Shown here: in pieces, positions 1-64,000 of the stretch | How the letters are laid out: each line of letters starts with the position of its first letter | Position numbering within the stretch: position 1 is the first letter of the stretch | Origin: Candidatus Multivoradales bacterium | GTDB taxonomy: Bacteria > Acidobacteriota > Thermoanaerobaculia > Multivoradales > JAHEKO01 | Assembly: GCA_965248055.1 (NCBI GenBank) | Contig: CBDFIJ010000004.1 | Span: 64,001 to 128,000, forward strand | Length of the DNA stretch: 64,000 nt | Reading direction: 5' to 3' | Program-made: the position numbers and the translations under genes | The notes under the pieces: model-generated | Database searches by the model: none | Told to the model about the DNA's origin: nothing | The model's input: only the letters and a program-made list of their open reading frames with translations

Positions 1-264
1 CTCTGAGCACAGATAGCGTTCTTCGTCGAGAAGGGTGGCCACCACGGCCGCCGGTGCAGCGTCGACAAAGCGCGGCCCGTTGAGTAGGTCAAGGACCTGT
101 TGTTTTTCGCTGACTGTCAGTGCCCGAGCTGGAGTCGGTCGAGGCTGCTGAGGCTCGGTTGATCTCGGCCGAAGCCGACGATAGAACGTTGCACGACTGA
201 CGCTCAGGCTCCGGCAGGCCGGTGCGATACCGACCCACGGAGCCAGCGTCCTGGCCGCTTTCAC
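1..264 (-). CDS. IS3-family transposase OrfB, N-terminal part (truncated by window edge)
   Basis: GTG at 264: VKAARTLAPWVGIAPACRSLSVSRATFYR...ALTVSEKQQVLDLLNGPRFVDAAP. Confidence 0.7.
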   Translation of the reverse strand, partial: MKAARTLAPWVGIAPACRSLSVSRATFYRRLRPRSTEPQQPRPTPARALTVSEKQQVLDLLNGPRFVDAAPAAVVATLLDEERYLCSE

Positions 265-741
265 GAGTTCTTCTCGCCCTCTGAGGGGATACCCAGCAGC
301 CCGGCTACTTTTCTTTGCACATCGATGATTAGCTGTGCCCTGTGCAATTCGTTCTCAAGCCGAGTCTTCTCCCGCTCTAGTCGAGCAACCTTGCTTTCTA
401 ACGGGTGCCTTTTGGGTTTGCGTCCACGGCTTTTGCCGAGCGCGGCAAGCGATCCCCGTCGCCGAGCTAGGCGCCAGTTAGATAGATGAGATGAGTAGAG
501 ACCCTCCCCGGCGCAACAGGGACCCGACCTCCTCTCGGCTGGAGCAAGCGTCGGCCTGCTCCAAGATCGCCAGCTTGTACTTTGCTGTAAACCGCCGTCT
601 GGCGGGTCGAGCCTCGATCTCAGGGTCGGGTACCGATTCGGGGGTCGAGGACAACTGCGCCGTCTCCCCTCCGGCTCCCTCGTCGCTACGCTCCTCGGTC
701 GCCTTCGGCGAGACGGGCAATATGGGCTGATTCTGAAACAT
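261..741 (-). CDS. IS3-family transposase OrfA, apparent 1-nt insertion at the C4 run 507-510
   Basis: ORF 478-741 loses similarity after LLRR; another frame continues EGLYSSHLSNWR...IIDVQRKVAGLLG to TGA at 261-263. Confidence 0.7.
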
Positions 742-809
742 ACTGAAACCTCCTTCCGCCCTCTAATTATCAGGGGGCCAAGTGTCTCAGCTACGTTGGC
801 AGATAGGGG

Positions 810-1523
810 GTGCTGGCTGCTCTGGGGGTAAGAAAAGATGGCACCAAAGTCCTGGTAGCTCTACGGTTAGCAGCCAGTGAGGCAGGCAGTCACTGGAAGT
901 GGTTGATTGAAGATCTTAAACGCAGGGGCTTGAAAGCACCGCATCTCTTGGTCTCAGACGGCCACAAGGGTTTGGCGGTGGGAGTCAGGGCTTGGCCAGA
1001 GGCCAAAGTCCAGCGTTGTATCCAGCACAAGTGGGAAAACCTGAAGAAGCACTGCCCTAAGCATGCTCATGGTGAGCTCAAGCGAGACTGGGATCAAGTG
1101 GTGCGAGCCCAAGATGCCCTGGAGGCCCGAGAGAGCTATTCAATCTTTGTTGCCAAGTGGTCCAAGCTGGTGCCCGCAGTAGCCAGGAGTCTTCAAGAGG
1201 CTGGGATGGAACTGATCACTTTCTACGATCTACCGAGATCGTTGTGGCGATCCACAAGGACCACCAACGCGCTGGAGAATCTCAACCGTGAGTTTCGGCG
1301 CCGTACCAAGACCCAAGGCTCATTCTCGACTGAGGCAGCGGGTGTTACCTTGCTCTGGGGACTCGTCGCTTTCGGTCAGATCAGGATGCACCGCATCAAC
1401 GGCTACCAAGACTTGCACCGGATGCTTGACCGTCAAGCAGCCGCGTAGCACTAGAATCAACTAAACCTGACCGCGGGAGACGCTACGCCAAATACCAATT
1501 TCCACAAGATTCGGGACACATCC
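810..1523 (+). mobile_element. IS256-family element, 3' fragment (transposase C-terminus 810-1448 plus right end)
   Basis: Mutator-family motifs LLVSDGHKGL, QRCIQH, RTTNALENLNREFRRRTK; terminal tttccacaagattcgggacacatcc at 1499-1523; 5' part interrupted by the IS3. Confidence 0.85.
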
Positions 1524-2158
1524 GGGCTGCCGAAGCGTTTTGGTAATTGGCATACCGTCTATACGCGTATGAACCGTTGGGCAAAGAAAGGCGTGCTGGA
1601 TCGAGTGTTTAGTGAACTGCAACGCCAGCAAGTCATTCAGGTCCGTGTTGAGGCGGTTTCACTCGATAGCACAGCGGTTAAGGTACACCCTGATGGAACG
1701 GGCGCTCTAAAAAAAACGGTCCACAGGCGATCGGCAAGTCGCGGGGAGGATGGACTACAAAGATTCATATGGTTGCCGCAGATGCTCGGACCGCAGTGAA
1801 TTTTTCTCTGTCTCCTGGCAATGCTGCTGACGCGCCAGAGGGGCGTAAACTATTGAGAGAAACAACCCTATCGGCCAAATACATGATTATGGACCGAGCG
1901 TATGAAGGTAATGAAACACGCCAACTCGTGCTCGATCTTGGTCTTACACCTGTTGTGGCGCCGAAAAGCAATCGATTACAACCTTGGCTATACGACCGAG
2001 AAATGTACAAGAAGCGCAATGAAGTCGAGCGCTTGTTTCGTCGCTTGAAGGGGTTTCGTCGGATATTCTCACGCTTCGACAAATTGGACATAATCTTCAC
2101 ATTCTTTATACACTTCGCACTCATTGTCGATGCTATATCTAGTGTTAACACGCCCTAG
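1524..2158 (+). mobile_element. IS5-family (IS427-like) element, 5'-truncated, two ORFs joined by -1 frameshift
   Basis: GLPKRFGNWHTVYTRMNRW, DSTAVKVHPDG, A8 slippery run 1709-1716, DRAY, YKKRNEVERLFRRLKGFRRIFSRFDK; ends gtgttaacacgccCTAG. Confidence 0.85.
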
Positions 2159-2160
2159 TA

Positions 2161-2301
2161 CTGTTTGCCTCCGTTCTTTCTCTGGGAGTGTTTGTCTTGT
2201 CCAGGGGGTTTGGGCCGAGAATAAGGTGGCCCTTGCAGATTGCTGTGATTGTCCTATTGGCTCCTTTCTTGTGGACTATTGCAGCCGTGCTGACTGAATA
2301 A
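2161..2301 (+). pseudogene. 3' remnant of a small membrane-protein gene cut by the IS5
   Basis: Frame reads LFASVLSLGVFVLSRGFGPRIRWPLQIAVIVLLAPFLWTIAAVLTE-stop with no start codon. Confidence 0.35.
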
Positions 2302-2330
2302 GAAATGGATTGGATTGGTGGTGGTGGTGG

Positions 2331-2500
2331 GGTGACAGGCGATTATTGAGAGAATCTAGAATTCCTTGATTGGGCTGATCACGGATATATTGAACACGTC
2401 AAGTTCGTGATCTCATTGACGCCGAAACGGAACTTTCACTCAGCGGTTTAGCTCTTGGACGAGGAGAAGCTCGGGCTGGATATACCAATCTCTAAGCGCC
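2331..2500. repeat. Copy A of ~165-bp direct repeat (copy B at 4790-4958), bounded by GGTGACAGG
   Basis: 2336-2429 nearly identical to 4790-4883, weaker match continues to 2500/4958; contains GATCACG...CGTGATC inverted repeat. Confidence 0.9.
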
Positions 2501-2671
2501 GACAAAACCCAAACGGAACGGAGTCAACTAATCAGGAACGAATGGTCTGGGCGGTGGAAACTGGTACCGCCGACTTCGCGTTTGAAGAAGGCCTTGCTGA
2601 TACTCTGGAATGGGTTCGGGAACTTGTTGGACTAGGGATCTCCCGATTTTCCCCTTGTGACGGCGGACTCG

Positions 2672-3190
2672 ATGACGAAGAGAGGCAATCTCCTGAAAGT
2701 CTTGTGGCACCCTCTAACGCGCCCTTATGGGGGCGTCGAGAAGGTCGTTGAGCGCACGCTTGTGGCGCTGCCGAAAAAGTACACACGGGGTCTTGGGAGT
2801 GTCATTTTGCGAGATGTGCCATCCCTATCAAGAAAGGAGCGGGCCCGTTACCGCGTGCATGGACGGATGCACCTGCGAGAAAACACTCTTGGATCGTATT
2901 TTGCTCCGCGACACCACAAACTCGCTCACATTGAAATACTTGTAGACAATCTGTTCGCCTCATACCCTCGATTGCTCTATTGGACCAGAGTACTCCGCCC
3001 GCTAATGATTCGAGATACGCTATTTCACGAGATCGGCCACCATGTGGCACTACTTAACGGCCGTGCCGAGGGAGGTTCTGAGGCAGATGCCGAGAAATAC
3101 AAAAACGAGCTCGAAAAAGCCTACTATCGCGCTCGGTTTCCACGGTTCAAGTCGTTCCTTGCTCTAATTCGTCGAATGCTCCAAAAATGA
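2672..3190 (+). CDS. Hypothetical zincin-like (HExxH) protein
   Basis: Motif TLFHEIGHHV followed by E..A; open frame with ATG at 2672. Confidence 0.55.
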   Translation: MTKRGNLLKVLWHPLTRPYGGVEKVVERTLVALPKKYTRGLGSVILRDVPSLSRKERARYRVHGRMHLRENTLGSYFAPRHHKLAHIEILVDNLFASYPRLLYWTRVLRPLMIRDTLFHEIGHHVALLNGRAEGGSEADAEKYKNELEKAYYRARFPRFKSFLALIRRMLQK

Positions 3191-3279
3191 GTTCCTCAAT
3201 AAGGTGCTCACGTGATTTTCTGGAGAAGTCAAGGCCTGTGGCGAGGTCAAGAATCAGGCCACTCGTTGCGAGCTGGCTT

Positions 3280-4531
3280 TGACCTAGATCAAACACCTGT
3301 GAGACAGAGTCGTTAGTCGCCGAGGCTGTGGGGGATGTGGGAATCTCGTGAGAGATTTCCAAGGGCTGTGGGAAGGCAAGCGTAGCTGGCTTTGCACCAG
3401 CCCATCATCATCCACAGCCTTGACAAGTAAAAAGGGGGCCAAGATCCTTCGGGTCTATCGAATAACCCAAAACGAAGGGAGGCCCCCAGATGCAAATCGT
3501 CGCACTCGATCGCAGTATCTACAAGTACTACCGTGAAGACATCGTTGTCTTAAGCTCTCAGGCTCGTGATCGGCTGCGCTTGGTTGCGAGCTTCGAGCAA
3601 CTACGCGACAAGGGGATCTCGGGTGAAGAAGCAGCTCAGATCTTGGGCAAGAGTCGAGCTACCCTTTACCGCTGGCGCAAACGCCTTGAGCGTGGCCCCC
3701 GACATCTAGAACCGATATCAAGCCGACCCAAGCGGGTGCGTAAGGCTGACTGGTCACCTGAATTGGTACAGAGAGTCGAAAGTCTCCGTCGAGACTTTCC
3801 TGCCTGGGGCAAGGAAACCCTAGCGCCGCTGATCCAGGGCGAGGGCTTTGAGGTATCAGAAGCCACTGTCGGGCGTATCTTGCGCAAATTGATGGATCGA
3901 GGGGTAATCCACCGGGTACGCTACCGGCGCCAGAAGTACAAAAACTCCCGGCGTATGCGCCGGCTCCACGCTCAGCGACTGCCGAAATGGTGTCCCCGAC
4001 CAACGCGCCCTGGCGAGCGACTGCAGATCGACACGCTGCATCTGGTCCCTGCTCCAGGCAAGTGGCTCAAACACTTTTCAGCCTCCTGTCCGGTCAGCCG
4101 GTGGACAGTGGGAGAGATCTATCAACGTGCCACTTCTCGCTGTGCAGCACGCTTTCTAGACAAAGTCATTGCCGAGTGTCCGTTTGACATCACCTCGATC
4201 CAAGTGGACGGTGGTAGTGAATTTATGGATGAATTTGAGAAAGCCTGCCGAGATAGAGGCATCACCCTCTATGTGCTGCCGCCAAAGAGTCCGAAGCTCA
4301 ACGGCACCGTCGAACGAATGCAGGAAACCTGGAGAGGAGAGTTTTATGAAATGTATGAGCTACCCGATACTGTCTCGGCTTTGAGACCTTACATCCAGAG
4401 ATTCCAGGACCTCTACAACACCTACAGGCCGCACAAGAGCTTGAAAAGAAAACCCCCGGCAAGGTACCTTCTAAAGCTCGACCCAGGGGTCGTGCTCCCG
4501 CCGACTGTCTCAAAGGTACTGATCTAGGACA
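3280..4531 (+). mobile_element. IS481-family insertion sequence, apparently complete
   Basis: Imperfect terminal IRs tgacctagatcaaacacctgtgagacag / ctgtctcaaaggtactgatctaggaca; GCTT on both flanks (3276-3279, 4532-4535) as candidate target duplication. Confidence 0.8.
3490..4527 (+). CDS. IS481-family DDE transposase
   Basis: HTH (SRATLYRWRKR), rve core LQIDT / QVDGGSEF / NGTVER, YNTYRPHKSL. Confidence 0.9.
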   Translation: MQIVALDRSIYKYYREDIVVLSSQARDRLRLVASFEQLRDKGISGEEAAQILGKSRATLYRWRKRLERGPRHLEPISSRPKRVRKADWSPELVQRVESLRRDFPAWGKETLAPLIQGEGFEVSEATVGRILRKLMDRGVIHRVRYRRQKYKNSRRMRRLHAQRLPKWCPRPTRPGERLQIDTLHLVPAPGKWLKHFSASCPVSRWTVGEIYQRATSRCAARFLDKVIAECPFDITSIQVDGGSEFMDEFEKACRDRGITLYVLPPKSPKLNGTVERMQETWRGEFYEMYELPDTVSALRPYIQRFQDLYNTYRPHKSLKRKPPARYLLKLDPGVVLPPTVSKVLI

Positions 4532-4535
4532 GCTT

Positions 4536-4587
4536 CCCTATCTGCCAACGTAGCTGAGACACTTGGCCCCCTGATAATTAGAGGGCG
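4536..4587 (+). repeat. Orphan 52-bp copy of the IS3 left end, inverted relative to 757-808
   Basis: Exact reverse complement of 757-808. Confidence 0.9.
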
Positions 4588-4789
4588 CTACAGCCGACAA
4601 GAGTTAGTGGTTCGTTTCCAAACGAAGTCTTCAGTTGAGGCAGGAGGCGGTCCAGTGGCTTCGAAGACCAATACAGTCGAGCTGGTCTTGTCGGATTCTA
4701 AGAAATAGATTGCCGTCGGCCAGAGGTGACTGAGGTCCCAGATGAGATGAGTCGGGTCTCCGAGCCACATAAATCCCTGACTGAGGTTC

Positions 4790-4958
4790 CAGGCGATTAT
4801 TGAAAGAATCTAGAATTCCTTGATTGGGCTGATCACGGATATATTGAACACGTCAAGTTCGTGATCTCATTCACGCCGAAACGATACTTTCGCTCTGCGG
4901 GATCTAGCCCTTACACGAGGAGAGGCTCAAACTGGTCGCACCTATACCTGAAAACGCC
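4790..4958. repeat. Copy B of ~165-bp repeat; native downstream region of the 4958-5758 gene
   Basis: Starts right after the stop codon on the minus strand; matches 2336-2500. Confidence 0.9.
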
Positions 4959-5758
4959 TAGCGCAGGGCTAGATAGACTGTGACGCCGCGCCCTTGTAGC
5001 TGCACCCGTTCTCGCTCGATAGCAATCACCTGAAATCCGCCCACCATGTCTTCGGCGCTGAGCATGATGCCGTTGATGATGGCTACCGAGGTGCCGCTAC
5101 GAAAAGCGATCCCTTGTAGTTCCAATCTCTGATCGCCAGTATCTAGGGTCTGGACAAAGCTGGCTCCGTCTTGAAGCTGCGCTGATGGTTGTGCGGATGG
5201 CCCGGTCGGAGTTTGAACCGCACTTTCGCTATCGACCTCGCCGGGAAGTACGGAGCGATTCCGGTCCTCGGTCGGCGGTTGCTGACTTGCACTCGCTGCT
5301 TGGGATCTGCCGCCGATTGATGCGCCACGATTTTCGGTGGATGACGGAGGCACAGCTTCCTGCCGTTGGGAGGTCTGTTGGCGGTCTTGCCCGTTTGCCT
5401 GGGTGTCAGGAGAGAGGCCGTTGCCGGTCGTCTCACCAGCACCGGTAGTCTCGGTGGCGCCGTCTGGTTCTGGGGCTTGCGTGGCCGCAGGACTGCCGAC
5501 CGCCGACCGGGTCGATGAGGACGAAACCTCCGCCGTTTGGCCGGGATTCAAGGTAGAGCGGGCTACCATCCAACCGATACCGGCCCCGATCAAGGCCAGT
5601 ACCACCACACCGATGACAACCCCTGCCAATAGAAGTAGCCAGCGAGCTCTCTTGGCTCGCTCGGGCACCGTCGGTAGTCCGTACTCTCCCTTGCTCGCGG
5701 CTTCCCGCTCCAAGGCTTCGATTTTGGCCCGCTTGAGTGCGTCGTTGAGCAAACTCAT
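4958..5758 (-). CDS. ExeB/GspB-like type II secretion accessory protein
   Basis: N-terminal MSLLNDALKRA, single TM, low-complexity linker, C-terminal LQGIAF...AIING; follows an exeA-like ATPase. Confidence 0.65.
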   Translation of the reverse strand: MSLLNDALKRAKIEALEREAASKGEYGLPTVPERAKRARWLLLLAGVVIGVVVLALIGAGIGWMVARSTLNPGQTAEVSSSSTRSAVGSPAATQAPEPDGATETTGAGETTGNGLSPDTQANGQDRQQTSQRQEAVPPSSTENRGASIGGRSQAASASQQPPTEDRNRSVLPGEVDSESAVQTPTGPSAQPSAQLQDGASFVQTLDTGDQRLELQGIAFRSGTSVAIINGIMLSAEDMVGGFQVIAIERERVQLQGRGVTVYLALR

Positions 5759-6573
5759 GCTGCCTTGCCCTCTAACTCGGCGACTGCCCGGCGCACGTGA
5801 TGAACGCTGATTTCACGCTCTCCGTCGGCGTATCCGGCCAACAGGCTCTTATCGCACACCGCATTGATCAACCTCGGCACACCGCGAGAGTAACGGTAAA
5901 TGCGATGGAACGCCCAGCGAGAGAAGGTCGGCGGTTCGGCGGCTCCAGCAACTTGCAAGCGGTGGGCTATGTAGCGTTCGGTTTCACTGCGATTCAAGGG
6001 CGGCAAGTGAAAGCGCACGGTGATCCGTTGGCGCAACTGACGGAGATCCTTGCGCTCGAGGCGATCTCGCAGCTCGGGTTGACCAATCAACAAGATCTGC
6101 AACAGTTTGACTTGATCGGTCTCGAGGTTGGAGAGCAAACGGACCTGTTCCAGCAATTCCGGCGTCAGATCCTGCGCTTCATCGATAATCAAGGCGACAT
6201 CGCGTCCTGCCGACAGTTCGCTGAGCAGAAAGTCGTTCAATCGTTTGAGCGCTTGCGCCCGATTGTTGTACGGAACCGGAATACCGAATTCGACCAGAAT
6301 CGCAGCGAGTAACTGGGTAGCAGTCAATGTCGGATTGAGCACCAGAGCGGTGGTGTATTCATCTCCCAGACGCTCTAGAAAGGCCCGACACAGCGTGGTC
6401 TTTCCGGCTCCCACCTCGCCGGTAATCTGAATAAATCCTTTGCGTTCTTGAACACCATAGAGCATATGGTTGAGCGCCTCGCGGTGACGCTCGCTGTAGT
6501 AGAGAAAACGAGGGTCTGGCGTGATGTTAAACGGCGCTTCGCGGAATTGGTAGAAGTCGAGATACATGGTCAA
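5755..6573 (-). CDS. ExeA/GspA-family AAA ATPase
   Basis: MYLDFYQFREAPFNITPDPRF, Walker A GEVGAGKT, IIDEAQ, LIGQPEL, GVPRLIN. Confidence 0.9.
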   Translation of the reverse strand: MTMYLDFYQFREAPFNITPDPRFLYYSERHREALNHMLYGVQERKGFIQITGEVGAGKTTLCRAFLERLGDEYTTALVLNPTLTATQLLAAILVEFGIPVPYNNRAQALKRLNDFLLSELSAGRDVALIIDEAQDLTPELLEQVRLLSNLETDQVKLLQILLIGQPELRDRLERKDLRQLRQRITVRFHLPPLNRSETERYIAHRLQVAGAAEPPTFSRWAFHRIYRYSRGVPRLINAVCDKSLLAGYADGEREISVHHVRRAVAELEGKAA

Positions 6574-6641
6574 TCAGTAATTCTAGGGCTGCGGAGTGCC
6601 ATCTTGCATCGTCATTCAGTGTAGCCTAGCCGACGCCAGTT

Positions 6642-6657
6642 TGGCGTGAATCCTGCA
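6642..6657 (+). promoter_or_regulatory. Possible sigma-54 promoter
   Basis: TGGCGTGAATCCTGCA has GG-N10-GC spacing upstream of the beta-barrel gene. Confidence 0.3.
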
Positions 6658-6742
6658 GCCTATTGTCTAGCGTGCAAGGTTGGTGCAACCAGTGTTTCTC
6701 GAAAGCCTTTTTGAGCAATTGTCATCCTCCGGGAGGTCCCCA

Positions 6743-7285
6743 ATGAATCGCCGTTCATTCAAGTTGGTCATGGTCTTTGCGCTCTTGGGTTTAGCCATGG
6801 CGTTGCCCGGAGCGCTGCAAGCGGGTGAGAGAACCGTTGGCGGTGGCATTCACTACTGGAAGAGCTTCGACAACATTCTGGGGCTCAATGACATTGAAGA
6901 CGATGGCTATTCTTTGATGGCCTCATACCAGATTCGACCCGAGGGGTTGTTTTCGTTCGAATTCGATTTGGAGTATTTCGACAACGGTTTTGGCGGCGCT
7001 AGTAACTCCGCTCTGTCACCGCAAGCTCTGGTTTTGTTTGGCCATGGACTGTACGGCGGGGTCGGGATTGGTGTCACCATTGCCAATGATCTGAGCGACA
7101 ATATTTCTGACCCGTTCTACATCGCGCGCGGGGGCTATGAGTTTTCGGTCTTGCCGCACTTAAGTATCGATCTACACGCCAGCTATCGCAGCGACGCGTT
7201 TTCCGATCTGAGCGATATCGATAGCGATGCGATCACGCTGGGAGCCATGGCCCGTTTTCGCCTGGGTCAACGCAACAAACCCTAG
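6743..7285 (+). CDS. Small outer-membrane beta-barrel protein
   Basis: Signal peptide, alternating Gly/aromatic strands, GGAGG RBS. Confidence 0.65.
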   Translation: MNRRSFKLVMVFALLGLAMALPGALQAGERTVGGGIHYWKSFDNILGLNDIEDDGYSLMASYQIRPEGLFSFEFDLEYFDNGFGGASNSALSPQALVLFGHGLYGGVGIGVTIANDLSDNISDPFYIARGGYEFSVLPHLSIDLHASYRSDAFSDLSDIDSDAITLGAMARFRLGQRNKP

Positions 7286-7391
7286 TTTTCGACAGGCGCT
7301 AAACCGCCCCACAAAGGACCTATTTGGGGCCCCGGATTATGGGCTATGATCGGCGACCCAGAACTCTCTCCAGAACTGCCGCTCCAGAATC

Positions 7392-8747
7392 ATGGCTCAA
7401 CCGTTCGCTGCACCCACCACCAATCCGTTTTCCAATGAGTCCGAAAGGGCGGTTTTGGGAGCGGTGTTGTTGGCGCCCGAGGAGTTGCCGATGGTCAGCG
7501 GGCGACTGCACGCAGAAGATTTCTACTCGGAGCGCCACAGCAACATCTATGCGGCGATGTTGCAGATCCAAGAGCAGGGCATGGAGATCGATATCAGAAC
7601 CCTGCAGGCCAAATTAGAACAATTGGGCCAGTTTCAAGCGGTCGGCGGACTGGCCTACCTCACAGGATTGGACGTTGACCTGCCCGATGTCGCTCGGGTT
7701 GAAGAATACGTCGAGATCGTCAAAGAGCGTTCGCTGCGCCGAAGGTTGATTGCCGCCTGCGTCAGCATTACCCGCGATTGCCAAGACGGCGGGTTGGAAG
7801 CAGAGGAAGCACTAGGAAAAGCTGAGCAGGCGATTTTGTCGATCGGCGAGGAAGCGATTCAGCGCGGCTTCATTTCCTTGGGAACCTTGATCGATACCCA
7901 CTTACCGGAGATTGAAGACCACGATGGCAGTGATCTGGCGGGACTGGGAACCGGCTTCGTTCAAGTTGATGAAACCATTGGCGGCCTCCAAGCGGGCAAC
8001 CTGATCATCATCGCCGGTCGGCCGGGCATGGGAAAGACCAGTATTGCGCTCAACATGGCCCAGCACGTGGCGATTCGTGAGCAAAAGGCGGTGGCGATTT
8101 TTTCGCTGGAGATGAGTGGCAAAGACTTGATGACGCGGATTTTGTCTTCCGAGGCCAATCTTTCTGGAAAGGGGGTGCGTTCCGGACATCTCTCGCATGG
8201 CGACTGGCAAACCTTGCATCTACACGCCGATCAACTGCGGCCAGCTCCAATCCACATTGATGACACGGCGAGCCTCTCGCTACTGGAACTGGCTTCAAAA
8301 GCCAGACGAGCTAAAGCGGAGAAGGGGGTCGAGCTGGTGATCCTCGACTACTTGCAGTTGATGAGCGCCGGGGGTCGATACGAGAATCGAAACACCGAGA
8401 TTGCCGCGATTACCCGACATTTGAAGCAACTGGCCAAGGAGCTGGAGATCCCGGTAATGGCACTGTCTCAACTCTCCAGGCAACCCGAGCGTCGTGGCGG
8501 AGATCATCGCCCCCAACTTGCCGACCTGCGGGAGTCGGGATCCATCGAACAGGACGCCGACATCGTCGCTTTCGTATTTCGGGAAGAGATCTACAAACCG
8601 GACGATCCGTCTCTACGCGGATTGGCTGAGCTCATCTTGGCCAAGAACCGGCACGGAGAGACTAAGAATCTACCTTTGGTGTTCCTGGGCAAGAACACCA
8701 CCTTCAAGTCCCGCGCTCACCAAGATCACGAGCCGCCGCCTTTCTGA
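7392..8747 (+). CDS. dnaB: Replicative DNA helicase DnaB
   Basis: ESERAVLG, GRPGMGKT, ILDYLQLM, LSQLSR, DLRESGSIEQDAD, KNRHG. Confidence 0.97.
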   Translation: MAQPFAAPTTNPFSNESERAVLGAVLLAPEELPMVSGRLHAEDFYSERHSNIYAAMLQIQEQGMEIDIRTLQAKLEQLGQFQAVGGLAYLTGLDVDLPDVARVEEYVEIVKERSLRRRLIAACVSITRDCQDGGLEAEEALGKAEQAILSIGEEAIQRGFISLGTLIDTHLPEIEDHDGSDLAGLGTGFVQVDETIGGLQAGNLIIIAGRPGMGKTSIALNMAQHVAIREQKAVAIFSLEMSGKDLMTRILSSEANLSGKGVRSGHLSHGDWQTLHLHADQLRPAPIHIDDTASLSLLELASKARRAKAEKGVELVILDYLQLMSAGGRYENRNTEIAAITRHLKQLAKELEIPVMALSQLSRQPERRGGDHRPQLADLRESGSIEQDADIVAFVFREEIYKPDDPSLRGLAELILAKNRHGETKNLPLVFLGKNTTFKSRAHQDHEPPPF

Positions 8748-8770
8748 TCCGACCTAGTGAGAGCAAGCTA

Positions 8771-9886
8771 TTGAGCGCCCCCTTGCCGGAAGCGAGTTAC
8801 GCCGCCTGGGTCGAGATTGATTTAGCCGCGCTGAGCAATAATCTGGAGCAACTGCGCACTCGGACATCCGGTGAAAAAATCGCAGCGGTGCTCAAGGCGG
8901 ATGGCTACGGGCATGGAGCGGTCGAAGTCGCGAACTCACTGAGTCAACAGGGCGTCGACCTGATGATCGTGGCGCGAGCCAGTGAGGCGATCGAACTGCG
9001 CAACGCGGGGGTGACCGGTCGCCTACTGGTGCTCTCTCCTCCCGACACTGCGACCTGGGACGTTTGTGTCGAGCACAACCTGGAAGTGACTTGCTCGACC
9101 CCCGAAAGCTTGGCGTTTGTCTGTGGGGTTGAGTCTGCGGCGCTGCAGATGCCGGTTCACGTCAAGATCAACACGGGGATGAATCGCTTGGGTTTACATC
9201 CCGGCTCGGTGCATTCGGCTCTTGAGCGACTGAATCAAGCGTCAGCGGTGCGGCCGGTTGCCTTGTGCAGCCATTTGGCGGACGCCGACCTTGCTGCCAG
9301 TGCCAGGACCGAGGAACAAACCGCCAAGTTTCAAGCAGTGCTCGACGGCTTAGCTTCAAAGTTTGCCGGACTAGAGACCCATCTCGCCAACTCGGCTGGC
9401 TTACTGCATCACCGCTCGGCGTCTTGCTCCTATGTGCGATTGGGGATTTCGCTATACGGCTATGACCCTTGTGCTTTGCTTGAACTGTCGCCGGTGATGT
9501 CGATTCATGCGCGAGTTCTCCAGGTGCATCGCTTGGAAGCCGGCGACCGGGTTGGCTATGGCGGTAGATGGAGTGCAAAGGAGCCAACTCAGGTAGCAAT
9601 CGTCGGCGTGGGCTATGGCGATGGCTACCCCTATCACCAGAATGGCAACGCCCGGGTTCTCACCGAACGAGGTGCGCGACCTGTGGTCGGCTCTGTGAGC
9701 ATGGACTCGTTGGCATTCGCTTGCCCACTCGGAGAAGCGGTGAGAGTCGGAGATCTGGTTACCGTGTTGGGCGAACGGGCCGGGGAGCGGATTATCGCGC
9801 ACGAACTCGGCTGCAACGCCGAAACCATGGCCTACGAGGTTCTGTTGCGGCTTGGACGGCGTTTGCCACGGGTGTTTGTGAACTAG
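8771..9886 (+). CDS. alr: Alanine racemase
   Basis: AVLKADGYGHG PLP lysine motif, KINTGMNRLG, GYGDGY, VSMD. Confidence 0.95.
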   Translation: MSAPLPEASYAAWVEIDLAALSNNLEQLRTRTSGEKIAAVLKADGYGHGAVEVANSLSQQGVDLMIVARASEAIELRNAGVTGRLLVLSPPDTATWDVCVEHNLEVTCSTPESLAFVCGVESAALQMPVHVKINTGMNRLGLHPGSVHSALERLNQASAVRPVALCSHLADADLAASARTEEQTAKFQAVLDGLASKFAGLETHLANSAGLLHHRSASCSYVRLGISLYGYDPCALLELSPVMSIHARVLQVHRLEAGDRVGYGGRWSAKEPTQVAIVGVGYGDGYPYHQNGNARVLTERGARPVVGSVSMDSLAFACPLGEAVRVGDLVTVLGERAGERIIAHELGCNAETMAYEVLLRLGRRLPRVFVN

Positions 9887-9910
9887 CACTTCTGACTAGA
9901 AGTGCCCGAG

Positions 9911-10804
9911 CTAGAGCTTCGGTTCACCTCCAGTCAATCGACGGAAGGCCTCCAGGTAACGCTCTCGGGTTTCTCCAACCACTTCGTCAGGCAGCTTGGG
10001 CGGAGGAGGTTCATGATCCCAACCACTGGAGTCGAGCCAGTTGCGGACAAACTGCTTGTCCACCGAGACCGGCTCGGCGCCCATCTGCCACTGGCTGGCT
10101 TCCCAATAGCGCGAGGAATCCGGGGTTAGTACTTCGTCAATCAGGTGGATTTTGCCGTCGATCCAACCGAACTCGAACTTGGTGTCGGCGAGAATCAGTC
10201 CAGCCTCCCGGGCAGCCTCTGCACCCTGACGATAGAGCTCCATGGTCAAGGTCCGCAGTTTGGCGCTGACTTCGCTACCCAGTGCTTGTTCCATCACCGC
10301 GTAGCTGATGTTCTCGTCGTGCCCGGTTTCGGCCTTGGTGGCCGGGGTGAAAATCGGCTCCGGTAGCGGTGCCGCCAACTCAAGACCCGCGGGGAGTGAG
10401 ATACCGCAGACTGTCTGATTTGACCGATACTCACGATAGCCGCTGCCAGCCAAGTAGCCTCGGGCGACACATTCAAAGGGAATCACTTCCGCTCGACGGA
10501 CCCAGGCAGAGCGGCCAGCCAGTTGGTCACGCACCGCGTGGAATCGATCGGGGAAGTCTTCCACTTCGGTGGCCACCAGATGATTGGGCACCACCTCGGC
10601 TACTTTGGCAAACCAGAAGTTAGTGAGTTGGTGAAGGATCTTCCCTTTGTCAGGAATCGGCGGATCCAAAACGCTGTCGTAGGCGGAAATCCGGTCGCTG
10701 GCGACCAACAAAAGGTGGTCTTCAAAGTCGTAGATATCCCGTACTTTTCCCTGCCGTGGAGTGGGGAAATCAGCGCCGAGTCCGGTCGAGTTGGGGTGAT
10801 GCAT
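9911..10804 (-). CDS. purC: SAICAR synthetase
   Basis: GKVRDIY, SDRISAYD, ADTKFEFG, DEVLTPDSSRYW, DKQFVR. Confidence 0.97.
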   Translation of the reverse strand: MHHPNSTGLGADFPTPRQGKVRDIYDFEDHLLLVASDRISAYDSVLDPPIPDKGKILHQLTNFWFAKVAEVVPNHLVATEVEDFPDRFHAVRDQLAGRSAWVRRAEVIPFECVARGYLAGSGYREYRSNQTVCGISLPAGLELAAPLPEPIFTPATKAETGHDENISYAVMEQALGSEVSAKLRTLTMELYRQGAEAAREAGLILADTKFEFGWIDGKIHLIDEVLTPDSSRYWEASQWQMGAEPVSVDKQFVRNWLDSSGWDHEPPPPKLPDEVVGETRERYLEAFRRLTGGEPKL

Positions 10805-10836
10805 CGGCGAATTCTAGCCGAGTCCAGAGGAAAAAA

Positions 10837-12768
10837 TTAGTGCCAAATCGGTTCTGGCAGCCAGGGAAATTGGGCTTGATCAACTGCCTCAAAAACTGTG
10901 TCTTCTCCCCAGTCTTGGCGGTCCACCACTTCGAAGACCTCGATTGGCGCCAATCCCTTAAATTCTGCAAAACCGCGGTGTGAAACTCCAACTTCGAGCT
11001 GGCTTTCAGTATCTCTAGATAGGTCCATGACCAAGAACTCGCGGCTGGAGTCCTGAAACCGACCAACGCCTCCACGGTGTAAAGCGATCAGACGGGCAAG
11101 AAACTGGGCGGTGATGACGATGCCCTCGTTGACCAGGGTTCCATTGGGATTGACATAGGCCCAGAAGCGTCGGGTTTCGGTCGCTTCGTCCACCAAATTG
11201 ATTTGTCGCTGCTCGAAGCGGGAAAAAAAGCGATTGACTTCGCGCCGTTGGTATCCGGCACCTACCAGCAATTTCTTGACCTCCTGCAGGTTGCGGCTGA
11301 CCTTGCCAGAGACCAGTCGGGATATCTCGACAATGCCTGGACCAAACAATTGCCCGTCGAGTTCCCGCCCTGCGGGTGCTGAGGCGACCAAACGGTAGGC
11401 ACCCCAGTTGGCGGCCAACCGCATTCCCCCTGAAAACACCATGCCTTGATCCACTGCGTGACGGTAGGCGCGCTGGATCTCGACGGCAACAGCAAGCACC
11501 GTCCGCGCCGATCGATTAGAGGAAAAGAGCACTCCGTCGCCGAAGTGTTTTTCCATCACCATGCCATTGCGCCGCGCCGCAGCTTGTACTCGTCGTTGAA
11601 AAAAGAAGAACTTGCGCAACGCAGTTTCTCGATCGGCGGTCGGCAGCACCTCGAGCGATGCCATGATCGAAGAGAAGTTGGTGATGTCGTAGCGCAAACC
11701 AAAACGCTGCACGGTGAGTCCTGCTGATTCGCCCGAGAAGATCGACATCGGTCTTTGTTCTGCGGCAAAATGTACCGGTTTTGCCCCTGGTCGTGGCGCA
11801 GTATCCACCCAACCCTGCTGATCGCGTTCGACGACGAATACCTGCCGTCGGTTTTCGTCCAGGATGTCGAACTGGCGCAGGCGGCGATGCAGCTCTTCCC
11901 ACACCGCCGCTTCTTGGAGACTGGGAGCACCTTCACCTCCGTTGTCGGCGAAACGCGCCAAGACACCCGGCCAGTCGGCCTCAAGCGATCCCTCTCCGGC
12001 CAGCTCCAAGTGGTCTCGCAACCACTCTGGAGTGGTCAACACCATGGAACGCAAGGCATTTTCAGCACTTCGCATGCGTTCAAGGAATTGCTCTCCAGGA
12101 AGGCCCCAGAGAGACTCGGCGTAGCCACCGAGTTGCCAGATGGTTGGTTTTTCGGCGTGGGCGAAGATCAATACATTGTCACGAAGCAGGGTTAGCAGAT
12201 GGGGAAAGACCTCGACCTCTGCTTCAAAGCTATGCATCGCGACTTCTGCTGCCGCGCTCGCGGTCCAGTGCCAGATACTCCCGGCGTAGCTGCGCACGGA
12301 GCTATAGATCACGGCCGGGTCCACCGCATCACGATCGGTTACGCCGAGCACTTCGGCAATGAGCTCAGGTAGCAAGGTCGCGACCGACAGTGAGTTGTGT
12401 AGGCAAAACACCGCAGGTAGGGAGTCGTTGCCAGCTAGCAGCAACCCTCGAATGGTGTTGCGGTACATATTCTCGAAGTGCTTCTGCCGCTTTTCGCTCT
12501 GATCCGGGAACACATCCACGAGACCTGCGGTGTTGCGCACTGTGACTTCAAGAAATCCCCGCAATGCGGCCTGAAACGCCATCCGCCGGGGAGTGCTCTC
12601 CACTGTGAACCCGTGTACAGAGGAGCCGCTCGGTTCGGCAAATTCCAAGATACGCGGTTGAGGAAGGGCGATCGATGGCGCGATCATAGGAGCCAGGTGG
12701 CCGGGGACGGCCTCTCTCCGGCTCGAGGAAGTCGTCAGATTGTCTGCGGATAATCTTTGCCTGCGCAT
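10837..12768 (-). CDS. Hypothetical protein with divergent class III nucleotidyl cyclase-like C-terminal domain (start uncertain, 12768 or 12687)
   Basis: RYDITNFS, EKHFGDGVLF, GMRLAANWG, FGPGIVEISRL, RGFAEFKG match the cyclase motif order. Confidence 0.55.
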   Translation of the reverse strand: MRRQRLSADNLTTSSSRREAVPGHLAPMIAPSIALPQPRILEFAEPSGSSVHGFTVESTPRRMAFQAALRGFLEVTVRNTAGLVDVFPDQSEKRQKHFENMYRNTIRGLLLAGNDSLPAVFCLHNSLSVATLLPELIAEVLGVTDRDAVDPAVIYSSVRSYAGSIWHWTASAAAEVAMHSFEAEVEVFPHLLTLLRDNVLIFAHAEKPTIWQLGGYAESLWGLPGEQFLERMRSAENALRSMVLTTPEWLRDHLELAGEGSLEADWPGVLARFADNGGEGAPSLQEAAVWEELHRRLRQFDILDENRRQVFVVERDQQGWVDTAPRPGAKPVHFAAEQRPMSIFSGESAGLTVQRFGLRYDITNFSSIMASLEVLPTADRETALRKFFFFQRRVQAAARRNGMVMEKHFGDGVLFSSNRSARTVLAVAVEIQRAYRHAVDQGMVFSGGMRLAANWGAYRLVASAPAGRELDGQLFGPGIVEISRLVSGKVSRNLQEVKKLLVGAGYQRREVNRFFSRFEQRQINLVDEATETRRFWAYVNPNGTLVNEGIVITAQFLARLIALHRGGVGRFQDSSREFLVMDLSRDTESQLEVGVSHRGFAEFKGLAPIEVFEVVDRQDWGEDTVFEAVDQAQFPWLPEPIWH

Positions 12769-13019
12769 AGGGTGCCAACTTAACGCTGTGCCGAAGGATA
12801 CCGTTTTCACCCGTCTGGAGACCGACTCTGGGCAAAATGGCGGCCTCTGGAGAGAGGTTGCTAGACTGCACTCACAAGTTGGGGTCTGGGCTAATCTTGG
12901 GTTCAATGCCCAGATTGGCGAACCGACTATCGGCTCTGGGAGTCCTGTCAGATCTGGGAGTCGCTATTATGCCTGGGCAACCTCAGGGGCCCGAGCAGAA
13001 CCTAGGGAGCGTTTGGCAC

Positions 13020-14468
13020 ATGCAAGTTGTTTTTCCTCGCAGCAAGGTGGTCAAGGCCGACTGCTACCTGATCTCGGGGGGGCCGGATGGGTTGCCTCCC
13101 CTGAACCGACTTCCAACTGGGGTCGCGACTGCCGCCAAGAGCCTCTGGCAGCAATTGGCGGTCGACTCTGGGAGTCGGCGCTATCAGCGAGGGCACAGCT
13201 CCCAAGGCCAGGCGGTGGTGGTCCACAAGCTCAAATCGGGAGAAGCGTTGATCCACGAACGGCTCGATGGATGGAGTCGCAAAGTCAACCTCTTGGCGCA
13301 GGACCTAGGGTGTGACGTGGCGGTGGTCTTGGCGCGCTCCGCGGCGCAGGATTCAGGACACGCGCAGCGCGTGCTGACCGCGCTGGCTCTAGTTGATTAC
13401 AAGTTCGATCGTTTTCGTTCGGATTCGAAGAAAAGCGCTGCGCGCCGCGCTTTGTTGGTGCCTCCGAGAGCCGACGCCAAAGTCTTCTCGGAGAATCGAA
13501 AACTTTCGATAGCTTTGGCCGACGGAATCACCTGGACCCGGGATCTAGCCAATGCCCCACCCAATGTCGCCACCCCGGTGTGGATGGCAGAGCAAGCCAG
13601 AAGTCATTTTCGCTCGCTCGGTGCCCGGGTCGAGGTACTGAGTCCCAAAGCGATGGCGCAGCGAGGCATGGGTGGTTTACTGGCAGTCGGGGCCGGTTCC
13701 AGCAACCCACCACGATGCGTGCGCATTCGCATCGGTACTCGCGGCACGAAGATCGCCTTGGTCGGCAAGGGCGTTACCTTCGATACCGGCGGAATTTCCA
13801 TCAAACCCGCAGCGGCGATGGATGAAATGAAGTACGACAAATCGGGTGCCTGTGCGGTGCTCGGTGTGGGGCGTACCGTGGCGCAGCTGAAGTTGCCGAT
13901 TCGCTTGGAAATCTATGTCCCATTGGCGGAAAACATGCTTGATGGGTCGTCCTACCGTCCCGGCGATATCGTCGAGTGTATGAACGGCAAAACCGTGGAG
14001 ATTCTCAACACCGATGCTGAAGGTCGGATGATTTTGGCTGACGCCCTGACCTGGGCGGTGCGCGGCAAACCGGAGCACATTGTTGACTACGCAACTTTGA
14101 CTGGCGCGTGCGTAGTGGCTCTGGGCGAAAAGACCGCCGGGCTGTTTAGCGATGACGACCAAACCGCGGAAGCCTTGCTGGATGCCGCCTCGACGAGTGG
14201 CGAATATCTATGGCGACTGCCGCTGTTTGAGCACTTCAGCCAGCAGATCAAGGGCCACCACGGGGATCTCAAGAACGTCGGACCAAGGTGGGGCGGAGCT
14301 TCGACCGCGGCCGCCTTTCTCAAGGAGTTTGGCGGCGATGCCAAGAGTTGGACTCACATTGATTTGGCCGGACCGGCCTGTTTGCCTTCCGCCGGCAATG
14401 GACGCAAAGAGGCCACCGGTTACGGAGTCGCGCTAACCGTCCAGTGGTTGCGAAGCCTCAGCGGATGA
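13020..14468 (+). CDS. pepA: Leucyl aminopeptidase (M17)
   Basis: VGKGVTFDTGG, MKYDKSGA, NTDAEGRM, ATLTGA. Confidence 0.95.
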   Translation: MQVVFPRSKVVKADCYLISGGPDGLPPLNRLPTGVATAAKSLWQQLAVDSGSRRYQRGHSSQGQAVVVHKLKSGEALIHERLDGWSRKVNLLAQDLGCDVAVVLARSAAQDSGHAQRVLTALALVDYKFDRFRSDSKKSAARRALLVPPRADAKVFSENRKLSIALADGITWTRDLANAPPNVATPVWMAEQARSHFRSLGARVEVLSPKAMAQRGMGGLLAVGAGSSNPPRCVRIRIGTRGTKIALVGKGVTFDTGGISIKPAAAMDEMKYDKSGACAVLGVGRTVAQLKLPIRLEIYVPLAENMLDGSSYRPGDIVECMNGKTVEILNTDAEGRMILADALTWAVRGKPEHIVDYATLTGACVVALGEKTAGLFSDDDQTAEALLDAASTSGEYLWRLPLFEHFSQQIKGHHGDLKNVGPRWGGASTAAAFLKEFGGDAKSWTHIDLAGPACLPSAGNGRKEATGYGVALTVQWLRSLSG

Positions 14469-15520
14469 GCGAAGCGTTTCAACTCGAAGTCCAAGGCCTG
14501 AGCGTTGAGTTCCCGGGGCACGAAGGCGCTCTGCGCGCGGTACGCGATGTTGATTTCTCGCTGTCAAGTGGAGAGTTCGTCGGCTTGGTGGGGGAGTCGG
14601 GGTCGGGCAAATCCGTCACCGCGTTGACTTGCCTGGGGTTGACCCCGGCGCCAGGTCGCATCGCCAGCGGCTCGATCAAGATCCAAGGGCAAGAGTTGCA
14701 GCAAATGTCTGCCGAGGAGCTGCGTCGAGTGCGGGGCGGCCAGATCGGTTTTGTGTTTCAAGAGCCGATGACGGCACTTAATCCGGTCCTGACTGTTGGC
14801 TTTCAGATTCGCGAGGCGATCCGCGCCCACAAATCGGTGACCAAGAAGGAAGCGCAAGGGATTGCCATTGACCTACTGCGCGAGGTCGCCCTGCCCAATC
14901 CGGAGCAAAGAGTTCGCAGCTATCCGCACGAACTTTCCGGCGGGCAGCGTCAGCGGGTCATAGTGGCGATGGCCCTGGCCGCCGAACCCAGGCTCTTGCT
15001 CGCCGATGAGCCCACCACCGCTCTCGACGTAACCATCCAGGCACAGATCTTGGAGTTGTTTCAACGCCTGCGCGAAGAGCGGGGCTTGGGCATTCTGTTG
15101 ATCACCCACGATCTCGGCGTAGTCGCCGAAACTTGCCAGCGGGTGGTGGTGATGTACGCCGGCGAAGTGGTGGAGAAGGCCCCGGTTGAAGAGCTATTTC
15201 GGCACCCGCGTCACCCTTATACCCAAGCGCTGATGGCTGCCCTGCCACGCCTTGATCACCGGCAACAGCGGATGGCAGCGATTGAAGGCATGATCCCCAA
15301 TCCAGCGGCTTTGCCTCCCGGATGCGCCTTCGAGCCGCGCTGCCCCCATGCCTTTGCGCTCTGCGCCGAGAGCACTCCCCCGATCTACTCGATCGCGGCC
15401 GACCGAAGTTCACGTTGCTATCTAGAAGACCCGGAGTTAAGCCCATCCAGTGCCGCCAGCGCCACTGGCGCTGCCATTACCCTTGAAGCAAACACCAACC
15501 CCGAGAGTCCTCAGCCGTGA
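14465..15520 (+). CDS. Oligopeptide/dipeptide ABC transporter ATP-binding subunit (OppD/DppD-like)
   Basis: [38 protein letters not shown]. Confidence 0.92.
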   Translation: MSEAFQLEVQGLSVEFPGHEGALRAVRDVDFSLSSGEFVGLVGESGSGKSVTALTCLGLTPAPGRIASGSIKIQGQELQQMSAEELRRVRGGQIGFVFQEPMTALNPVLTVGFQIREAIRAHKSVTKKEAQGIAIDLLREVALPNPEQRVRSYPHELSGGQRQRVIVAMALAAEPRLLLADEPTTALDVTIQAQILELFQRLREERGLGILLITHDLGVVAETCQRVVVMYAGEVVEKAPVEELFRHPRHPYTQALMAALPRLDHRQQRMAAIEGMIPNPAALPPGCAFEPRCPHAFALCAESTPPIYSIAADRSSRCYLEDPELSPSSAASATGAAITLEANTNPESPQP

Positions 15521-16596
15521 CTTTGGGTTCTTCCTCGGAGCAGCGATCACCGGTGTTGTTGCGGACGCGGGGGTTGTCCAAGTCGTTCACCGCCGGTTCA
15601 GGATGGAGTTGGGGCCGCGACCAAGCTCCGGTTCGAGCGCTGGTCGACATCGACCTTGAGCTCCACCATGGAGAGTGCTTGGCAGTGGTAGGTGAGTCGG
15701 GCAGCGGTAAGACCACCTTGGCCCGCTTGCTAATGCGTTTGGATGCTGCCGACTCGGGCACCTTGGAGTTCGATGGCACCGACCTGTTGTCGCTCACTGG
15801 GGGGGCGCTGCGGCGCCAGCGTCGACGATTTCAAATGGTCTTCCAGGATCCCTTTGGCTCGCTCAATCCGAGAATGAAAGTGGGCACTGCGATCGCCGAA
15901 CCGCTCAAAATCCACCACATCGTTCCACCGTCCGGGGTCAAGAAGAGAGTCCTGGAGTTACTCAAAATGGTGGGTTTGGAGAGCGATGTCGCCGAACGTT
16001 ACCCACATCAATTTTCAGGTGGGCAGCGACAACGGATCGGAATCGCTCGTGCGTTGGCCACCGAGCCGGATCTCCTGATTGCCGACGAGCCGGTTTCGGC
16101 GCTCGACGTGTCGGTCCAGGCTCAGGTGCTCAACCTGCTGATGGATCTGCGCCAAGAACTAGGGCTGACCATGCTGTTTATCACCCACGACATGGCGGTG
16201 GTACGACAGGTGGCCGATCGAGTGGCAGTGCTCTATTTGGGGAGAATCGTCGAACAAGGCCCTGCAGATGCGGTGCTCGAGGACGCAGCACACCCCTATA
16301 CCCAATGCTTGCTCGACAGCGTGCCCTATCCCGATCCCAGTCGGGCAAGACTGCGAACCGCGGCCCAAGGCGAGCCCCCTGACCCGGCCCATCCGCCGAC
16401 CGGTTGCGCCTTCCATCCTCGGTGTCCTCGCGCCGAGCAACAGTGTAGGGAAAGGATTCCCGAGCTGGTCGCATCCAACGAAATAATGGGTGGTGATTCG
16501 GACCCAAACGCGAGCTTGATGAGCGCGTGTTTTCTACCCGGTAGGCGGACAGAAATCGCCCGCACAACGGCCACCGAGAAATCCGCACCGGAATAG
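15517..16596 (+). CDS. Oligopeptide/dipeptide ABC transporter ATP-binding subunit (OppF/DppF-like)
   Basis: GESGSGKTT, FQDPFGSLNPR, FSGGQRQRIGIARAL, GCAFHPRC. Confidence 0.92.
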   Translation: MTLGSSSEQRSPVLLRTRGLSKSFTAGSGWSWGRDQAPVRALVDIDLELHHGECLAVVGESGSGKTTLARLLMRLDAADSGTLEFDGTDLLSLTGGALRRQRRRFQMVFQDPFGSLNPRMKVGTAIAEPLKIHHIVPPSGVKKRVLELLKMVGLESDVAERYPHQFSGGQRQRIGIARALATEPDLLIADEPVSALDVSVQAQVLNLLMDLRQELGLTMLFITHDMAVVRQVADRVAVLYLGRIVEQGPADAVLEDAAHPYTQCLLDSVPYPDPSRARLRTAAQGEPPDPAHPPTGCAFHPRCPRAEQQCRERIPELVASNEIMGGDSDPNASLMSACFLPGRRTEIARTTATEKSAPE

Positions 16597-16677
16597 CAGG
16601 CCGAGCTGGAACTTTTCCGTTCTCGGTGCGTAGTGTGAAGAGTTGAGCTGCTGATCTGCACAAGGAGGATTCCCAAT

Positions 16678-18246
16678 TTGAGTACGTTTCCATTTTTATC
16701 CATTCGCGCCGCGCTGCTGGCGGTAGTGTTGTTTTTTATTGCCGGAACGATGTCGGCACAATCCGTGACCGTCGAGGACGGGGCGGTCCACCTGTCGTTG
16801 GAAGAGGCGGTCGCACTTTCCCTCGAACGCAACTTAGGGCTCAAAGTTGAACGCTTTCGTTTGCAGGAATCTGAGTGGGCCCTTTCTGGCAGCCAGGGGA
16901 TCTACGACCTCAACTTGACGGGTCGACTGTCTGCGTTTGACGAAGCATCCCCCTCGGCCTCCAATTTGGATGGTGCGGATATTCAGATCTCAGAGCAACA
17001 GGGATGGGTCCTGGGTTTGGAGCAGCTGGTGACAACCGGCGGTAGGCTCAACTTGGATTGGAACAATTCTCGATTTGAATCCAACTCAAGATTCGCCAGC
17101 TTGAATCCTCGCTACCGTTCCGACTTGGACCTGACCTTTACCCAGCCGCTGCTGCGAGACCTGGGAAAGGACAGCACGGACTACCGGATCAAGGTAGCGC
17201 GTAACAATCTTGAGATCTCCAAGGAGACTTTTGAACGCCAGGTCACCACCACGGTGAGCACCGCAAAGCAGCTCTACTGGAATTTAGTCGACGCCAAGCG
17301 CCAGCTTGAAGTCGACACCGATTCTTTGGGGCTCGCGCAGCGTTTGCACCAACAAAACGACATCAAGGTTGAAGTCGGCACGATGGCACCCCTGGAGCTG
17401 GTGCAAAGCAAAGTCGGTGTCGCAGAGCGGGACGAAGCGGTAATCCGTTCTGAAGCGGCGGTTTTCAATGCCGAAGACGCGTTACGCCAGTTTCTGAGCA
17501 TGGAGAGCGAGTACTGGGCGATGGCCATTGAACCGACCACCCCAGCGGAGACCGAGACCATGTCGATTGATGTCGATGCTGGCATCGCCGCAGCGCTGGA
17601 GTACCGTCCCGATCTGCGAACCCAGAGACTCTCGATCGACAATCTAATGCTAGATGAAGAATTCTATCTCAACCAGAGATTGCCGCGCCTCGATCTGTCA
17701 GCGACCTACGGCTACAACGGCCTGGGGGGTGACGTCACTAATCGTGATTTCTTTACCGGGGAGATCTTGGACCAGTCGTCCGGTAGTTACAGCGACGCTC
17801 TGAATCAAGTCACCGGCGGTGACTTCGATGGCTGGAATGTCGCCCTGAATTTGGTGATGCCAATTCAGAACCGATCTGCCGAAGCGCAATCCGCGATCTC
17901 CTCGATCGCCCGGGAGCGTGGTGAAGCAGAGTTGGCAGATCTGGAAGCGACGATCTCCGCTGAGGTACGACGAATCGCTCGTACCGTACAAACCGCCGCT
18001 GCCCTGATTGAGAGTACAACTGCCTCGCGAGGTCTGGCGGAAGAGAACCTGAGCGCTGAGGAAAAACGATTCGAGAACGGGCTCTCCACCAGCTACCAAG
18101 TCCTGGAGATTCAAGAGAATCTGACCCAGGCGCGCACCCGTGAAGTTCTCGCCATTACCGGTTATCGCAAAGCCTACGTCGAGTATCTAAGGGTCACCGG
18201 ACAGTTGCTGGAAGACGCCGGGATCGACGTGGGAACCGATCAGTAG
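16678..18246 (+). CDS. TolC-family outer membrane efflux protein
   Basis: Signal peptide, LSLEEAVALSLERN, helical repeats, RFENGLSTSYQVL. Confidence 0.88.
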   Translation: MSTFPFLSIRAALLAVVLFFIAGTMSAQSVTVEDGAVHLSLEEAVALSLERNLGLKVERFRLQESEWALSGSQGIYDLNLTGRLSAFDEASPSASNLDGADIQISEQQGWVLGLEQLVTTGGRLNLDWNNSRFESNSRFASLNPRYRSDLDLTFTQPLLRDLGKDSTDYRIKVARNNLEISKETFERQVTTTVSTAKQLYWNLVDAKRQLEVDTDSLGLAQRLHQQNDIKVEVGTMAPLELVQSKVGVAERDEAVIRSEAAVFNAEDALRQFLSMESEYWAMAIEPTTPAETETMSIDVDAGIAAALEYRPDLRTQRLSIDNLMLDEEFYLNQRLPRLDLSATYGYNGLGGDVTNRDFFTGEILDQSSGSYSDALNQVTGGDFDGWNVALNLVMPIQNRSAEAQSAISSIARERGEAELADLEATISAEVRRIARTVQTAAALIESTTASRGLAEENLSAEEKRFENGLSTSYQVLEIQENLTQARTREVLAITGYRKAYVEYLRVTGQLLEDAGIDVGTDQ

Positions 18247-18309
18247 GCTCGACGATCCGGAGCCGGTAAACTGTGAAGTGTCCCGCTGAAATCGGGATCT
18301 AAGGAGGTT

Positions 18310-19008
18310 GTGATGACAGCGATTCAAAACTTTATCGGAGTGTTGAGTTCCCCCAGTAAGACTTTTGAGGCGATTCGCGCTAACCCCAAATGGGTCGTGG
18401 CCGCAGTGATCCTGATTGCGGTTGCGCTGGCGGGCCAGTTGATCGCTTTTCCCAAGATCGATTGGGAGGAGATCGCTAGAGTCCAAATTGAGGCGTCCAA
18501 TCGCCCAATGACCGAAGCGCAGATTGAGCAGGGCGTGGAAATGGGAGCCAAATTTGGATCATGGGCTGCACTCGGTACCGCGGTTCTGGGTTTCCCAATC
18601 GTGTGGCTGATTACCGCGTTACTGATGTGGGTGCTGATCCGGATGCTCGGCGGCCTGGACCTGAGTTACCCCCAGAGCCTCGCGACCACTATCTATTCCA
18701 TGGCTCCCTGGATCATCCACACTATTCTGTCCATCCCCTTGCTGTTGATGCGCAAGGAGATTTCCGCTGAGGAACTACAATCCGGTGGGGTACTCAAACA
18801 CGGCCTGGCTTCGTTTATTGACGCCGAAGGACCGATGCTGCAATTTCTCACCTCGTTCAATGTCTTCACCATTTGGACCGTGATCTTGATGGGGATAGGT
18901 TTTGCAATCGTCGGCAAGGTATCCAAGGGAAAAGCGTTTGGTGCCGTCCTCGCTGTCTGGGTGATCGGAATTCTGCTCAAGGTTGGAAGCGCCAGCTTGG
19001 GTGGCTAG
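18310..19008 (+). CDS. Yip1-family membrane protein
   Basis: GVLSSPSKTFEAI start, multiple TMs, position in a MacAB-type operon. Confidence 0.75.
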   Translation: MMTAIQNFIGVLSSPSKTFEAIRANPKWVVAAVILIAVALAGQLIAFPKIDWEEIARVQIEASNRPMTEAQIEQGVEMGAKFGSWAALGTAVLGFPIVWLITALLMWVLIRMLGGLDLSYPQSLATTIYSMAPWIIHTILSIPLLLMRKEISAEELQSGGVLKHGLASFIDAEGPMLQFLTSFNVFTIWTVILMGIGFAIVGKVSKGKAFGAVLAVWVIGILLKVGSASLGG

Positions 19009-19041
19009 TCGGCTGATCGACTGCAGCAGGAGCGCACGAAA

Positions 19042-20232
19042 ATGAAACGCACTTGGATCATCATTGGTGTGGTCGCGCTGTTAGCCGCGATCGTTGCCGC
19101 CAGCTTTTTTGGCAGCAATCGTAAGCCGAAAGGGGAGCGCGCCTATTTAGAGACGGTTGAGCGGCAGACCATCCAACGGGTGGTCAAGGCTCGGGGCGAA
19201 GTCGACCCTCGGGTCAAGGTCGATCTGTCTGCTCACGTAATTGCCAAGATCGAAACCCTGCATGTCAAGGAGGGCGATGACGTAGTCGCCGGTCGGCCGG
19301 TGGTCGATCTTGAGAAAGAAAACTTCGCCGCCAACCGCAAGCGAGCGGCTGCCGATCTACAGATTCAGCAGTCACGGTGGCGCCAGGCAGAAATCGAGGT
19401 CGAGGACCAGCAATTGAAGCTGGCCCGTGTTGAACGCCTATTTGCCGAGCAGATCTTTTCCCAAGGCGATCTGGAGGCGGCACAATTGGCGACTCGCTCG
19501 GCTGAACTACGGCGCGAACAGGCGCGCAGTGGAATCCTCCAGGCTCGCGCGACCCTCGACAAAGCCACCGACGACCTGGAGAAAACCACGATCTACGCGC
19601 CGATCTCTGGCCGGGTGATTCAGCTCAACGCCGAAGAGGGCGAGGTGGTGGTTTCCGGCACCATGAATAACCCTGCCTCGGTGATCGGCACTATCGCCGA
19701 TCTTTCCGAACTGCTGGCAGTGGTCGATGTTGATGAGACCGAAATCATCCATGTGCAACTCGACCAAGAGGCGGTTCTCCATGTCGACGCCAACCGAGAG
19801 GTTCGTTATCAGGGGCGAGTGGTGGAAATCGGCAATGCAGGTTTTGAACGCGCCGGCCAGCGCGATGTGACTTTCTTCGAGGTCAAGGTCCTGTTCACCA
19901 ATCCCGACGATGCTTTGAAAGCAGGCATGTCGGTGCGCGCGGAGATTGAGACCGCCGAAGTGGAGGACGCCTTGGTGGTTCCAGTGCAAGCGGTGATTCA
20001 GCGCAGTCTCGATGACTCTGACCAAGAGCAGTCGGTTGTTCTTACCGTGGTCTACGGCACCGTCAGCGAGGCCCCCATCACCACCGGAATTTCCAACATC
20101 ACCCACATCCAGGTTCTCAGTGGCGTGGAGGAAGGAGCCCAAGTGGTCACCGGACCGCACCGGGTGCAACGAGACCTCGAGGCGGGCGATTCGGTGCGAG
20201 AACGTCGTGGTGACGACGACGAGGACGAATAG
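19042..20232 (+). CDS. Efflux periplasmic adaptor (MacA-like)
   Basis: Lipoyl-like [26 protein letters not shown]. Confidence 0.9.
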
Positions 20233-20915
20233 TGTCGCTGATCGAACTCCGGGGAGTTCGCAAGACCTACCAGATGGGGCAGGAGACGATTCACGCCTTG
20301 GATGGAATCGACTTAGATATTGAAAACGGCGAGTACCTTGCCATCATGGGAGCTTCGGGATCCGGCAAGTCGACGATGATGAACGTGGTCGGTTGCCTGG
20401 ATCCACCGACTGAGGGCACCTACGTCCTCGATGGGGAGTCGGTAGACCAACTGTCCGATGAGGAGCTGGCCGGGATTCGCAACCGAAAGATCGGCTTTGT
20501 CTTCCAGACCTTTAACTTGTTGGCGCGCACCGACGCCCTGCGCAACGTCGAGTTGCCGTTGATCTATGCCGGACGCAAACGCTCCGAGCGGCGCGCGGCG
20601 GCGCGTAGAGCCCTAGAACAGGTCGGGCTGGGGGATCGTGTCGACCATCGTCCCAGTGAACTCTCTGGCGGCCAACGCCAACGGGTGGCTTTGGCGCGAG
20701 CCCTGGTCAACAATCCTTCGATCCTTCTCGCCGACGAACCCACCGGTAATCTCGACAGCGCTACCTCGGAAGAAATCATGGAGCTGTTTAGCAGCCTCCA
20801 CCAGCAAGGCAACACCGTGATCTTGGTGACCCATGAACACGACATCGCCGCCCACTGCCATCGAATCATCAGCTTGAAAGACGGCAAGGTTTTGAGTGAC
20901 GTGAGGAAGAGCTAG
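20232..20915 (+). CDS. MacB/LolD-type ABC ATP-binding protein
   Basis: [33 protein letters not shown]. Confidence 0.93.
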
Positions 20916-22135
20916 TGTTTCTCGAAGCCATCCGTTTGGCGCTCAGCGCTCTCTGGGCCAACAAGACTCGCGCGATCTTGACCATGCTCGGGATCTCGAT
21001 CGGCATCGCAGCGGTGATCGCAGTGGTTTCGGTGGTGCAGGGTCTGCAGTACTTCCTGGTCGGCCAAATTGAATCCCTGGGGGCCAACTTCATCATCATT
21101 CAGCCTAAGTTGGAGCAATTTCAAGGTCCGGGCATGGTCACCAAGCAGGTCAAGCTGACTTGGGAAGACGGGCAAATCATCCGTGACGAAGTTCCGGGAG
21201 TGGACGTCATCACGCCACAGATGTTTGGCAACCAACAAGCCAAGTACCGAGATCGCCAGCACTCAATGTTTGTCGTAGGCGTAAATCCAGAGTGGTCGGA
21301 GATGCACGACTTCAGTGTTGAGGTCGGCCGTTTCTTTACCAATACAGATCTCGCCGAGCGCCACAAAGTCGTTGTGGTGGGGCAGAAAGTGGCTGACGAG
21401 CTACGCCTAGGAGACGACCCAGTCGGCAAAGAAATCTACGTCGGCAACCTGTCGGCCACTGTAATCGGGGTGATGGAAGAAAAGGGCCAATCGCTCGGCA
21501 CAGACATGGACGACTTCGTATTCGCTCCCTTCGACACCGCCTTGCTAATCTTCGGCAAGGAAGCTGCCGACCAAGTGCAGTTGAGATTGCGCACCACCAG
21601 CGCCGAAAACGTTGAACAGGTCCGGGAAGACATAACCCGAGTGCTGCGCCGATTACACGGCCTGCAGGGAGATGCTGAGGACGACTTCACGATCCAACTA
21701 CAAGACGAAATCGTAGACCTCTTTTCCGGGGTGCTCAATGCGGTCACCGCGGTCGCTGCCGCCATTGTTGCGGTATCGCTGATTGTTGCCGGCGTCGGCA
21801 TCATGAACATCATGCTGGTGTCGGTCACTGAACGCACTCGCGAGATCGGTATTCGTAAGGCGGTGGGCGCGCGACGCGGCAACATCCTGTCGCAGTTTCT
21901 GGTCGAGGCGGTGGTGTTATCCCTGGTCGGGGGCGCGATTGGTATCGCCGTTGGCTACGGCCTTGGCGCATTGGTCATCGCCCTATTGCCGGTTAGCTTA
22001 CCGTCGGCTCACGTACCTTTGTGGGCGATCCTGACTGCTTTTGGTTTTTGCGCCCTGGTGGGTGTCTTCTTCGGTATTTATCCTGCTAGCAAGGCAGCCC
22101 GTCTGCACCCGATCGACGCTCTGCGCTACGAATAG
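20915..22135 (+). CDS. MacB/FtsX-type ABC permease
   Basis: LTMLGISIG, GIMNIMLVSVTERTREIGIRKAVGA, PIDALRYE. Confidence 0.93.
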   Translation: MFLEAIRLALSALWANKTRAILTMLGISIGIAAVIAVVSVVQGLQYFLVGQIESLGANFIIIQPKLEQFQGPGMVTKQVKLTWEDGQIIRDEVPGVDVITPQMFGNQQAKYRDRQHSMFVVGVNPEWSEMHDFSVEVGRFFTNTDLAERHKVVVVGQKVADELRLGDDPVGKEIYVGNLSATVIGVMEEKGQSLGTDMDDFVFAPFDTALLIFGKEAADQVQLRLRTTSAENVEQVREDITRVLRRLHGLQGDAEDDFTIQLQDEIVDLFSGVLNAVTAVAAAIVAVSLIVAGVGIMNIMLVSVTERTREIGIRKAVGARRGNILSQFLVEAVVLSLVGGAIGIAVGYGLGALVIALLPVSLPSAHVPLWAILTAFGFCALVGVFFGIYPASKAARLHPIDALRYE

Positions 22136-22252
22136 ACGGAAGCAACCCCTGGCGCTCGCCTGCTTGTGTCATTAGCAGGTCAGCGTTACCCTGACGTTAA
22201 CGATCCGCACTCAGCCGCTGCCACCGGCTTGAGTCAAAACAGGGAGCTGAGA

Positions 22253-23962
22253 ATGAAGAACTACAAATGGAGTCTTGGTCGTTTTGCGATCGGCGCACTG
22301 GTTTTGTCGCTGCTGTTGGCTGGGGCGCCAGCCGAAGGCCAGATCCATGACCCGAGGGCGATTGATTCCGATCCAGCTACCGCTCAGGAACCCATCGCCC
22401 CGAAACTGGGGGGTTTGAGTGATTACCACTTCGAGGTCACCACCTCGAACCCGGAGTCACAAGCTTTCTTTGACCAAGGTTTGCGTCTGACCTATGGCTT
22501 CAATCATTCCGAAGCTCTGCGAGCGTTCAAAGAAGCGATTCGGCTTGACCCCAACAACGCCATGGCCCACTGGGGTTGGGCGCTGGCTTTAGGACCCAAC
22601 CTCAACTTGCCGATGATGCCGGACGTCGTGCCCCAAGCGCTGGACGCGATGCAACGGGCTCAGAACTTGGCGTCTGGAGTGAGTGATCAAGAACGCGACT
22701 TCATCGCCGCTTTGGCGACTCGCTATACCGACGACCCCGAAGCCGACCGATCGAGTTTCGATCAGGCCTACGCATCGGCGATGGAGAAGTTGTTCGCAAA
22801 GTATCCAGACAGTGCTGACGCCGGAACCCTTTACGGGGCCGCAATCATGAATACCACTCCGTGGAACTACTGGAATCGAGACGGCAGCCCTAAGCCCGCT
22901 GCCGAGCGCATGTTGCAGGTATTTGAACAGGTACTTCAACTCAACCCCGATCATCCCGGAGCTTTGCACTATTGGATCCACGCGGTCGAGGCGGTGCATC
23001 CGAAACGGGCGGTGGAAGCCGCCGACCGCCTTCTTCCTTTGATGCCGGGTATCGGTCACATGGTGCACATGCCCTCGCACATCTACATGCGGGTCGGCCG
23101 CTATGCAGACGCCTACGACGCCAACTTTGCCGCAGTCGAGGCCGACGAGGACTACATCACCCAGTGCCGAGCCCAGGGCATGTATCCACTTAACTACTAC
23201 CCGCACAACCAGCACTTCCTAGCTTGGGCGGCGATGTTCCAAGGTCGCAAGGAGGAAGCGATGAAAGCCTCCAGAGCGGTCGCCAACGGCATCCCCAACG
23301 CGTCGACGAATGAGGGGCGCGGTGCAGTTTGGAACCTCTATGAGACCTTCCGCAGCCAACCGATGTACACCATGGGCCGCTTCGGTATGTGGCAGGAAGC
23401 TCTTCGTGAGCCCGCCCCCGAAGCTAGCGCCCTGTTCATGAATGGCGTTTGGCGATACGTGCGTTCGTTGGCGCATACTCACACTGGCAACCTGCGCAAA
23501 GCGCGCAAAGAACTCAAATACTTGCGCCAACTGCAGTCCCAGGTAGCAGCGCACCCGGATTACACCATCGGCTTTGGTTCCGCCACCACCATGCTCACCA
23601 TCGCCTCCGAAATCGCCGCTGGCGAGATTGCCGCGGCCAAAGGCGACTACACCGAAGCCTTGGCCCACCTGGAAACCGGCGTTCGTCTGGAAGACAGTTT
23701 GCTCTACAACGAACCCCCCGACTGGTATTTCCCGGTGCGCCACATCCTCGGCGCCGTACTTCTCGAAGCCGGCCGAGCCACCGAAGCCGAAGTCATCTAC
23801 TGGGCCGATCTGGCCAAGAATCCTGAGAACGGCTTCGCACTGTTTGGACTGGAAAGGGCCCTCAGAGCGCAGGGGAAAACCGATCTTGCTGACCAGACAG
23901 CAGAACGCTTCACGATAGCTTGGGCAAGCGCGGATGGAGCACTCAAGTCTTCGCGCTATTGA
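22253..23962 (+). CDS. Secreted TPR-repeat protein
   Basis: Signal peptide, QAFFDQGL..YGFNH.EA, HPGALHYWIHAVE, GHMVHMPSHIY, YNEPPDWY. Confidence 0.8.
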   Translation: MKNYKWSLGRFAIGALVLSLLLAGAPAEGQIHDPRAIDSDPATAQEPIAPKLGGLSDYHFEVTTSNPESQAFFDQGLRLTYGFNHSEALRAFKEAIRLDPNNAMAHWGWALALGPNLNLPMMPDVVPQALDAMQRAQNLASGVSDQERDFIAALATRYTDDPEADRSSFDQAYASAMEKLFAKYPDSADAGTLYGAAIMNTTPWNYWNRDGSPKPAAERMLQVFEQVLQLNPDHPGALHYWIHAVEAVHPKRAVEAADRLLPLMPGIGHMVHMPSHIYMRVGRYADAYDANFAAVEADEDYITQCRAQGMYPLNYYPHNQHFLAWAAMFQGRKEEAMKASRAVANGIPNASTNEGRGAVWNLYETFRSQPMYTMGRFGMWQEALREPAPEASALFMNGVWRYVRSLAHTHTGNLRKARKELKYLRQLQSQVAAHPDYTIGFGSATTMLTIASEIAAGEIAAAKGDYTEALAHLETGVRLEDSLLYNEPPDWYFPVRHILGAVLLEAGRATEAEVIYWADLAKNPENGFALFGLERALRAQGKTDLADQTAERFTIAWASADGALKSSRY

Positions 23963-24094
23963 CCGCCTGTCGGTATCCGCACGAACGGTAATCTCTTTCC
24001 TCGGATCTTCGTAGGAGGGGCTTGTCCCCTCCCGAATTCGTAGGGACTAGAGTTCGCCTGTTGGAAATTCGTATCCTGTCACCGTATTTTTTCC
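23719..24094 (+). repeat. Copy 1 (native) of TPR-gene 3' end plus downstream region
   Basis: Aligns with 25712-26089 and 27902-28175; ends CCTGTCACCGTATTTT. Confidence 0.95.
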
Positions 24095-24242
24095 TCTTCT
24101 CGAAGCTATTCACGGAAAACTCTTCGACTGGGTGCTCTGGCTTAACGCCGAAAGGCCCCACTGGAGCCACGGACAAAAATCACCACTACAGTACGTAGAT
24201 GACATACCGATCAGTGCATATGTCCTGGACGCATATATTGAG

Positions 24243-24271
24243 TTGACAGGTTTAACGCCAACACATAGCCT
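24243..24271 (+). promoter_or_regulatory. Sigma-70-like promoter of the fic gene
   Basis: TTGACA-17 bp-TAGCCT. Confidence 0.5.
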
Positions 24272-24322
24272 TATTTTGGCAGAAACTATGACGACCAACA
24301 TGACCATCTTAAGCGTAGTGCT

Positions 24323-25483
24323 TTGAGGCGAGCCGTGACGAACCAATACCCGCACATAAGTTTTCGACGCACCTGGGGCTTGCCAGCAGGCGTTCACTAC
24401 CAGCTGGGAGAGTGCAGAGGGATCAACCGCGCGATCTCTGGAATGCCGATTCCCCCTCTTTATCACAGAGAACTTCTTCGGGTGTCCTTGCGAAAAGGTG
24501 CCATAGCCACAACAGCGATTGAGGGTAATAGCCTCACCGAGGGCGAGGTCAAGCGAATCGAAAGAGGTGAATCGCTCCCTCCAAGCAAGGCTTATCAGGA
24601 AAAGGAAGTAAAAAATGTTCTCGGTGCAATGAACATATTGTTCAATGAAGTGGTCGGCGAGAGACTAGGAGCCCCAATCACAGCCGACGTCATTCGCCGG
24701 TTCCACCACCTGTTAGGAAAAGACCTTGGTAAGCACTTTGACGCCATTCCAGGGAGATGGCGAGAAGATGCTCGGGTGGTGGGCTCATATCGATGTCCTG
24801 ACCATCGCATGGTGCCCAACTTAATCGATCAACTTTGTCAATGGCTACCAGAGTTTGGATACGGGTCCGAACAGCAGTCCTTCGAAGACGCTGTTATTCA
24901 AGCCGTCGTAACCCATGTATACATTGAATGGATACATCCATTTGGCGACGGAAACGGGAGAACTGGTCGCCTCCTTGAGTTTTACATTCTTTTGCGTGCT
25001 GGCAACCCCGACATCTCGTCCCATATTCTTTCAAATTTCTATAACGAAACCCGACCAGAATACTACCGACAAATAGGGCATGCATCGAGGAATGGAGGAG
25101 ACCTCACTGACTTCATTACCTATGCAGTCCAAGGCTTTAGAGACGGCCTGCTGGAAACGCTAGCGACAATTCAAGCCAGTGTCTTTGCAACGTCCTGGAA
25201 GAGCTATATCTATGACATGTTTGCAGGTGAGAAATACCGCAAAGATATATTCAAGAGGCGACGAGAACTTGCTTTGAATATGCCTCTCAATGGAGAACTT
25301 GCTGCTGAACAACTGGCTATTCTCACATCAAACCTCGCGCGCCGATACGCGAGGGTGACGGAGCGAACTCTAAAGCGAGATCTGTCTGCACTTGTTTCGC
25401 TTGGCCTAGTAGTAAAGTCCAAGGGTAAATATCGCGCAAATATTGCCGCACTGGAACCGAACCTACCGAAACAGCTCGACTAG
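24323..25483 (+). CDS. Fic family protein with C-terminal HTH-like region
   Basis: Canonical HPFGDGNGRTGR; N-terminal TTAIEGN inhibitory motif. Confidence 0.9.
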   Translation: MRRAVTNQYPHISFRRTWGLPAGVHYQLGECRGINRAISGMPIPPLYHRELLRVSLRKGAIATTAIEGNSLTEGEVKRIERGESLPPSKAYQEKEVKNVLGAMNILFNEVVGERLGAPITADVIRRFHHLLGKDLGKHFDAIPGRWREDARVVGSYRCPDHRMVPNLIDQLCQWLPEFGYGSEQQSFEDAVIQAVVTHVYIEWIHPFGDGNGRTGRLLEFYILLRAGNPDISSHILSNFYNETRPEYYRQIGHASRNGGDLTDFITYAVQGFRDGLLETLATIQASVFATSWKSYIYDMFAGEKYRKDIFKRRRELALNMPLNGELAAEQLAILTSNLARRYARVTERTLKRDLSALVSLGLVVKSKGKYRANIAALEPNLPKQLD

Positions 25484-25674
25484 CTGACGCGAAGAATGAC
25501 TTATCAGATTCCTCTTGCCCTGTCGTGAGGGTGACTGAGCATCACTACGCTAATAAGCGGGTGCAGCATTAGCTCCTTGGTTTCAATTGCGAAGTAAACG
25601 CTGTTTTGGGGAGTCGCTCGAAAGTTGATGACGTGCAACCTGCCACCCCCGGCTCCCCACACAACCTCTAAGGG

Positions 25675-25706
25675 ATGGGGACACAATAAAAGGATTGTGT
25701 CCCCAT
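25675..25706. repeat. Perfect 13-bp-stem palindrome at a cassette junction
   Basis: ATGGGGACACAAT-AAAAGG-ATTGTGTCCCCAT. Confidence 0.9.
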
Positions 25707-25711
25707 TTTCT

Positions 25712-26089
25712 CGACTGGTACTTCCCGGTGCGCCACATTCTCGGCGCGGTGCTATGTGAAGCCGGCCGAGCCATCGAAGCCGAAGTCATCTACTGGGCCG
25801 ACCTAGCCAAGAATCCGGGGAATGGTTTCGCGTTGTCTTGACTAGAAAAGGCTCTCAGAGCGCAGTGGAAAACCGATCTTGCTGACCAGACGGCAGAACG
25901 CTTCGCGGATGCCTGGGCGGATGCCGATGGTGCCCTCAAGTCTTCGCGCTATTGACCGCCTGTCGGTAACCACACGAGCGGTAATCTCTTTCCTCGGATC
26001 TTCATAAGGGAGGGGCTTGTTCCCTCCCGAATTCATAGGGACTAGAGTTCGCCTGTTTGAAATCCGTATCCTGTCACCGCATTTTTTCC
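25712..26089 (+). pseudogene. Copy 2: displaced, decayed TPR-gene 3' end plus downstream region
   Basis: DWYFPVRHILG...KSSRY frame with internal TGA at 25839-25841; ends CCTGTCACCGCATTTT. Confidence 0.92.
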
Positions 26090-26238
26090 AGGCGCGTCGA
26101 TTTGGCGCTATGGAACTCCTACCATCAGAAGCTAGGCTATACTTACCTGAACCAGCAGTAGCGACTAGCTTTTTGGTGGCGAGCGAGGGATCGAGCGTCG
26201 GGGCTACCAACGGGTAAGGGCAATAAGGAGAATCGACC

Positions 26239-27807
26239 ATGCCAAGCGCACCGAGTGACCTAAGAGCAGATTTGCCGAGCCGAGCAAGAGGTGGTGTCGA
26301 CATGTCCGCTTGGACGCCGTCGTACGCAGGCTATCCTGGCGCGGTCATTAAGCAGTTCTTTGTCAACAAGGATGGTGAAACCAAGACGCGCACCATCAAG
26401 CACCTCATCTGGGGCGACTGGATGTTAGTCGGGACTAAGAAAAAGGGTGGTCTGGTTGAAGCCTACTCGCGCGGCAAACGCGGTTTTGTAGATCCCGCCA
26501 GCGTCACCAATGAACGTGTGCTTGAAGTGGTTTTCGTAGATATCGGCCAAGGGGATGGCTGCCTCGTCGTAACCCCGAACGACGAACACCTGGTTATCGA
26601 CGCCGGCGAGCACGACAACATGTACCGTTTCCTAAATTGGCGCTACGGACGTTTCAAGAACGATTTCGAATTCGACGCGCTCTTTGTCACACACCCAGAT
26701 CAGGACCACTACAAGGGCTTTAAGGAATTCTTCGATCTAACGGCGCACCCAGATGCCAAGCGAATTAAGTTCACGAATGTGTATCACAACGGAATCGTCG
26801 AACGAAAAGCCAAGCACTCGCTCGGTCCGAGGGTCAAGATTGACGGTAAGTCACACATCAAGGGGCTGGTTCAGACTGACGGCGATCTCGACGACTTCCT
26901 TTCCGTTGAATCGCGTTGGAAGGGCAAGAACTATCCGACATTGCTTAACAGCATGGTGCAGAGCGACAGGGTCGGCAACATCCGCTCGCTCTCCGCTGAA
27001 GACGGTTTCGTCCCTGGTTTTGAAGGCGGAAAAGACCTCTCGATTGAGGTTCTCGGTCCAGTTCTCACTCGGCACAATGGTGAGCCTTCGCTCCGATGGC
27101 TGTCGAGCGTCGGCAAGACCAAGAACGGCCATTCGGTGGTACTCAAACTCCAGTACAAGAACATCAGCATGATGCTGGGCGGGGACCTCAACATCCCGGC
27201 CGAACATCTGCTGCTTGCACATCACACCGGCCTAGAATCTCCTCCCAAGAGTGAAGAACACAAGACTCTAGTAGCAGCAGCGCGTAAGGTCTTCCAAGTT
27301 GATATCGCCAAAGCCTGCCACCACGGCAGCGCTGACTTCACCAGTATCTTTCTCGAAGCCCTCAACCCGATCGCAACGGTTATTTCTAGCGGGGACGACG
27401 AGTCCCACGCACATCCAAGGGCGGAGACGCTGGGGACAATCGGTCTCTTCTCGCGCGGCTCCCGCCCACTCATCTTCAGCACCGAGCTTGCCCGCTCGAC
27501 CAAAGAGCGCATCAAACATCCCTCAGTCGTTCGCGGCAAATTCACCGCAGCCAAGGACAGGCTCCTTGAGCTGCACGCCGACCCGAACGCCAAACAAAAA
27601 GACATCGACAAGGCCGAGCAACAGTTCAAAAAACTGGTCACGGAAATCGAACGTAGCGTCGCCGTCTACGGCGCAATCAACGTGCGCACAGATGGGCACA
27701 AAGTCCTCTTTGCGCAAAAAATCGAGCGAGGCTCTGGATGGGACACCTACCGGCTAGAGCCGCAGGGTAGCAATGAGGTTCTTGAGTACGTCGCCAAGCA
27801 CCACTAG
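26239..27807 (+). CDS. MBL-fold metallo-hydrolase (ComEC/Rec2-like), alternative start 26302
   Basis: FVDIGQGD, IDAG, THPDQDHYKG, NGHSVV, LGGDL, KACHHGS, HAHP. Confidence 0.85.
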   Translation: MPSAPSDLRADLPSRARGGVDMSAWTPSYAGYPGAVIKQFFVNKDGETKTRTIKHLIWGDWMLVGTKKKGGLVEAYSRGKRGFVDPASVTNERVLEVVFVDIGQGDGCLVVTPNDEHLVIDAGEHDNMYRFLNWRYGRFKNDFEFDALFVTHPDQDHYKGFKEFFDLTAHPDAKRIKFTNVYHNGIVERKAKHSLGPRVKIDGKSHIKGLVQTDGDLDDFLSVESRWKGKNYPTLLNSMVQSDRVGNIRSLSAEDGFVPGFEGGKDLSIEVLGPVLTRHNGEPSLRWLSSVGKTKNGHSVVLKLQYKNISMMLGGDLNIPAEHLLLAHHTGLESPPKSEEHKTLVAAARKVFQVDIAKACHHGSADFTSIFLEALNPIATVISSGDDESHAHPRAETLGTIGLFSRGSRPLIFSTELARSTKERIKHPSVVRGKFTAAKDRLLELHADPNAKQKDIDKAEQQFKKLVTEIERSVAVYGAINVRTDGHKVLFAQKIERGSGWDTYRLEPQGSNEVLEYVAKHH

Positions 27808-27901
27808 GCAAAAAGCCTAGCGGTGGTTGTGAACGTGGGACTTGCACCGCGCTCAAATTAGCAACCAATGGAGGCAAAAGAAAAATGAGAGCAGTATCGA
27901 C

Positions 27902-28175
27902 AATCCTCACAATCGCTTCGCACCGTTTGGACTGGAACAGGCCTCAGAGCGCAGAGGGAAAACCGATCTTGCTGACCAGACAGCAGAACGCTTCGCGGTA
28001 GCTTGGGCCGACGCCGATAGAGCCCTGCATTCTTCGCGCTATTGACCGCCTGTCGGTCACCACACGAACGGTAATCTCTTTCCTCGAATTTTCGTAGGAG
28101 GGGCTTGTCCCCTCCCAGATCCATAGTGACTAGATTCCGCCTGTTTGAAATTCGTATCCTGTCACCGTATTTTTC
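27902..28175 (+). pseudogene. Copy 3: shorter displaced TPR-gene 3' end plus downstream region
   Basis: GKTDLADQTAERF...SSRY with small indels upstream; ends CCTGTCACCGTATTTT. Confidence 0.92.
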
Positions 28176-28274
28176 TCTCACTGACCGATTTTCCGCTTCG
28201 GTGGCACACGCAGATCAAGAGAGATCGAACGATCAACTCTACCTGTAGACTACTGATCCGCAGGGAGGTATTAC

Positions 28275-29564
28275 ATGCAGCTAGAACAGTTCTCGATTAG
28301 CGGACTTTTTGGAGGCAAGAATCATGAAATTGCATTTCCAATTCCGAATGAAGCTGACGCGGAACCCTCGCTTCTGATTATCCACGGTAAGAATGGGGTC
28401 GGAAAAACCACAATCCTACGGATGATTGCCGGATTAATGCGGCTGGATTTCGACTCGTTCCGTGATGTTCCGTTCGAGTCGGCCTCCCTAAGGTTCACCT
28501 CAGGTCAGACGATCTCTGTCAAGTTGCGCGAAAGAGGGAGGGGGAGAAAGCGTGCATTAAGTGTTGCATTTGACGAAATGAGTGTAGACCTTCATTCGAA
28601 GCACCATGGAGCGGCTGATGAAGGTGATACGGATCTGGTTAACACATTCCGAAAACAGTTCTTCGAAGCTACAAGCGCTATCAGTTTCGAATTTATCAAT
28701 ACACGCCGAGTTCGCGAACGATTCGAACGGAGTCAAGACTCCACTGATGTCTTGCGGGACGGCGTCGATCCCCGACTGTTGACTAGTCGGCACGGGCTTC
28801 GACTCCGAGCGCGTGGTTTAGTACACAGAGAGGAGGCAGCGCCGGAAAAGAAACTTGCTCTTCGCGTGAAGCGCTTCGTGCGAGATGCTCAAGTCGACTA
28901 CCGAGAATATTTTTCGACCACAGCCCCCGACCTTTTTCCGCGAATCCTGGAGCGCCTCGCTTCAACCGAAGAAGCGAATATCCAGCCACAGGATTTGCGC
29001 GAGCGGCTCGACCATATCCGTCGGCAAGACGAGGAGACATCACGGCTCGGACTTGGTCCTGACAAATGGGACTATGATCAACTCATTAGTCAACTAAACG
29101 ACTTGAGTAAGTCGCGACGTAAAGGACGGCTACAGGCGCTTGCAGCCCTCGACACCTACTCAGAATTCTTGGAATCGAGAGCTGCAGAAAGAAAACTGGT
29201 TGCGGATCGACTCCTTACGTTCGAGAAGCTAGTGTCGGAATTTTTTGTCGATAAGAGCGTGACCGTTGATCCAGCCGAAGGTTTGGTGATCACCGCAGAC
29301 TCAGGGGCACCCCTCACCGAACACCAACTCAGTTCTGGCGAGTTTCACTTGCTCTTCTTGATGGTGGCTGCCCTCAAGACCCGACGGCTTGGCACGGTGG
29401 TAGCTATCGACGAGCCTGAGATGTCGATGCACGTGGCTTGGCAGACGAAACTTGTACCTGCGCTCATAGAGTGTGCGTCAGGAGCTGAACCTTTGTTTAT
29501 CTTCGCCACACACTCACCAGATCTTGCGGCAGAATTTCCCGACGCAATGATCGATTTGAATTGA
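28275..29564 (+). CDS. ABC-type (AAA_15/AAA_21-like) ATPase, AriA-like
   Basis: Walker A GKNGVGKT, signature LSSGE, Walker B AIDEPE, FATHS. Confidence 0.85.
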   Translation: MQLEQFSISGLFGGKNHEIAFPIPNEADAEPSLLIIHGKNGVGKTTILRMIAGLMRLDFDSFRDVPFESASLRFTSGQTISVKLRERGRGRKRALSVAFDEMSVDLHSKHHGAADEGDTDLVNTFRKQFFEATSAISFEFINTRRVRERFERSQDSTDVLRDGVDPRLLTSRHGLRLRARGLVHREEAAPEKKLALRVKRFVRDAQVDYREYFSTTAPDLFPRILERLASTEEANIQPQDLRERLDHIRRQDEETSRLGLGPDKWDYDQLISQLNDLSKSRRKGRLQALAALDTYSEFLESRAAERKLVADRLLTFEKLVSEFFVDKSVTVDPAEGLVITADSGAPLTEHQLSSGEFHLLFLMVAALKTRRLGTVVAIDEPEMSMHVAWQTKLVPALIECASGAEPLFIFATHSPDLAAEFPDAMIDLN

Positions 29565-29577
29565 AGAGTTCTCTCGC

Positions 29578-30411
29578 ATGATCAGACGAGCGCCGCAAGC
29601 GATTATCATGGCGCATCGTATGGATTCGGATAGAAGAGTTGTTTACGTGGAAGGCTCTCACGATGCCGCTTTCCTCAAGTGGCTAGTTGGGGCTCGGAAA
29701 CACCCTGACGCGCAGATTCGCGAGATTGGAACTGTGAAACTCGACGACGTGGGCGATGGCGGAGAACGCGGACGGCTTATTGGATTCGCTACTCTCTTGT
29801 CGGTGGCGAATTGCGCCAGAATTAGGTGTTTTGCGGATGCGGACTTTGATCGTTTGCTGAAACGAGAATGTCCGAAGTCTGTGTGGCTGACGGATGGACG
29901 AGATCTCGAAGGCTACGTGCTCAGAAACGAGTGCGTCGAAAAAGTGCTACTACTAGGTATTGGCCAGCATGCGGTTTCCGCCCGAGACATATTGAACGAT
30001 GTCCTCACGGTCGGCCGTCGGGTCGGAATCCTCCGAGTGGTCTCTGAGGTGGATGAACTCGCGCTACCCTTCGCGCGAACCAAACTCCAGCGTCACCTCA
30101 CTATGTCGCAAGGGCGAGTCAACTTCGCGCTGGAACCCTTTCTGCAAGCCCTACTTCAAAACGCTGGGACGAGCCTAGCAATGAAGAATAGAGTCCTGAA
30201 GAGAGTCGCAGAAGTCGCTGACGATTTAGTTGACGTGCCGGATATCCAGATTATCCACGGCAAAGATGCATTCTGCCTCATTGAAAAAGCGCTATCTCAA
30301 TTTGGGATAAGAAGGGGGGCAGAGGTGGGCAAGATGCTGTGGAGTAGCTTCGAGTCGCGATTTGTTGAGCGGGGATCGAATCTCGACCAAGTGCAAAGTT
30401 TCTTGGGCTGA
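29578..30411 (+). CDS. DUF4435/TOPRIM-like putative nuclease, AriB-like
   Basis: VYVEGSHD, ADADFD, RDLEGY, HGKD; directly follows the ATPase. Confidence 0.75.
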   Translation: MIRRAPQAIIMAHRMDSDRRVVYVEGSHDAAFLKWLVGARKHPDAQIREIGTVKLDDVGDGGERGRLIGFATLLSVANCARIRCFADADFDRLLKRECPKSVWLTDGRDLEGYVLRNECVEKVLLLGIGQHAVSARDILNDVLTVGRRVGILRVVSEVDELALPFARTKLQRHLTMSQGRVNFALEPFLQALLQNAGTSLAMKNRVLKRVAEVADDLVDVPDIQIIHGKDAFCLIEKALSQFGIRRGAEVGKMLWSSFESRFVERGSNLDQVQSFLG

Positions 30412-30709
30412 CCGCTCTGAACGGCAGGTCAAGACGATCCCTGGTAGCGAGAAGTCGAACGACTTCCACAGCCCATGTGGAACACCCAGCCCACTGCGAC
30501 TCGTTTGACTTTTGGGGAGTCGCTCTAGAGCAGTCGGCTAGCCTACTCGACGGCCCAATAGCTGTGTTGATTGATGTTTTAGGGGAGCCGGGGCAGGCTA
30601 CCGAGGCCCCCCCCTCCCAATAGCGGAGCAAATGATGTTTTTGGGGGAGTCGCTCCAACGCCGATGGCTATGCCATCGGCATCGACCGACGACCTCATTC
30701 GGCACCGAA

Positions 30710-30795
30710 TGGTGCCGGAGGGGGGAGTCGAACCCCCACACCCTTGCGGATAACGGATTTTGAGTCCGTCGCGTCTACCGTTCCGCCACTCCGGC
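30710..30795 (-). tRNA. tRNA-Leu (CAA)
   Basis: GCCGGAGTGGCGGAACGGTAGACGCGACGGACTCAAAATCCGT...GTTCGACTCCCCCCTCCGGCACCA; long variable arm, encoded CCA. Confidence 0.97.
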
Positions 30796-30806
30796 AACCG
30801 AGCGGA

Positions 30807-30835
30807 ATCCTAGAAGCGGGGAGGGGGAGTGTCAA
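30807..30835 (-). promoter_or_regulatory. tRNA promoter
   Basis: TTGACA-17 bp-TAGGAT on the minus strand. Confidence 0.7.
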
Positions 30836-30897
30836 ACCCGATTTTTGCCGAAGCTGAGGAAGTTGACGAGAGTGCATCTGCCAGAGCCAGGGTGGAG

Positions 30898-30926
30898 TTG
30901 ACATTTGTTGTTTTTTGAGTTATAAT
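30898..30926 (+). promoter_or_regulatory. Consensus sigma-70 promoter of carD
   Basis: TTGACA-17 bp-TATAAT. Confidence 0.85.
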
Positions 30927-31044
30927 GACCCCCTTAAACGTAAGAAAGCAAAAGACTTACGTTCTGACTAGAGATATTCCTCTACCGGTCGTTGGGGTCA
31001 AGTTTCCCAACTGGTCGGATCAGCGCAATCAAGGGAGTCGGTAG

Positions 31045-31638
31045 ATGGCAACATACAAAGTAGGGCAGAAAGTGGTGTACCCAAGCCACGGCGTGGGAGT
31101 GATCGACAAGGTGGAGAAAACGACGTTTGATGGGGTTGATGAAACGTTTTATTTCCTGCGTCTGTTTTCCAATGAGACGATGGTGATGATTCCGAAGCAG
31201 AATCTGGAATTGGTGGGGCTGCGCAAGCTGTGCTCGCGCAAGGATATTCGGGATCTGTTGAGTCTGCTTGAGGACGGCAACATCGACACTTACAAAGACT
31301 GGAAGGGTCGCTACAAGCAGAACCTGGACAAGATGAAGACCGGCGAGTTGGGTGAGGTGGCCCGGGTGCTCAAGAATCTACGTTTGGTGAGTACCAAGAA
31401 GAGCCTGTCGTTTCGGGAAAAGAAGATGTACGAACGGGCCAAGTACTTCATCGTCAGTGAAATCTCTCACGTCAACCGGATCGCTGAGGCGACGGCGGAG
31501 GCCAAGGTGGAAGAAGCACTGGAAACGACCATTACCAAACGCGAGCGTAAGCTGAAGAGAGCGGAAGCGAGAGCGGAAGCGAAAGCAGCCAAAGAGGAAG
31601 CAGCAAAAGCGGAAGCCAAAGCAGCGAAGGCGAAGTAG
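31045..31638 (+). CDS. carD: CarD-family transcription factor with Ala/Lys-rich tail
   Basis: YKVGQKVVYPSHGVG, WKGRYK, LSFREKKM. Confidence 0.9.
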   Translation: MATYKVGQKVVYPSHGVGVIDKVEKTTFDGVDETFYFLRLFSNETMVMIPKQNLELVGLRKLCSRKDIRDLLSLLEDGNIDTYKDWKGRYKQNLDKMKTGELGEVARVLKNLRLVSTKKSLSFREKKMYERAKYFIVSEISHVNRIAEATAEAKVEEALETTITKRERKLKRAEARAEAKAAKEEAAKAEAKAAKAK

Positions 31639-31643
31639 TACCC

Positions 31644-31970
31644 TTGCCGAGAATCGTCGTTTGGATAGCGCTGCTGACAATCGCTTGGTGGTGGTTGCGG
31701 GCTAAGGCGCCTGCGAGCACCGCTCGAAGAGGTCGTTTCGGCGGCGCAACCGGACAGCGGGGCATGGGCCCGAGAGGGTCTGGCGAAGACTTGATTGCCT
31801 GTGCGACCTGTGGCGTCTACTTGCCACGTCAGCGAGCCCTGACGGAGCTCAGTGGGGCGTTCTGTTCTGCCGAGTGCCGAGATCATGTGCCGGAGAAGCC
31901 AAGCAACGACCCAGACCGCACCACCGATGCTCATCGCCCAGAGTCGAATCGGGAAACCGGAACCCAGTAA
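31644..31970 (+). CDS. Small membrane-anchored Cys-rich protein (PP0621-like)
   Basis: N-terminal TM, CATCGVYLP, FCSAEC. Confidence 0.6.
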   Translation: MPRIVVWIALLTIAWWWLRAKAPASTARRGRFGGATGQRGMGPRGSGEDLIACATCGVYLPRQRALTELSGAFCSAECRDHVPEKPSNDPDRTTDAHRPESNRETGTQ

Positions 31971-31981
31971 GCTGCTTCGGC

Positions 31982-34753
31982 ATGCCTTCTTCGGAACCGC
32001 CTAGCTCGTCCCAGCCAGTGCAGCCCCAGCCAGTGCAGTCTCAGGCAGTGCAGCCTGAGCAACTGACGCTCGATTCCGCATCAGAGTCGAGGGCCGATTT
32101 TGCAGATCCTCCGCAGAAGCCAACGCACAGCCAAAGATATGTCGCAGTAGCGGTGCCGGTACCCCATCTCGGGCCGCTGACCTACGCACTGCCGGAGCGA
32201 CTGCCGATTGCACCTCAACCGGGGATGCGTTGTCGGGTGCCCCTGGGCAAGCGGGCGGTGGAAGGCGTGATCGTAGAGCTGCTGGATACCGCGCCAGAAG
32301 GCATCCGGCTGCGAGCAGTGGCAGAGATTGTCGACCGTGAACCGGTGCTGTCGGCTGAGTTACTGGCACTCGGTCATTTCATTGCCGACTATTACTTGGC
32401 GCCGATCGGCGAAGTGTTGCGCTCAATGGTGCCCCAGGGAGTCTCGGCTTGGGGCAAGGAGAGAGTGCGGATTACTAACGCCGGTGCCCTGGCGAGTTGC
32501 GACGACGGTCGGTTGTTGGCGGTGTTAGACCTACTGCGCGACGGTAGCCCGCGCTCGGTCTCTGAACTCACCGCCGCGGCGACGCTGGATTTGCTGTGGC
32601 CGATTCTGGGCGAGTTACGGGAGCGCGATTGGATTCGCTACGAAGGGCGATCGGCCGACCGCGGCAGCCGCTTCGGCAAAGCCTACGAGCTGGTCGAAGA
32701 CGAACCGGAGGCCCTCTATCAGCGCTGCGGTCGATCGAAACCGGGGCGCCGCGCAATAGACGTGATGTTGTCGCTGCAGCGCAGTGTTACCCGCGAGGAG
32801 CTATTGGATGCGGCGGAGTGTGGGGTTGGGGTGCTACGCCGGTTGGTCAAGGTCGGGGTACTGCGGGAGTTTGTCGAAGTGCGTTCCTTGGACTTAGAGC
32901 GCCACCGGCTGAGCGCCGAAGCGCAGCCAGAGTTCGTACTCACTGCTGAGCAAGAAACGGCCTTGAGTGCGATTGTCAGAGCTCTGGATCATGGGGCTTT
33001 GGGGCTGGCAGCTATGGATTATGGGGCTTTGGAGCAGGTGGCCTTAAACCAAGGGGTTCACGATCAGGCGCCTCTGAATCAAACGCCTCCGGATCAAAGG
33101 AGTGCCCAAACACCCGATGCGAAACGCACAGACGCCAGCGTCGAAGATGACGCGGCGAACGAGTCCCAAGCCCGGTCCCAACCCGAGTCCCAAACCGATG
33201 TCCAGACTCCAAACGCATTCTTGTTGCACGGCATCACCGGCAGCGGCAAAACCGAGGTCTACCTGCGCGCCGCACAGTTCGCTTTGCAGCAGGGTAGGAG
33301 TGCCTTAATCCTGGTGCCTGAGATCGCCTTGGTGCCCGCGTTGGCCAAGCAAGTGCGAGCGCGATTTGGCGACTGCCACGCGATCCTGCATTCCGGGCTA
33401 TCGCGCCAGGAGCGGGCCCAGGAGTGGCAGCGCATTCGCTCTGGCGCCGCTCGGGTGGTGGTTGGCCCTCGCTCAGCGCTGTTTGCGCCGATGCCCTCCT
33501 TGGGCCTGCTGATCGTCGACGAAGAGCACGACTCCTCTTACAAGCAGGAAAATTCACCGCGCTACCACGGGCGGGATATGGCTTACGTGCGGGCGCAAGG
33601 GGTCGGCGCTACCTTAGTCCTGGGCTCGGCAACCCCGAGTATGGAGACCCGGTTCAACGTGCAGCGCAACCGCGTCGCGCTGCTGACCATGGGCAAACGG
33701 GTTGGCGGAGCGAGGCTGCCCGAGGGGCAAGTGGTCGATCTACGCGAGGAGCAACCTCCCCGTAGGCCGGGGGAGATCGTTTTCTCTCGGGCGTTAGTCG
33801 CTGAGTTGCAAAACTGCTTGGACAACAAGAAACAAGCGATCCTGCTGCGCAACCGCAGAGGCTATGCCCCGGTCTTGTTGTGTTCCGCCTGTGGTCATGA
33901 CCACGAGTGTGCGGAGTGTGGCTTGGCGCAAACCGTCCATCGCAAAGCTGGGTTGCTCAAGTGCCACTACTGTGGTGCCAGTCGACAGATTCCGGATCGC
34001 TGCGCTGACTGCAACAGCAACGCGTTAGAGGCGGTGGGAGCGGGCACCGAACGGGTGGAAGAGCAGGTGCTGGAGCTGTTTCCGAATGCCCGGGTTGAGG
34101 TGTTGGATCGAGATAGCGCGCGCGGCGCTGGTCTGCGAGAAATCCTGGAGCGCTTTGGTTCGGGCCAGCGAGACATTCTGGTCGGCACTCAGATGGTTGC
34201 CAAAGGGCATCATTTTCCCAACGTCGCCCTGGCGGCGGTGCTCAACGCCGATACCTACATCAGTTTTCCCGACTTTCGTGGCGTCGAACGGGCCTATTCG
34301 TTGCTCTCGCAACTGGCGGGCAGAGCCGGACGGGGAGAGGTGCCCGGCAAAGTAATCATCCAAACGCGCCAGCCGGACCACTACGCGATCCGAGCTGCCC
34401 TCCAAGCGGATGACCAGAAATTTGCTGAGCGCGAGATGCTATTCCGCGAGCGCTACAGTTACCCACCGTTTTCCCGATTGGTGGAAGTGGTCACCGAAGA
34501 CCGCAATCGTGATCGAGCCCGCGAGGAGATCGAATCGATTGCCCGCAAGCTGCGCCAGCAACCGACCGCCGAAAGGCTAAGAATTCTAGGGCCGCAGCCG
34601 CCGCCGCACGAGCGCATCGCCGGTCGTTGGCGCTTTCAACTGCTGGCGATGGGGTCCAATTCCAGGCTGCTGCGATCGGCGATCGCACAGGCGCTGCCAG
34701 AGCGTTCCAGCGCTCGGGTCGCGGTTGACGTCGACCCTTACCAGCTTTTCTAA
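31982..34753 (+). CDS. priA: Primosomal protein N'
   Basis: LHGITGSGKTEVY, LVPEI, VDEEHD, four CxxC, GTQMVAKG, QLAGRAGR, DVDP. Confidence 0.95.
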   Translation: MPSSEPPSSSQPVQPQPVQSQAVQPEQLTLDSASESRADFADPPQKPTHSQRYVAVAVPVPHLGPLTYALPERLPIAPQPGMRCRVPLGKRAVEGVIVELLDTAPEGIRLRAVAEIVDREPVLSAELLALGHFIADYYLAPIGEVLRSMVPQGVSAWGKERVRITNAGALASCDDGRLLAVLDLLRDGSPRSVSELTAAATLDLLWPILGELRERDWIRYEGRSADRGSRFGKAYELVEDEPEALYQRCGRSKPGRRAIDVMLSLQRSVTREELLDAAECGVGVLRRLVKVGVLREFVEVRSLDLERHRLSAEAQPEFVLTAEQETALSAIVRALDHGALGLAAMDYGALEQVALNQGVHDQAPLNQTPPDQRSAQTPDAKRTDASVEDDAANESQARSQPESQTDVQTPNAFLLHGITGSGKTEVYLRAAQFALQQGRSALILVPEIALVPALAKQVRARFGDCHAILHSGLSRQERAQEWQRIRSGAARVVVGPRSALFAPMPSLGLLIVDEEHDSSYKQENSPRYHGRDMAYVRAQGVGATLVLGSATPSMETRFNVQRNRVALLTMGKRVGGARLPEGQVVDLREEQPPRRPGEIVFSRALVAELQNCLDNKKQAILLRNRRGYAPVLLCSACGHDHECAECGLAQTVHRKAGLLKCHYCGASRQIPDRCADCNSNALEAVGAGTERVEEQVLELFPNARVEVLDRDSARGAGLREILERFGSGQRDILVGTQMVAKGHHFPNVALAAVLNADTYISFPDFRGVERAYSLLSQLAGRAGRGEVPGKVIIQTRQPDHYAIRAALQADDQKFAEREMLFRERYSYPPFSRLVEVVTEDRNRDRAREEIESIARKLRQQPTAERLRILGPQPPPHERIAGRWRFQLLAMGSNSRLLRSAIAQALPERSSARVAVDVDPYQLF

Positions 34754-34852
34754 CCTCTTTTTCTAGACCCTGTTTGAAGTGTCGTCGGCCCTTTTGCTAA
34801 GCGAAAATAGCGGGCTTTGACCGTTGGAACGGATTTTGCTAGCGTCGCTTTG

Positions 34853-35805
34853 GTGAGCACGCCTGAAACCGCATTCGAACAACCGCTGATTGAACTGCGC
34901 AGCCAACTCGAGGAACTTGAAAGCTATCCCGCTGACGCGCGCCGCGAAGGGGAGATCGCCCAATTGCGCCGCAAGCTGGAGCGCGAGTCTGAACGCGTCT
35001 ACTCCAAGCTCACGCCCTGGGAGACCGCGCTCACCGCTCGTCATGCAGCCCGCCCCCAGGCCTTGGACTACATTGAAGACCTGACCGAGGATTGGCTGGA
35101 GCTGCACGGGGATCGCGGTTTTGCCGACGATCCAGCGATTGTCGCCGGTTTTGCCCGCTTTCACGGTCGTTCGGTGGCCATTGTCGGCCACCAGAAGGGA
35201 CGCAGCACACAGCAACGCATCCACCGCAACTTCGGCCAACCCCGGCCCGAGGGCTACCGCAAAGCGCTACGGATCATGAAGTTGGCGGAGCGATTTGACT
35301 GCCCAGTGCTGACCTTTATTGACACCCCGGGAGCCTACCCAGGGATTGGTGCCGAGGAGCGCGGCCAAGCTCAGGCGATTGCTCACAATTTGGAACAGAT
35401 GGCGCAACTTAGGGTGCCGATCATTGCCATCGTCATTGGCGAAGGCGGCAGTGGCGGAGCGTTGGCTCTGGGCGTAGCGGATCGAGTTTTGATGCTGCGC
35501 TATGCGATCTACTCGGTGATCTCCCCTGAAGGCTGCGCGGCGATTCTGTGGAAGAACCAAGACAAGCGAGCTGCCGCCGCAGCGGCGATGCGCATCACCG
35601 CTCCAGACTTAGAGGGTCTGGGAGTGATCGACGGTGTGGTGCCCGAGCCAACCGGGGGCGCCACACCGATCCACCGACGACTTTTCAAGCAGTGTCTCAG
35701 GCGCTTCGCACCGCACTCGATGAGGTCGCATCCTTGACCACCGAAGAACGCCTGGAACTCCGCTATCAACGATTCCGCAAGCTTGGTGTTGTCGCAGACG
35801 CCTAG
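34853..35805 (+). CDS. accA: Acetyl-CoA carboxylase carboxyltransferase alpha, frameshifted near 35661
   Basis: [40 protein letters not shown]; conserved end RYQRFRKLG lies in another frame. Confidence 0.9.
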
Positions 35806-35822
35806 CTCTTCGCTGGTTCCCG

Positions 35823-37898
35823 ATGCCGTCTCCGAAAACGATTCGACTGGTACGCCGAGTGCTGCTGTTTTCTTTGATCGGGTTTGTCGGGGTGTTGGGA
35901 TTCCTACTCTGGTTTGGCCAGAGGAGAAGCACCGATCCAGCAACTTTGACCGTGCGCGAAACGGCTCCCGGTGAGATCGACGTCGACGTCACCACCGGGT
36001 TTGACTACACGATTTCCATTGCTGGCCATAAGTTGATGCGCATTCGAGCCGATCGAGTGGTGAGTCGTGGCGAGCGGGAAGTACACTTGGAGCAAGTCGG
36101 GCCGATTGAGCTTTACCGCAGCGACGGCAACACCATTTTTGTCAGCGCTGATCGCGGTTCGTTTGACTTGGAAAGTGGGTCTTCCAAGCTGGAGGGAAAT
36201 GTCGAACTGCAGGGCGCCGCAGGAACTTGGTTCAGTACCGACAGTTTGGAGCTCGCGGAAGAAGGCAAGGTGGTGCGCAGCGCCGGTGAGGTTCGTCTGC
36301 GCAAGGACGAGCAGGTCCGGGGTCGCGCCAATCGTTTTACCGCCAATCTACAAGAGAATGCCGTCAACCTAGTGGGGCGCGTGCGTTTTGACCTCGCCGG
36401 AGAAGGCGGCAATCTGCCCTATCGGTTGGAGGGAAGGCGAGCCACTTACTACTCCAATCGGTCGGAGTTTCGAATGGCTGGCGGAGTGACCTTGATCCAC
36501 GCTGATTCTCGATTGCAAGCCCGCGAGATGGCAGCTTTTTCTGGCACTGGCAAGGGTTTGAAATTGGTGCAGTTTCGCCGCGGGGTGACCGGCCACTGGC
36601 TGGAGCGACAAGCCGACGGTGGCGCAACACGCATGGACCTGATGGCGCAAGATCTGGACTTGGATTTCGACGACAACGGAGCTATCACCAAAACCCGGTT
36701 GCGACGGAATCGACCAGCGGAGCTGCGTCTCACCCAAGGCGCCAAGGAACAGTCACTGCGGGGTATCAAGATTGAGGTGCTGTGGCAGCAGGGCGAGCCG
36801 ATTTCCGGCACCGCCGAGCAGCAAGCGCAAATCGTCGAGCACACGCCAACCGGGGGGCGCAGTGCTTTTGGGGAGCGGGCGACGTTTACTTTCAATGCCG
36901 GCGATCTAAGCGAAATGAGGATGTCCGGCGCGGTCCGGGTTCAGGAAGAGGACGCAACCACCACCGGCGACTTAGCGACCTATAGCGCAACGAGTCGTTC
37001 CTTTGAAGTCAAGGGGAGTCCCGCCGAGACCACCTTTCCCAGCGGCAGCATGACTTCTCCCAAGATTACTTATGACGCCGCGACTAAAGTCGCGACCGCA
37101 GTTGCCACCGTGCGCGGCGAGTACCGCCAAGGTAGTGAACCTGGAATCTTGGGTGATGGTCCGGGACCGGCGAGGTTTGAAGCGCAGGGTGCAACTTGGG
37201 AACAAAGCACAGAAGCAGTCCAGCTCGACGGTCAAGCACGTATATGGCGCGAGCGCGACCTGATGATCGCCGACACCATCACCTCCTACTTGAAGCGGAG
37301 ATCGGTGGAAGCGAACGGCGACGTCCGCGTGATCATGGAACGAGTCGGCGACGACCCCAGCGCGGGACCGGTCGCCACTGAAGCGGCAGCCGACGCCATG
37401 CAGTATTTTGAAGCGGAGCGGGTGATTCATTTGATCGGTAGCGCGACCGCCCAACGTGAGGGTCGAACCCTGAGCTGTGGCAAGTTAGATGTGATTTTGG
37501 GTCCAGACGGGGACGTCGAGCGCATGAACTGCGCGGAGAGAACTCGACTGCTTGATCCAGTGGCGGGCCGCACGGTGGTGGCTGAGACTGTGGTTTATCG
37601 GATTGGCGATGAAGAAGCGCTGTTTACCGGTGATCCGGTGACCGCAACCGCAGACGATGGCAGCGTGGTGACTGGCAAACGACTGATCTATCGGTTGGCC
37701 ACCGGGGAAGCGATCATGGACGTCGGTCCGCAGGCCGCGGCTGAGAGCACGGCGCCAGAAGGCGCCCTAACAGAAGGCGGGTCCGAAGACGGAGAGGCCC
37801 CTGAATTGGAGCCACTCGGTGACAGCGAGGCGGTAGAAACTTCAAAGCCGACAGGCGACTCAGGTTCCACTGACCCGGTAACGGAGGAGCAACCGTGA
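35823..37898 (+). CDS. Long LptC/LptA(OstA)-like LPS transport protein
   Basis: N-terminal TM, repeated beta-jellyroll-like segments, immediately upstream of lptB. Confidence 0.7.
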
Positions 37899-38707
37899 GC
37901 GAACGGCCACCCAGCATCTTGGTTCCCGACTCCGCTGACCACGAGTTCGAGTCGGATCAGCCGGTGCAGGCAGATCGACCACCGGCTCGCCAGCTTCGCG
38001 CCGAGGGATTGAAGAAGGTGTACCGCGGCCGAGCGGTGGTCGACGGAGTCTCGATTGACGTCAAGTCCGGAGAGGTAGTCGGTCTTTTGGGCCCCAACGG
38101 GGCCGGCAAAACCACCATCTTCTACATGGTGGTGGGATTGACGCCGCCCGACGAAGGCAAAGTCTTTTTCGGCGACCAGGACATCACCGAGCTGCCGATG
38201 TACTTGCGCGCCAAGAAGGGCCTAAGCTACTTGCCGCAGGAACCATCGGTATTTCGTCGCATGACGGTGGAAGACAATCTACGGGCGATCTTTGAGACTC
38301 TCGATCTGCCGCTGGTCCAACAGCGCAGAAGGACCGATCAACTACTGGCTGAATTTGGCTTGGAAACGGTGCGTAAGACGCGGGCGATTGCACTCTCGGG
38401 TGGCGAGCGGAGAAGGGTCGAAATTGCTCGCGCGTTGGTCCTCGACCCGGCCTTCATCTTGCTCGATGAGCCATTTGCTGGCATCGACCCGATTGCGGTG
38501 CTCGATATTCAACGCATTATTTCGCACCTCAAGGAAATGGGGATTGGAGTCTTGATTACCGACCACAACGTGCGCGAAACGCTGCGCATCACCGACCGTG
38601 CTTACATCATCAGCGAAGGCAAAATTCTGTGTGCCGGCATTCCGTCTGAACTTTCGGCAGATCCAGAAGTGCGCAAGATCTATCTTGGGGAATCGTTTCA
38701 GCTGTAG
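37895..38707 (+). CDS. lptB: LPS export ABC ATP-binding protein
   Basis: [51 protein letters not shown]. Confidence 0.95.
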
Positions 38708-38718
38708 GGCATGATCTG

Positions 38719-40185
38719 ATGGCACTGGAGCAAAGACTTTCCCTCAAGCTGGCGCAAAAGCTGGTGATGACCCCCTCCTTGCAGCAGGCGATCAAACTGC
38801 TGCAAATGACTCGTCCAGAGCTGCTGCAAACGGTTACCCAGGAGCTGGTGGAAAACCCGCTTTTGGAAGAGCTCGAGGCGGCGCTCGAAGAGGAAGGCGA
38901 AGAAGGGGTCGAGGCCAACACCGAGGAAACGACCGAGGCCGAGGATGCTTCTGACGCCGATCACGAGCAGGCAATGCAGGAAGCCGAGATGGAGTCCTAC
39001 TTTGCCGATCAATTCGACGGTACCCACTTTGAAGGATCAACTCGCGAGATACCAGAAGCTCCGCCGCTGGAGAACACCCTGGCCCGAGACCCGGATCTCT
39101 ACGACCACCTGCTGTGGCAGCTACATATGGCGGGTATTTCCCCCGAGCTTTGCCAGGTCGCCGAGGTGGTGGTGGGCAACCTGAATCCGGATGGATTTTT
39201 GATGGCGGATGAACACGAGATTTTGCAGACCATGAGTGGCGACGGCGGCGACTGTACGTTGGAACTGATCGCTGAAGCGTTGGAACTGGTGCAGTCTTTC
39301 GACCCTCCTGGAGTTGGCTTTCGCACGCTGCAGGAAAGCCTCGCCTATCAATTGGTGAAATGCGGAGAGCCGCCAGAGTCGACGGCGACGCGTATCGTCT
39401 CGGAGCACTGGTCGTTGTTTCTCAAGCGTCAGTTGCCAGCTCTGGCACGGGATCTGGGGATCAAACTGGCGGAACTCGAGCCAGTGATCGAGATCATCAA
39501 AGGCCTGGAAACGCGACCCGGCCGTCAGTTCAGCGCCGAGCGCACGCACTACGTTGAGGCGGACGTCTACGTGGTTAAGGTTGGCGGCGACTACGTGATC
39601 CAATTGAACGAAGACGGGCTGCCCAAGCTACGCATCAGCGGGGCTTATCGCAAGATGTTGATGGAAATGAAGCGTGCGGGATCGGAAAAGGACACGCAGG
39701 ACTACATTCGCGAGAAGATGCGGGGGGCAATGTGGTTAATCAAGAGTTTGGATCAGAGACAGCGTACAATCTACAAAGTGGCTGAATCGATCATCCGGCA
39801 GCAGCGTGCATTTTTTGATCACGGGCTGGACAAGCTGCGGCCGATGGTTCTGCGCGACGTGGCTGACGACATTGGTATGCACGAGTCGACCGTCAGTCGA
39901 GTGGTTTCCAACAAATACATCCACACTCCGCGCGGGTTGTTTCCCCTTAAGTTCTTCTTCCATAGTGGGATTGATCGCGACTATGGAGAAGACATTTCTT
40001 CCTTGACGGTCAAGCGCAAGATCTCCAAACTTATTGAATCGGAGAATCCCAAACGTCCGTTCTCGGACAGTGCTCTCGGCAAAGCTCTCAACCGTGAAGG
40101 AATCAACATCGCCCGTCGAACGGTAGCTAAGTATCGTGACGAACTACAAATCCCCTCCTCGACGGACCGTAAGCAGTACTTCTAA
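38719..40185 (+). CDS. rpoN: RNA polymerase sigma-54 factor
   Basis: MTPSLQQAIKLLQ, HESTVSR, RpoN box ARRTVAKYR. Confidence 0.97.
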   Translation: MALEQRLSLKLAQKLVMTPSLQQAIKLLQMTRPELLQTVTQELVENPLLEELEAALEEEGEEGVEANTEETTEAEDASDADHEQAMQEAEMESYFADQFDGTHFEGSTREIPEAPPLENTLARDPDLYDHLLWQLHMAGISPELCQVAEVVVGNLNPDGFLMADEHEILQTMSGDGGDCTLELIAEALELVQSFDPPGVGFRTLQESLAYQLVKCGEPPESTATRIVSEHWSLFLKRQLPALARDLGIKLAELEPVIEIIKGLETRPGRQFSAERTHYVEADVYVVKVGGDYVIQLNEDGLPKLRISGAYRKMLMEMKRAGSEKDTQDYIREKMRGAMWLIKSLDQRQRTIYKVAESIIRQQRAFFDHGLDKLRPMVLRDVADDIGMHESTVSRVVSNKYIHTPRGLFPLKFFFHSGIDRDYGEDISSLTVKRKISKLIESENPKRPFSDSALGKALNREGINIARRTVAKYRDELQIPSSTDRKQYF

Positions 40186-40205
40186 CCAACCAGGAGCTAT
40201 CGCAT

Positions 40206-40754
40206 ATGAACGTGGAATTCGTCGGTCGACATTACGAAATTGAGGATCGGGTCAAAGGTTATGCTGAGCAGCGATTAGCAGCCTCCGAGCGTTTCGCCGA
40301 CGAACCGATCCATGCTCATGTCGCTTTCACCCGTGAGGGTTATCGTTGTATCACCGACCTGCAGTTCTCCCATCGTGGTGGCAATCTGCACGCCACCGAA
40401 TCGGCAGACGACATGTTTGATGCCACCAACTTGGCGTTCGACAAACTCGACAAACAGTTGCGCAGAGCGAACAAGCGACGGGTAGACCGACGTCGGCGCG
40501 CCGATCACAAACGGGTCGAAGATGACCATTGGCCAGTCGATGTGGTCGGCGGTGATCAGTTGCGTTCAGGGGAAACAGAAGTGCTGCGTTCTTCCACTTT
40601 TGAAATTTGCGAGATGGATATGAACGCTGCGGTGGCTCAGCTGGAGACTTCGAAGAACCAATTCCTGATCTTCCGGCATTCAGCAACAGGCCAGACCACG
40701 GTTCTCTATAAACGCAAAGACGGTGACTATGGAGTGGTGTCTCCCGACGCCTAA
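40206..40754 (+). CDS. hpf: Ribosome hibernation promoting factor (long HPF)
   Basis: DKLDKQLRR, C-terminal VLYKRKDGDYG; follows rpoN. Confidence 0.88.
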   Translation: MNVEFVGRHYEIEDRVKGYAEQRLAASERFADEPIHAHVAFTREGYRCITDLQFSHRGGNLHATESADDMFDATNLAFDKLDKQLRRANKRRVDRRRRADHKRVEDDHWPVDVVGGDQLRSGETEVLRSSTFEICEMDMNAAVAQLETSKNQFLIFRHSATGQTTVLYKRKDGDYGVVSPDA

Positions 40755-40763
40755 GATCGCGCG

Positions 40764-41321
40764 ATGCCTGAGGCCAGAATGGAGATGATCGACCTCGCTC
40801 GACGCGATTTTGTGTTCGCCGACGTAGAGGGCAGCGAAAGGATGTCGGTGCTGCGAACCCTGTCCGCGCTGATGGTGAAAAACGGAGTCGTCCCAGAAGC
40901 CGATCGGCTTTACGAGGCGCTTTGGGAGCGAGAACTGCTGCAATCGACCGGCGTCGGAGACGGGGTTGCGATTCCGCACTGCAAGGTCCGAGGCCTAAAG
41001 AAAGTGGTGATGGCGGTTGCCACTTGCTCGCAGGAGGTCGACTTTGAGGCCCCAGACGGCCAACCGGTACGCCTGGTGTTCTTGTTGTTGTCGCCGGTCA
41101 ATGAAGCGGTGGCGCATCTGCGATCGTTGGCGGCTGTGTCCACCTGGCTGCGGGATCGTCCTCGCTTGGCCGACAAGCTGGCTGGTCTCGCAGAAGATGC
41201 GATCTTCAGCGCTTTGTTCCCCGAACCGAAACTAGAAGCAGCAACTATCGAGCCCCCTTCTTCGGAAACCCCTTCTTCAGAGACTCCAGCCTCAGAGACT
41301 CCGCCTTCAGAGACAGTGTAG
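40764..41321 (+). CDS. ptsN: PTS EIIA(Ntr)-like protein
   Basis: ERELLQSTGVGDGVAIPH. Confidence 0.85.
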   Translation: MPEARMEMIDLARRDFVFADVEGSERMSVLRTLSALMVKNGVVPEADRLYEALWERELLQSTGVGDGVAIPHCKVRGLKKVVMAVATCSQEVDFEAPDGQPVRLVFLLLSPVNEAVAHLRSLAAVSTWLRDRPRLADKLAGLAEDAIFSALFPEPKLEAATIEPPSSETPSSETPASETPPSETV

Positions 41322-41352
41322 ATGGCGGCGCGCCGCCCCTAGGACAAGTACC

Positions 41353-42300
41353 GTGGTCACCCGCCAAAGCGTTGCTGTCTCAGAACTGCTGGGAGACGAA
41401 CTATCCGAGTTGGAGTTGCAGGTTGTTTGTGCGCCAGAGGGGCTCGGTAACCGCATCGAGCATCCACGAATCCAAAAACCCGGCCTAGCACTGGCGGGGT
41501 ACTACCAGTACATCAAACCCGGGCGTCTACAGATCCTTGGGGCTAGTGAACGCGATTATGCTGAAACCCTTGCTGCCGAAGTGCTGGCTGAACGGGTGGC
41601 AGAAGTCACCCGGCGACCGATCCCCGCTTTTGTTGTTTCCAAGGGTTTGCCGACCATTGAGTTACTGGCCGAGGCCTGTGCCGAGCACAAGATCACCATC
41701 CTGTCCTCGCCCAAGTTGACTTCCCAGCTGATTCAAGAACTGGGCGACTTTCTAGAGGAACATTTGGTGCCCTCAGTGGCGGCGCACGCGGTACTGCTGG
41801 ATGTTTTCGGTCTGGGGGTGATGCTGGTGGGGGAGAGCGGTGTAGGAAAGAGCGAGTGCGCCCTGGATCTGATCACGCGGGGGCACAGCTTAGTTGCCGA
41901 TGATCGGGTCATTGTCCGACGCTATCCTCACAGTGAATTGGGAGGCAGCGGGGATCCGGCTACGCGTCACCACATGGAGTTGCGCGGCCTGGGGATTCTC
42001 AACATCCGCGACCTGTTTGGTTTGTCGGCGGTGCGCGAGCGCAAACGGATCGACTTGGTAGTGGAGTTGGTGTCTTGGAAAGAGGGTGAAGAGTACGACC
42101 GTCTCGGGCTGGAGGAAAGCACCTACGAAATCCTCGGCACGCCGATTCCCTACGTCAAGATGCCGGTCGCCTTGGGCCGCAATGTCGGCATCTTGGTTGA
42201 GATCGCTGCCCGCAACCATCGACTCAAAATGCAAGGGCATCACTCTGCGCGCGAGTTCATTCGTCAGTTGGAAAGTGGACGCAACAAGGACAGCAACTGA
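41353..42300 (+). CDS. hprK: HPr kinase/phosphorylase
   Basis: GESGVGKSECALDL, LVADD, MELRGLGI, YDRLG. Confidence 0.95.
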   Translation: MVTRQSVAVSELLGDELSELELQVVCAPEGLGNRIEHPRIQKPGLALAGYYQYIKPGRLQILGASERDYAETLAAEVLAERVAEVTRRPIPAFVVSKGLPTIELLAEACAEHKITILSSPKLTSQLIQELGDFLEEHLVPSVAAHAVLLDVFGLGVMLVGESGVGKSECALDLITRGHSLVADDRVIVRRYPHSELGGSGDPATRHHMELRGLGILNIRDLFGLSAVRERKRIDLVVELVSWKEGEEYDRLGLEESTYEILGTPIPYVKMPVALGRNVGILVEIAARNHRLKMQGHHSAREFIRQLESGRNKDSN

Positions 42301-43160
42301 TGCCAACCCCGGTTTTGGTCACCGGTCTTTCCGGTTCCGGCAAAAGTAGCGCCGCCAAGGCGTTTGAGGACCTGGGTTTTTACTGCGTCGACAATTTGCC
42401 GCTGCCGCTGCTGGCGGACTTACTGGGGGATCCCCAGGGGATTATCGGCAACCCCGAACAACCCTTGGCGGTGGTCACCGATGCCCGGACTCCAGATTTC
42501 GTGGTCGGCTTGCCGGCGTTGCTGGATCGCTTGGAGGTGTGCCCTACCTTGGTCTTTCTTGAAGCCTCAGACGAAGCGCTGGTCCGTCGTTTCTCCGAAA
42601 CTAGGCGGCGCCATCCGATGGCCTCGGATCGTCCGGTGATCGACGGCATCCACGCCGAGCGAGACATGCTGGCGGAGCTGCGCGGTCGTGCCGACATTGT
42701 TCTGGATACTGGCGAATGGACGATTCACGACCTGCGCCGACAGATTCAACGGGAATTCAAATTGGCCACCAGCGACGACGCGATGAGCGTGTCGATCATG
42801 AGTTTTGGCTTCAAGCATGGTCTGCCCTATGGCGCCGACACCGTGTTCGATGTGCGTTTCTTGCCCAATCCGCACTTCCAACCGGAGCTGCGTCCCAAGA
42901 CCGGTCGGGAGCCCGAAGTGGTGGAGTTTCTTGAGAGTCACGACTCGTACCACCAGTGGCTAGAGAAATTGTTTGAATTCGTTGAGTTCTTGCTGCCGCG
43001 CTACCAGCAGGAAGCGCGCAGTCACCTGACCCTAGCGATTGGCTGCACTGGCGGGCGTCATCGTTCGGTTGCCACCGCCGAAGCCCTGGCACAGCGCCTT
43101 GAGCAAGCCGGCTGGCGGATCCACCTGCAACATCGAGATTCGCACTCACTCGAAGGCTGA
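42300..43160 (+). CDS. rapZ: RNase adapter RapZ
   Basis: TGLSGSGKS, CVDNLP, SFGFKHG, DVRFLPNP, GCTGGRHRSV. Confidence 0.95.
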   Translation: MPTPVLVTGLSGSGKSSAAKAFEDLGFYCVDNLPLPLLADLLGDPQGIIGNPEQPLAVVTDARTPDFVVGLPALLDRLEVCPTLVFLEASDEALVRRFSETRRRHPMASDRPVIDGIHAERDMLAELRGRADIVLDTGEWTIHDLRRQIQREFKLATSDDAMSVSIMSFGFKHGLPYGADTVFDVRFLPNPHFQPELRPKTGREPEVVEFLESHDSYHQWLEKLFEFVEFLLPRYQQEARSHLTLAIGCTGGRHRSVATAEALAQRLEQAGWRIHLQHRDSHSLEG

Positions 43161-43169
43161 TCGGTAAAC

Positions 43170-43589
43170 GTGCTGCAGGCAATTGTCGTCACCCAGGGCC
43201 GTCTAGCCCATGAGCTGCTCAATAGCGCCGAGCGGATCTTGGGCCAGCCGCTGCACGCGCGCTGCGTGTGCTTGGACTGGGAAGCCTCAGCAGCCCAAGA
43301 TCGCCAGGTGTTGAAAGAGGCATTGTCCGAGTACCCAGAGTCGGATCGATTTCTGCTCTTGACCGATATCCCAGGGGGCACTCCTCATCGGGTGGCCTCG
43401 GAACTGGCCGACCAACGGGTCGCTGTCGTTGCTGGGGTTAATCTGGCGATGGTGGTGCGTCTAGGCTGCTTGCCGGAGGTTGACTCGCGGTCGATCCAAG
43501 AAATCGCCTCTTGGATCGTTGAGAAAGGGCGCAAGGCGGTGATCGCCGGAGACTATAAATCCGCCCGCAAGGGAGGCGAGTGTCGATGA
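43170..43589 (+). CDS. PTS EIIA mannose-family protein (active-site His replaced by Gln)
   Basis: LTDIPGGTP, GVNLAM; N-terminal VVTQG in place of THG. Confidence 0.8.
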   Translation: MLQAIVVTQGRLAHELLNSAERILGQPLHARCVCLDWEASAAQDRQVLKEALSEYPESDRFLLLTDIPGGTPHRVASELADQRVAVVAGVNLAMVVRLGCLPEVDSRSIQEIASWIVEKGRKAVIAGDYKSARKGGECR

Positions 43590-43861
43590 TCGAACGCAAT
43601 TTGATCATCCGCAATGAACTCGGTTTGCACGCGCGCGCTGCCGCTAAATTAGTACACACGGCATCGCGCTATTCCTGCAAAGTGTTTTTGATTGATGGCG
43701 AAGATGAGATCAACGCTAAGAGCATCTTGGGCCTGTTGGCGTTGGGCGTCGAACCCGGAAGTGAAGTCACCATGCGCTGCGATGGCGATAGCGAGTTGGA
43801 AGCGATGGGCTCCTTAGAGGAGCTTTTCGCCGAGGGCTTTGGCGAGATCGGCGAAGGATGA
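43586..43861 (+). CDS. ptsH: Phosphocarrier HPr
   Basis: GLHARAAA, NAKSILG. Confidence 0.92.
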   Translation: MIERNLIIRNELGLHARAAAKLVHTASRYSCKVFLIDGEDEINAKSILGLLALGVEPGSEVTMRCDGDSELEAMGSLEELFAEGFGEIGEG

Positions 43862-45636
43862 GCAAGTTGGCGCTTCAAGGGATCCCGGCAGCGGAAGGCG
43901 TCGCCAGCGGAACCGCTTGGTTATACCGAGCCCGAGGGGTGGACTTTGAGAGTACATCCAGCGACGCGCAAAATTTGCAGCCAGGATCGGGACCAAGCGC
44001 CGCATCGCTGGACAACGAAATGGCCCGCTTCGTCGACGCCAAGGGTGTGGTCAGCCGACAACTCGAGGAATTGACTTCTCAATTCGGCAGCGAACAACAA
44101 GACGTGGGCGAGATCTTCGGTGCGCAAGCCTTGATGCTCGAGGATCCAGGCCTGGGTGAATGTGTTTTGGAATTGGTCCAGGGTGGAGCCGGAGCCGAGG
44201 AGGCTGTGCGCCGCTGCGGCGAGCGCTTCGCCTGCCAACTGGAAAGAGCTCCGAGCTCCACCATCCGAGAGCGCGCGACCGACTGCCGCGAGGTCGCCGA
44301 TCGCATTCTGGGCGCTTTGGTGCATGAAACCACCGTCCAAGCCGAGCCCGATCTCGTCGGACGGGTGATTGTGGCCCGAGAACTACCGCCCGGTGAGGCT
44401 GTACGCATGCTGCGCGCTGGGGCAGTCGCGTTGGTCTTGGAACATGGGGGCACCACCTCGCACACCGCAATCGTCGCCCGCGCTCTGGGAGTCCCCGCAG
44501 TGGTCGGGATTCCAGATCCGCTGACCGCCATCGGCGCGGATTCCCCAATTGTGGTGGACGGTACTGAAGGCTGGGTGCGCGACACCGTCGGTTCGCAGCC
44601 AGCAATTTCTCCTGTCAGCAAGGTTGCCACAAGCGCACCCGCAGTATCCGGGCCTTGCACGACGGCGGACGGTGTGCGCATCCACTTGGCCGCCAATATC
44701 GAACTTCCTGAAGAACTAGAGCTGATGACGACGAATGGAGCCGAGGGTATTGGTCTCTACCGCAGTGAATTCCTGCTGATGGAAACCGACCCTGGCTTGC
44801 CAAGCGAGGAAAGCCAAATCGAGCGATACCAACAACTGCTGTGCAGCGCCGGTCGTTACGACGTTGTGATTCGCACCTACGATTTGGGAGGACGGAAACT
44901 GGCCCGTGAGGTGCTGGCGACCCAGGACGCTCATCCAAGTCTGGGCCTGCGCGGCATTCGCATTCTCAACCTGCGTCGCCACTTGTTCCACACCCAGGTA
45001 CGGGCTGCACTGCGAGCCTCTGCGGAGTTGACCTCGGCACAGCGCGGGCGCCTTCGATTTCTGTTACCCATGGTGTCGACGGTGGGGGAGGTCAAAGAGT
45101 TTCGCAACTTCCTGGCCGCCACTGTTGAGGAACTCGGCCTCAAGGAGACACCCGAGGTCGGCGCGATGATCGAAACTCCAGCGGCGGCGGCCACTAGTCA
45201 AGCACTGGGCGAGGCGGCGGACTTTTTGGCCATCGGCACCAACGACTTGGTCCAATATGCCACCGCAGCGGAGCGCGACAACGAGCACGTCGCCCATTTG
45301 TACCAGCCGTATCACCCGGGTGCCATGAAGTTAGTACAACTAGCCGTCGAAGGAGCGGAAAGGGCTGGGGTACAGATTTCCGTGTGCGGCGAGATCGCTT
45401 CGGAACCAAGGGGCCAAGTCGCGCTGATTGGCTTGGGCGTGCGCAGGCTGTCCATGCATCCGGCCAAGATTCCGCAGGCCAAAGGTTTGATTCAGAGCCT
45501 CAATTGCAGCAAACTGGACGCGGCTGCTAGCAACTGGTTGGGCAGCACCAGTAGCGAAGAAGTTGTGGCGATGCTGAGTCAAGAGACAGAGCGGGAAAAA
45601 GAGCAGCCGAGGGTACCTGGAGCGGGGGAGCCCTAG
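43858..45636 (+). CDS. ptsI: PTS enzyme I
   Basis: GGTTSHTAI, GIGLYRSEF, LGLRGIR, MIETPAA, IGTNDL, CGE. Confidence 0.93.
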   Translation: MSKLALQGIPAAEGVASGTAWLYRARGVDFESTSSDAQNLQPGSGPSAASLDNEMARFVDAKGVVSRQLEELTSQFGSEQQDVGEIFGAQALMLEDPGLGECVLELVQGGAGAEEAVRRCGERFACQLERAPSSTIRERATDCREVADRILGALVHETTVQAEPDLVGRVIVARELPPGEAVRMLRAGAVALVLEHGGTTSHTAIVARALGVPAVVGIPDPLTAIGADSPIVVDGTEGWVRDTVGSQPAISPVSKVATSAPAVSGPCTTADGVRIHLAANIELPEELELMTTNGAEGIGLYRSEFLLMETDPGLPSEESQIERYQQLLCSAGRYDVVIRTYDLGGRKLAREVLATQDAHPSLGLRGIRILNLRRHLFHTQVRAALRASAELTSAQRGRLRFLLPMVSTVGEVKEFRNFLAATVEELGLKETPEVGAMIETPAAAATSQALGEAADFLAIGTNDLVQYATAAERDNEHVAHLYQPYHPGAMKLVQLAVEGAERAGVQISVCGEIASEPRGQVALIGLGVRRLSMHPAKIPQAKGLIQSLNCSKLDAAASNWLGSTSSEEVVAMLSQETEREKEQPRVPGAGEP

Positions 45637-45750
45637 GTCGAAGATCTCTAGGAATCCGGTTCACTAGCGGTGCAGCCCACTCGGCATCCTAGTTAAGAAG
45701 AAACGTACCTGGGTGGCATGCACATCGGGCCCGCCGATGAGGAGTCAGTG

Positions 45751-46119
45751 ATGCAGACAGAAGTGAAAACCATCGACAAGCCCTGGGGCTACGAGTTGAT
45801 CTACGCCCAGACCGATCGTTATGTCGGCAAGATTCTTCACGTCAACGCCGGAGAGGCCCTGAGCCTGCAATACCACGAGCAAAAAGATGAAACTCTCTAT
45901 CTGCTGTCCGGTAGCTATTTGTTTGTCGTCGACGAGGGAGGGGAATTGGTCGAACGGATGATGAACCCGGGAGATGCCTATCGGATCACACCTGGAACGC
46001 GCCACCGGATGACCGCTGGCCCCGAGGGTTGCGACATCTTGGAAGTCTCGACTTCAGAGCTAGACGACGTGGTACGCCTAGAAGATCGTTATGGTCGAAC
46101 CTCTGAAGACGGATGCTAA
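45751..46119 (+). CDS. Cupin domain protein (mannose-6-phosphate isomerase-like)
   Basis: KPWGYE, LSLQYH..KDET, HRM, DDVVRLEDRYGR. Confidence 0.8.
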   Translation: MQTEVKTIDKPWGYELIYAQTDRYVGKILHVNAGEALSLQYHEQKDETLYLLSGSYLFVVDEGGELVERMMNPGDAYRITPGTRHRMTAGPEGCDILEVSTSELDDVVRLEDRYGRTSEDGC

Positions 46120-46183
46120 CTGTTATGTTCTGCCAAGGAATATCCCGCTGAGCACAGTTCAACTCAGGAAAGTGCTGCTACCG

Positions 46184-47128
46184 ATGGCACTGCCAAGAAT
46201 TGCGCGCTTCGGACTGGGTGTCTCTTTGCTAAGCGGGATAGTTGCTTGCGCACCACCCCTGCAGACCCTGAACCCGGTAACCCTACAACCGGACGCCCGG
46301 CGGACCGCTGGCTCCGACGGATTGACCGAAGCGCTGCCAATAGCGGAGTCGACAAAACCGAATCTAGCTGTGGACTCTGTAGCTACAGACCTAGCCGACC
46401 CAAGTGAGCCGGCAACCGCAGAACAGCCTGCTGTGAGTGACACCTCTATTGAAGTGGTGCCTCCGAAGACTCAAGTCATCTCTGGCGAATCCGACCAGGA
46501 AAGGCCGAGCCTGGTCGAGGTTGCTCGTCAAGAACAATTGCGCAGAGATACCAGCCCTAGTTCGCGTCTACGCATCGACGACAAGAATCTCAAGCGGCAC
46601 GCAACCGCCAATATGACCTCTGCCTTCCCGGACTCTAAAGTTGGGACTGAGTCTGGCGCTCAAGCGGCTGCGGAGATCTCGGAAAGCGATGATTCGGCAC
46701 AGCAAGAGGCGGCAGTCGAGTCCGAACGATACTGGCGTGCGCTGGTACGGGAGCTGCGTTACGACTGGCAGGATCTAGTCTTTGAAGAAGAAAACCTTGA
46801 GCAGGAGGTCGAACGCCTGCGCAAGGAATACTACCAAGAGGATGACCCCTATTATCGAGACGGTGAGATCAAGCCGGAGTGGGACGCCAGTTGGCAGTCA
46901 CTACAAGCCACCACACTGGCAATCCAAGAGGCGATCAACAAGCTAGACCGAGCGATTGAAGAAGGTCGACGCGCCGGAGCTCTGCCCGGCTGGTTGCGCG
47001 AAGGAGTCGAGTTGGAACCGATCGACTCTTCGACTGAGTCGCGGAACTACGACACCGGGAATCAATTCGGCGCCGCCGACGCAGTGGAACCGAATGAAGC
47101 GTCCGAAGCGGTGGAGATCGAGCCGTGA
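46184..47128 (+). CDS. Hypothetical lipoprotein with coiled coil
   Basis: Lipobox-like GIVAC, GRRAGALPGWLR. Confidence 0.55.
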   Translation: MALPRIARFGLGVSLLSGIVACAPPLQTLNPVTLQPDARRTAGSDGLTEALPIAESTKPNLAVDSVATDLADPSEPATAEQPAVSDTSIEVVPPKTQVISGESDQERPSLVEVARQEQLRRDTSPSSRLRIDDKNLKRHATANMTSAFPDSKVGTESGAQAAAEISESDDSAQQEAAVESERYWRALVRELRYDWQDLVFEEENLEQEVERLRKEYYQEDDPYYRDGEIKPEWDASWQSLQATTLAIQEAINKLDRAIEEGRRAGALPGWLREGVELEPIDSSTESRNYDTGNQFGAADAVEPNEASEAVEIEP

Positions 47129-48498
47129 GCGCGACCAATCGCTACTACATCGAAACCTGGGGCTGCCAGATGAACGAGTTGGACAGCCAGCGGATGCGTG
47201 GCCAACTGGAACGTCAGGGGATCCTTCCGACCGACAAGCCCGAGGATGCCGATGTCATCTTGCTCAATTCTTGCTCGGTACGCGAAAAGGCGGAGCACAA
47301 GGTCTATTCGCGACTGGGGGTTTTTCGTCAGTACAAGGACCAGCGGCCTGGGATGCGCATTGGCCTGTGCGGTTGCGTCGCTGAGCAAGAAGCTGAGCGC
47401 GCCTTGAAACGGATGCCCGACCTGGACTTCGTCCTGGGTACCGGGCGCATTGGCGAACTGACCGACGTGTTGCTGTCTGCATCCAAGGGTAGGCGCAGGG
47501 CGGTGATCGGATTTCCGGAACACTCTGACTATGACCTAGACACGATTTCCCGCGACGGGACGTTCAAGGGCATGGTCACCCTGATCGAAGGTTGCGACAA
47601 GAAGTGTACGTTTTGTGTGGTCCCCACCACCCGCGGTGGTGAACGCTGTCGATCGATGTCTCTGGTGCTGCAAGAGGTCCGTGGGTTGGTGGAGAAGGGC
47701 TTTATCGAGATCGAGCTTCTCGGTCAGACCGTCAATCACTGGCGCGACCCAGAATCCGACGCCGATTTTGCCGACATGCTGCACGCGGTGGCCGAGATCG
47801 AAGGTGTCGAGCGACTGCGCTTCGTCACCTCTTATCCGCGCGACTTCACCCGGAGAATGGTCGAGGCTTTCGCCAGTCACCCCAATATTTCACCCTACTT
47901 GCACCTCCCGGTGCAATCTGGATCGAACCAAGTCTTGCACTGGATGGGACGCGGATACACGGTTGAAGAATATCTAGATCTGGTAAGCCTGATCCGCGAA
48001 CTGCGCCCAGAGACCGCGTTGTCCACCGACATCATCGTCGGCTTTCCCGGCGAAACCGACGACGATTTTCAAAAGACTCTCGGCCTGATCGAACAATTGC
48101 GTTTCGCGTCGTTCTTCGCTTTCTGCTATTCGCCGCGGCCCCACACCGCGGCGCCTAAGCTGCCTCTCGACGAAGTGCCCGAAGCGGTGGCCAAAGAGCG
48201 CCTGCACATTCTCCTCAATGTCCAAGAGGGAATCCAAAGAGAGCTCAACCAAGCCCTGATCGGCGAACGTTTTCAGGTCTTGGTCACCGGACCGGGCCGC
48301 GATCAAGGCACCCTGGTGGGCCGTACCCCCTGCCATCGACAGATCCATTTCGAGGGTTCGATCTACCGGACCCCTCCCGGTCGTCTGGTGGATGTTGAAG
48401 TGCAACGGGCGCACCCCCACAGCTTGGGCGGCCGACCGATCGCAGTTCCACCGACCACGCAGCCCAAGCAATCTTTTGCGCAAGGGGCACGAGCGTGA
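47125..48498 (+). CDS. miaB: tRNA methylthiotransferase MiaB
   Basis: TWGCQMN, NSCSVREKAE, GCDKKCTFCVVP, HLPVQSGS, DIIVGFPGET. Confidence 0.95.
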   Translation: MSATNRYYIETWGCQMNELDSQRMRGQLERQGILPTDKPEDADVILLNSCSVREKAEHKVYSRLGVFRQYKDQRPGMRIGLCGCVAEQEAERALKRMPDLDFVLGTGRIGELTDVLLSASKGRRRAVIGFPEHSDYDLDTISRDGTFKGMVTLIEGCDKKCTFCVVPTTRGGERCRSMSLVLQEVRGLVEKGFIEIELLGQTVNHWRDPESDADFADMLHAVAEIEGVERLRFVTSYPRDFTRRMVEAFASHPNISPYLHLPVQSGSNQVLHWMGRGYTVEEYLDLVSLIRELRPETALSTDIIVGFPGETDDDFQKTLGLIEQLRFASFFAFCYSPRPHTAAPKLPLDEVPEAVAKERLHILLNVQEGIQRELNQALIGERFQVLVTGPGRDQGTLVGRTPCHRQIHFEGSIYRTPPGRLVDVEVQRAHPHSLGGRPIAVPPTTQPKQSFAQGARA

Positions 48499-48986
48499 GC
48501 GAGCGCAGTTACGTCGGCATGTCGGTCAAGGGGTTGATCGTCGATCCATCCTCCGACTCGCCGGTGGTGATATTGGAGGACGAGAAGCACGAGGTCTTCC
48601 TGCCGATTTGGATTGGCAACTACGAGGCCAGCGCCATCGCTCTGCGCATCGAAGGAATCGAGCCACCGCGACCGATGACCCATGACCTGCTGGCTCAAGT
48701 GGTTCGAGACGGGCGCATGCGGCTGCAGGAAGCCAGGGTCTCCTCGTTGCGCGACGGAACCTTCTACGCTGAGCTGGAGTTCGATTTGGATGACCAATCG
48801 TTGGTTTTGGACGCACGCCCCAGCGACGCCATCGCTCTTGCCTTGCGGATGCAGTGCCCGATCAAGGTCGCCGCGGACGTGCTCGAAGAGGCGAAAGCAG
48901 TACGTCTGGCTACCACCGACGAGGAACGGGTCAAAGAGTGGCTGGAAAATGCCAAGCCTGAAGAGTTTGGCGAGTTTGAGATGTAA
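48495..48986 (+). CDS. Bifunctional nuclease family (DUF151)
   Basis: LPIWIG, RPMTHDL, DARPSDAIALA. Confidence 0.92.
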   Translation: MSERSYVGMSVKGLIVDPSSDSPVVILEDEKHEVFLPIWIGNYEASAIALRIEGIEPPRPMTHDLLAQVVRDGRMRLQEARVSSLRDGTFYAELEFDLDDQSLVLDARPSDAIALALRMQCPIKVAADVLEEAKAVRLATTDEERVKEWLENAKPEEFGEFEM

Positions 48987-49518
48987 CCGCTGCCGCTAGC
49001 AGTGCAAATTATCAAGGTCCGATAGTGAGCATCGTGGCCAGCCGAGAAGACCAGATCCATATCGATTGTCGGCGCGCCGACAAGGGGGTCCGGGAAATGG
49101 AACGAAAACGTACGCTAAGAGCCAGTGAGAGGCTTTGTTCCGATACCCGTTAGCGGCTGCCTACGCCAAGGGAAACCGGTCCTTTGAGGGTAGCCAAAAA
49201 CCTCTGTCACCCTGTGGCCTAGAGAGCCAGCATATCCGGGTGTCCAAGTTGCTCACAAACGGGTGGCTGAAACCTATAACTTTTGGCCAGGTGTGCATCG
49301 AGCAACGGCGGCGCAGGCCGCGGACTAACCGGCCCCCTAGCTTCGGGTGGGCTTGCGCGTGTCCGACGGAGGTCATTGGAGCTCGGCTCGTCGTTTACAG
49401 TAATTTCCACACCGTTGCGGCTCAAGCCTCAAACCTAGGGGTCCGGCGGCGAGGAGGCCAGCGAGATTGCCCCCGGTCGTTCATCCAAGGTTCAGACACC
49501 GAGTGTTCTTGTTGAATC

Positions 49519-50340
49519 ATGATCGAGCGCAAGAGATTCCTACTACTTTGGATCGCAGCCATCTTGGCCTTTGGCTGGCGCTTGTCGTCACCGTGGCGGC
49601 AACAGTCCGCTGTCTTGGCGGGCGATCTGTCAGAGCTGGACCATACAATGTTCGTGACCCTGGGCGTGATGGGGCTCGGTTTCATTGCTTGTGGCCTGAT
49701 CGCTCATCATTGGGCAGGTACGAGAGCGAGCTGGCTCTTCGCCCTCTACGCCGTATTCGCGGGTCTCCACTGGGGTGGGCCGCTTGGTGTCTCTACCAAC
49801 GCCTGGATTGTGTATCTGTTCATGAGTGGCTTCCTCAGCGAGGCTTTGTTGCTTCACTTCACGCTGGTTTTTCCGCAGCCGCTGCGGCCGCACTTGCCCC
49901 GCTGGATGCCTATCTTGCTCTACGGTCCGGTTGCGGTGTCAGGTCTAGTGGCGGCGACGATCGTCGCCCTGACGCCTCATATGCCGGTTGCGCAAGCGCT
50001 GACACAGGTCTTCTTGGGTCTCCACGCGACGGTTCCCAACCTCTTCGCTGTCTTGACGATTGTCGTCGTTGGAATTCGCTTCGCGCGCGCGATACCAGCC
50101 GAACGCCGCGCAGACGGGCTGACCTTCCTCTTGCTCGGCATGGTGTTCGGAGTCGGTCCTTACCTGGGAGTTTTGACCGCCGGGGCGACGGGAGTCGAGC
50201 TTCCCGGCGGGCCCCAGCCTTACAACCTGTTCTTTATTCTGATCCCGATCGGCTTCTGCGCTGCGATCCTCCGCCACCGCGCGTCTTCTCTCCAGAAGGC
50301 CGCAACGCAAATAGGCACAGCACTGCACAGCACGTTGTAG
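49519..50340 (+). CDS. Multi-pass membrane protein
   Basis: About 8 hydrophobic segments, LLHFTLVFP, C-terminal AILRHR. Confidence 0.65.
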   Translation: MIERKRFLLLWIAAILAFGWRLSSPWRQQSAVLAGDLSELDHTMFVTLGVMGLGFIACGLIAHHWAGTRASWLFALYAVFAGLHWGGPLGVSTNAWIVYLFMSGFLSEALLLHFTLVFPQPLRPHLPRWMPILLYGPVAVSGLVAATIVALTPHMPVAQALTQVFLGLHATVPNLFAVLTIVVVGIRFARAIPAERRADGLTFLLLGMVFGVGPYLGVLTAGATGVELPGGPQPYNLFFILIPIGFCAAILRHRASSLQKAATQIGTALHSTL

Positions 50341-50359
50341 GATCTGCACGGAGCGAGGA

Positions 50360-51022
50360 ATGCGAGTGTTGGTGGTAGAGGATGAGCCCGAGTTGGCCAA
50401 ACAGCTGGCCGATCAGCTTTCCGCGGAAGGATACGCAGTGGATCTGGTTGCGGACGGAGCGGAAGCTCGGCACCTTGGGGCAACCGAGCCGTACGATGTC
50501 ATCGTCCTCGATCTCGGCCTGCCTTCGCTCGACGGCCTGTGCGTGCTGGAGAGCTGGCGGAGCGCGGGCCTCTCGACCCCTGTGCTGATCCTGACCGCTC
50601 GTGGGCGCTGGCATGAACGCGTGGCCGGCATAGACGCCGGCGCCGATGACTATCTTCCCAAGCCGTTCCGCATGGAGGAGCTCTCCGCCCGGGTCCGAGC
50701 ATTACTGCGGCGCGCCGGCGGCTCAGGCTCGGCTGAGCTGTGTTACGGAGGAGTTACTCTCGACACGCGCTCTCTCAAGGTCCGGCTCGACGGTGACCCG
50801 GTTCAGATGACATCGCACGAGCTGAGGGTCCTCCGATACCTCCTTCACAATGCTGGTCGCACCATCTCTCAAGCAGAGCTCATCGAGCACATCTATGCCC
50901 AGGATTTCGATCGGGACTCGAACACCATCGAAGTGTTCGTCGCTCGGATACGCAGAAAACTGGGAGCGGATCTGATTCGAACCGTGCGCGGTCTCGGCTA
51001 CCAGATCCCCGCCGACCGATGA
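50360..51022 (+). CDS. OmpR/PhoP-family response regulator
   Basis: LVVEDE, LDLGLP, GADDYLPKPF, IRTVRGLGY. Confidence 0.95.
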   Translation: MRVLVVEDEPELAKQLADQLSAEGYAVDLVADGAEARHLGATEPYDVIVLDLGLPSLDGLCVLESWRSAGLSTPVLILTARGRWHERVAGIDAGADDYLPKPFRMEELSARVRALLRRAGGSGSAELCYGGVTLDTRSLKVRLDGDPVQMTSHELRVLRYLLHNAGRTISQAELIEHIYAQDFDRDSNTIEVFVARIRRKLGADLIRTVRGLGYQIPADR

Positions 51023-51975
51023 AGCGCGCTTCGCTGCGGGCCGCAATCCTCATCGGCGGGCTCCTCTGGGCAGCGGGGGCTGTGCTGTTGGCGGCGGCGG
51101 GCTACCTTCCCGGTGGCGGCGCCTGGATCGCTGTGGTTTGCAGCCTCGCCATCGTCCTGATGGTAGCGGGCGTGCTCACCGTGGTCGTCGGCTTCCTGCC
51201 ACTCGGTCGCCTGAGTCGGCGTCTCGTCTCAGTTCGGAAAGGCGCATCAGACCGTCTCGACGGTAGCTATCCGAAGGAGGTACAACCTCTGATCGACGAC
51301 CTCAACGACCTCCTGCGACGCAATCAGGAGGCGCTCGAGCGCTCGCGCCTCGAAGCCGACAACCTCGCCCACGGTCTCAAGACGCCGCTGGCAATCCTCG
51401 GCAATGAGCTCCAGCGTCTGGCAGCCGAGGGGGAGATCTCAACCGGGGACATGCGCCAACAGGTAGAGGCAATGACCGCGCAGGTCGAGCTTCACCTTGG
51501 CCGGGCTCGAGCCGCCGCCGCTCACCTTGCCCATCCTCCGGAGTCGACTTGCGAAGTCCTTCCGTCGGTCGAACGATTGAACCGCACCATGCGCAAGCTT
51601 CACCAAGAGAAGGCCCTGAAGATCGAAGTCGACGTCACGCCGGAACTCACCTTCTGCGGCGATCGTGAAGATCTTGAGGAGGTGCTGGGCAACCTTCTAG
51701 ATAATGCGTGCAAGTGGGCTCGAAGTAAGGTGGTGATCGGGGCCCAGACTTCGGGAGACCGGGTTACGCTCACGGTGGAAGACGATGGGCCCGGGCTCTC
51801 TGAGCTAAAGCGCACTGTCCTGGCGCGGGGCCACCTCCTCGGCGACCCGAGACCTGGCGGCGGTATCGGCCTGAAGCTGGTCCAGAACGTGGTCCGGCTC
51901 TATGGCGGCAAGGTGGCTTTCAAGGAGTCCCGGTTTGGCGGTTTGCGAGTTGTTCTGGAGCTGCCAAGCGGTTAG
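51019..51975 (+). CDS. Sensor histidine kinase (PhoQ-like core, almost no sensor loop)
   Basis: LAHGLKTPL, NLLDNACKWA, EDDGPG, GIGL. Confidence 0.9.
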   Translation: MKRASLRAAILIGGLLWAAGAVLLAAAGYLPGGGAWIAVVCSLAIVLMVAGVLTVVVGFLPLGRLSRRLVSVRKGASDRLDGSYPKEVQPLIDDLNDLLRRNQEALERSRLEADNLAHGLKTPLAILGNELQRLAAEGEISTGDMRQQVEAMTAQVELHLGRARAAAAHLAHPPESTCEVLPSVERLNRTMRKLHQEKALKIEVDVTPELTFCGDREDLEEVLGNLLDNACKWARSKVVIGAQTSGDRVTLTVEDDGPGLSELKRTVLARGHLLGDPRPGGGIGLKLVQNVVRLYGGKVAFKESRFGGLRVVLELPSG

Positions 51976-52167
51976 GTCGACCGCTCGTTTGAAGCTGCGG
52001 GACTGCAAAAAGGTGATCTGATCGTCGCGATCGATGGGACTCCGGTGTATGAACCCGCGTGTCGGGATCCCAGCGGCGAGCTGGCGGGGCTGCCCAAAGT
52101 GCTGCCTTACCTTCCTGAGGGACTCCAAGCGGAAGCGGTCATCAAGACTGAGATTCTCATCCCGTGA
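51976..52167 (+). pseudogene. PDZ-domain gene remnant
   Basis: EAAGLQKGDLIVAIDGTPV in a frame with no start codon ahead of the motif. Confidence 0.5.
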
Positions 52168-52270
52168 GACAGGGGGCCGAACAGCACCAGTTCCTGGTCA
52201 GTTCTTGATTATCGATTCGCATTGGCAAACCAAGGGTTTGGGCTAAACTCTACGCAGCCGACTCGAGCCC

Positions 52271-53026
52271 ATGATTATCACCATTACCAACCAAAAAGGC
52301 GGCGTGGGAAAGACCACAACGGCGATCAACCTAGCGGCTGGCCTCGCTGCCAAGGGCCTTAAAACCCTGTTGCTGGACCTGGATCCGCAGTCGAACGCCA
52401 CCCTCAGCTTTGTCAGTGCGAAAAACCAACGCCTGTCCTTGTTTGAGGTGATGACCGGTGAGGCCGCCTTGTCCGATGTCTTGTTGCAAGTGGAGAAGGC
52501 TCCCAATTTGACCCTGGGGCCTGCAGCCCTGGCACTTGCCAAACTGGAAACCAAACTGATCGGCGAGATCGATGCCCACTACAAGCTGACCGACCAATTG
52601 CAGATGGTTCGAGATCAGTTTGACTACGTGGTGATCGACACTCCGCCCACTCTTGGCTTGATCACGGTCAATGCTTTGGTCGCCGCCACCCACGTCTTAA
52701 TTCCGGTGCAAAGCAGCTACTTTGCGTTGGAGGGAACCGACGACCTTCTCGAAACCATTGATCGAGTTAAAGTGCGGGCGAATCCTGATCTGCAGATCCT
52801 TGGAGCGGTACTCACCCTCTATGACAAGCGCACGTTGCTCTCCCGGGATATCGAAGCGCAAGTGGAGAAGGTGTTTGGCAGCAAATTATTTGAAACTCGG
52901 ATTCATAAGAACGTCCGGTTGGAAGAGAGCCCGGCCTACCAAGAGGCGATCTTCAGCTACGCCCCCCGCTCGACCGGCGCCTACGATTACTATCGACTCT
53001 CTGAGGAGGTGCTGAGCCGTGTCTAG
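52271..53026 (+). CDS. parA: ParA/Soj family ATPase
   Basis: NQKGGVGKTT, DLDPQSNAT, IDTPPTLG. Confidence 0.93.
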   Translation: MIITITNQKGGVGKTTTAINLAAGLAAKGLKTLLLDLDPQSNATLSFVSAKNQRLSLFEVMTGEAALSDVLLQVEKAPNLTLGPAALALAKLETKLIGEIDAHYKLTDQLQMVRDQFDYVVIDTPPTLGLITVNALVAATHVLIPVQSSYFALEGTDDLLETIDRVKVRANPDLQILGAVLTLYDKRTLLSRDIEAQVEKVFGSKLFETRIHKNVRLEESPAYQEAIFSYAPRSTGAYDYYRLSEEVLSRV

Positions 53027-53912
53027 CAGCAAGAAGGGATTACCCAACCGGGTCAAGATGCGCCACTCTTCGCATTTCGTCGACGAATTGGCGGTACGTT
53101 CCGAACAACCGATTGGCAAGATGGTGCAGATCGACGTTCTCGAAGCCGACCCAGATCAACCCCGAGTGGATTTCGGCAACATCGAGGAGCTGGCTGAGTC
53201 CATACGCTCCAAGGGAGTGCTCGAGCCGATCTTAGTGCGCCCTTTACCACGCCAACGTGGGGAAGCGCCTAGCTACCGAATCATTTCCGGCGAACGCCGC
53301 TTTCGCGCTGCCACGGCTGCGGGGCTTCCAGAAGTTCCGGTGATCGAGATGGACCTGGATGACGATGAAGCGCTAGAAGTCGCGCTAATCGAAAATCTGC
53401 AGCGCAAAGACCTGGATCCCTTTGAGGAGGCCGAAGGATTGCAGGCTCTGAGAGATCGCTTCGAATACACCCACGAGCAGATCGCCAGCACCATGGCGAA
53501 GTCGAGGCCGGTGATCACCGAAGCCTTAACCTTGCTGCGTATTCCGGCGCTGCTGAGACAACTTGCGCGGGAACACGGCATGATGACCAAGTCTTTGCTG
53601 TTGGAGATCGCCAAACTCGGCAGCCAAGAAGAAATGCAAGCGTTGTTTGCCCAGGCGCTTTCGGGCAACCTGACCCGAGATCAAGTTCGTGATCAAGTGC
53701 GCGCCAGGAGCCCCGAGGGTGCCAAGAGCGCCCGACGACGCCCGACCTTTCGCTTTGCCGGCCCTGATGAAAGCTTCAAGGTCGCTTTGACCTTTGAGAC
53801 CGAGGCCGTAGAACGCCACGACGTCATCCGGGCGCTGGAACATATCTTGGAAGGTCTGCGCGAGGCGGAGCATCAAGAGGACAGTATCGGTTCTCCTGAA
53901 ACTCTTTTTTGA
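53019..53912 (+). CDS. parB: ParB/Spo0J family protein
   Basis: QPR, GVLEPILVR, ISGERRFRA, ENLQRKDL, HTH. Confidence 0.9.
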   Translation: MSSSKKGLPNRVKMRHSSHFVDELAVRSEQPIGKMVQIDVLEADPDQPRVDFGNIEELAESIRSKGVLEPILVRPLPRQRGEAPSYRIISGERRFRAATAAGLPEVPVIEMDLDDDEALEVALIENLQRKDLDPFEEAEGLQALRDRFEYTHEQIASTMAKSRPVITEALTLLRIPALLRQLAREHGMMTKSLLLEIAKLGSQEEMQALFAQALSGNLTRDQVRDQVRARSPEGAKSARRRPTFRFAGPDESFKVALTFETEAVERHDVIRALEHILEGLREAEHQEDSIGSPETLF

Positions 53913-54022
53913 CAGGAGTGTTGAGCACATAAGGGGAACTTGCAACGGGTCTGGGGTGGGGAGAAGGAAGGTGCGATTGCGAGAGTCGAACAAAGGCGGC
54001 TCCTGACACTAGGCTGTATGTA

Positions 54023-54050
54023 GGTTTACATAATACACCTTATCAGACAC
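54023..54050 (-). other. dif-like XerC/XerD site
   Basis: GTGTCTGATAA-GGTGTA-TTATGTAAACC, 11-6-11 architecture resembling E. coli dif. Confidence 0.7.
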
Positions 54051-54194
54051 TGGGTACGCCCCTATAGCTCTGATCAGTTACCCGGTTTTCCCCTTCTGCT
54101 GTACTCTTGAATCAGCGGTTGTCGAGTTCGGTTTTCTGGCCCGGGATCTGCTTAAAACAAACGATCTGCCATAGTTTTTTCTTCCAGCAACTCC

Positions 54195-56552
54195 GTGCCT
54201 GCCATTTTTTCCAAGATCGACCGCTACGTTGCCAGCGAGATCCTAGGGCCGTTCGGCCTGGGGTGTGTGGTCTATACGCTGATCCTGTTTCTCCACTTTC
54301 TACTCCAGGCGTCAAAAATGGTGTTCGCCCGCGGGGTTCCGCTGGGTGACGTTCTCGCCTTGATCGCCTACTACCTGCCGAGCATGCTGGTGCTGGTGAT
54401 CCCGATGGCCTTTCTGTTCGCCACGCTGATGGCGGTCGGACGTCTGTCGGGTGACAGCGAGATTACCGCGTTACGAGCTTCCGGTGTGGGCCTGTTCAAG
54501 CTCTACCTCCCATTACTTTGGTTTTCGCTGGCGCTCACTGTGCTGAGTATTTATCTAATGACAGCGGTTTTACCTTTCTCCAACGCCCGCTACACTTCGA
54601 CCATTTATCGAATTCAGACCCGCCATGCTACTCAGGTGGTTGAACCCCGTGAGTTTCACACCGATTTGGGCGCCTGGGTGATGTACGTCTTTGGTCTGAC
54701 CGCTGACCGCAGCGAGTGGGACGGGGTGTTCTTGGCGCAGGAAAACGCTCCAGGGCAATCGGAAGTGATGGTCGCAGAGCTTGGGCATCTCGCCTTTGAC
54801 GAGTCGACCCAGGAACAAGTCCTGCAGCTGACCAATACCGAATCGCACATTATCGACCTCAAGGAGAGTTTTGCCGACGCGCAGTATCGGCTCGGCTTTC
54901 TGCGCACCTACGAGAAAGTCGTCCAGGGCGGCACGGGCATTGAAACAGGAGACCGCAAGGTCGAAAAAAACTTGCGTTCGATGACGTTGGCTGAACTCAA
55001 GCGAGAGCGCAATGACCCAACGCGCGCGGAGACCATCCGCCGGATGGCCTTGGTTGAGGCGCACAAAAAGTTCTCGCTACCGGCAGCCTGTATCGGCTTC
55101 GGTTTATTCGCTCTGCCCTTCGCTTTCGGTTCGCAACGAGGCTCAGGGGCTAAGTCGGCCAGCTTCGCGCTCTCTTTATTGGTGATCGCTTTCTACTACA
55201 TCCTGCTCGAGCAAGGAGAGAAAGCTGCACGGTTGGACAATATGAGTCCCTGGCTGGCCATGTGGCTCCCCAACCTCATCCTGATGGCAGTCGGTGCTTA
55301 CCTATTTTGGCGCCGCAATCGGGACAAGAGCCTGCTACTCGGGCGCGCGGATCGCTTGCTCCGTCAGCTGCCCCTAGCCGCATTCGTAGCCCAGGCCTGG
55401 GCGCGGGTGCGCACAGCGTTTGCCCGGCTCAGAGGTTCGGCCAGCGATCGCTCGTGGATGCAGTTTCCCTCACGCAATGACCGCTACATTCTGCGTCTGT
55501 TTTTCACCGTCGCGGGCCTAACCATGGCCTCGATGATGCTGCTTGCCGCATTGGCACGATTTACCCGAGTCGCGGATCGACTGCAAGAACACAATCTGGC
55601 TTCCAGCGATGTCTGGCGCTACCTCGGAACGGTGGTTTTGGATACTGGTTACCTGATGACTCCGGTGGTGGTGTTGATGGCAACAGTGCTCGCGTTCGCC
55701 TTGTTGTCTCGAAGCAACGAAGTGGTTGCCTGGAGGTCGACGGGCGTCAGCCTCTATCGACTGGCACTGCCGATTCTGGTGGCTACCGCCGGAATTTCCC
55801 TCGGTACCTTTCTGCTCGACGAGTATCTGCTGCCAGCAAGCAATCAGGAAAAACAACGCCTTGAAGACCAAATTTATGGTCGTCAGTCCCAAAGCTTCCG
55901 CCGCGCTGATCGACAATGGCTGTTCGGCCAAGATCGCTTTATCTACCATTACTCCAGCTACGACCAAGAGCAAGAGGCGCTGATCGAACTTGAGGTCTTT
56001 GAGTTCGACGCGGACAGTAAGTTGGTTCGGCGGCTCTATGCCACGCAAGCGGTCTACCAAGGTGAAGGCGCGTGGCTGTTTGATCGCGGCTGGACACGAT
56101 CCTTCGCCGGGGGCGAGGTGGTCGACTTCCGTTGGTTTGAAGAGCCTCATACCGCCCGTTTCCCAGAGACCCCCGACTATTTCCGAGAAGAAGAACGCCA
56201 GCCGGCGCAGATGACCTTTGGCCAACTCAGCCAACACGTCGAAAACCTAGAACGCAGCGGCCAGCCCAACCTAAAGTACCGGGCACAGCTGTATCGCAAG
56301 ATCGCCTACCCCGCCGGTTGTTTGGCCATGGCGTTGGTGGCACTACCGTTTTCGTTTCGCGTAGGTCGTGAGGGGGGAGCGCTGTACGGGGTCGGCCTAG
56401 CCCTGGGACTAGCCATTGCCTTTATCGTGCTGGACTCGATCTTCACCACCCTGGGTGAGACCGGCACCCTGCCACCCTTGCTCGCGGTGTGGGCGCCGTC
56501 TGCTCTATTCTCCACTTTGGCTGTTTATTTGTTCCTCGGAGTGCGCTCTTAA
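54195..56552 (+). CDS. Fused LptF-LptG LPS export permease
   Basis: Two tandem permease halves (IDRYVASE / NDRYILR; SEITALRASG / NEVVAWRSTG). Confidence 0.88.
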   Translation: MPAIFSKIDRYVASEILGPFGLGCVVYTLILFLHFLLQASKMVFARGVPLGDVLALIAYYLPSMLVLVIPMAFLFATLMAVGRLSGDSEITALRASGVGLFKLYLPLLWFSLALTVLSIYLMTAVLPFSNARYTSTIYRIQTRHATQVVEPREFHTDLGAWVMYVFGLTADRSEWDGVFLAQENAPGQSEVMVAELGHLAFDESTQEQVLQLTNTESHIIDLKESFADAQYRLGFLRTYEKVVQGGTGIETGDRKVEKNLRSMTLAELKRERNDPTRAETIRRMALVEAHKKFSLPAACIGFGLFALPFAFGSQRGSGAKSASFALSLLVIAFYYILLEQGEKAARLDNMSPWLAMWLPNLILMAVGAYLFWRRNRDKSLLLGRADRLLRQLPLAAFVAQAWARVRTAFARLRGSASDRSWMQFPSRNDRYILRLFFTVAGLTMASMMLLAALARFTRVADRLQEHNLASSDVWRYLGTVVLDTGYLMTPVVVLMATVLAFALLSRSNEVVAWRSTGVSLYRLALPILVATAGISLGTFLLDEYLLPASNQEKQRLEDQIYGRQSQSFRRADRQWLFGQDRFIYHYSSYDQEQEALIELEVFEFDADSKLVRRLYATQAVYQGEGAWLFDRGWTRSFAGGEVVDFRWFEEPHTARFPETPDYFREEERQPAQMTFGQLSQHVENLERSGQPNLKYRAQLYRKIAYPAGCLAMALVALPFSFRVGREGGALYGVGLALGLAIAFIVLDSIFTTLGETGTLPPLLAVWAPSALFSTLAVYLFLGVRS

Positions 56553-56554
56553 CG

Positions 56555-57382
56555 ATGCTGATCATTGGGGTATTTCTTCTCGCTCTTGCTGCTGGGGTGG
56601 TCTCAACTTCGTTTTGGATTCGTGAAGAGGACTTGGGACGAGGCTATTTTCAAACCAATGCTCTGGTGATCCTCGGGCTGCTGGCGATCGTCGTCGGGCT
56701 GGTGGCGACCGGAGTGATCATGCCGTGGCCAGCGGACTCCCCATCCAGTGCGCAGTTGGATGGCTCCGGGACAATCCCAAGGACCCTCCTGCTCTACGTT
56801 GGATTCGCCTTTTCTTTACTGGCTTACGCTGGCATCTGGTCACGAAAATGGTTCTTGGGACGCCTCGCCGCGGGAGGCGCTTTGGTTACCCTGAGCTTGG
56901 CTCTGTGGCTGATCGATCTGCCGCTGCGTTTCAGCTACGTCCTGCCAATTTTGGGCAGGGTGAGCCTGTTGCTTTCTGCCTTGGTGTTGGGCTGGTCGAT
57001 GGTCACCATGCTGTTGGGCCACTGGTATTTGGTCGCGCCCATGTTGGACTTCCGCCATCTGCGACGCTTTAGCTGGATCCTCACCGTACTGCTTGTGCTG
57101 CGCGCCTTAGCTTCACTGCTGGCAATGTTCTTGGCTTCCCGACTCCCTGACCCGCAAAGTTGGTGGGCTCTCACCTCGGGTGGCGGTTGGGCGATGTTCC
57201 TCTGGATACGAGTCCTCTGGGGACTGTTGGGCGCATTGTTGCTGTCGGGGATGGCACTACATTGCGCACGCCAGGGATCCAACCAATCAGCGACCGGCAT
57301 CTTGTACGTGGTGATCATTAGCGTGTGGATCGGAGAGGCCACTGCATTGTTCCTGCTGGCAATGACCGGAGTGCCAGTTTGA
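56555..57382 (+). CDS. Hypothetical integral membrane protein
   Basis: Multiple TMs, MLLGHWYL, QSATGILY. Confidence 0.7.
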   Translation: MLIIGVFLLALAAGVVSTSFWIREEDLGRGYFQTNALVILGLLAIVVGLVATGVIMPWPADSPSSAQLDGSGTIPRTLLLYVGFAFSLLAYAGIWSRKWFLGRLAAGGALVTLSLALWLIDLPLRFSYVLPILGRVSLLLSALVLGWSMVTMLLGHWYLVAPMLDFRHLRRFSWILTVLLVLRALASLLAMFLASRLPDPQSWWALTSGGGWAMFLWIRVLWGLLGALLLSGMALHCARQGSNQSATGILYVVIISVWIGEATALFLLAMTGVPV

Positions 57383-57415
57383 TCGGCGGTAGTTTCCTCA
57401 AGCTGTAGCGAACCT

Positions 57416-57886
57416 ATGATCGTAAGAAGCACTCTGGACCCGATGGAGATTCGCACCCAGTGCCGAGAGTGTGGGCTCCCCTTCTCCACTTCGATCAGCC
57501 CTAACCAAGAACACTTGCCCTGCCCGAACTGCGAACACTCGCGGAGCTTGGATTGGAGCACCTACGACCCCGCACAGGCAACCACGGTTCCGTGCTGCGT
57601 GGTTTGCGGTTGCAAGCATCTCTACCGACAGCGAGACGTCAACCGGGCGATCGGCTGCTTGGTGGTGGCCATCGCCATCGTCCTGACCCCGTGGACCTAT
57701 GGTCTGTCGCTGGTGGTGGCAGCGGCGATCGATTGGTGGCTGTGGTACCACTTGGAGGAGCGGCCGGTTTGCTATCGCTGCGACACGGTCTATCGAGACG
57801 CGATCCCAACCGCTAGGCAGAAGGAGTTCGACCTCCTACGCCACGACGTACTGAAATATGGAAAGTCTTGGGAAGACGCCGACTAG
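57416..57886 (+). CDS. Zinc-ribbon membrane protein
   Basis: Four CxxC pairs around a hydrophobic hairpin. Confidence 0.65.
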
Positions 57887-59022
57887 ACTGCGGCGGCCAC
57901 CTTTTCAGCCAGGTCGGTTCTTTCCCAGGTGAAGGCGTCCTCTTCGCGACCAAAATGACCGTAAGCCGCGGTCGGTCGATAGATCGGACGGCGCAGGTCA
58001 AGATGCTCGATGATCCCGGCCGGAGTGAGCGGAAAGACCTCTCGCACCACGGTCTCAAGCAAACGATCGTCGGCGGTGCCGGTGCCGTGGCTGTCAACTC
58101 GGATTGAAACCGGATCAGCGACGCCGATTGCATAGGCCAACTGGACCGTCACTCGATCGGCCAGGCCACTGGCGACAAGGTTCTTGGCCACGTAGCGCGC
58201 CATGTAGGAGGCCGAACGGTCGACCTTGGTCGGATCTTTGCCGGAGAATGCCCCACCACCGTGGGGCGCCATCCCGCCGTAAGTGTCAACGATAATCTTG
58301 CGTCCGGTGAGGCCACAGTCGCCCTTGGGGCCGCCAACCACAAAACGTCCGGTCGGGTTGATATGAACAATCAATTGGTCGTCCACCAGTTCCGCAGGCA
58401 GCTCCGGTCGAATCACTTCTTCGCGCACCAGGTCGTGTAGATCTTCGGTCGAGATATCTTCAGAATGCTGGGTTGAGACAACCACGGTGTGTACCCTGGC
58501 CGGCCGGTCCCCTTGGTACTCAATCGTCACCTGACTCTTGCCGTCGGGTCTCAAGTCTTTTTGCCCAGCCTTACGCACCTGCGCCAATCGCATGGTCAAA
58601 GCGTGAGCCAAACTGATCGGTAACGGCATCAATTCAGCGGTTTCGCGGCACGCGTAGCCAAACATCAGCCCTTGGTCCCCGGCCCCACCGGGATCCACGC
58701 CCATGGCAATGTCCGGAGATTGGGAATCGATCGAGGTGATCACTGCGGCATCGGTGGCGTCAAAACCAATTCCCCGGTCGACGTAGCCGATTTCTTCGAG
58801 CGTCTGCTGGGTTACTTTGCGAAAATCGATAAAGGCATCGGTGGTCATTTCCCCTGCCAGGACCACCAGTCCGGTGGTGACCAAAGTTTCGCAAGCGACC
58901 CGACCATTGGGATCTTCGGCCAAAACTGCATCCAAAACCGCGTCGGAGATCTGATCCGAGACCTTGTCAGGATGCCCCTCAGTGACCGACTCTGATGTAA
59001 ATAGCGAACGTTCGTCCGACAT
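57883..59022 (-). CDS. metK: S-adenosylmethionine synthetase
   Basis: [39 protein letters not shown]. Confidence 0.98.
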
Positions 59023-59423
59023 CGAATATATTCCTTGTAATTGACAGCTGTTCGACTGGTGTGCTGTGCCCAACCCCCGTCCTACCGTTTAGCATCTCGA
59101 CGGCACGGGGCCATGCTACCAGAGCATCACACCCTCGCTGAACGCCTCTGCCGTGGCGGTTTCAGCTGACCGGAAGGATAGCCCTGCGGCTAGACAAACT
59201 CCCGCCTCCTGGTGATACCGGGAAATTCTCCCTGGGTCACCCTGGAAATTCTCCTAGATACCTTGAGTTTTGTCCCTTGACGTCGTGATTCAGTGATTTA
59301 TGTAAGTCGTTGTATTACAATGCTTTAAGCTCCCTCTGGACGGCAAAAAAATCCCGGCATGAACCTCGCACTAAAGAGTAGCTCTCCAGCATGGAGACCC
59401 AGCTGGAGGAGGGTTCTTTAAAG

Positions 59424-59486
59424 ATGGTTCGATTCGGGGATTCCCAGGTTGAACCAAGGATTGTTTTCTCGGGCCCGGCGACTTGA
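59424..59486 (+). CDS. Candidate 20-aa small ORF
   Basis: GGAGGAGGG 10 nt upstream; MVRFGDSQVEPRIVFSGPAT; followed by a terminator. Confidence 0.3.
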   Translation: MVRFGDSQVEPRIVFSGPAT

Positions 59487-59505
59487 GAACATGTCCGATC
59501 TGTTT

Positions 59506-59535
59506 GGCCACCTGTCATAAGGTGGCCTTTTTTTT
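59506..59535 (+). terminator. Intrinsic terminator
   Basis: GGCCACCT-GTCATA-AGGTGGCC followed by T8. Confidence 0.8.
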
Positions 59536-59640
59536 GAGGCAGTCGGAGCTGGTTGTACTCAGCATCCGGTGTTAGCCATCTCATAGGTGGCGTCGGGACT
59601 CCCGGTGGGACAAAATTCAGGCGTTCTTCACACCAACACC

Positions 59641-60399
59641 ATGATCGACTCCCCCGCCAACCCAAAAATTCGCTTCGCCCAAGCGGTGCGTAGCGGTCAG
59701 CATCGCGAATTGGTACTACTGGAGGGGGAACGCGGAGTCCTGGAGGCGGCGAGCCACGGACTGCCCTTTGAACTCTTGCTGGCAACCCCAGAAACAGCCG
59801 GCATCCTGGACAGATCCTTACCTGGCCATCAATCGCTGACACCGCTGGCTACCAACGCCAAATTGCTGGCGACGCTGAGCGATCTGGACGCCCCGCGCGA
59901 CGTAATCGCGGTGGTTCGCAATCCGCGGCCCGATGCCGCACAGTTCTCGCTTTCTGGCGATCACCGCTTATTGGTCTACGCCGATCGGGTCCAGGATCCG
60001 GTCAATCTGGGAGCTTTGGCGCGCGTCTGCGCGGCGGTTGGAGCTGATGCTTTGCTCACCTCCCCGGGCTCCGTACACCCTAATCACCATCGCGCTGTGC
60101 GCGCTTCCGCGTTCAGTCTGTTGACGCTGCCGGTATACCCAAAACTTCCGTGGCAACAACTGCGTTTGTTGACTCAGGACGCGAACTGGATTGCTCTAGA
60201 CCCAAGGGCCAAACAGGGCATCTATGACTGCCCGGTGAACAGTCCGTTGGTGGCTGTGATCGGCGGTGAGATGGGAATCTCCCCGGAGCACCTGACCCAA
60301 GTACCAGCTGCGGCGATCCCCATGTCCGGCGAAGTCGAATCGTTGAATTTGGCGGTCGCCGCTGGGGTTGCCCTGTTTGACTGGGTCCGCCGTCTCTAG
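59641..60399 (+). CDS. TrmH/SpoU-family RNA methyltransferase
   Basis: QDPVNLGALAR, GGEMGI, IPMSGEVESLNLAVA. Confidence 0.9.
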   Translation: MIDSPANPKIRFAQAVRSGQHRELVLLEGERGVLEAASHGLPFELLLATPETAGILDRSLPGHQSLTPLATNAKLLATLSDLDAPRDVIAVVRNPRPDAAQFSLSGDHRLLVYADRVQDPVNLGALARVCAAVGADALLTSPGSVHPNHHRAVRASAFSLLTLPVYPKLPWQQLRLLTQDANWIALDPRAKQGIYDCPVNSPLVAVIGGEMGISPEHLTQVPAAAIPMSGEVESLNLAVAAGVALFDWVRRL

Positions 60400-60412
60400 C
60401 AGCCACAGGCTG

Positions 60413-61390
60413 CTAGAGACGCGCCTCTCGAATCGCTTCGGTCAGCAGAGGCACGATCTCATGCAAATCACCGACGATGCCGTAGTCGGACACCGCGAAA
60501 ATCGGCGCCCCGGCATCCTTGTTGATCGACACCACGACCTGGGATCCCTTCATCCCAACAACGTGCTGAATGGCACCGGAAATCCCCAGCGCAACGTACA
60601 GCTTGGGGGTCACGGTTTGACCACTCGAGCCGATCTGTCGGTCGCGCGGCAACCAACCGCTATCGATCACCGGGCGGCTCGCTGCAACCTCAGCGCCCAA
60701 GGCAGAGGCCAATTCTTCGACCACGCTCATCTTGTCTTGGTCGCCGATGCCACGACCTACGGCAACGATCACCTCAGACTGGCTAAGGTCGACCTCCTCC
60801 TCGGCGGCCTGTTCGGTGCCAATGATTTCCCGATCCGACACCGCACCCTCAAGCGAACTCGGCCAAGCAGCTAACTCCGCCGTTCCAGTCTGCACGTCGT
60901 CAGCACTCCAGGATCCAGACTGCACGGAAACCATAGTGCGGTCACCAGACGCAGTTACGGTTGCCACCAATTTGCCACCGAGCACCGGGCGCGACCACCG
61001 CAACGATTCACCTGACGAAGTCACAGAGGTGACTTCGGGGATCATTCCCGCCCCAACCCGCACCGCTAGCCGGGCCATGAAATCCACCGACTGATAGGTG
61101 TGCGGCAGGATCACCCATTGGGAATCCAGTTGTTCAACCAGAGCTGCCAATGCACCGGCATAGGCCCCTGGCGTGTAGCCAGTAAGTCGGTCGTTCTGGC
61201 AATGAAACACCTTTGCCACCGCGCACCCAGCGAGCTTCTCGGCAGCCTCCGTGCTCCCGTGCGGCAGCGCCACGACAATTTCTGCTCCGTTGGTTTGGGC
61301 CAACTGCTGCGCAGCGCAGATCGCCTCCAAACTCATTCTATGAATTCCGTCATCCTTTGCCTGAGCCACGACCAAGATCAGATTTGACAT
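60413..61390 (-). CDS. etfA: Electron transfer flavoprotein alpha
   Basis: QIGSSGQTVTPKLYVALGISGAIQH, INKD, DYGIVGDL. Confidence 0.95.
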   Translation of the reverse strand: MSNLILVVAQAKDDGIHRMSLEAICAAQQLAQTNGAEIVVALPHGSTEAAEKLAGCAVAKVFHCQNDRLTGYTPGAYAGALAALVEQLDSQWVILPHTYQSVDFMARLAVRVGAGMIPEVTSVTSSGESLRWSRPVLGGKLVATVTASGDRTMVSVQSGSWSADDVQTGTAELAAWPSSLEGAVSDREIIGTEQAAEEEVDLSQSEVIVAVGRGIGDQDKMSVVEELASALGAEVAASRPVIDSGWLPRDRQIGSSGQTVTPKLYVALGISGAIQHVVGMKGSQVVVSINKDAGAPIFAVSDYGIVGDLHEIVPLLTEAIREARL

Positions 61391-62178
61391 CACAGCACCC
61401 TCGCTTGGCGAACTAGATGTTCGACCAACTGCGCAACCATTTCTTGGGGGGAACCCTGCAGCATCTCGGCTCCACCCCCTGAGTCCGGAAATGCAACCGC
61501 CTCAATCTGCACCAAGGAACCTGCAGCTCCGACTTGATCTTCGGTGAATCCGAGCTCCGAAGACGTCAACGCGACCAGTTCTTTCCTTTTCGCCTGCATG
61601 ATTCCGCGCAAAGACGCGTAGCGCGGAGTATTGAGCCCTGCCTGGATCTGCAACACCGCCGGCAGTTTCAAGCGCACGATCTGGTTGATCCCAGATTCCA
61701 TTTCCCGGGTAACCAGAACGCTTCCCTCTTCCAATGCGATCCCCATGACCAACCAAGCGTGTGGCCAGCCCAGATACTCGGCGACTACGGAACCGGTGGC
61801 AGCCCAACCGAGATCGTCGGACTGGGATCCGGTGAGTACTAGGTCGAATTCCTCCCTCTGCAGCGCCTTGGCGAGCACTCGCCCGGTAGCCAACGCGTCT
61901 CCACCGACTAGATTGTCGCCCTGGATATGAACAGCGCGCGTAGCTCCCAAAGCTAACGCCTTGCGTAAAGCCTCGCCCACCCGAGCGGGCCCCAAACCAT
62001 AGACCACCACTTCGCCTTCGGTTCTCTCGGCGATCTGCAACGCCTCCTCGACTGCATACTGATCGTTCTCACTGATAACGAACGGTAGATCTTCTTCATC
62101 CAGCCACTTGCCGTCTGCCGCAACTCGTAGTCTAGCTTCGGTATCGGGCACCTGTTTGATGCACACCGCTATCTTCAT
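61390..62178 (-). CDS. etfB: Electron transfer flavoprotein beta
   Basis: MKIAVCIKQVPDT, PRYASLRGIMQAK. Confidence 0.95.
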   Translation of the reverse strand: MKIAVCIKQVPDTEARLRVAADGKWLDEEDLPFVISENDQYAVEEALQIAERTEGEVVVYGLGPARVGEALRKALALGATRAVHIQGDNLVGGDALATGRVLAKALQREEFDLVLTGSQSDDLGWAATGSVVAEYLGWPHAWLVMGIALEEGSVLVTREMESGINQIVRLKLPAVLQIQAGLNTPRYASLRGIMQAKRKELVALTSSELGFTEDQVGAAGSLVQIEAVAFPDSGGGAEMLQGSPQEMVAQLVEHLVRQARVL

Positions 62179-62430
62179 CGATCTCCTCTCGTGAATGTCG
62201 AGTCCGGACTACCAAGGTTTCCCGCGTCCGGTGTCGGAAAACCAACCTTATTCGTCCGGTTGGACTAAGGTCAACCGGGAAATCGAGCGAACGGAACTGG
62301 CAAGCAGCGTGCAGGCTTCGGGTAATCGACCGGAGTTGGACATCACATTCGGCCCGATGTTAGCTTCGCCTCGTTATAGCCTACTGAGGCACCCCTTTAC
62401 GTCCATCTATCGAGAGGCAGACCAACTTAC

Positions 62431-63135
62431 ATGTGGATCATCGCTCAAGCTCATTCCGCTCCAGGCCTTATGGAGCTTTTCCTCGAGGCGGGACTTTTTG
62501 CCAAATTCATTCTCGGCCTGTTGGTCTTCTTGTCGTTGGGTTCTTGGGCCATCATGGCGCGCAAGTCCCTACAAATTCGGCGCGCCGACCGGGAAAACGA
62601 GATTTTCTTGTCGGCCTTTCGTCACAGCAAACGGTTTTCCGAGGTCAATCGCGCCGCCGAAGATCTTGACACCAGCCCGTTGGTAGGCATGTTTCAGGCT
62701 GGCTACTTGGAGATCGATGCCCAGATCAAGGCTGCGCGAGAGGGTGAAGGGTCGGAGGCAGCTTACAAATTGTCCTCTCTCACCTCTTTGGAACGCAGCC
62801 TGCGACGAGCCGCTCAATCGGAAGTCAGAAGGCTAGCGCGAGGATTTGGCTTTCTCGCCACCACCGCGTCAGCGAGTCCGTTTATCGGTCTCTTGGGCAC
62901 CGTCTGGGGAATCATGGTGTCCTTCCAGAGCATTGGCGCCACCGGCTCGACATCGCTGGTCGCGGTCGCACCCGGTATCGCCGAAGCCCTGGTTAACACC
63001 GCAGCCGGACTGGCCGCGGCCATCCCGGCCTTGGTCGGCTACAACTACTTTTCCGGGCGATTGCGGGAAGTGCGGGCCCAGACTGAAGACTTCCATCTGG
63101 AATTCCTCAACCTGGCCGAACGAAACTTCTCCTAG
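62431..63135 (+). CDS. tolQ: TolQ (MotA/TolQ/ExbB family)
   Basis: SPFIGLLGTVWGIM, VAPGIAEAL, AIPA. Confidence 0.88.
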   Translation: MWIIAQAHSAPGLMELFLEAGLFAKFILGLLVFLSLGSWAIMARKSLQIRRADRENEIFLSAFRHSKRFSEVNRAAEDLDTSPLVGMFQAGYLEIDAQIKAAREGEGSEAAYKLSSLTSLERSLRRAAQSEVRRLARGFGFLATTASASPFIGLLGTVWGIMVSFQSIGATGSTSLVAVAPGIAEALVNTAAGLAAAIPALVGYNYFSGRLREVRAQTEDFHLEFLNLAERNFS

Positions 63136-63146
63136 GAGCGCTGGCG

Positions 63147-63569
63147 GTGGCCTTCAACTTTGGATCCCAGCAGGAGGACGATCAAGTTCTCACTGACATC
63201 AACGTCACCCCTCTGGTGGACGTGATGTTGGTGCTGTTAATCATTTTCATGATCGCTGCGCCGATGCTGCATCAGGGCATTGAAGTCGCCCTGCCGCAGG
63301 CCAACGCCGGTGCCCTGCCGCAACGCACTCAGGATCCCATGGTGATCTCGATCAATCGAGATGGTCTGATCTATCTCTTTGAAGAACCGATTCACGCCTC
63401 CCAACTGGTGGACCGCTTGCAGCCCTTGGTGCAAGCCCGCGCTGGCGAAACGGTATTCGTCAAAGGCGATCGCGATGTCGCCTACGGCCAAGTGATGGAA
63501 GTCCTCGACTTGCTGCGCGAAGGCGGAATCGTCAATGTCGGCATGGTTACCGATCGTAGAAGTCGCTAA
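63147..63569 (+). CDS. tolR: TolR/ExbD
   Basis: INVTPLVDVMLVLLIIFM. Confidence 0.88.
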   Translation: MAFNFGSQQEDDQVLTDINVTPLVDVMLVLLIIFMIAAPMLHQGIEVALPQANAGALPQRTQDPMVISINRDGLIYLFEEPIHASQLVDRLQPLVQARAGETVFVKGDRDVAYGQVMEVLDLLREGGIVNVGMVTDRRSR

Positions 63570-63642
63570 ACGAACCAAACCGGTATTTTATGGCTCTAGT
63601 TCACCGGCACCATCAACCGTCTCAAGTCAACGCCTAAGCTAA

Positions 63643-64000
63643 ATGAGCCGGAGCATCAGTACACACCTTGATCGGCGCTTTGAGCGGTTGGAGGCGGAAA
63701 ATCGAGCTTCCGGCTTGGCTATGTCGCTAGGCATGCATCTCGCTATCATCGCCTTCGCCTGGTTTGCCTCCACCTGGTCGACCGCGCCGGTGATGATCGA
63801 CGACTTCAGTCAGGTGGTGCGACTGGTACCGGTCGCCGCCCTCGGAACTCGCGAGGTGCAACCGAAACCCACGCCCCCCGCACCTCGACAGGAAGCGGTC
63901 CCCGAACTGGAAGAACCAGCGGCTGAAGAAACGGAGATCGAAGAACCGGTGCCAACCCTCTCCCCACCGCCTGAGCGCCGCAAGCCCACGCCATCACCGG
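63643..64000 (+). CDS. TolA/TonB-like protein, N-terminal part
   Basis: TM helix with SLGMH motif then Pro/Glu-rich linker; follows tolQR; open to window end. Confidence 0.75.
   Translation, partial: MSRSISTHLDRRFERLEAENRASGLAMSLGMHLAIIAFAWFASTWSTAPVMIDDFSQVVRLVPVAALGTREVQPKPTPPAPRQEAVPELEEPAAEETEIEEPVPTLSPPPERRKPTPSP

Follow-up and report, generated by a model that had tools for sequence, protein, structure and literature searches.

Cis-mobilizable elements (CIMEs) are bounded by att repeats of about 20-30 bp, carry no integration genes and stand in tandem with other elements, and integrons combine an intI/attI platform with attC sites, which form imperfect hairpins when folded. In the sections of PMC13626634 that concern e14, this element is flanked by icd and the pseudo-end icdC, and the differences between the two are largely synonymous. 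The part of PMC11470126 on recombinase-less cassettes places these in stacks behind rlmH, with some of them moved in trans and with more consensus att sites elsewhere in the genome. Reviews and the Dehalococcoides ssrA islands (PMC5704250, PMC3146451) provide a comparison for site-specific accretion.

All coordinates below refer to the window, i.e. the whole stretch of 64,000 nucleotides that was analysed, part of a contig of about 3.35 Mb. We tentatively read the locus downstream of its putative exeB-like gene as what a single-crossover (Campbell-type) integration left behind and, with repetition, the three-copy array at 24-28 kb as a product of the same process, a reading that we hold with somewhat less than even confidence.

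Compared with e14 and phage 21 at icd of E. coli, as far as the cited sections describe them, the arrangement is alike in having the target gene end on one side and a diverged duplicate on the other; the array at 24-28 kb shows exactly this. At the exeB-like locus, direct repeats of the target's 3' flank (147 nt, 89% identity) lie on both sides of foreign-looking DNA with a GC content of 52-53%, below the 58% that was measured both in the exeAB-like genes and in the 7.4-24 kb core. However, e14 is a prophage of about 15 kb with its own recombination functions, whereas the inserts here are one-gene segments of 1.6-2.3 kb, the exeB-like locus has a repeat that is entirely non-coding, and no integrase or recombinase was found in or beside the element, with none among the 67 open reading frames (ORFs) of the window. 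SCC/SCCmec-like elements (ACME, COMER, defence cassettes), within what the cited part on them covers, share the stacking 3' of a core gene, one att repeat per junction and defence-type cargo. Their att sites are short recombinase-binding motifs, whereas the repeats here are diverged flank copies of 150-380 nt, and the window holds no Ccr-like serine recombinase. As in CIMEs and other cases of accretion, elements bounded by att-like repeats and devoid of integration genes are found in tandem. As in integrons, single-gene modules stand in a row with a repeated non-coding element between them, but the window has no intI and the repeat holds the end of a core gene, not attC; its strands fold no more stably than shuffled sequences (z-scores of -0.38, -0.09 and -1.06).

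Architecture of the locus

The exeB-like gene (4958-5758, minus strand, 266 aa), for which no family came above threshold and whose label is putative, is the partner of an upstream ExeA-like AAA_22 ATPase gene (5755-6573, minus strand; 315.8 bits with the XrtA/PEP-CTERM-associated ATPase model, cutoff 324.5). Immediately 3' of it lies the non-coding flank copy A (4782-4957, minus strand), and 2.4 kb away, in the same orientation, its direct duplicate, copy B (2328-2479, minus strand). The two align with 92% identity over 119 nt (2328-2446 and 4782-4900), which BLAST lengthens to 147 nt at 89% (2328-2472 and 4782-4928; E 1e-49). The duplication described in the sequence-only reading is thus real, and the ends quoted there, CCTGTCACC (2331-2339, minus strand) for copy B and CCTGGAACC (4785-4793, minus strand) for copy A, are exact; of the proposed duplicate at 2336-2500, homology was found at 2328-2479, but none that is clear in 2480-2500. 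Identity is indeed graded and decays towards the gene, from 77/78 in the core (2340-2417, matching 4794-4871) to 24/29 in 2418-2446 and 25/33 in 2447-2479, so that the repeat peters out about 20 nt short of the stop codon of that gene (4958-4960).

Short palindromes abound in the core (e.g. GATCACG..CGTGATC, GAATCTAGAATTC), which has no unusual fold, and the RNA fold of copy A gave a z-score of 0.00. Rfam returned no match at E<=1 for 2200-5000 and only a tRNA-Leu for the whole window, and a promoter and terminator scan of 2100-5100 gave counts at the level of shuffles.

Identity between the copies breaks directly after CCTG; copy A lacks CCTGTCACC, from which CCTGGAACC differs at two positions. 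Homology probably resumes beyond this 9-mer, an outer extension that rests on one 13/14 match. Its partners are TAAGAAATGGATTG (2299-2312, plus strand), where the repeat unit probably has its real outer limit, and TAAGAAATAGATTG (4699-4712, plus strand), which probably closes copy A on the outside and marks the right edge of the insert. Copy B has this block 18 nt outside the 9-mer, copy A at 69 nt from the corresponding place, and depending on the stretch tested, such a match was equalled in 6 to 57 of 5000 shuffles. Copy A alone has an internal direct repeat (4728-4793, minus strand), in which CCTGGAACCTCAGTCAGG (4793-4776) and TCTGGGACCTCAGTCACC (4745-4728) agree at 14/18 positions with an exact core of 10 nt, a length of internal repeat that 18/5000 shuffles contain. 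It amounts to a local duplication of 48 nt, and its place is precisely that of the 9-mer in copy B.

The TAA in TAAGAAATGGATTG is the stop codon of an open frame (2161-2298, with stop codon 2161-2301, plus strand, 46 aa) which has a hydrophobic, membrane-like C-terminus, is convergent with the exeB-like gene and adjoins an IS5-type remnant. This frame may be the terminal part of the neighbour gene that stood there originally; it yielded no relative in 1.84 billion proteins, the one match (E 4.4e-5) being without an aligned stretch.

The two copies bracket an insert of about 2.2 kb (about 2498-4698) within an IS-rich patch. Its cargo gene (2672-3190, plus strand) encodes a protein of 172 aa with a HEIGHH motif (HExxH) and a weakly zincin-like fold, all fold matches being above E 0.01. 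To judge from its homologues the gene is real and conserved, as four proteins were found, including a paralogue of 86% identity on a contig of equal length (3,345,972), as well as a 71% homologue on another contig. The protein has no Pfam, NCBIfam or PADLOC family, and its neighbours in the atlas form unnamed clusters. For the ORF at 2455-2751, the protein collection gave no candidate. Also inside the insert is an IS481-family-like transposase gene (3490-4527, plus strand; HTH and rve domains; NF033577 at 186.6 bits, cutoff 224), of an element with poorly defined ends, an 11-nt inverted match only. In-silico removal of this element with 1,800 junction choices produced no convincing longer frame, and a broken gene spanning it was dismissed.

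Between the copies and on their far sides, the ORF and domain scan recovered gene fragments, as had the sequence-only reading, and IS remnants. Beyond copy B these are a fragment of an IS256/Mutator transposase (810-1448, plus strand) and IS5-type DDE fragments (1569-2158, plus strand); a block of 52 nt (4536-4587, plus strand) recurs inverted and without a mismatch at 757-808. A distant search of a plasmid collection with 2159-4960 gave three Thermus records, covering 149 nt of the transposase only. The contig scan for relatives of the exeB-like locus gave 167 pattern matches, of which one was confirmed and proved spurious (a Streptomyces scaffold, 45% over 49 residues), in a collection without close kin.

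It is very unlikely, in our estimate, that the repeat is unspecific to exeB and represents either an intergenic element of the dispersed kind or the sequence upstream of the 172-aa gene in a module with at least two instances in the genome. Such a module would agree with the 86% paralogue, with the position of copy B upstream of the 172-aa gene on the plus strand, and with the short palindromes of the core. However, an nhmmer profile of both copies found no third one in the 64 kb (best other match E 0.35), the two that exist are close together and equally oriented, neither terminal inverted repeats nor a target duplication were seen, as would mark a MITE-like repeat, and copy A abuts the region of the exeB-like stop codon, not a gene of the 172-aa type.

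Proposed integration and its alternatives

The array at 24-28 kb (23719-28177, plus strand) comprises three copies in which the 3' end of a TPR gene is followed by its downstream flank (23719-24094, 25712-26089 and 27902-28177), which are about equidistant in sequence (85-88%) and separate a SoFic gene (E 2.6e-58) and an MBL-fold gene; an AriA/PtuA-like ATPase pair follows. The distal ends of the copies are sharp, similarity past the boundary being matched by 1227, 1345 and 488 of 2000 shuffles. The second copy has diverged mainly at synonymous sites, with synonymous-only change in 19 of its 29 changed codons (P about 0.001-0.003), where 22-24% would be expected from neutral decay and 35-39% from in-situ duplication with one constrained copy. 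This selected, xenologous flank copy was thus formerly a working gene end. Since no part of the exeB-side repeat is coding, the same selection test is not applicable to it, a point against the integration reading. Among the best 120 of 2285 matches, the closest outside homologue of the TPR protein has 69-71% identity in the C-terminal region; these homologues are more distant than the copies are from each other, and therefore no donor is named.

The two loci do follow the same logic, as had been proposed from the letters of the sequence, in that each has a core gene, its 3' flank, an insert of lower GC and a diverged direct copy of the flank. The further proposal that this is no one-off duplication also gains from the array, since a flank copy with the traits of a once functional gene end makes recurrent integration likelier than a single slip.

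In the single-crossover scheme, a small circular foreign DNA would have carried its own diverged copy of the spacer 3' of the exeA/exeB-like operon, which is of a secretion type. The crossover with the resident spacer would have fallen inside the near-identical core of about 80 nt, made either by a trans-acting site-specific recombinase or by RecA, and would have enclosed the insert of about 2.2 kb, with its zincin-like 172-aa gene, between two spacer copies; the IS481-like element would have hit the insert later. Repeated rounds of the same kind would lead to the three-copy array at 24-28 kb. The identity peak in the middle of the repeat, the drop to 76% on the gene side, the outer indels and the 13/14 block are as expected of resident/incoming chimaeras joined in the core.

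The domain scan found only Transposase_mut, DDE_Tnp_1 and rve transposases among the 67 ORFs of the window and not a single tyrosine or serine recombinase, which counts against an integration scar. It also counts against such a scar that the IS remnants throughout the region could have made the duplication otherwise.

A rearrangement in situ, for which we see a small but real chance, would have duplicated the spacer by unequal exchange or an IS-associated event, with cargo and IS coming between the copies later and the core homogenised by gene conversion. At least four IS-type remnants within 4.6 kb, the perfect inverted block of 52 nt, which points to recent rearrangement, and the abrupt step from 99% to about 76-83% identity, which fits a conversion tract, are in its favour; yet several independent events would be needed, the same architecture at 24-28 kb, with a flank copy diverged under purifying selection, is left unexplained, and neither IS target duplications, which are known to measure a few bp, nor any IS end coincide with the ends of the repeat.

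If the integration scheme is true, this genome gains single accessory or defence genes as very small, recombinase-less islets, which integrate by means of a copy of the target's own flank and form a compact version of e14 or SCC-like cassettes, and insertion hot spots could be recognised cheaply from local repeats alone. Read in this manner, the locus looks like an ordinary integration scar around foreign-looking DNA, and the motif that it has in common with the second site may well be chance.

The 9-mer common to both loci

The 9-mer CCTGTCACC occurs four times in the window, compared with 0.45 expected, a count reached in 0/100 shuffles. The sites are copy B and all three copies at 24-28 kb, and with three of the four belonging to a single repeat, the number of independent occurrences is just two. 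Variants with one mismatch show no excess (20 against 15.5 expected; reached in 12/100 shuffles), and CGCCTGTY has 11 matches against 6.1 expected, 6 of them inside the three copies at 24-28 kb. At the junctions, where SCC elements or CIMEs would have one common core, CCTGTCACC stands in copy B and in 3/3 copies at 24-28 kb, but CCTGGAACC in copy A, with unrelated sequences on either side of the 9-mer at the two loci.

As a shared boundary, which the sequence-only reading had taken it for, the 9-mer is exact in copy B and in the 24-28 kb copies, but in all three of the latter the repeat runs on for 11 nt (GTATTTTTTCC). Its offset from the repeat end is therefore +11 nt there and 0 to +3 nt at the exeB-like locus. 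Between the two repeat families no similarity was found beyond the 9-mer, the best local alignment being reached by 195/500 shuffles.

In one alternative, CCTGTCACC is a short core recognised by a site-specific recombinase encoded elsewhere, which would find it 3' of unrelated genes and put cassettes in at these places, with the 9-mer as crossover site at both loci. We regard this as improbable. It draws on the fact that the exact 9-mer has one orientation with respect to the core gene at both loci and is found at, or close to, the distal limit of each repeat family, on the break in identity right after CCTG, and on the small chance, about 0.0025-0.01, of such a positional match: two random unrelated windows of ±15 to ±20 nt from this DNA share a 9-mer at 0.0025-0.005 in the same orientation and at 0.005-0.01 in either. 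Noticed after the fact, the match is suggestive only. Staphylococcal recombinase-less cassettes, in the part of the account that deals with them, are mobilised in trans and have consensus att sites at several genomic places (PMC11470126).

Against such a recombinase, the gene-proximal copy A carries CCTGGAACC, the offsets differ, both sides of the 9-mer are dissimilar between the loci and have no dyad symmetry, and one-mismatch variants are not enriched. Besides, a complete recombinase site would normally be longer than 9 bp, homology seems to resume past the 9-mer, copy A has its 48-nt duplication at the same spot, and no recombinase gene was found in the window. It is more likely that the shared CCTGTCACC is a coincidence than a crossover core. 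The claim that the motif reveals one genome-wide mechanism is accordingly not established, given its absence from copy A, the differing offsets, the unrelated flanks and the lack of a recombinase among the 67 ORFs.

A more elaborate form, which we rate as a shade less probable again, has a trans-acting recombinase, encoded elsewhere on the chromosome and with the core CCTG(TC)ACC, use the regions just 3' of unrelated core genes as landing sites for stacks of single-gene cassettes. Many of these would be anti-phage, and each would bring its own version of the flank at its site; the result would be a platform of the integron-like kind, chromosome-wide but without attC, on which the interrupted core on the exeB side would be a spent or damaged site. 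A genuine core in the 9-mer would make it the mark of a multi-site cassette system, a minority reading on present evidence. For the ancestral form of the spacer, CCTGTCACC and the longer CCTGGGACCTCAGTCACC stand as alternatives.

Duplicated flank of the exeB-like gene

The window is chromosomal DNA with a GC content of 57.6%, carrying dnaB, alr, purC, pepA, rpoN and parAB among other core genes. On its minus strand, an ExeA-like AAA_22 ATPase gene (5755-6573), scoring just below the cutoff of the XrtA/PEP-CTERM-associated ATPase model (315.8 against 324.5 bits), is followed by the gene for a 266-aa partner (4958-5758), which matched no family above threshold and for which "exeB-like" is a plausible, putative label. 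The DNA to the left of this operon is entirely accessory, with an IS481-family-like transposase (3490-4527), a gene for a 172-aa product (2672-3190), IS5-type fragments (1569-2158), an IS256/Mutator fragment (810-1448) and, within 1-741, a minus-strand ORF pair (741-478 and 264-1) that is IS3-type orfA/orfB-like by appearance and had zero matches in Pfam.

The non-coding flank directly downstream of the exeB-like gene (copy A, 4782-4957, minus strand) is duplicated in direct orientation at 2328-2479 (copy B, minus strand), as the sequence-only reading had claimed, and the repeat ends quoted there match the sequence exactly. The duplication was recovered by repeat search (2328-2446 versus 4782-4900, 92%) and by BLAST (2328-2472 versus 4782-4928, 89% over 147 nt, E ~1e-49). 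The decay of identity along the copies described in the same reading is a strong gradient, with 77/78, 24/29 and 25/33 identical positions in segments 2340-2417, 2418-2446 and 2447-2479 of copy B, and with no convincing match in the last 20 nt before the equivalent of the exeB-like stop.

Besides the IS481-like element, the insert between the copies contains only the gene for the 172-aa protein. The latter has a HEIGHH motif and is one of four proteins found of a small, conserved family; the others are an 86% paralogue, a homologue at 71% from a 1.6 Mb contig and one at 33%. Because the contig of the 86% paralogue has the same size as that of the window (3,345,972), the genome has at least two copies of this cargo gene. 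Its structure, predicted from the four-sequence alignment with a pLDDT of 78.5, gave weak zincin-like and YbeY-like matches (every E ≥ 0.013), and its Atlas neighbours are clusters without names of 62-98 members. The duplicated flank could also be a dispersed repeat, or one tied to the module of the 172-aa gene; a profile built from copies A and B found no third flank copy in the 64 kb (next best match E 0.35), and we regard this explanation as very unlikely.

A 52-nt block at 757-808 recurs with 100% identity, inverted, at 4536-4587. The former copy lies directly upstream of the IS3-like ORF pair, the latter after the stop of the IS481-like transposase; a common terminal repeat would not have this polarity, and the block points instead to recent rearrangement or to a fragment that hitch-hiked.

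The shared 9-mer

The sequence-only reading had further proposed that two unrelated repeats ending at one motif, CCTGTCACC, point to a common genome-wide mechanism. Its observation of duplicated flanks is sound; the motif was over-read. The window has four sites of CCTGTCACC (0.45 expected), but three of them belong to the copies of a single repeat at 24-28 kb, which leaves two independent occurrences, and with up to one mismatch the motif is not enriched in the window (20 versus 15.5 expected; ≥20 in 12 of 100 shuffles). When 250-nt stretches of the two repeat families were aligned locally, the best match was this 9-mer, their sole similarity, and 195 of 500 shuffles scored as high. Its position is the unusual aspect: for two random unrelated stretches of this DNA, the probability of having a 9-mer in common is 0.0025 at ±15 nt and 0.005 at ±20 nt if the orientation must agree, and about twice that if either orientation is allowed. 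For a post hoc match with two variant ends on one side, we put it at roughly 0.005-0.02.

Integration with the 9-mer as core would explain this position. However, copy A, next to the gene, has CCTGGAACC instead, and identity between copies A and B ends inside the 9-mer or within 3 nt of it, whereas all three copies at 24-28 kb are conserved for 11 bases more (GTATTTTTTCC), where they end abruptly and give way to unrelated sequences (similarity matched by 1227, 1345 and 488 of 2000 shuffles). The 9-mer moreover lacks dyad symmetry and its flanking bases are unrelated between the loci on both sides, and we consider such a role improbable.

Extent of the repeat unit

The repeat unit probably extends past the 9-mer. 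On the minus strand, copy B continues from CGCCTG-TCACC over 18 nt, mostly a CCA run, to CAATCCATTTCTTA, and copy A from CGCCTG over 57 nt to TCACC and, after another 12 nt, to CAATCTATTTCTTA. These outer sequences match at 13 of 14 positions, a value reached by 6 of 5000 shuffles of the outer 36 nt of copy B, by 27 and 57 of 5000 for stretches of 71 and 171 nt, and by 6 of 5000 pieces taken at random from the window. In copy A, the additional 57 nt have the same 18-mer at both ends (14/18 identical, 10 nt exact; a 10-nt internal repeat was present in just 18 of 5000 shuffles), so a small local duplication has arisen there, precisely where copy B has the 9-mer.

The 14-mer of copy B begins with TAA, the stop of an open frame (2161-2298, plus strand) that is convergent with the exeB-like gene and encodes a hydrophobic, membrane-protein-like end. 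A protein search found no relatives of its 46-aa product; we infer that the frame is a gene remnant. If so, the repeat unit is probably nearly the whole spacer between convergent genes, with an insert of about 2498-4698, and the 9-mer would be internal to the unit and not its boundary; statistical support for this whole-spacer reading is of the same order as for the 9-mer match.

Proposed origin

Tentatively, and at somewhat less than even confidence, we favour an integration scar. A circular molecule with a homologous flank would join the resident flank by a single crossover, so that the incoming DNA would come to lie between two directly repeated, chimeric flank copies; on repeated integration, the newest insert would adjoin the gene. 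The exchange may be placed in the near-identical core of about 80 nt, which might alternatively be a conversion tract formed later. General recombination could have done the joining, or else a site-specific recombinase supplied in trans; no gene for such a recombinase was found among the 67 ORFs scanned in the window. The GC content of the insert is 53% (2501-3424) and 52% (4588-4698), that of the exeAB-like genes 58.5% and that of 7.4-24 kb 58.3%. A rearrangement in situ in the IS era, with conversion later, would draw on the IS sequences left of the operon and on the same core, and seems unlikely.

Comparison locus at 24-28 kb

At 24-28 kb, the final 57-243 nt of a TPR gene and 132 nt downstream are tripled (23719-24094, 25712-26089 and 27902-28177; pairwise identity 85-88%), with coinciding right and varying left edges. 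Between the copies lie a SoFic-type gene (PADLOC, E 2.6e-58) and an MBL-fold gene whose LmuA/Avs1a-like matches are weak, and after them an AriA/PtuA-like ATPase gene and its unassigned 277-aa partner; together these form a compact defence islet (24095-30700) from the TPR gene to a tRNA-Leu(CAA) gene, which is the right end of the island.

Over 77 codons, copy 2 and the resident gene end have 48 identical, 19 synonymous-only and 10 non-synonymous codons, one stop included. Simulation puts the synonymous-only share at 22-24% if decay is neutral and at 35-39% if a duplicate arose in situ and one copy stayed constrained; the 19/29 found here has P ~1e-6 and ~0.001-0.003, respectively. Copy 2 thus mostly diverged while serving as a functional gene end, which fits import from a relative or a surrogate end borne by an element. 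The 19 codons of copy 3 (10 identical, 4 synonymous, 5 non-synonymous) are little informative. No database protein was near enough to be named as the donor (best outside match 69-71% among the matches listed).

A surrogate end of this sort is known from icd/icdC around e14, where icd and icdC ends flank the element (PMC13626634). Staphylococcal cassettes behind rlmH include recombinase-less ones that are movable in trans, and a genome may have consensus att sites at several positions (PMC11470126). The architecture belongs to this known kind, with elements between duplicated target flanks, stacked in tandem and some without a recombinase of their own; unusual here are how small the one-gene inserts are and how long and diverged the copies of the flank.

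The SoFic insert ends (25660-25711) in a strong hairpin, GGGGACACAAT..ATTGTGTCCCC, with a T-run, right after which TPR homology begins at CGACTGGTA, a sequence that this insert also has some 30 nt in from its left end. Palindromes from self-comparison at 60391-60421 (31 nt, 90%) and 49066-49083 (18 nt, perfect) are probably terminators or operator sites. Downstream of tRNA-Leu(CAA) (30710-30795, minus strand), 200 nt contain two to three occurrences of a unit with GAGCGACTCCCC(C)AAAA (30500-30710), and one more is found close to where the SoFic insert ends on the right (25584-25630; 49 nt, 78%, E 0.023). The CGACTCCCC portion of the unit is identical to the tRNA-Leu T-arm, and the units may represent remnants of tRNA-directed integration or a small family of repeats.

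Follow-up and report, generated by a model that had tools for sequence, protein, structure and literature searches.

An array of TPR gene ends, REP-type repeats and probable anti-phage genes beside tRNA-Leu in a soil bacterium of the Acidobacteriota

Gene ends and cargo between the TPR gene and tRNA-Leu

The window analysed here is a 64,000-nucleotide stretch of the genome of a Candidatus Multivoradales bacterium, a soil bacterium in which three cassettes are stacked between a housekeeping TPR gene and a tRNA gene. The intact TPR-repeat gene (22166..23962, plus strand; an ORF of 598 aa matching Pfam TPR families) closes an HlyD-ABC-MacB-TPR cluster. Orthologues are present in 36 of 41 relatives, and the copy in G001, a genome of the same genus, shares 77% amino acid identity. 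On the right, the variable interval is bordered by tRNA-Leu(CAA) (30710-30795, minus strand), the 3′ end of which lies toward the array. In G001, the order MacB-TPR-tRNA-Leu-CarD-PriA is kept, and the TPR gene and tRNA-Leu are separated by 1.65 kb of other DNA without the REP motif described below. Based on this comparison and on the GC content of the cargo (0.48-0.55 versus 0.58-0.62 in the flanks), the interval is variable and its content looks imported.

The three cassettes probably carry anti-phage genes, all on the plus strand. The first encodes a SoFic-like Fic-domain protein of 386 aa (24323..25483; Pfam Fic, E 4.7e-17) that scores 196 bits against the PADLOC SoFic model and falls under the NCBIfam equivalog cut-off. 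The second encodes an MBL-fold hydrolase of 522 aa (26239..27807; Pfam Lactamase_B) with weak N-terminal matches to LmuA/Avs1a-type MBL models. The third contains two genes, for an AAA_21 or AriA/PtuA-like ATPase of 429 aa (28275..29564; Pfam and PADLOC) and for a partner protein of 277 aa (29578..30411). This partner has no Pfam or PADLOC match; a search by language-model features, which offers a lead only, links it with a high score (0.95) to DUF4435 clusters.

Each cargo is preceded by a copy of a direct repeat, R, whose source is the 3′ end of the TPR gene. R1 (23719-24097, plus strand) is still joined to the gene and comprises its last 81 codons plus ∼132 bp. R2 (25712-26092, plus strand) is a full-length displaced copy with 88% identity to R1, one TGA and small indels. 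R3 (∼27898-28177, plus strand), the shortest and most decayed copy, is 88% identical over the shared 273 nt. All three matches to R in the 3.4-Mb genome fall in the array. Similarity between the copies stops 8-12 nt past a CCG in R1, R2 and R3, while their left ends differ: 25712 corresponds to 23719 in R2, and ∼27898 to ∼23815-23819 in R3. The near-common right end, the ragged left ends and the unrelated cargo after each copy thus agree with a preliminary description of this DNA. R also includes a GTAG-tagged hairpin (GGAGGGGCTTGTCCCCTCC; 24014..24032, plus strand) of a second repeat family, which has 25 genome matches at up to three mismatches. A promoter-like match lies within the repeat of R3.

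The same description had reported no mobile-element enzyme in the array. No intact integrase, transposase or reverse transcriptase is present in the array, and none of the seven Phage_integrase matches of the genome lies inside the window, but the tail of the R1 repeat adjoins the truncated 3′ end of an rve-type IS (138 nt; 24098-24235, plus strand). Compared with 11 resident copies that are a median 98.6% alike among themselves, the fragment shows 84-87% identity, a divergence about equal to that among the R copies. The fic cassette closes on the right with a copy, x′, of the flank next to the tRNA (25585..25640, plus strand; core TTTGGGGAGTCGCTC at 25605). Two further copies, x1 and x2 (30511..30670, plus strand; cores at 30511 and 30641), precede tRNA-Leu. 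The 15-mer core has three matches in the genome, one of them with one mismatch, all within the array, and a native counterpart stands beside tRNA-Leu in G001. Since the fic cassette combines a TPR tail with tRNA-side DNA, it was formerly a whole TPR-tRNA interval. Directly before the ragged start of R2, a hairpin with a T-run (25677..25709, plus strand) looks terminator-like by eye; the scan that gave the promoter-like match in R3 does not list it. At both the x′-R2 and the MBL-R3 junction the cargo side carries no REP, so that any model needs an illegitimate or homologous join there.

In principle, the assembler could have strung together three variants of one hotspot from different strains; this is a metagenome-type assembly, and repeats of 280-380 nt break independent contigs. 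We compared the array with contigs built independently from four runs of one sample, perhaps the source sample. Jointly, these contigs tile the array with 0 differences throughout; the x′-R2 (with fic), R2-MBL and MBL-R3 junctions are each crossed by single contigs, and the stretch from R1 to fic is covered by abutting pieces. Sequencing depth is equal between cassettes and flanks in all four runs (for X1, 45/44/40 versus 48/42). The contigs fit the array and mis-assembly was not seen, which makes an artefact of this kind highly improbable.

A REP-type repeat at the common edge

The motif at the right ends, CCTGTCACCG(T/C)ATTTT, occurs at 24075, 26070 and 28158, three matches where 0.05 are expected, a number reached in none of 100 shuffles. 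The preliminary description had taken it to define the boundary, and it is a genuine REP-type repeat: the common end of R is one arm of a REP family (GTATCCTGTCACCG), which at other sites is arranged in hairpin doublets. In R1 this arm (GTATCCTGTCACCGTAT) occupies 24071..24087 on the plus strand and is followed by a T-rich tail; the corresponding arms lie at 26066-26082 in R2 and 28154-28170 in R3. In four genomes the REP flanks a gene for a RAYT (REP-associated Y1/HUH transposase), including a frameshifted copy located 2.08 Mb away in the genome studied here, and inverted REP arms surround RAYT genes at L041, L069, L051 and L139. In the G000 RAYT, each half matches the NCBIfam model REP_Tyr_transpos, one at 28 and the other at 42 bits, and this RAYT clade has a single member in the present genome. 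The earlier guess of a Y1/HUH-class partner is thereby borne out.

The motif is found in 17 of 24 genomes of the same family, while a reversed-pattern control gave no match across all 41 genomes. Inverted doublets occur at 12 of 43 public loci, and relatives also contain tandem REP clusters in the same orientation. The doublets fold (z -4.7 and -6.9), in contrast to R with its single arm (z -0.85, no fold). REP tails are T-rich with CT steps. In the present genome there are 14 copies at up to two mismatches and 20 at up to three; 18 of the latter are concentrated at three loci, all of which contain DNA without a match in G001. The proposed enrichment of the motif at accessory borders is thus suggestive, though few events are involved. 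At other loci, a REP marks the cut end of an IS30-like fragment (L041) and a REP doublet that of a Y1-transposase gene copy (L141), and duplicated flanks stop at REP tails (151 nt at 99% identity in L041, 373 nt at 99.7% in L051). From this handful of cases we infer that REP edges are preferred breakpoints.

Possible origins of the array

Decay rises from R1, which is intact, through R2 with its one stop to R3, which is shorter and carries indels and unbiased changes. Between R1 and R2, 19 of 30 substitutions fall at third codon positions (p 7e-4), and 23 of all 36 differences are synonymous, compared to 0.37 expected under drift in place (p 0.001). Taking G001 as the outgroup places 19 changes on the R2 lineage, of which 12 are synonymous; a fraction of 0.24-0.30 would be expected under neutrality (p 0.003). 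Judged by these substitutions, R2 evolved under purifying selection within a formerly working gene, which makes it a displaced or imported allele rather than a copy that drifted in situ. The differences are patchy, however: a 55-nt coding block has only two variable sites among the three copies, whereas G001 and R1 differ at about a dozen positions there. Gene conversion or DNA-level selection must therefore have been at work, with a possible distortion of the codon statistics.

Our favored explanation, to which we give an even chance, is serial homology-anchored import of segments consisting of an allelic gene end, REP and cargo into a REP-edged hotspot. It builds on what the sequence shows, namely the anatomy of the array, the identity of the repeat, the evolution of R2 as an allele and the presence of both flanks in the fic unit; the route of recombination is our inference. 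The TPR-tRNA-Leu interval would be a hotspot of gene flux, filled from lineages ∼12% diverged, and each incoming piece would bring a TPR 3′ end of its own together with the stretch downstream that bears the REP, and would differ from the others in its cargo gene. On its left side the piece would recombine with the homologous TPR gene; on its right side the join would be illegitimate, whether through homology-facilitated illegitimate recombination or through Campbell-type integration of a fragment that had circularised. The incomer would provide the working gene end, shifting the older end and its cargo downstream with a ragged left end, so that the newest unit would be nearest to the TPR gene. 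The common right end would be the outer edge of the REP arm, where the homology of the alleles would stop and foreign or truncated DNA would have been joined repeatedly. In this respect, the serial addition of cargo with donor flank suggested earlier agrees with the once-functional allele in R2 and the decay from R1 to R3. We searched for a donor genome or closer relative and found none (the best metagenome TPR match has 63% amino acid identity, and the R 25-mer gave no match), so import is read from substitution patterns in only 81 codons. Against this explanation, ordinary recombination fails to account for the start of three different cargos within ∼4 nt of each other at the REP tail, and the MBL unit has no right-flank copy.

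Alternatively, a RAYT may have excised and pasted single-stranded units of cargo, R and REP from REP tail to REP tail, the tail being both target and right end. Every insertion would then regenerate its target, and the array would grow like an integron without an integrase. The motif belongs to a REP family with a cognate RAYT, REP-tail-to-REP-tail units with a duplicated upstream flank occur at RAYT loci in two genomes, and the same-orientation tandem clusters of relatives fit insertion beside REP tails. Known RAYTs recognise hairpins, however, and the REP of R is a lone non-folding arm; moreover, the RAYT of this genome is frameshifted. Such capture could not create the x′-R2 and MBL-R3 joints and does not predict the evolution of R2 as part of a working gene. 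The T-rich, CT-containing tails do match RAYT biochemistry as outlined in PMC8266576. Yet ∼485 kb of REP-containing loci from relatives hold no other array of host gene ends and cargo, none of seven loci with MBL homologues elsewhere has a REP nearby (up to two mismatches), and the contigs contain no cassette-skipping or circular joint except in one unreliable contig of depth 2 with a shorter side of 27 nt. We regard this mechanism as unlikely.

R2 and R3 could also have been copied from R1 in this lineage and have diverged in place, for example through template switching after the REP had been nicked. The near-identical duplicated flanks at L041 (99%) and L051 (99.7%) reveal local duplication beside REPs, and blocks of perfect identity among the R copies suggest exchange, but the synonymous and third-position bias of the R2 lineage is unexpected for a dead fragment, and both x′ and the divergence of the IS fragment speak for import of a whole interval. 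This origin is improbable, and we rate equally low a stack of decayed islands, in which integrase-bearing elements integrated serially at the TPR 3′ end or at tRNA-Leu, each with a replacement gene end, before losing their integrases and the majority of their genes. At tRNA/tmRNA islands, copies that share one end but start at different points, as seen here, are the signature of serial integration with varying crossover points, and it is the 3′ side of tRNA-Leu that faces the array. Its probable defence cargo is typical of such islands, as described in PMC12595487. Against this, neither array nor window contains an integrase or its remnant, a search with a 12-nt seed yielded no repeat of a tRNA fragment, the units measure only ∼2 kb with one or two genes each, and homology extends 132 bp beyond the stop codon to the REP instead of covering merely the gene end. 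Furthermore, a second C-terminal fragment is present in none of 111 TPR-orthologue loci, many of them short (the one with multiple matches has a frameshifted gene), so that the TPR gene is not a common integration target.

Comparison with known systems

Overall, the interpretation first given to this array is partly supported, and five kinds of known systems help to place it. REP/REPIN-RAYT systems, or REPtrons, were reportedly described by Nunvar in 2010 (PMC2817692) and by Bertels and Rainey in 2011 (PMC3116915). As in these systems, we find a short extragenic repeat, commonly in inverted hairpin-forming doublets, in most genomes of the family, flanking a Y1/HUH transposase gene in inverted orientation. 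In contrast to them, there are few copies (14 at up to two mismatches), the unit begins with GTAT instead of GTAG, the single arm is not palindromic, and lone arms end host-gene fragments, with cargo or truncated ISs abutting the arm tail. RAYTs cut between C and T beside REPs and join a free 3′-OH (Corneloup 2021, PMC8266576). In the accessible parts of the REP/RAYT literature we found no role in gene acquisition; Loper 2012 (PMC3390384) goes no further there than naming REPs as proposed sites of recombination, and places mobile elements in REP deserts.

Tandem islands at tRNA and tmRNA genes leave displaced 3′ fragments of their target gene. The present array resembles them in its succession of displaced gene ends that share one terminus but start at different points, in having its newest unit by the intact gene, and in the accessory and defence cargo between the ends. 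It differs in having no integrase or att core, in units of only ∼2 kb, in a protein gene as target (second fragment in 0 of 111 other loci), and in homology that reaches the REP 132 bp past the stop codon. Tycheposon arrays are likewise outlined as tandem islands with displaced 3′ target fragments (10.1101/2020.12.28.424599).

With integron arrays, the locus shares same-orientation, mostly single-gene units and a recurring spacer sequence, and the promoter-like match in R3 is a further resemblance. The integron-like platform proposed earlier is an analogy only, as there is neither an IntI nor an attC-type folded hairpin site, and the recurring sequence is a host-gene fragment. In rhs/cdiA orphan toxin-tip/immunity arrays, incoming ends displace older ends and their partner genes downstream, and older gene ends pile up there as they do here; however, what varies there is the C-terminal tip of the gene itself, while the present array keeps its gene end conserved and carries separate genes as cargo. 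Homology-facilitated illegitimate and Campbell-type additive integration during natural transformation are known as single events from laboratory studies. They share with the array one homologous anchor, one illegitimate joint and foreign DNA beside a conserved gene, and integration of this kind should leave ragged joints and a gene end derived from the donor. To our knowledge, no natural array built in three steps and sharing an edge defined by a repeat has been described. The pattern of the array most likely records repeated import of one locus from related bacteria.

Anatomy and assembly of the array

A repeat search over the window (positions 64001-128000 of contig C4) returned a 300-nt family (at 23719, 25712 and 27802) in register with an 81-nt family (at 24014, 26009 and 28097), and a three-way alignment united both into a single repeat, R, with the copies R1 (23719-24097), R2 (25712-26092) and R3 (~27898-28177). 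Its source is the TPR gene (22166-23962): R1 comprises the last 81 codons of this gene and ~132 bp, and R2 and R3 are copies of the same gene end. Within the whole genome under study (G000), R was found at these three places only, at 88% identity. The alignment bears out the preliminary description in that the left ends of the copies are ragged while their right ends agree to within a few bases. The motif at the right ends occurs three times in the window, where 0.05 occurrences are expected. Three motif-ended copies of a gene end with unrelated cargo between them constitute a real and unusual locus.

R1 is followed by a gene for a Fic protein (Pfam Fic), which matches PADLOC SoFic with 196 bits over model positions 34-349 of 361 and the NCBIfam SoFic equivalog with 49.7 bits, at a cut-off of 550. 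The second cargo gene encodes an MBL-fold protein, and the third unit consists of an AAA_21/AriA-like ATPase (74 and 70 bits against AriA models) and a 277-aa partner. This partner has no Pfam or PADLOC match; its placement among DUF4435 clusters comes from a feature search alone and serves as a lead only. PARIS (AriA-AriB) combines the AriA ATPase with a DUF4435/Toprim AriB partner. A tRNA-Leu(CAA) closes the interval on the right. The cargo has a GC content of 0.48-0.55, the flanks one of 0.58-0.62. The array is indeed integrase-less, as had been claimed: none of the seven Phage_integrase matches of the genome falls in the window, and the array contains no integrase ORFs. Att repeats derived from tRNA fragments were not detected at a 12-nt seed.

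The same order could result from strains chained in tandem by the assembler, a danger that the preliminary description had pointed out. The array is tiled by contigs that were assembled independently from four runs of a single sample, which may be the source sample. Single contigs span each of the junctions x'|R2 (x' being the right end of the fic unit), R2|MBL and MBL|R3 with 0 differences, and depth is equal for cassettes and flanks. These independent contigs and the even depth argue against three chained strains, and we consider an artefact extremely improbable. Laying down the contigs revealed no reliable joint that skips a cassette: a joint from 23221 to 25713 occurs in one contig only, at depth 2 and with 27 nt on its shorter side, and is unreliable, and loose contig ends at 26082 and 28176 represent other loci of G000 that carry the motif.

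A REP-type repeat and its candidate transposase

The boundary motif is a REP-type repeat with a candidate cognate REP-associated Y1/HUH transposase (RAYT). Its core, GTATCCTGTCACCG(T/C)AT, has 20 genome matches at ≤3 mismatches, compared with 4-7 in three shuffles, and 18 of them lie at three loci of contig C4: the array, L040 (1102.6-1110 kb) and L041 (2167-2171 kb). Outside the array, most motif copies pair up in inverted orientation, 21-52 nt apart. Such doublets, present in L040, L041 and 12 of 43 public loci, fold as strong hairpins (z -6.9 and -4.7). R carries one motif arm only, and its tail folds no better than shuffled sequence (z -0.85). The motif unit begins with GTAT and is not a GTAG- or CGTC-tagged palindrome. 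Among same-family genomes, 17 of 24 carry the motif (the unpublished genome G002 is counted in these motif-presence tallies only), and a reversed-pattern control gave no match in all 41 genomes searched. G001, the sole same-genus genome (98% complete), has no match to the motif.

The GTAG-tagged hairpin within R (24014-24032, 26009-26027 and 28097-28115) is a member of another repeat family. This family, GGAGGGG-N5-CCCCTCC, has 25 matches at ≤3 mismatches, including 22 other places on C4; look-alike hairpins also occur in a cluster at C4:1031 kb, where one of the 25 matches is located. At 28145-28173, and at the equivalent positions in R1 and R2, a sigma-70-like TTGAAA-17-TATTTT points into the cargo. 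With one match seen and 3.3 expected in the region, the promoter-like sequence in the REP of R3 is not evidence of a promoter.

In L041, inverted copies of the motif flank a Y1/HUH transposase gene (L041 8348-8936, G000:C4:2170347-2170935) with a single frameshift near L041 8586-8590. Against the NCBIfam model 'REP-associated tyrosine transposase', which has a cut-off of 80 for the whole protein, its two halves reach 28.4 and 42.1 bits; the match to Pfam Y1_Tnp is 23.9 bits. The translation shows the HUH motif (HVH) as well as a C-terminal helix bearing a Tyr. Homologues with 44-53% identity lie between inverted motif copies in two public-record loci (L069 and L051), and a Y1_Tnp gene is likewise flanked in a third (L139). 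The Y1/HUH enzyme guessed at earlier has thereby gained a concrete candidate in G000, whereas R itself holds a lone, unfolded arm. The L041 gene alone represents its clade in G000; twelve other Y1_Tnp matches, mostly ~310-aa ORFs, are found elsewhere on C4.

An IS30-like fragment is truncated at a REP in L041, and a copy of a Y1-transposase gene at a REP doublet in the public locus L141. In the RAYT loci of two genomes, duplicated flanks around cargo end at REP tails (L041, 151 nt, 99%; L051, 373 nt, 99.7%). These cuts and duplications suggest that REP edges are preferred breakpoints; possible causes are nicking by the RAYT, short REP-REP homology or a structure-induced break. RAYTs cut at C|T beside REPs and join free 3'-OH ends, as described in PMC8266576, and in the light of this published activity a nick-defined edge of R would be plausible. 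A self-comparison of ~485 kb of REP-bearing loci of relatives returned REP-side flank duplications and no second array of host-gene ends.

Further features accompany the REPs. The direct repeat in L041 consists of the last 17 codons of the RAYT gene and a REP doublet and brackets a 3.5-kb unit (L041 5200-9035, G000:C4:2167199-2171034) with an unknown 415-aa gene, a Gp49/HigB-like and HTH_37 pair, the IS30-like fragment and the RAYT gene; the right REP overlaps the predicted start codon of a PF03601 membrane-protein gene. L040 (4647-11975) contains four REP doublets, one degenerate pair and one single arm. The DNA around them, which G001 lacks in part at its syntenic region, includes ORFs of 199 and 138 aa, a PQQ-propeller fragment and an IS256-family element whose inverted ends measure 25 nt. 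At L137 (G024:C13), two inverted copies of a 1.4-kb element (6265-7658 and 10377-11771, 99.6% identical) abut REP doublets. IS256-family transposases adjoin REPs in both L137 and L040, which hints at REP-targeted IS insertion.

Divergence, scars and relatives

The three copies of R are roughly equidistant, with 13, 22 and 22 private differences in the shared part for R1, R2 and R3, respectively. Third codon positions hold 19 of the 30 coding substitutions between R1 and R2 (p = 7e-4), and 23 of all 36 differences are synonymous versus a fraction of ~0.37 expected for a drifting dead copy (p = 0.001). When G001 serves as the outgroup, 12 of the 19 changes assigned to the R2 lineage prove synonymous (p = 0.003 for an expected 0.30). 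This bias indicates that R2 spent most of its divergence inside a working gene; judging from its substitutions, R2 would be an imported allele or an allele displaced by an imported one. It also makes it rather improbable that the array arose by in-place duplication, with the copies drifting where they sit, since R2 does not behave like a dead copy. R2 now contains one TGA. R3 is shorter and carries indels, and its changes are not codon-biased, consistent with an earlier displacement. A reservation applies to this reading: differences between the copies are patchy, and blocks of perfect identity include synonymous sites, so exchange between copies or a constraint at the DNA level has also acted. 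One 55-nt coding block (23857-23911) has two variable sites among R1-R3 and about a dozen differences between G001 and R1, pointing to gene conversion between the copies or to DNA-level constraint.

The REP tail of R1 runs directly into a 138-nt 3' part of an rve-type insertion sequence, located at 24098-24235. This fragment shares 84-87% identity with 11 resident copies that among themselves are a median 98.6% alike, and its divergence about equals that between the R copies. At least 11 near-identical rve-type copies (median 98.6% over the last 138 nt) are present on C4, for example at 943242-943380, 2349390-2349528 and 3172902-3173041; this is an actively expanded family in G000.

The fic unit ends on the right in x' (25585-25640), a copy of DNA natively beside tRNA-Leu. 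The 15-mer core of this element has three genome matches, all in the array and one with 1 mismatch, and G001 carries the core beside its own tRNA-Leu. With R on its left and x' on its right, the fic unit must in some genome once have formed a complete TPR-fic-tRNA interval. An x copy also terminates the ATPase unit; the MBL unit lacks one.

G001 has kept the order MacB-TPR-tRNA-Leu-CarD-PriA, with 1.65 kb of unrelated DNA between TPR and tRNA-Leu and homology ending at the TPR stop codon. This interval (locus L034) contains, at 14690-15620, an apparent frameshifted NAD-binding dehydrogenase gene, recognized by eye, and a 179-aa ORF on the opposite strand, and is thus likewise in flux. G005, G012, G024 and G019, which are more distantly related, have no such tRNA-Leu/CarD/PriA neighborhood, so that in the collections searched the comparison rests on G001 as the one informative relative. 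In public metagenome contigs, an exact 25-mer of R had no match and the TPR protein had 262 relatives, the best of which, at 63% amino acid identity, does not permit a species-level comparison. A second TPR C-terminal fragment was found at none of 111 orthologue loci, the single case of multiple matches being a frameshifted gene. REPs beside TPR orthologues were limited to weak 2-mismatch matches at 3 of 115 loci, none adjoining the gene end, and no REP at ≤2 mismatches was found near MBL homologues at seven loci in relatives.

Possible routes of assembly and known systems

Most small bacterial defence islets lack a recombinase, and this locus bears on the question of how such islets are assembled. 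Because the scars of three successive additions are preserved, the order and type of events can be read. We give about even chances to a REP-bounded hotspot at which segments anchored by homology were imported one after another and displaced the older gene ends. In the simplest route, a donor fragment would start inside the TPR gene and end past its own cargo; it would recombine through TPR homology on the left, and its right end would be attached illegitimately within the 3' end of the recipient's TPR gene. Alternatively, a circularised fragment could integrate by one crossover in R and give the same product: an intact gene that has acquired a donor-type end, followed by the new cargo and then by the old gene end, from its ragged point onward, with the old cargo. 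Repeated rounds would yield the observed order and decay gradient. This route does not account for three cargos and a mid-cut IS that start within ~4 nt at the REP tail. At the x'|R2 and MBL|R3 joints the cargo side lacks a REP; under any model these must be illegitimate joints or closure points of circular fragments.

Alternatively, the RAYT could drive an integron-like capture, with the REP tail as insertion target and as right end of REP-to-REP units. A cognate RAYT candidate flanked by the same motif is present in G000, but the lone arm of R does not fold (z -0.85), and we judge this capture unlikely. REP-RAYT systems have so far been regarded as domesticated, spreading only their own short repeats; that such a pair acts here as a gene-capture platform on which defence cassettes, carried in with a piece of a host gene, stack without an integrase, a single-strand HUH analogue of the integron, is in our view similarly doubtful. 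Decayed integrase islands have still poorer prospects, as array and window lack integrase ORFs and the 111 other TPR loci lack a second gene fragment. Should homology-anchored import be correct, the array would represent a natural, additive form of import in which older defence genes are kept rather than replaced, and a preference for joining at REP edges, if real, would give REP/RAYT systems a part in gene flux.

In the REP/RAYT literature available to us, we found no description of cargo acquisition at REPs; PMC3390384 reports that mobile elements occur where REPs are scarce, and refers to REPs as sites at which recombination has been proposed. The likeness to an integron platform drawn in the preliminary description is an analogy only: the array is not an integron, as there is no IntI (0/7 Phage_integrase matches in the window) and no attC, and R is a gene fragment. 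Imperfectly palindromic attC sites separate integron cassettes, whereas the R tail is unfolded. The motif shows most defining features of REP/REPIN-RAYT systems, being multi-copy and mostly extragenic, forming hairpin doublets and flanking a Y1/HUH gene, but it departs from them in the tag-plus-palindrome form. Unlike tandem islands, the array has no integrase, and its TPR gene lacks a second fragment in the 111 other loci; it resembles them in that fragments of the target gene are present as displaced ends.
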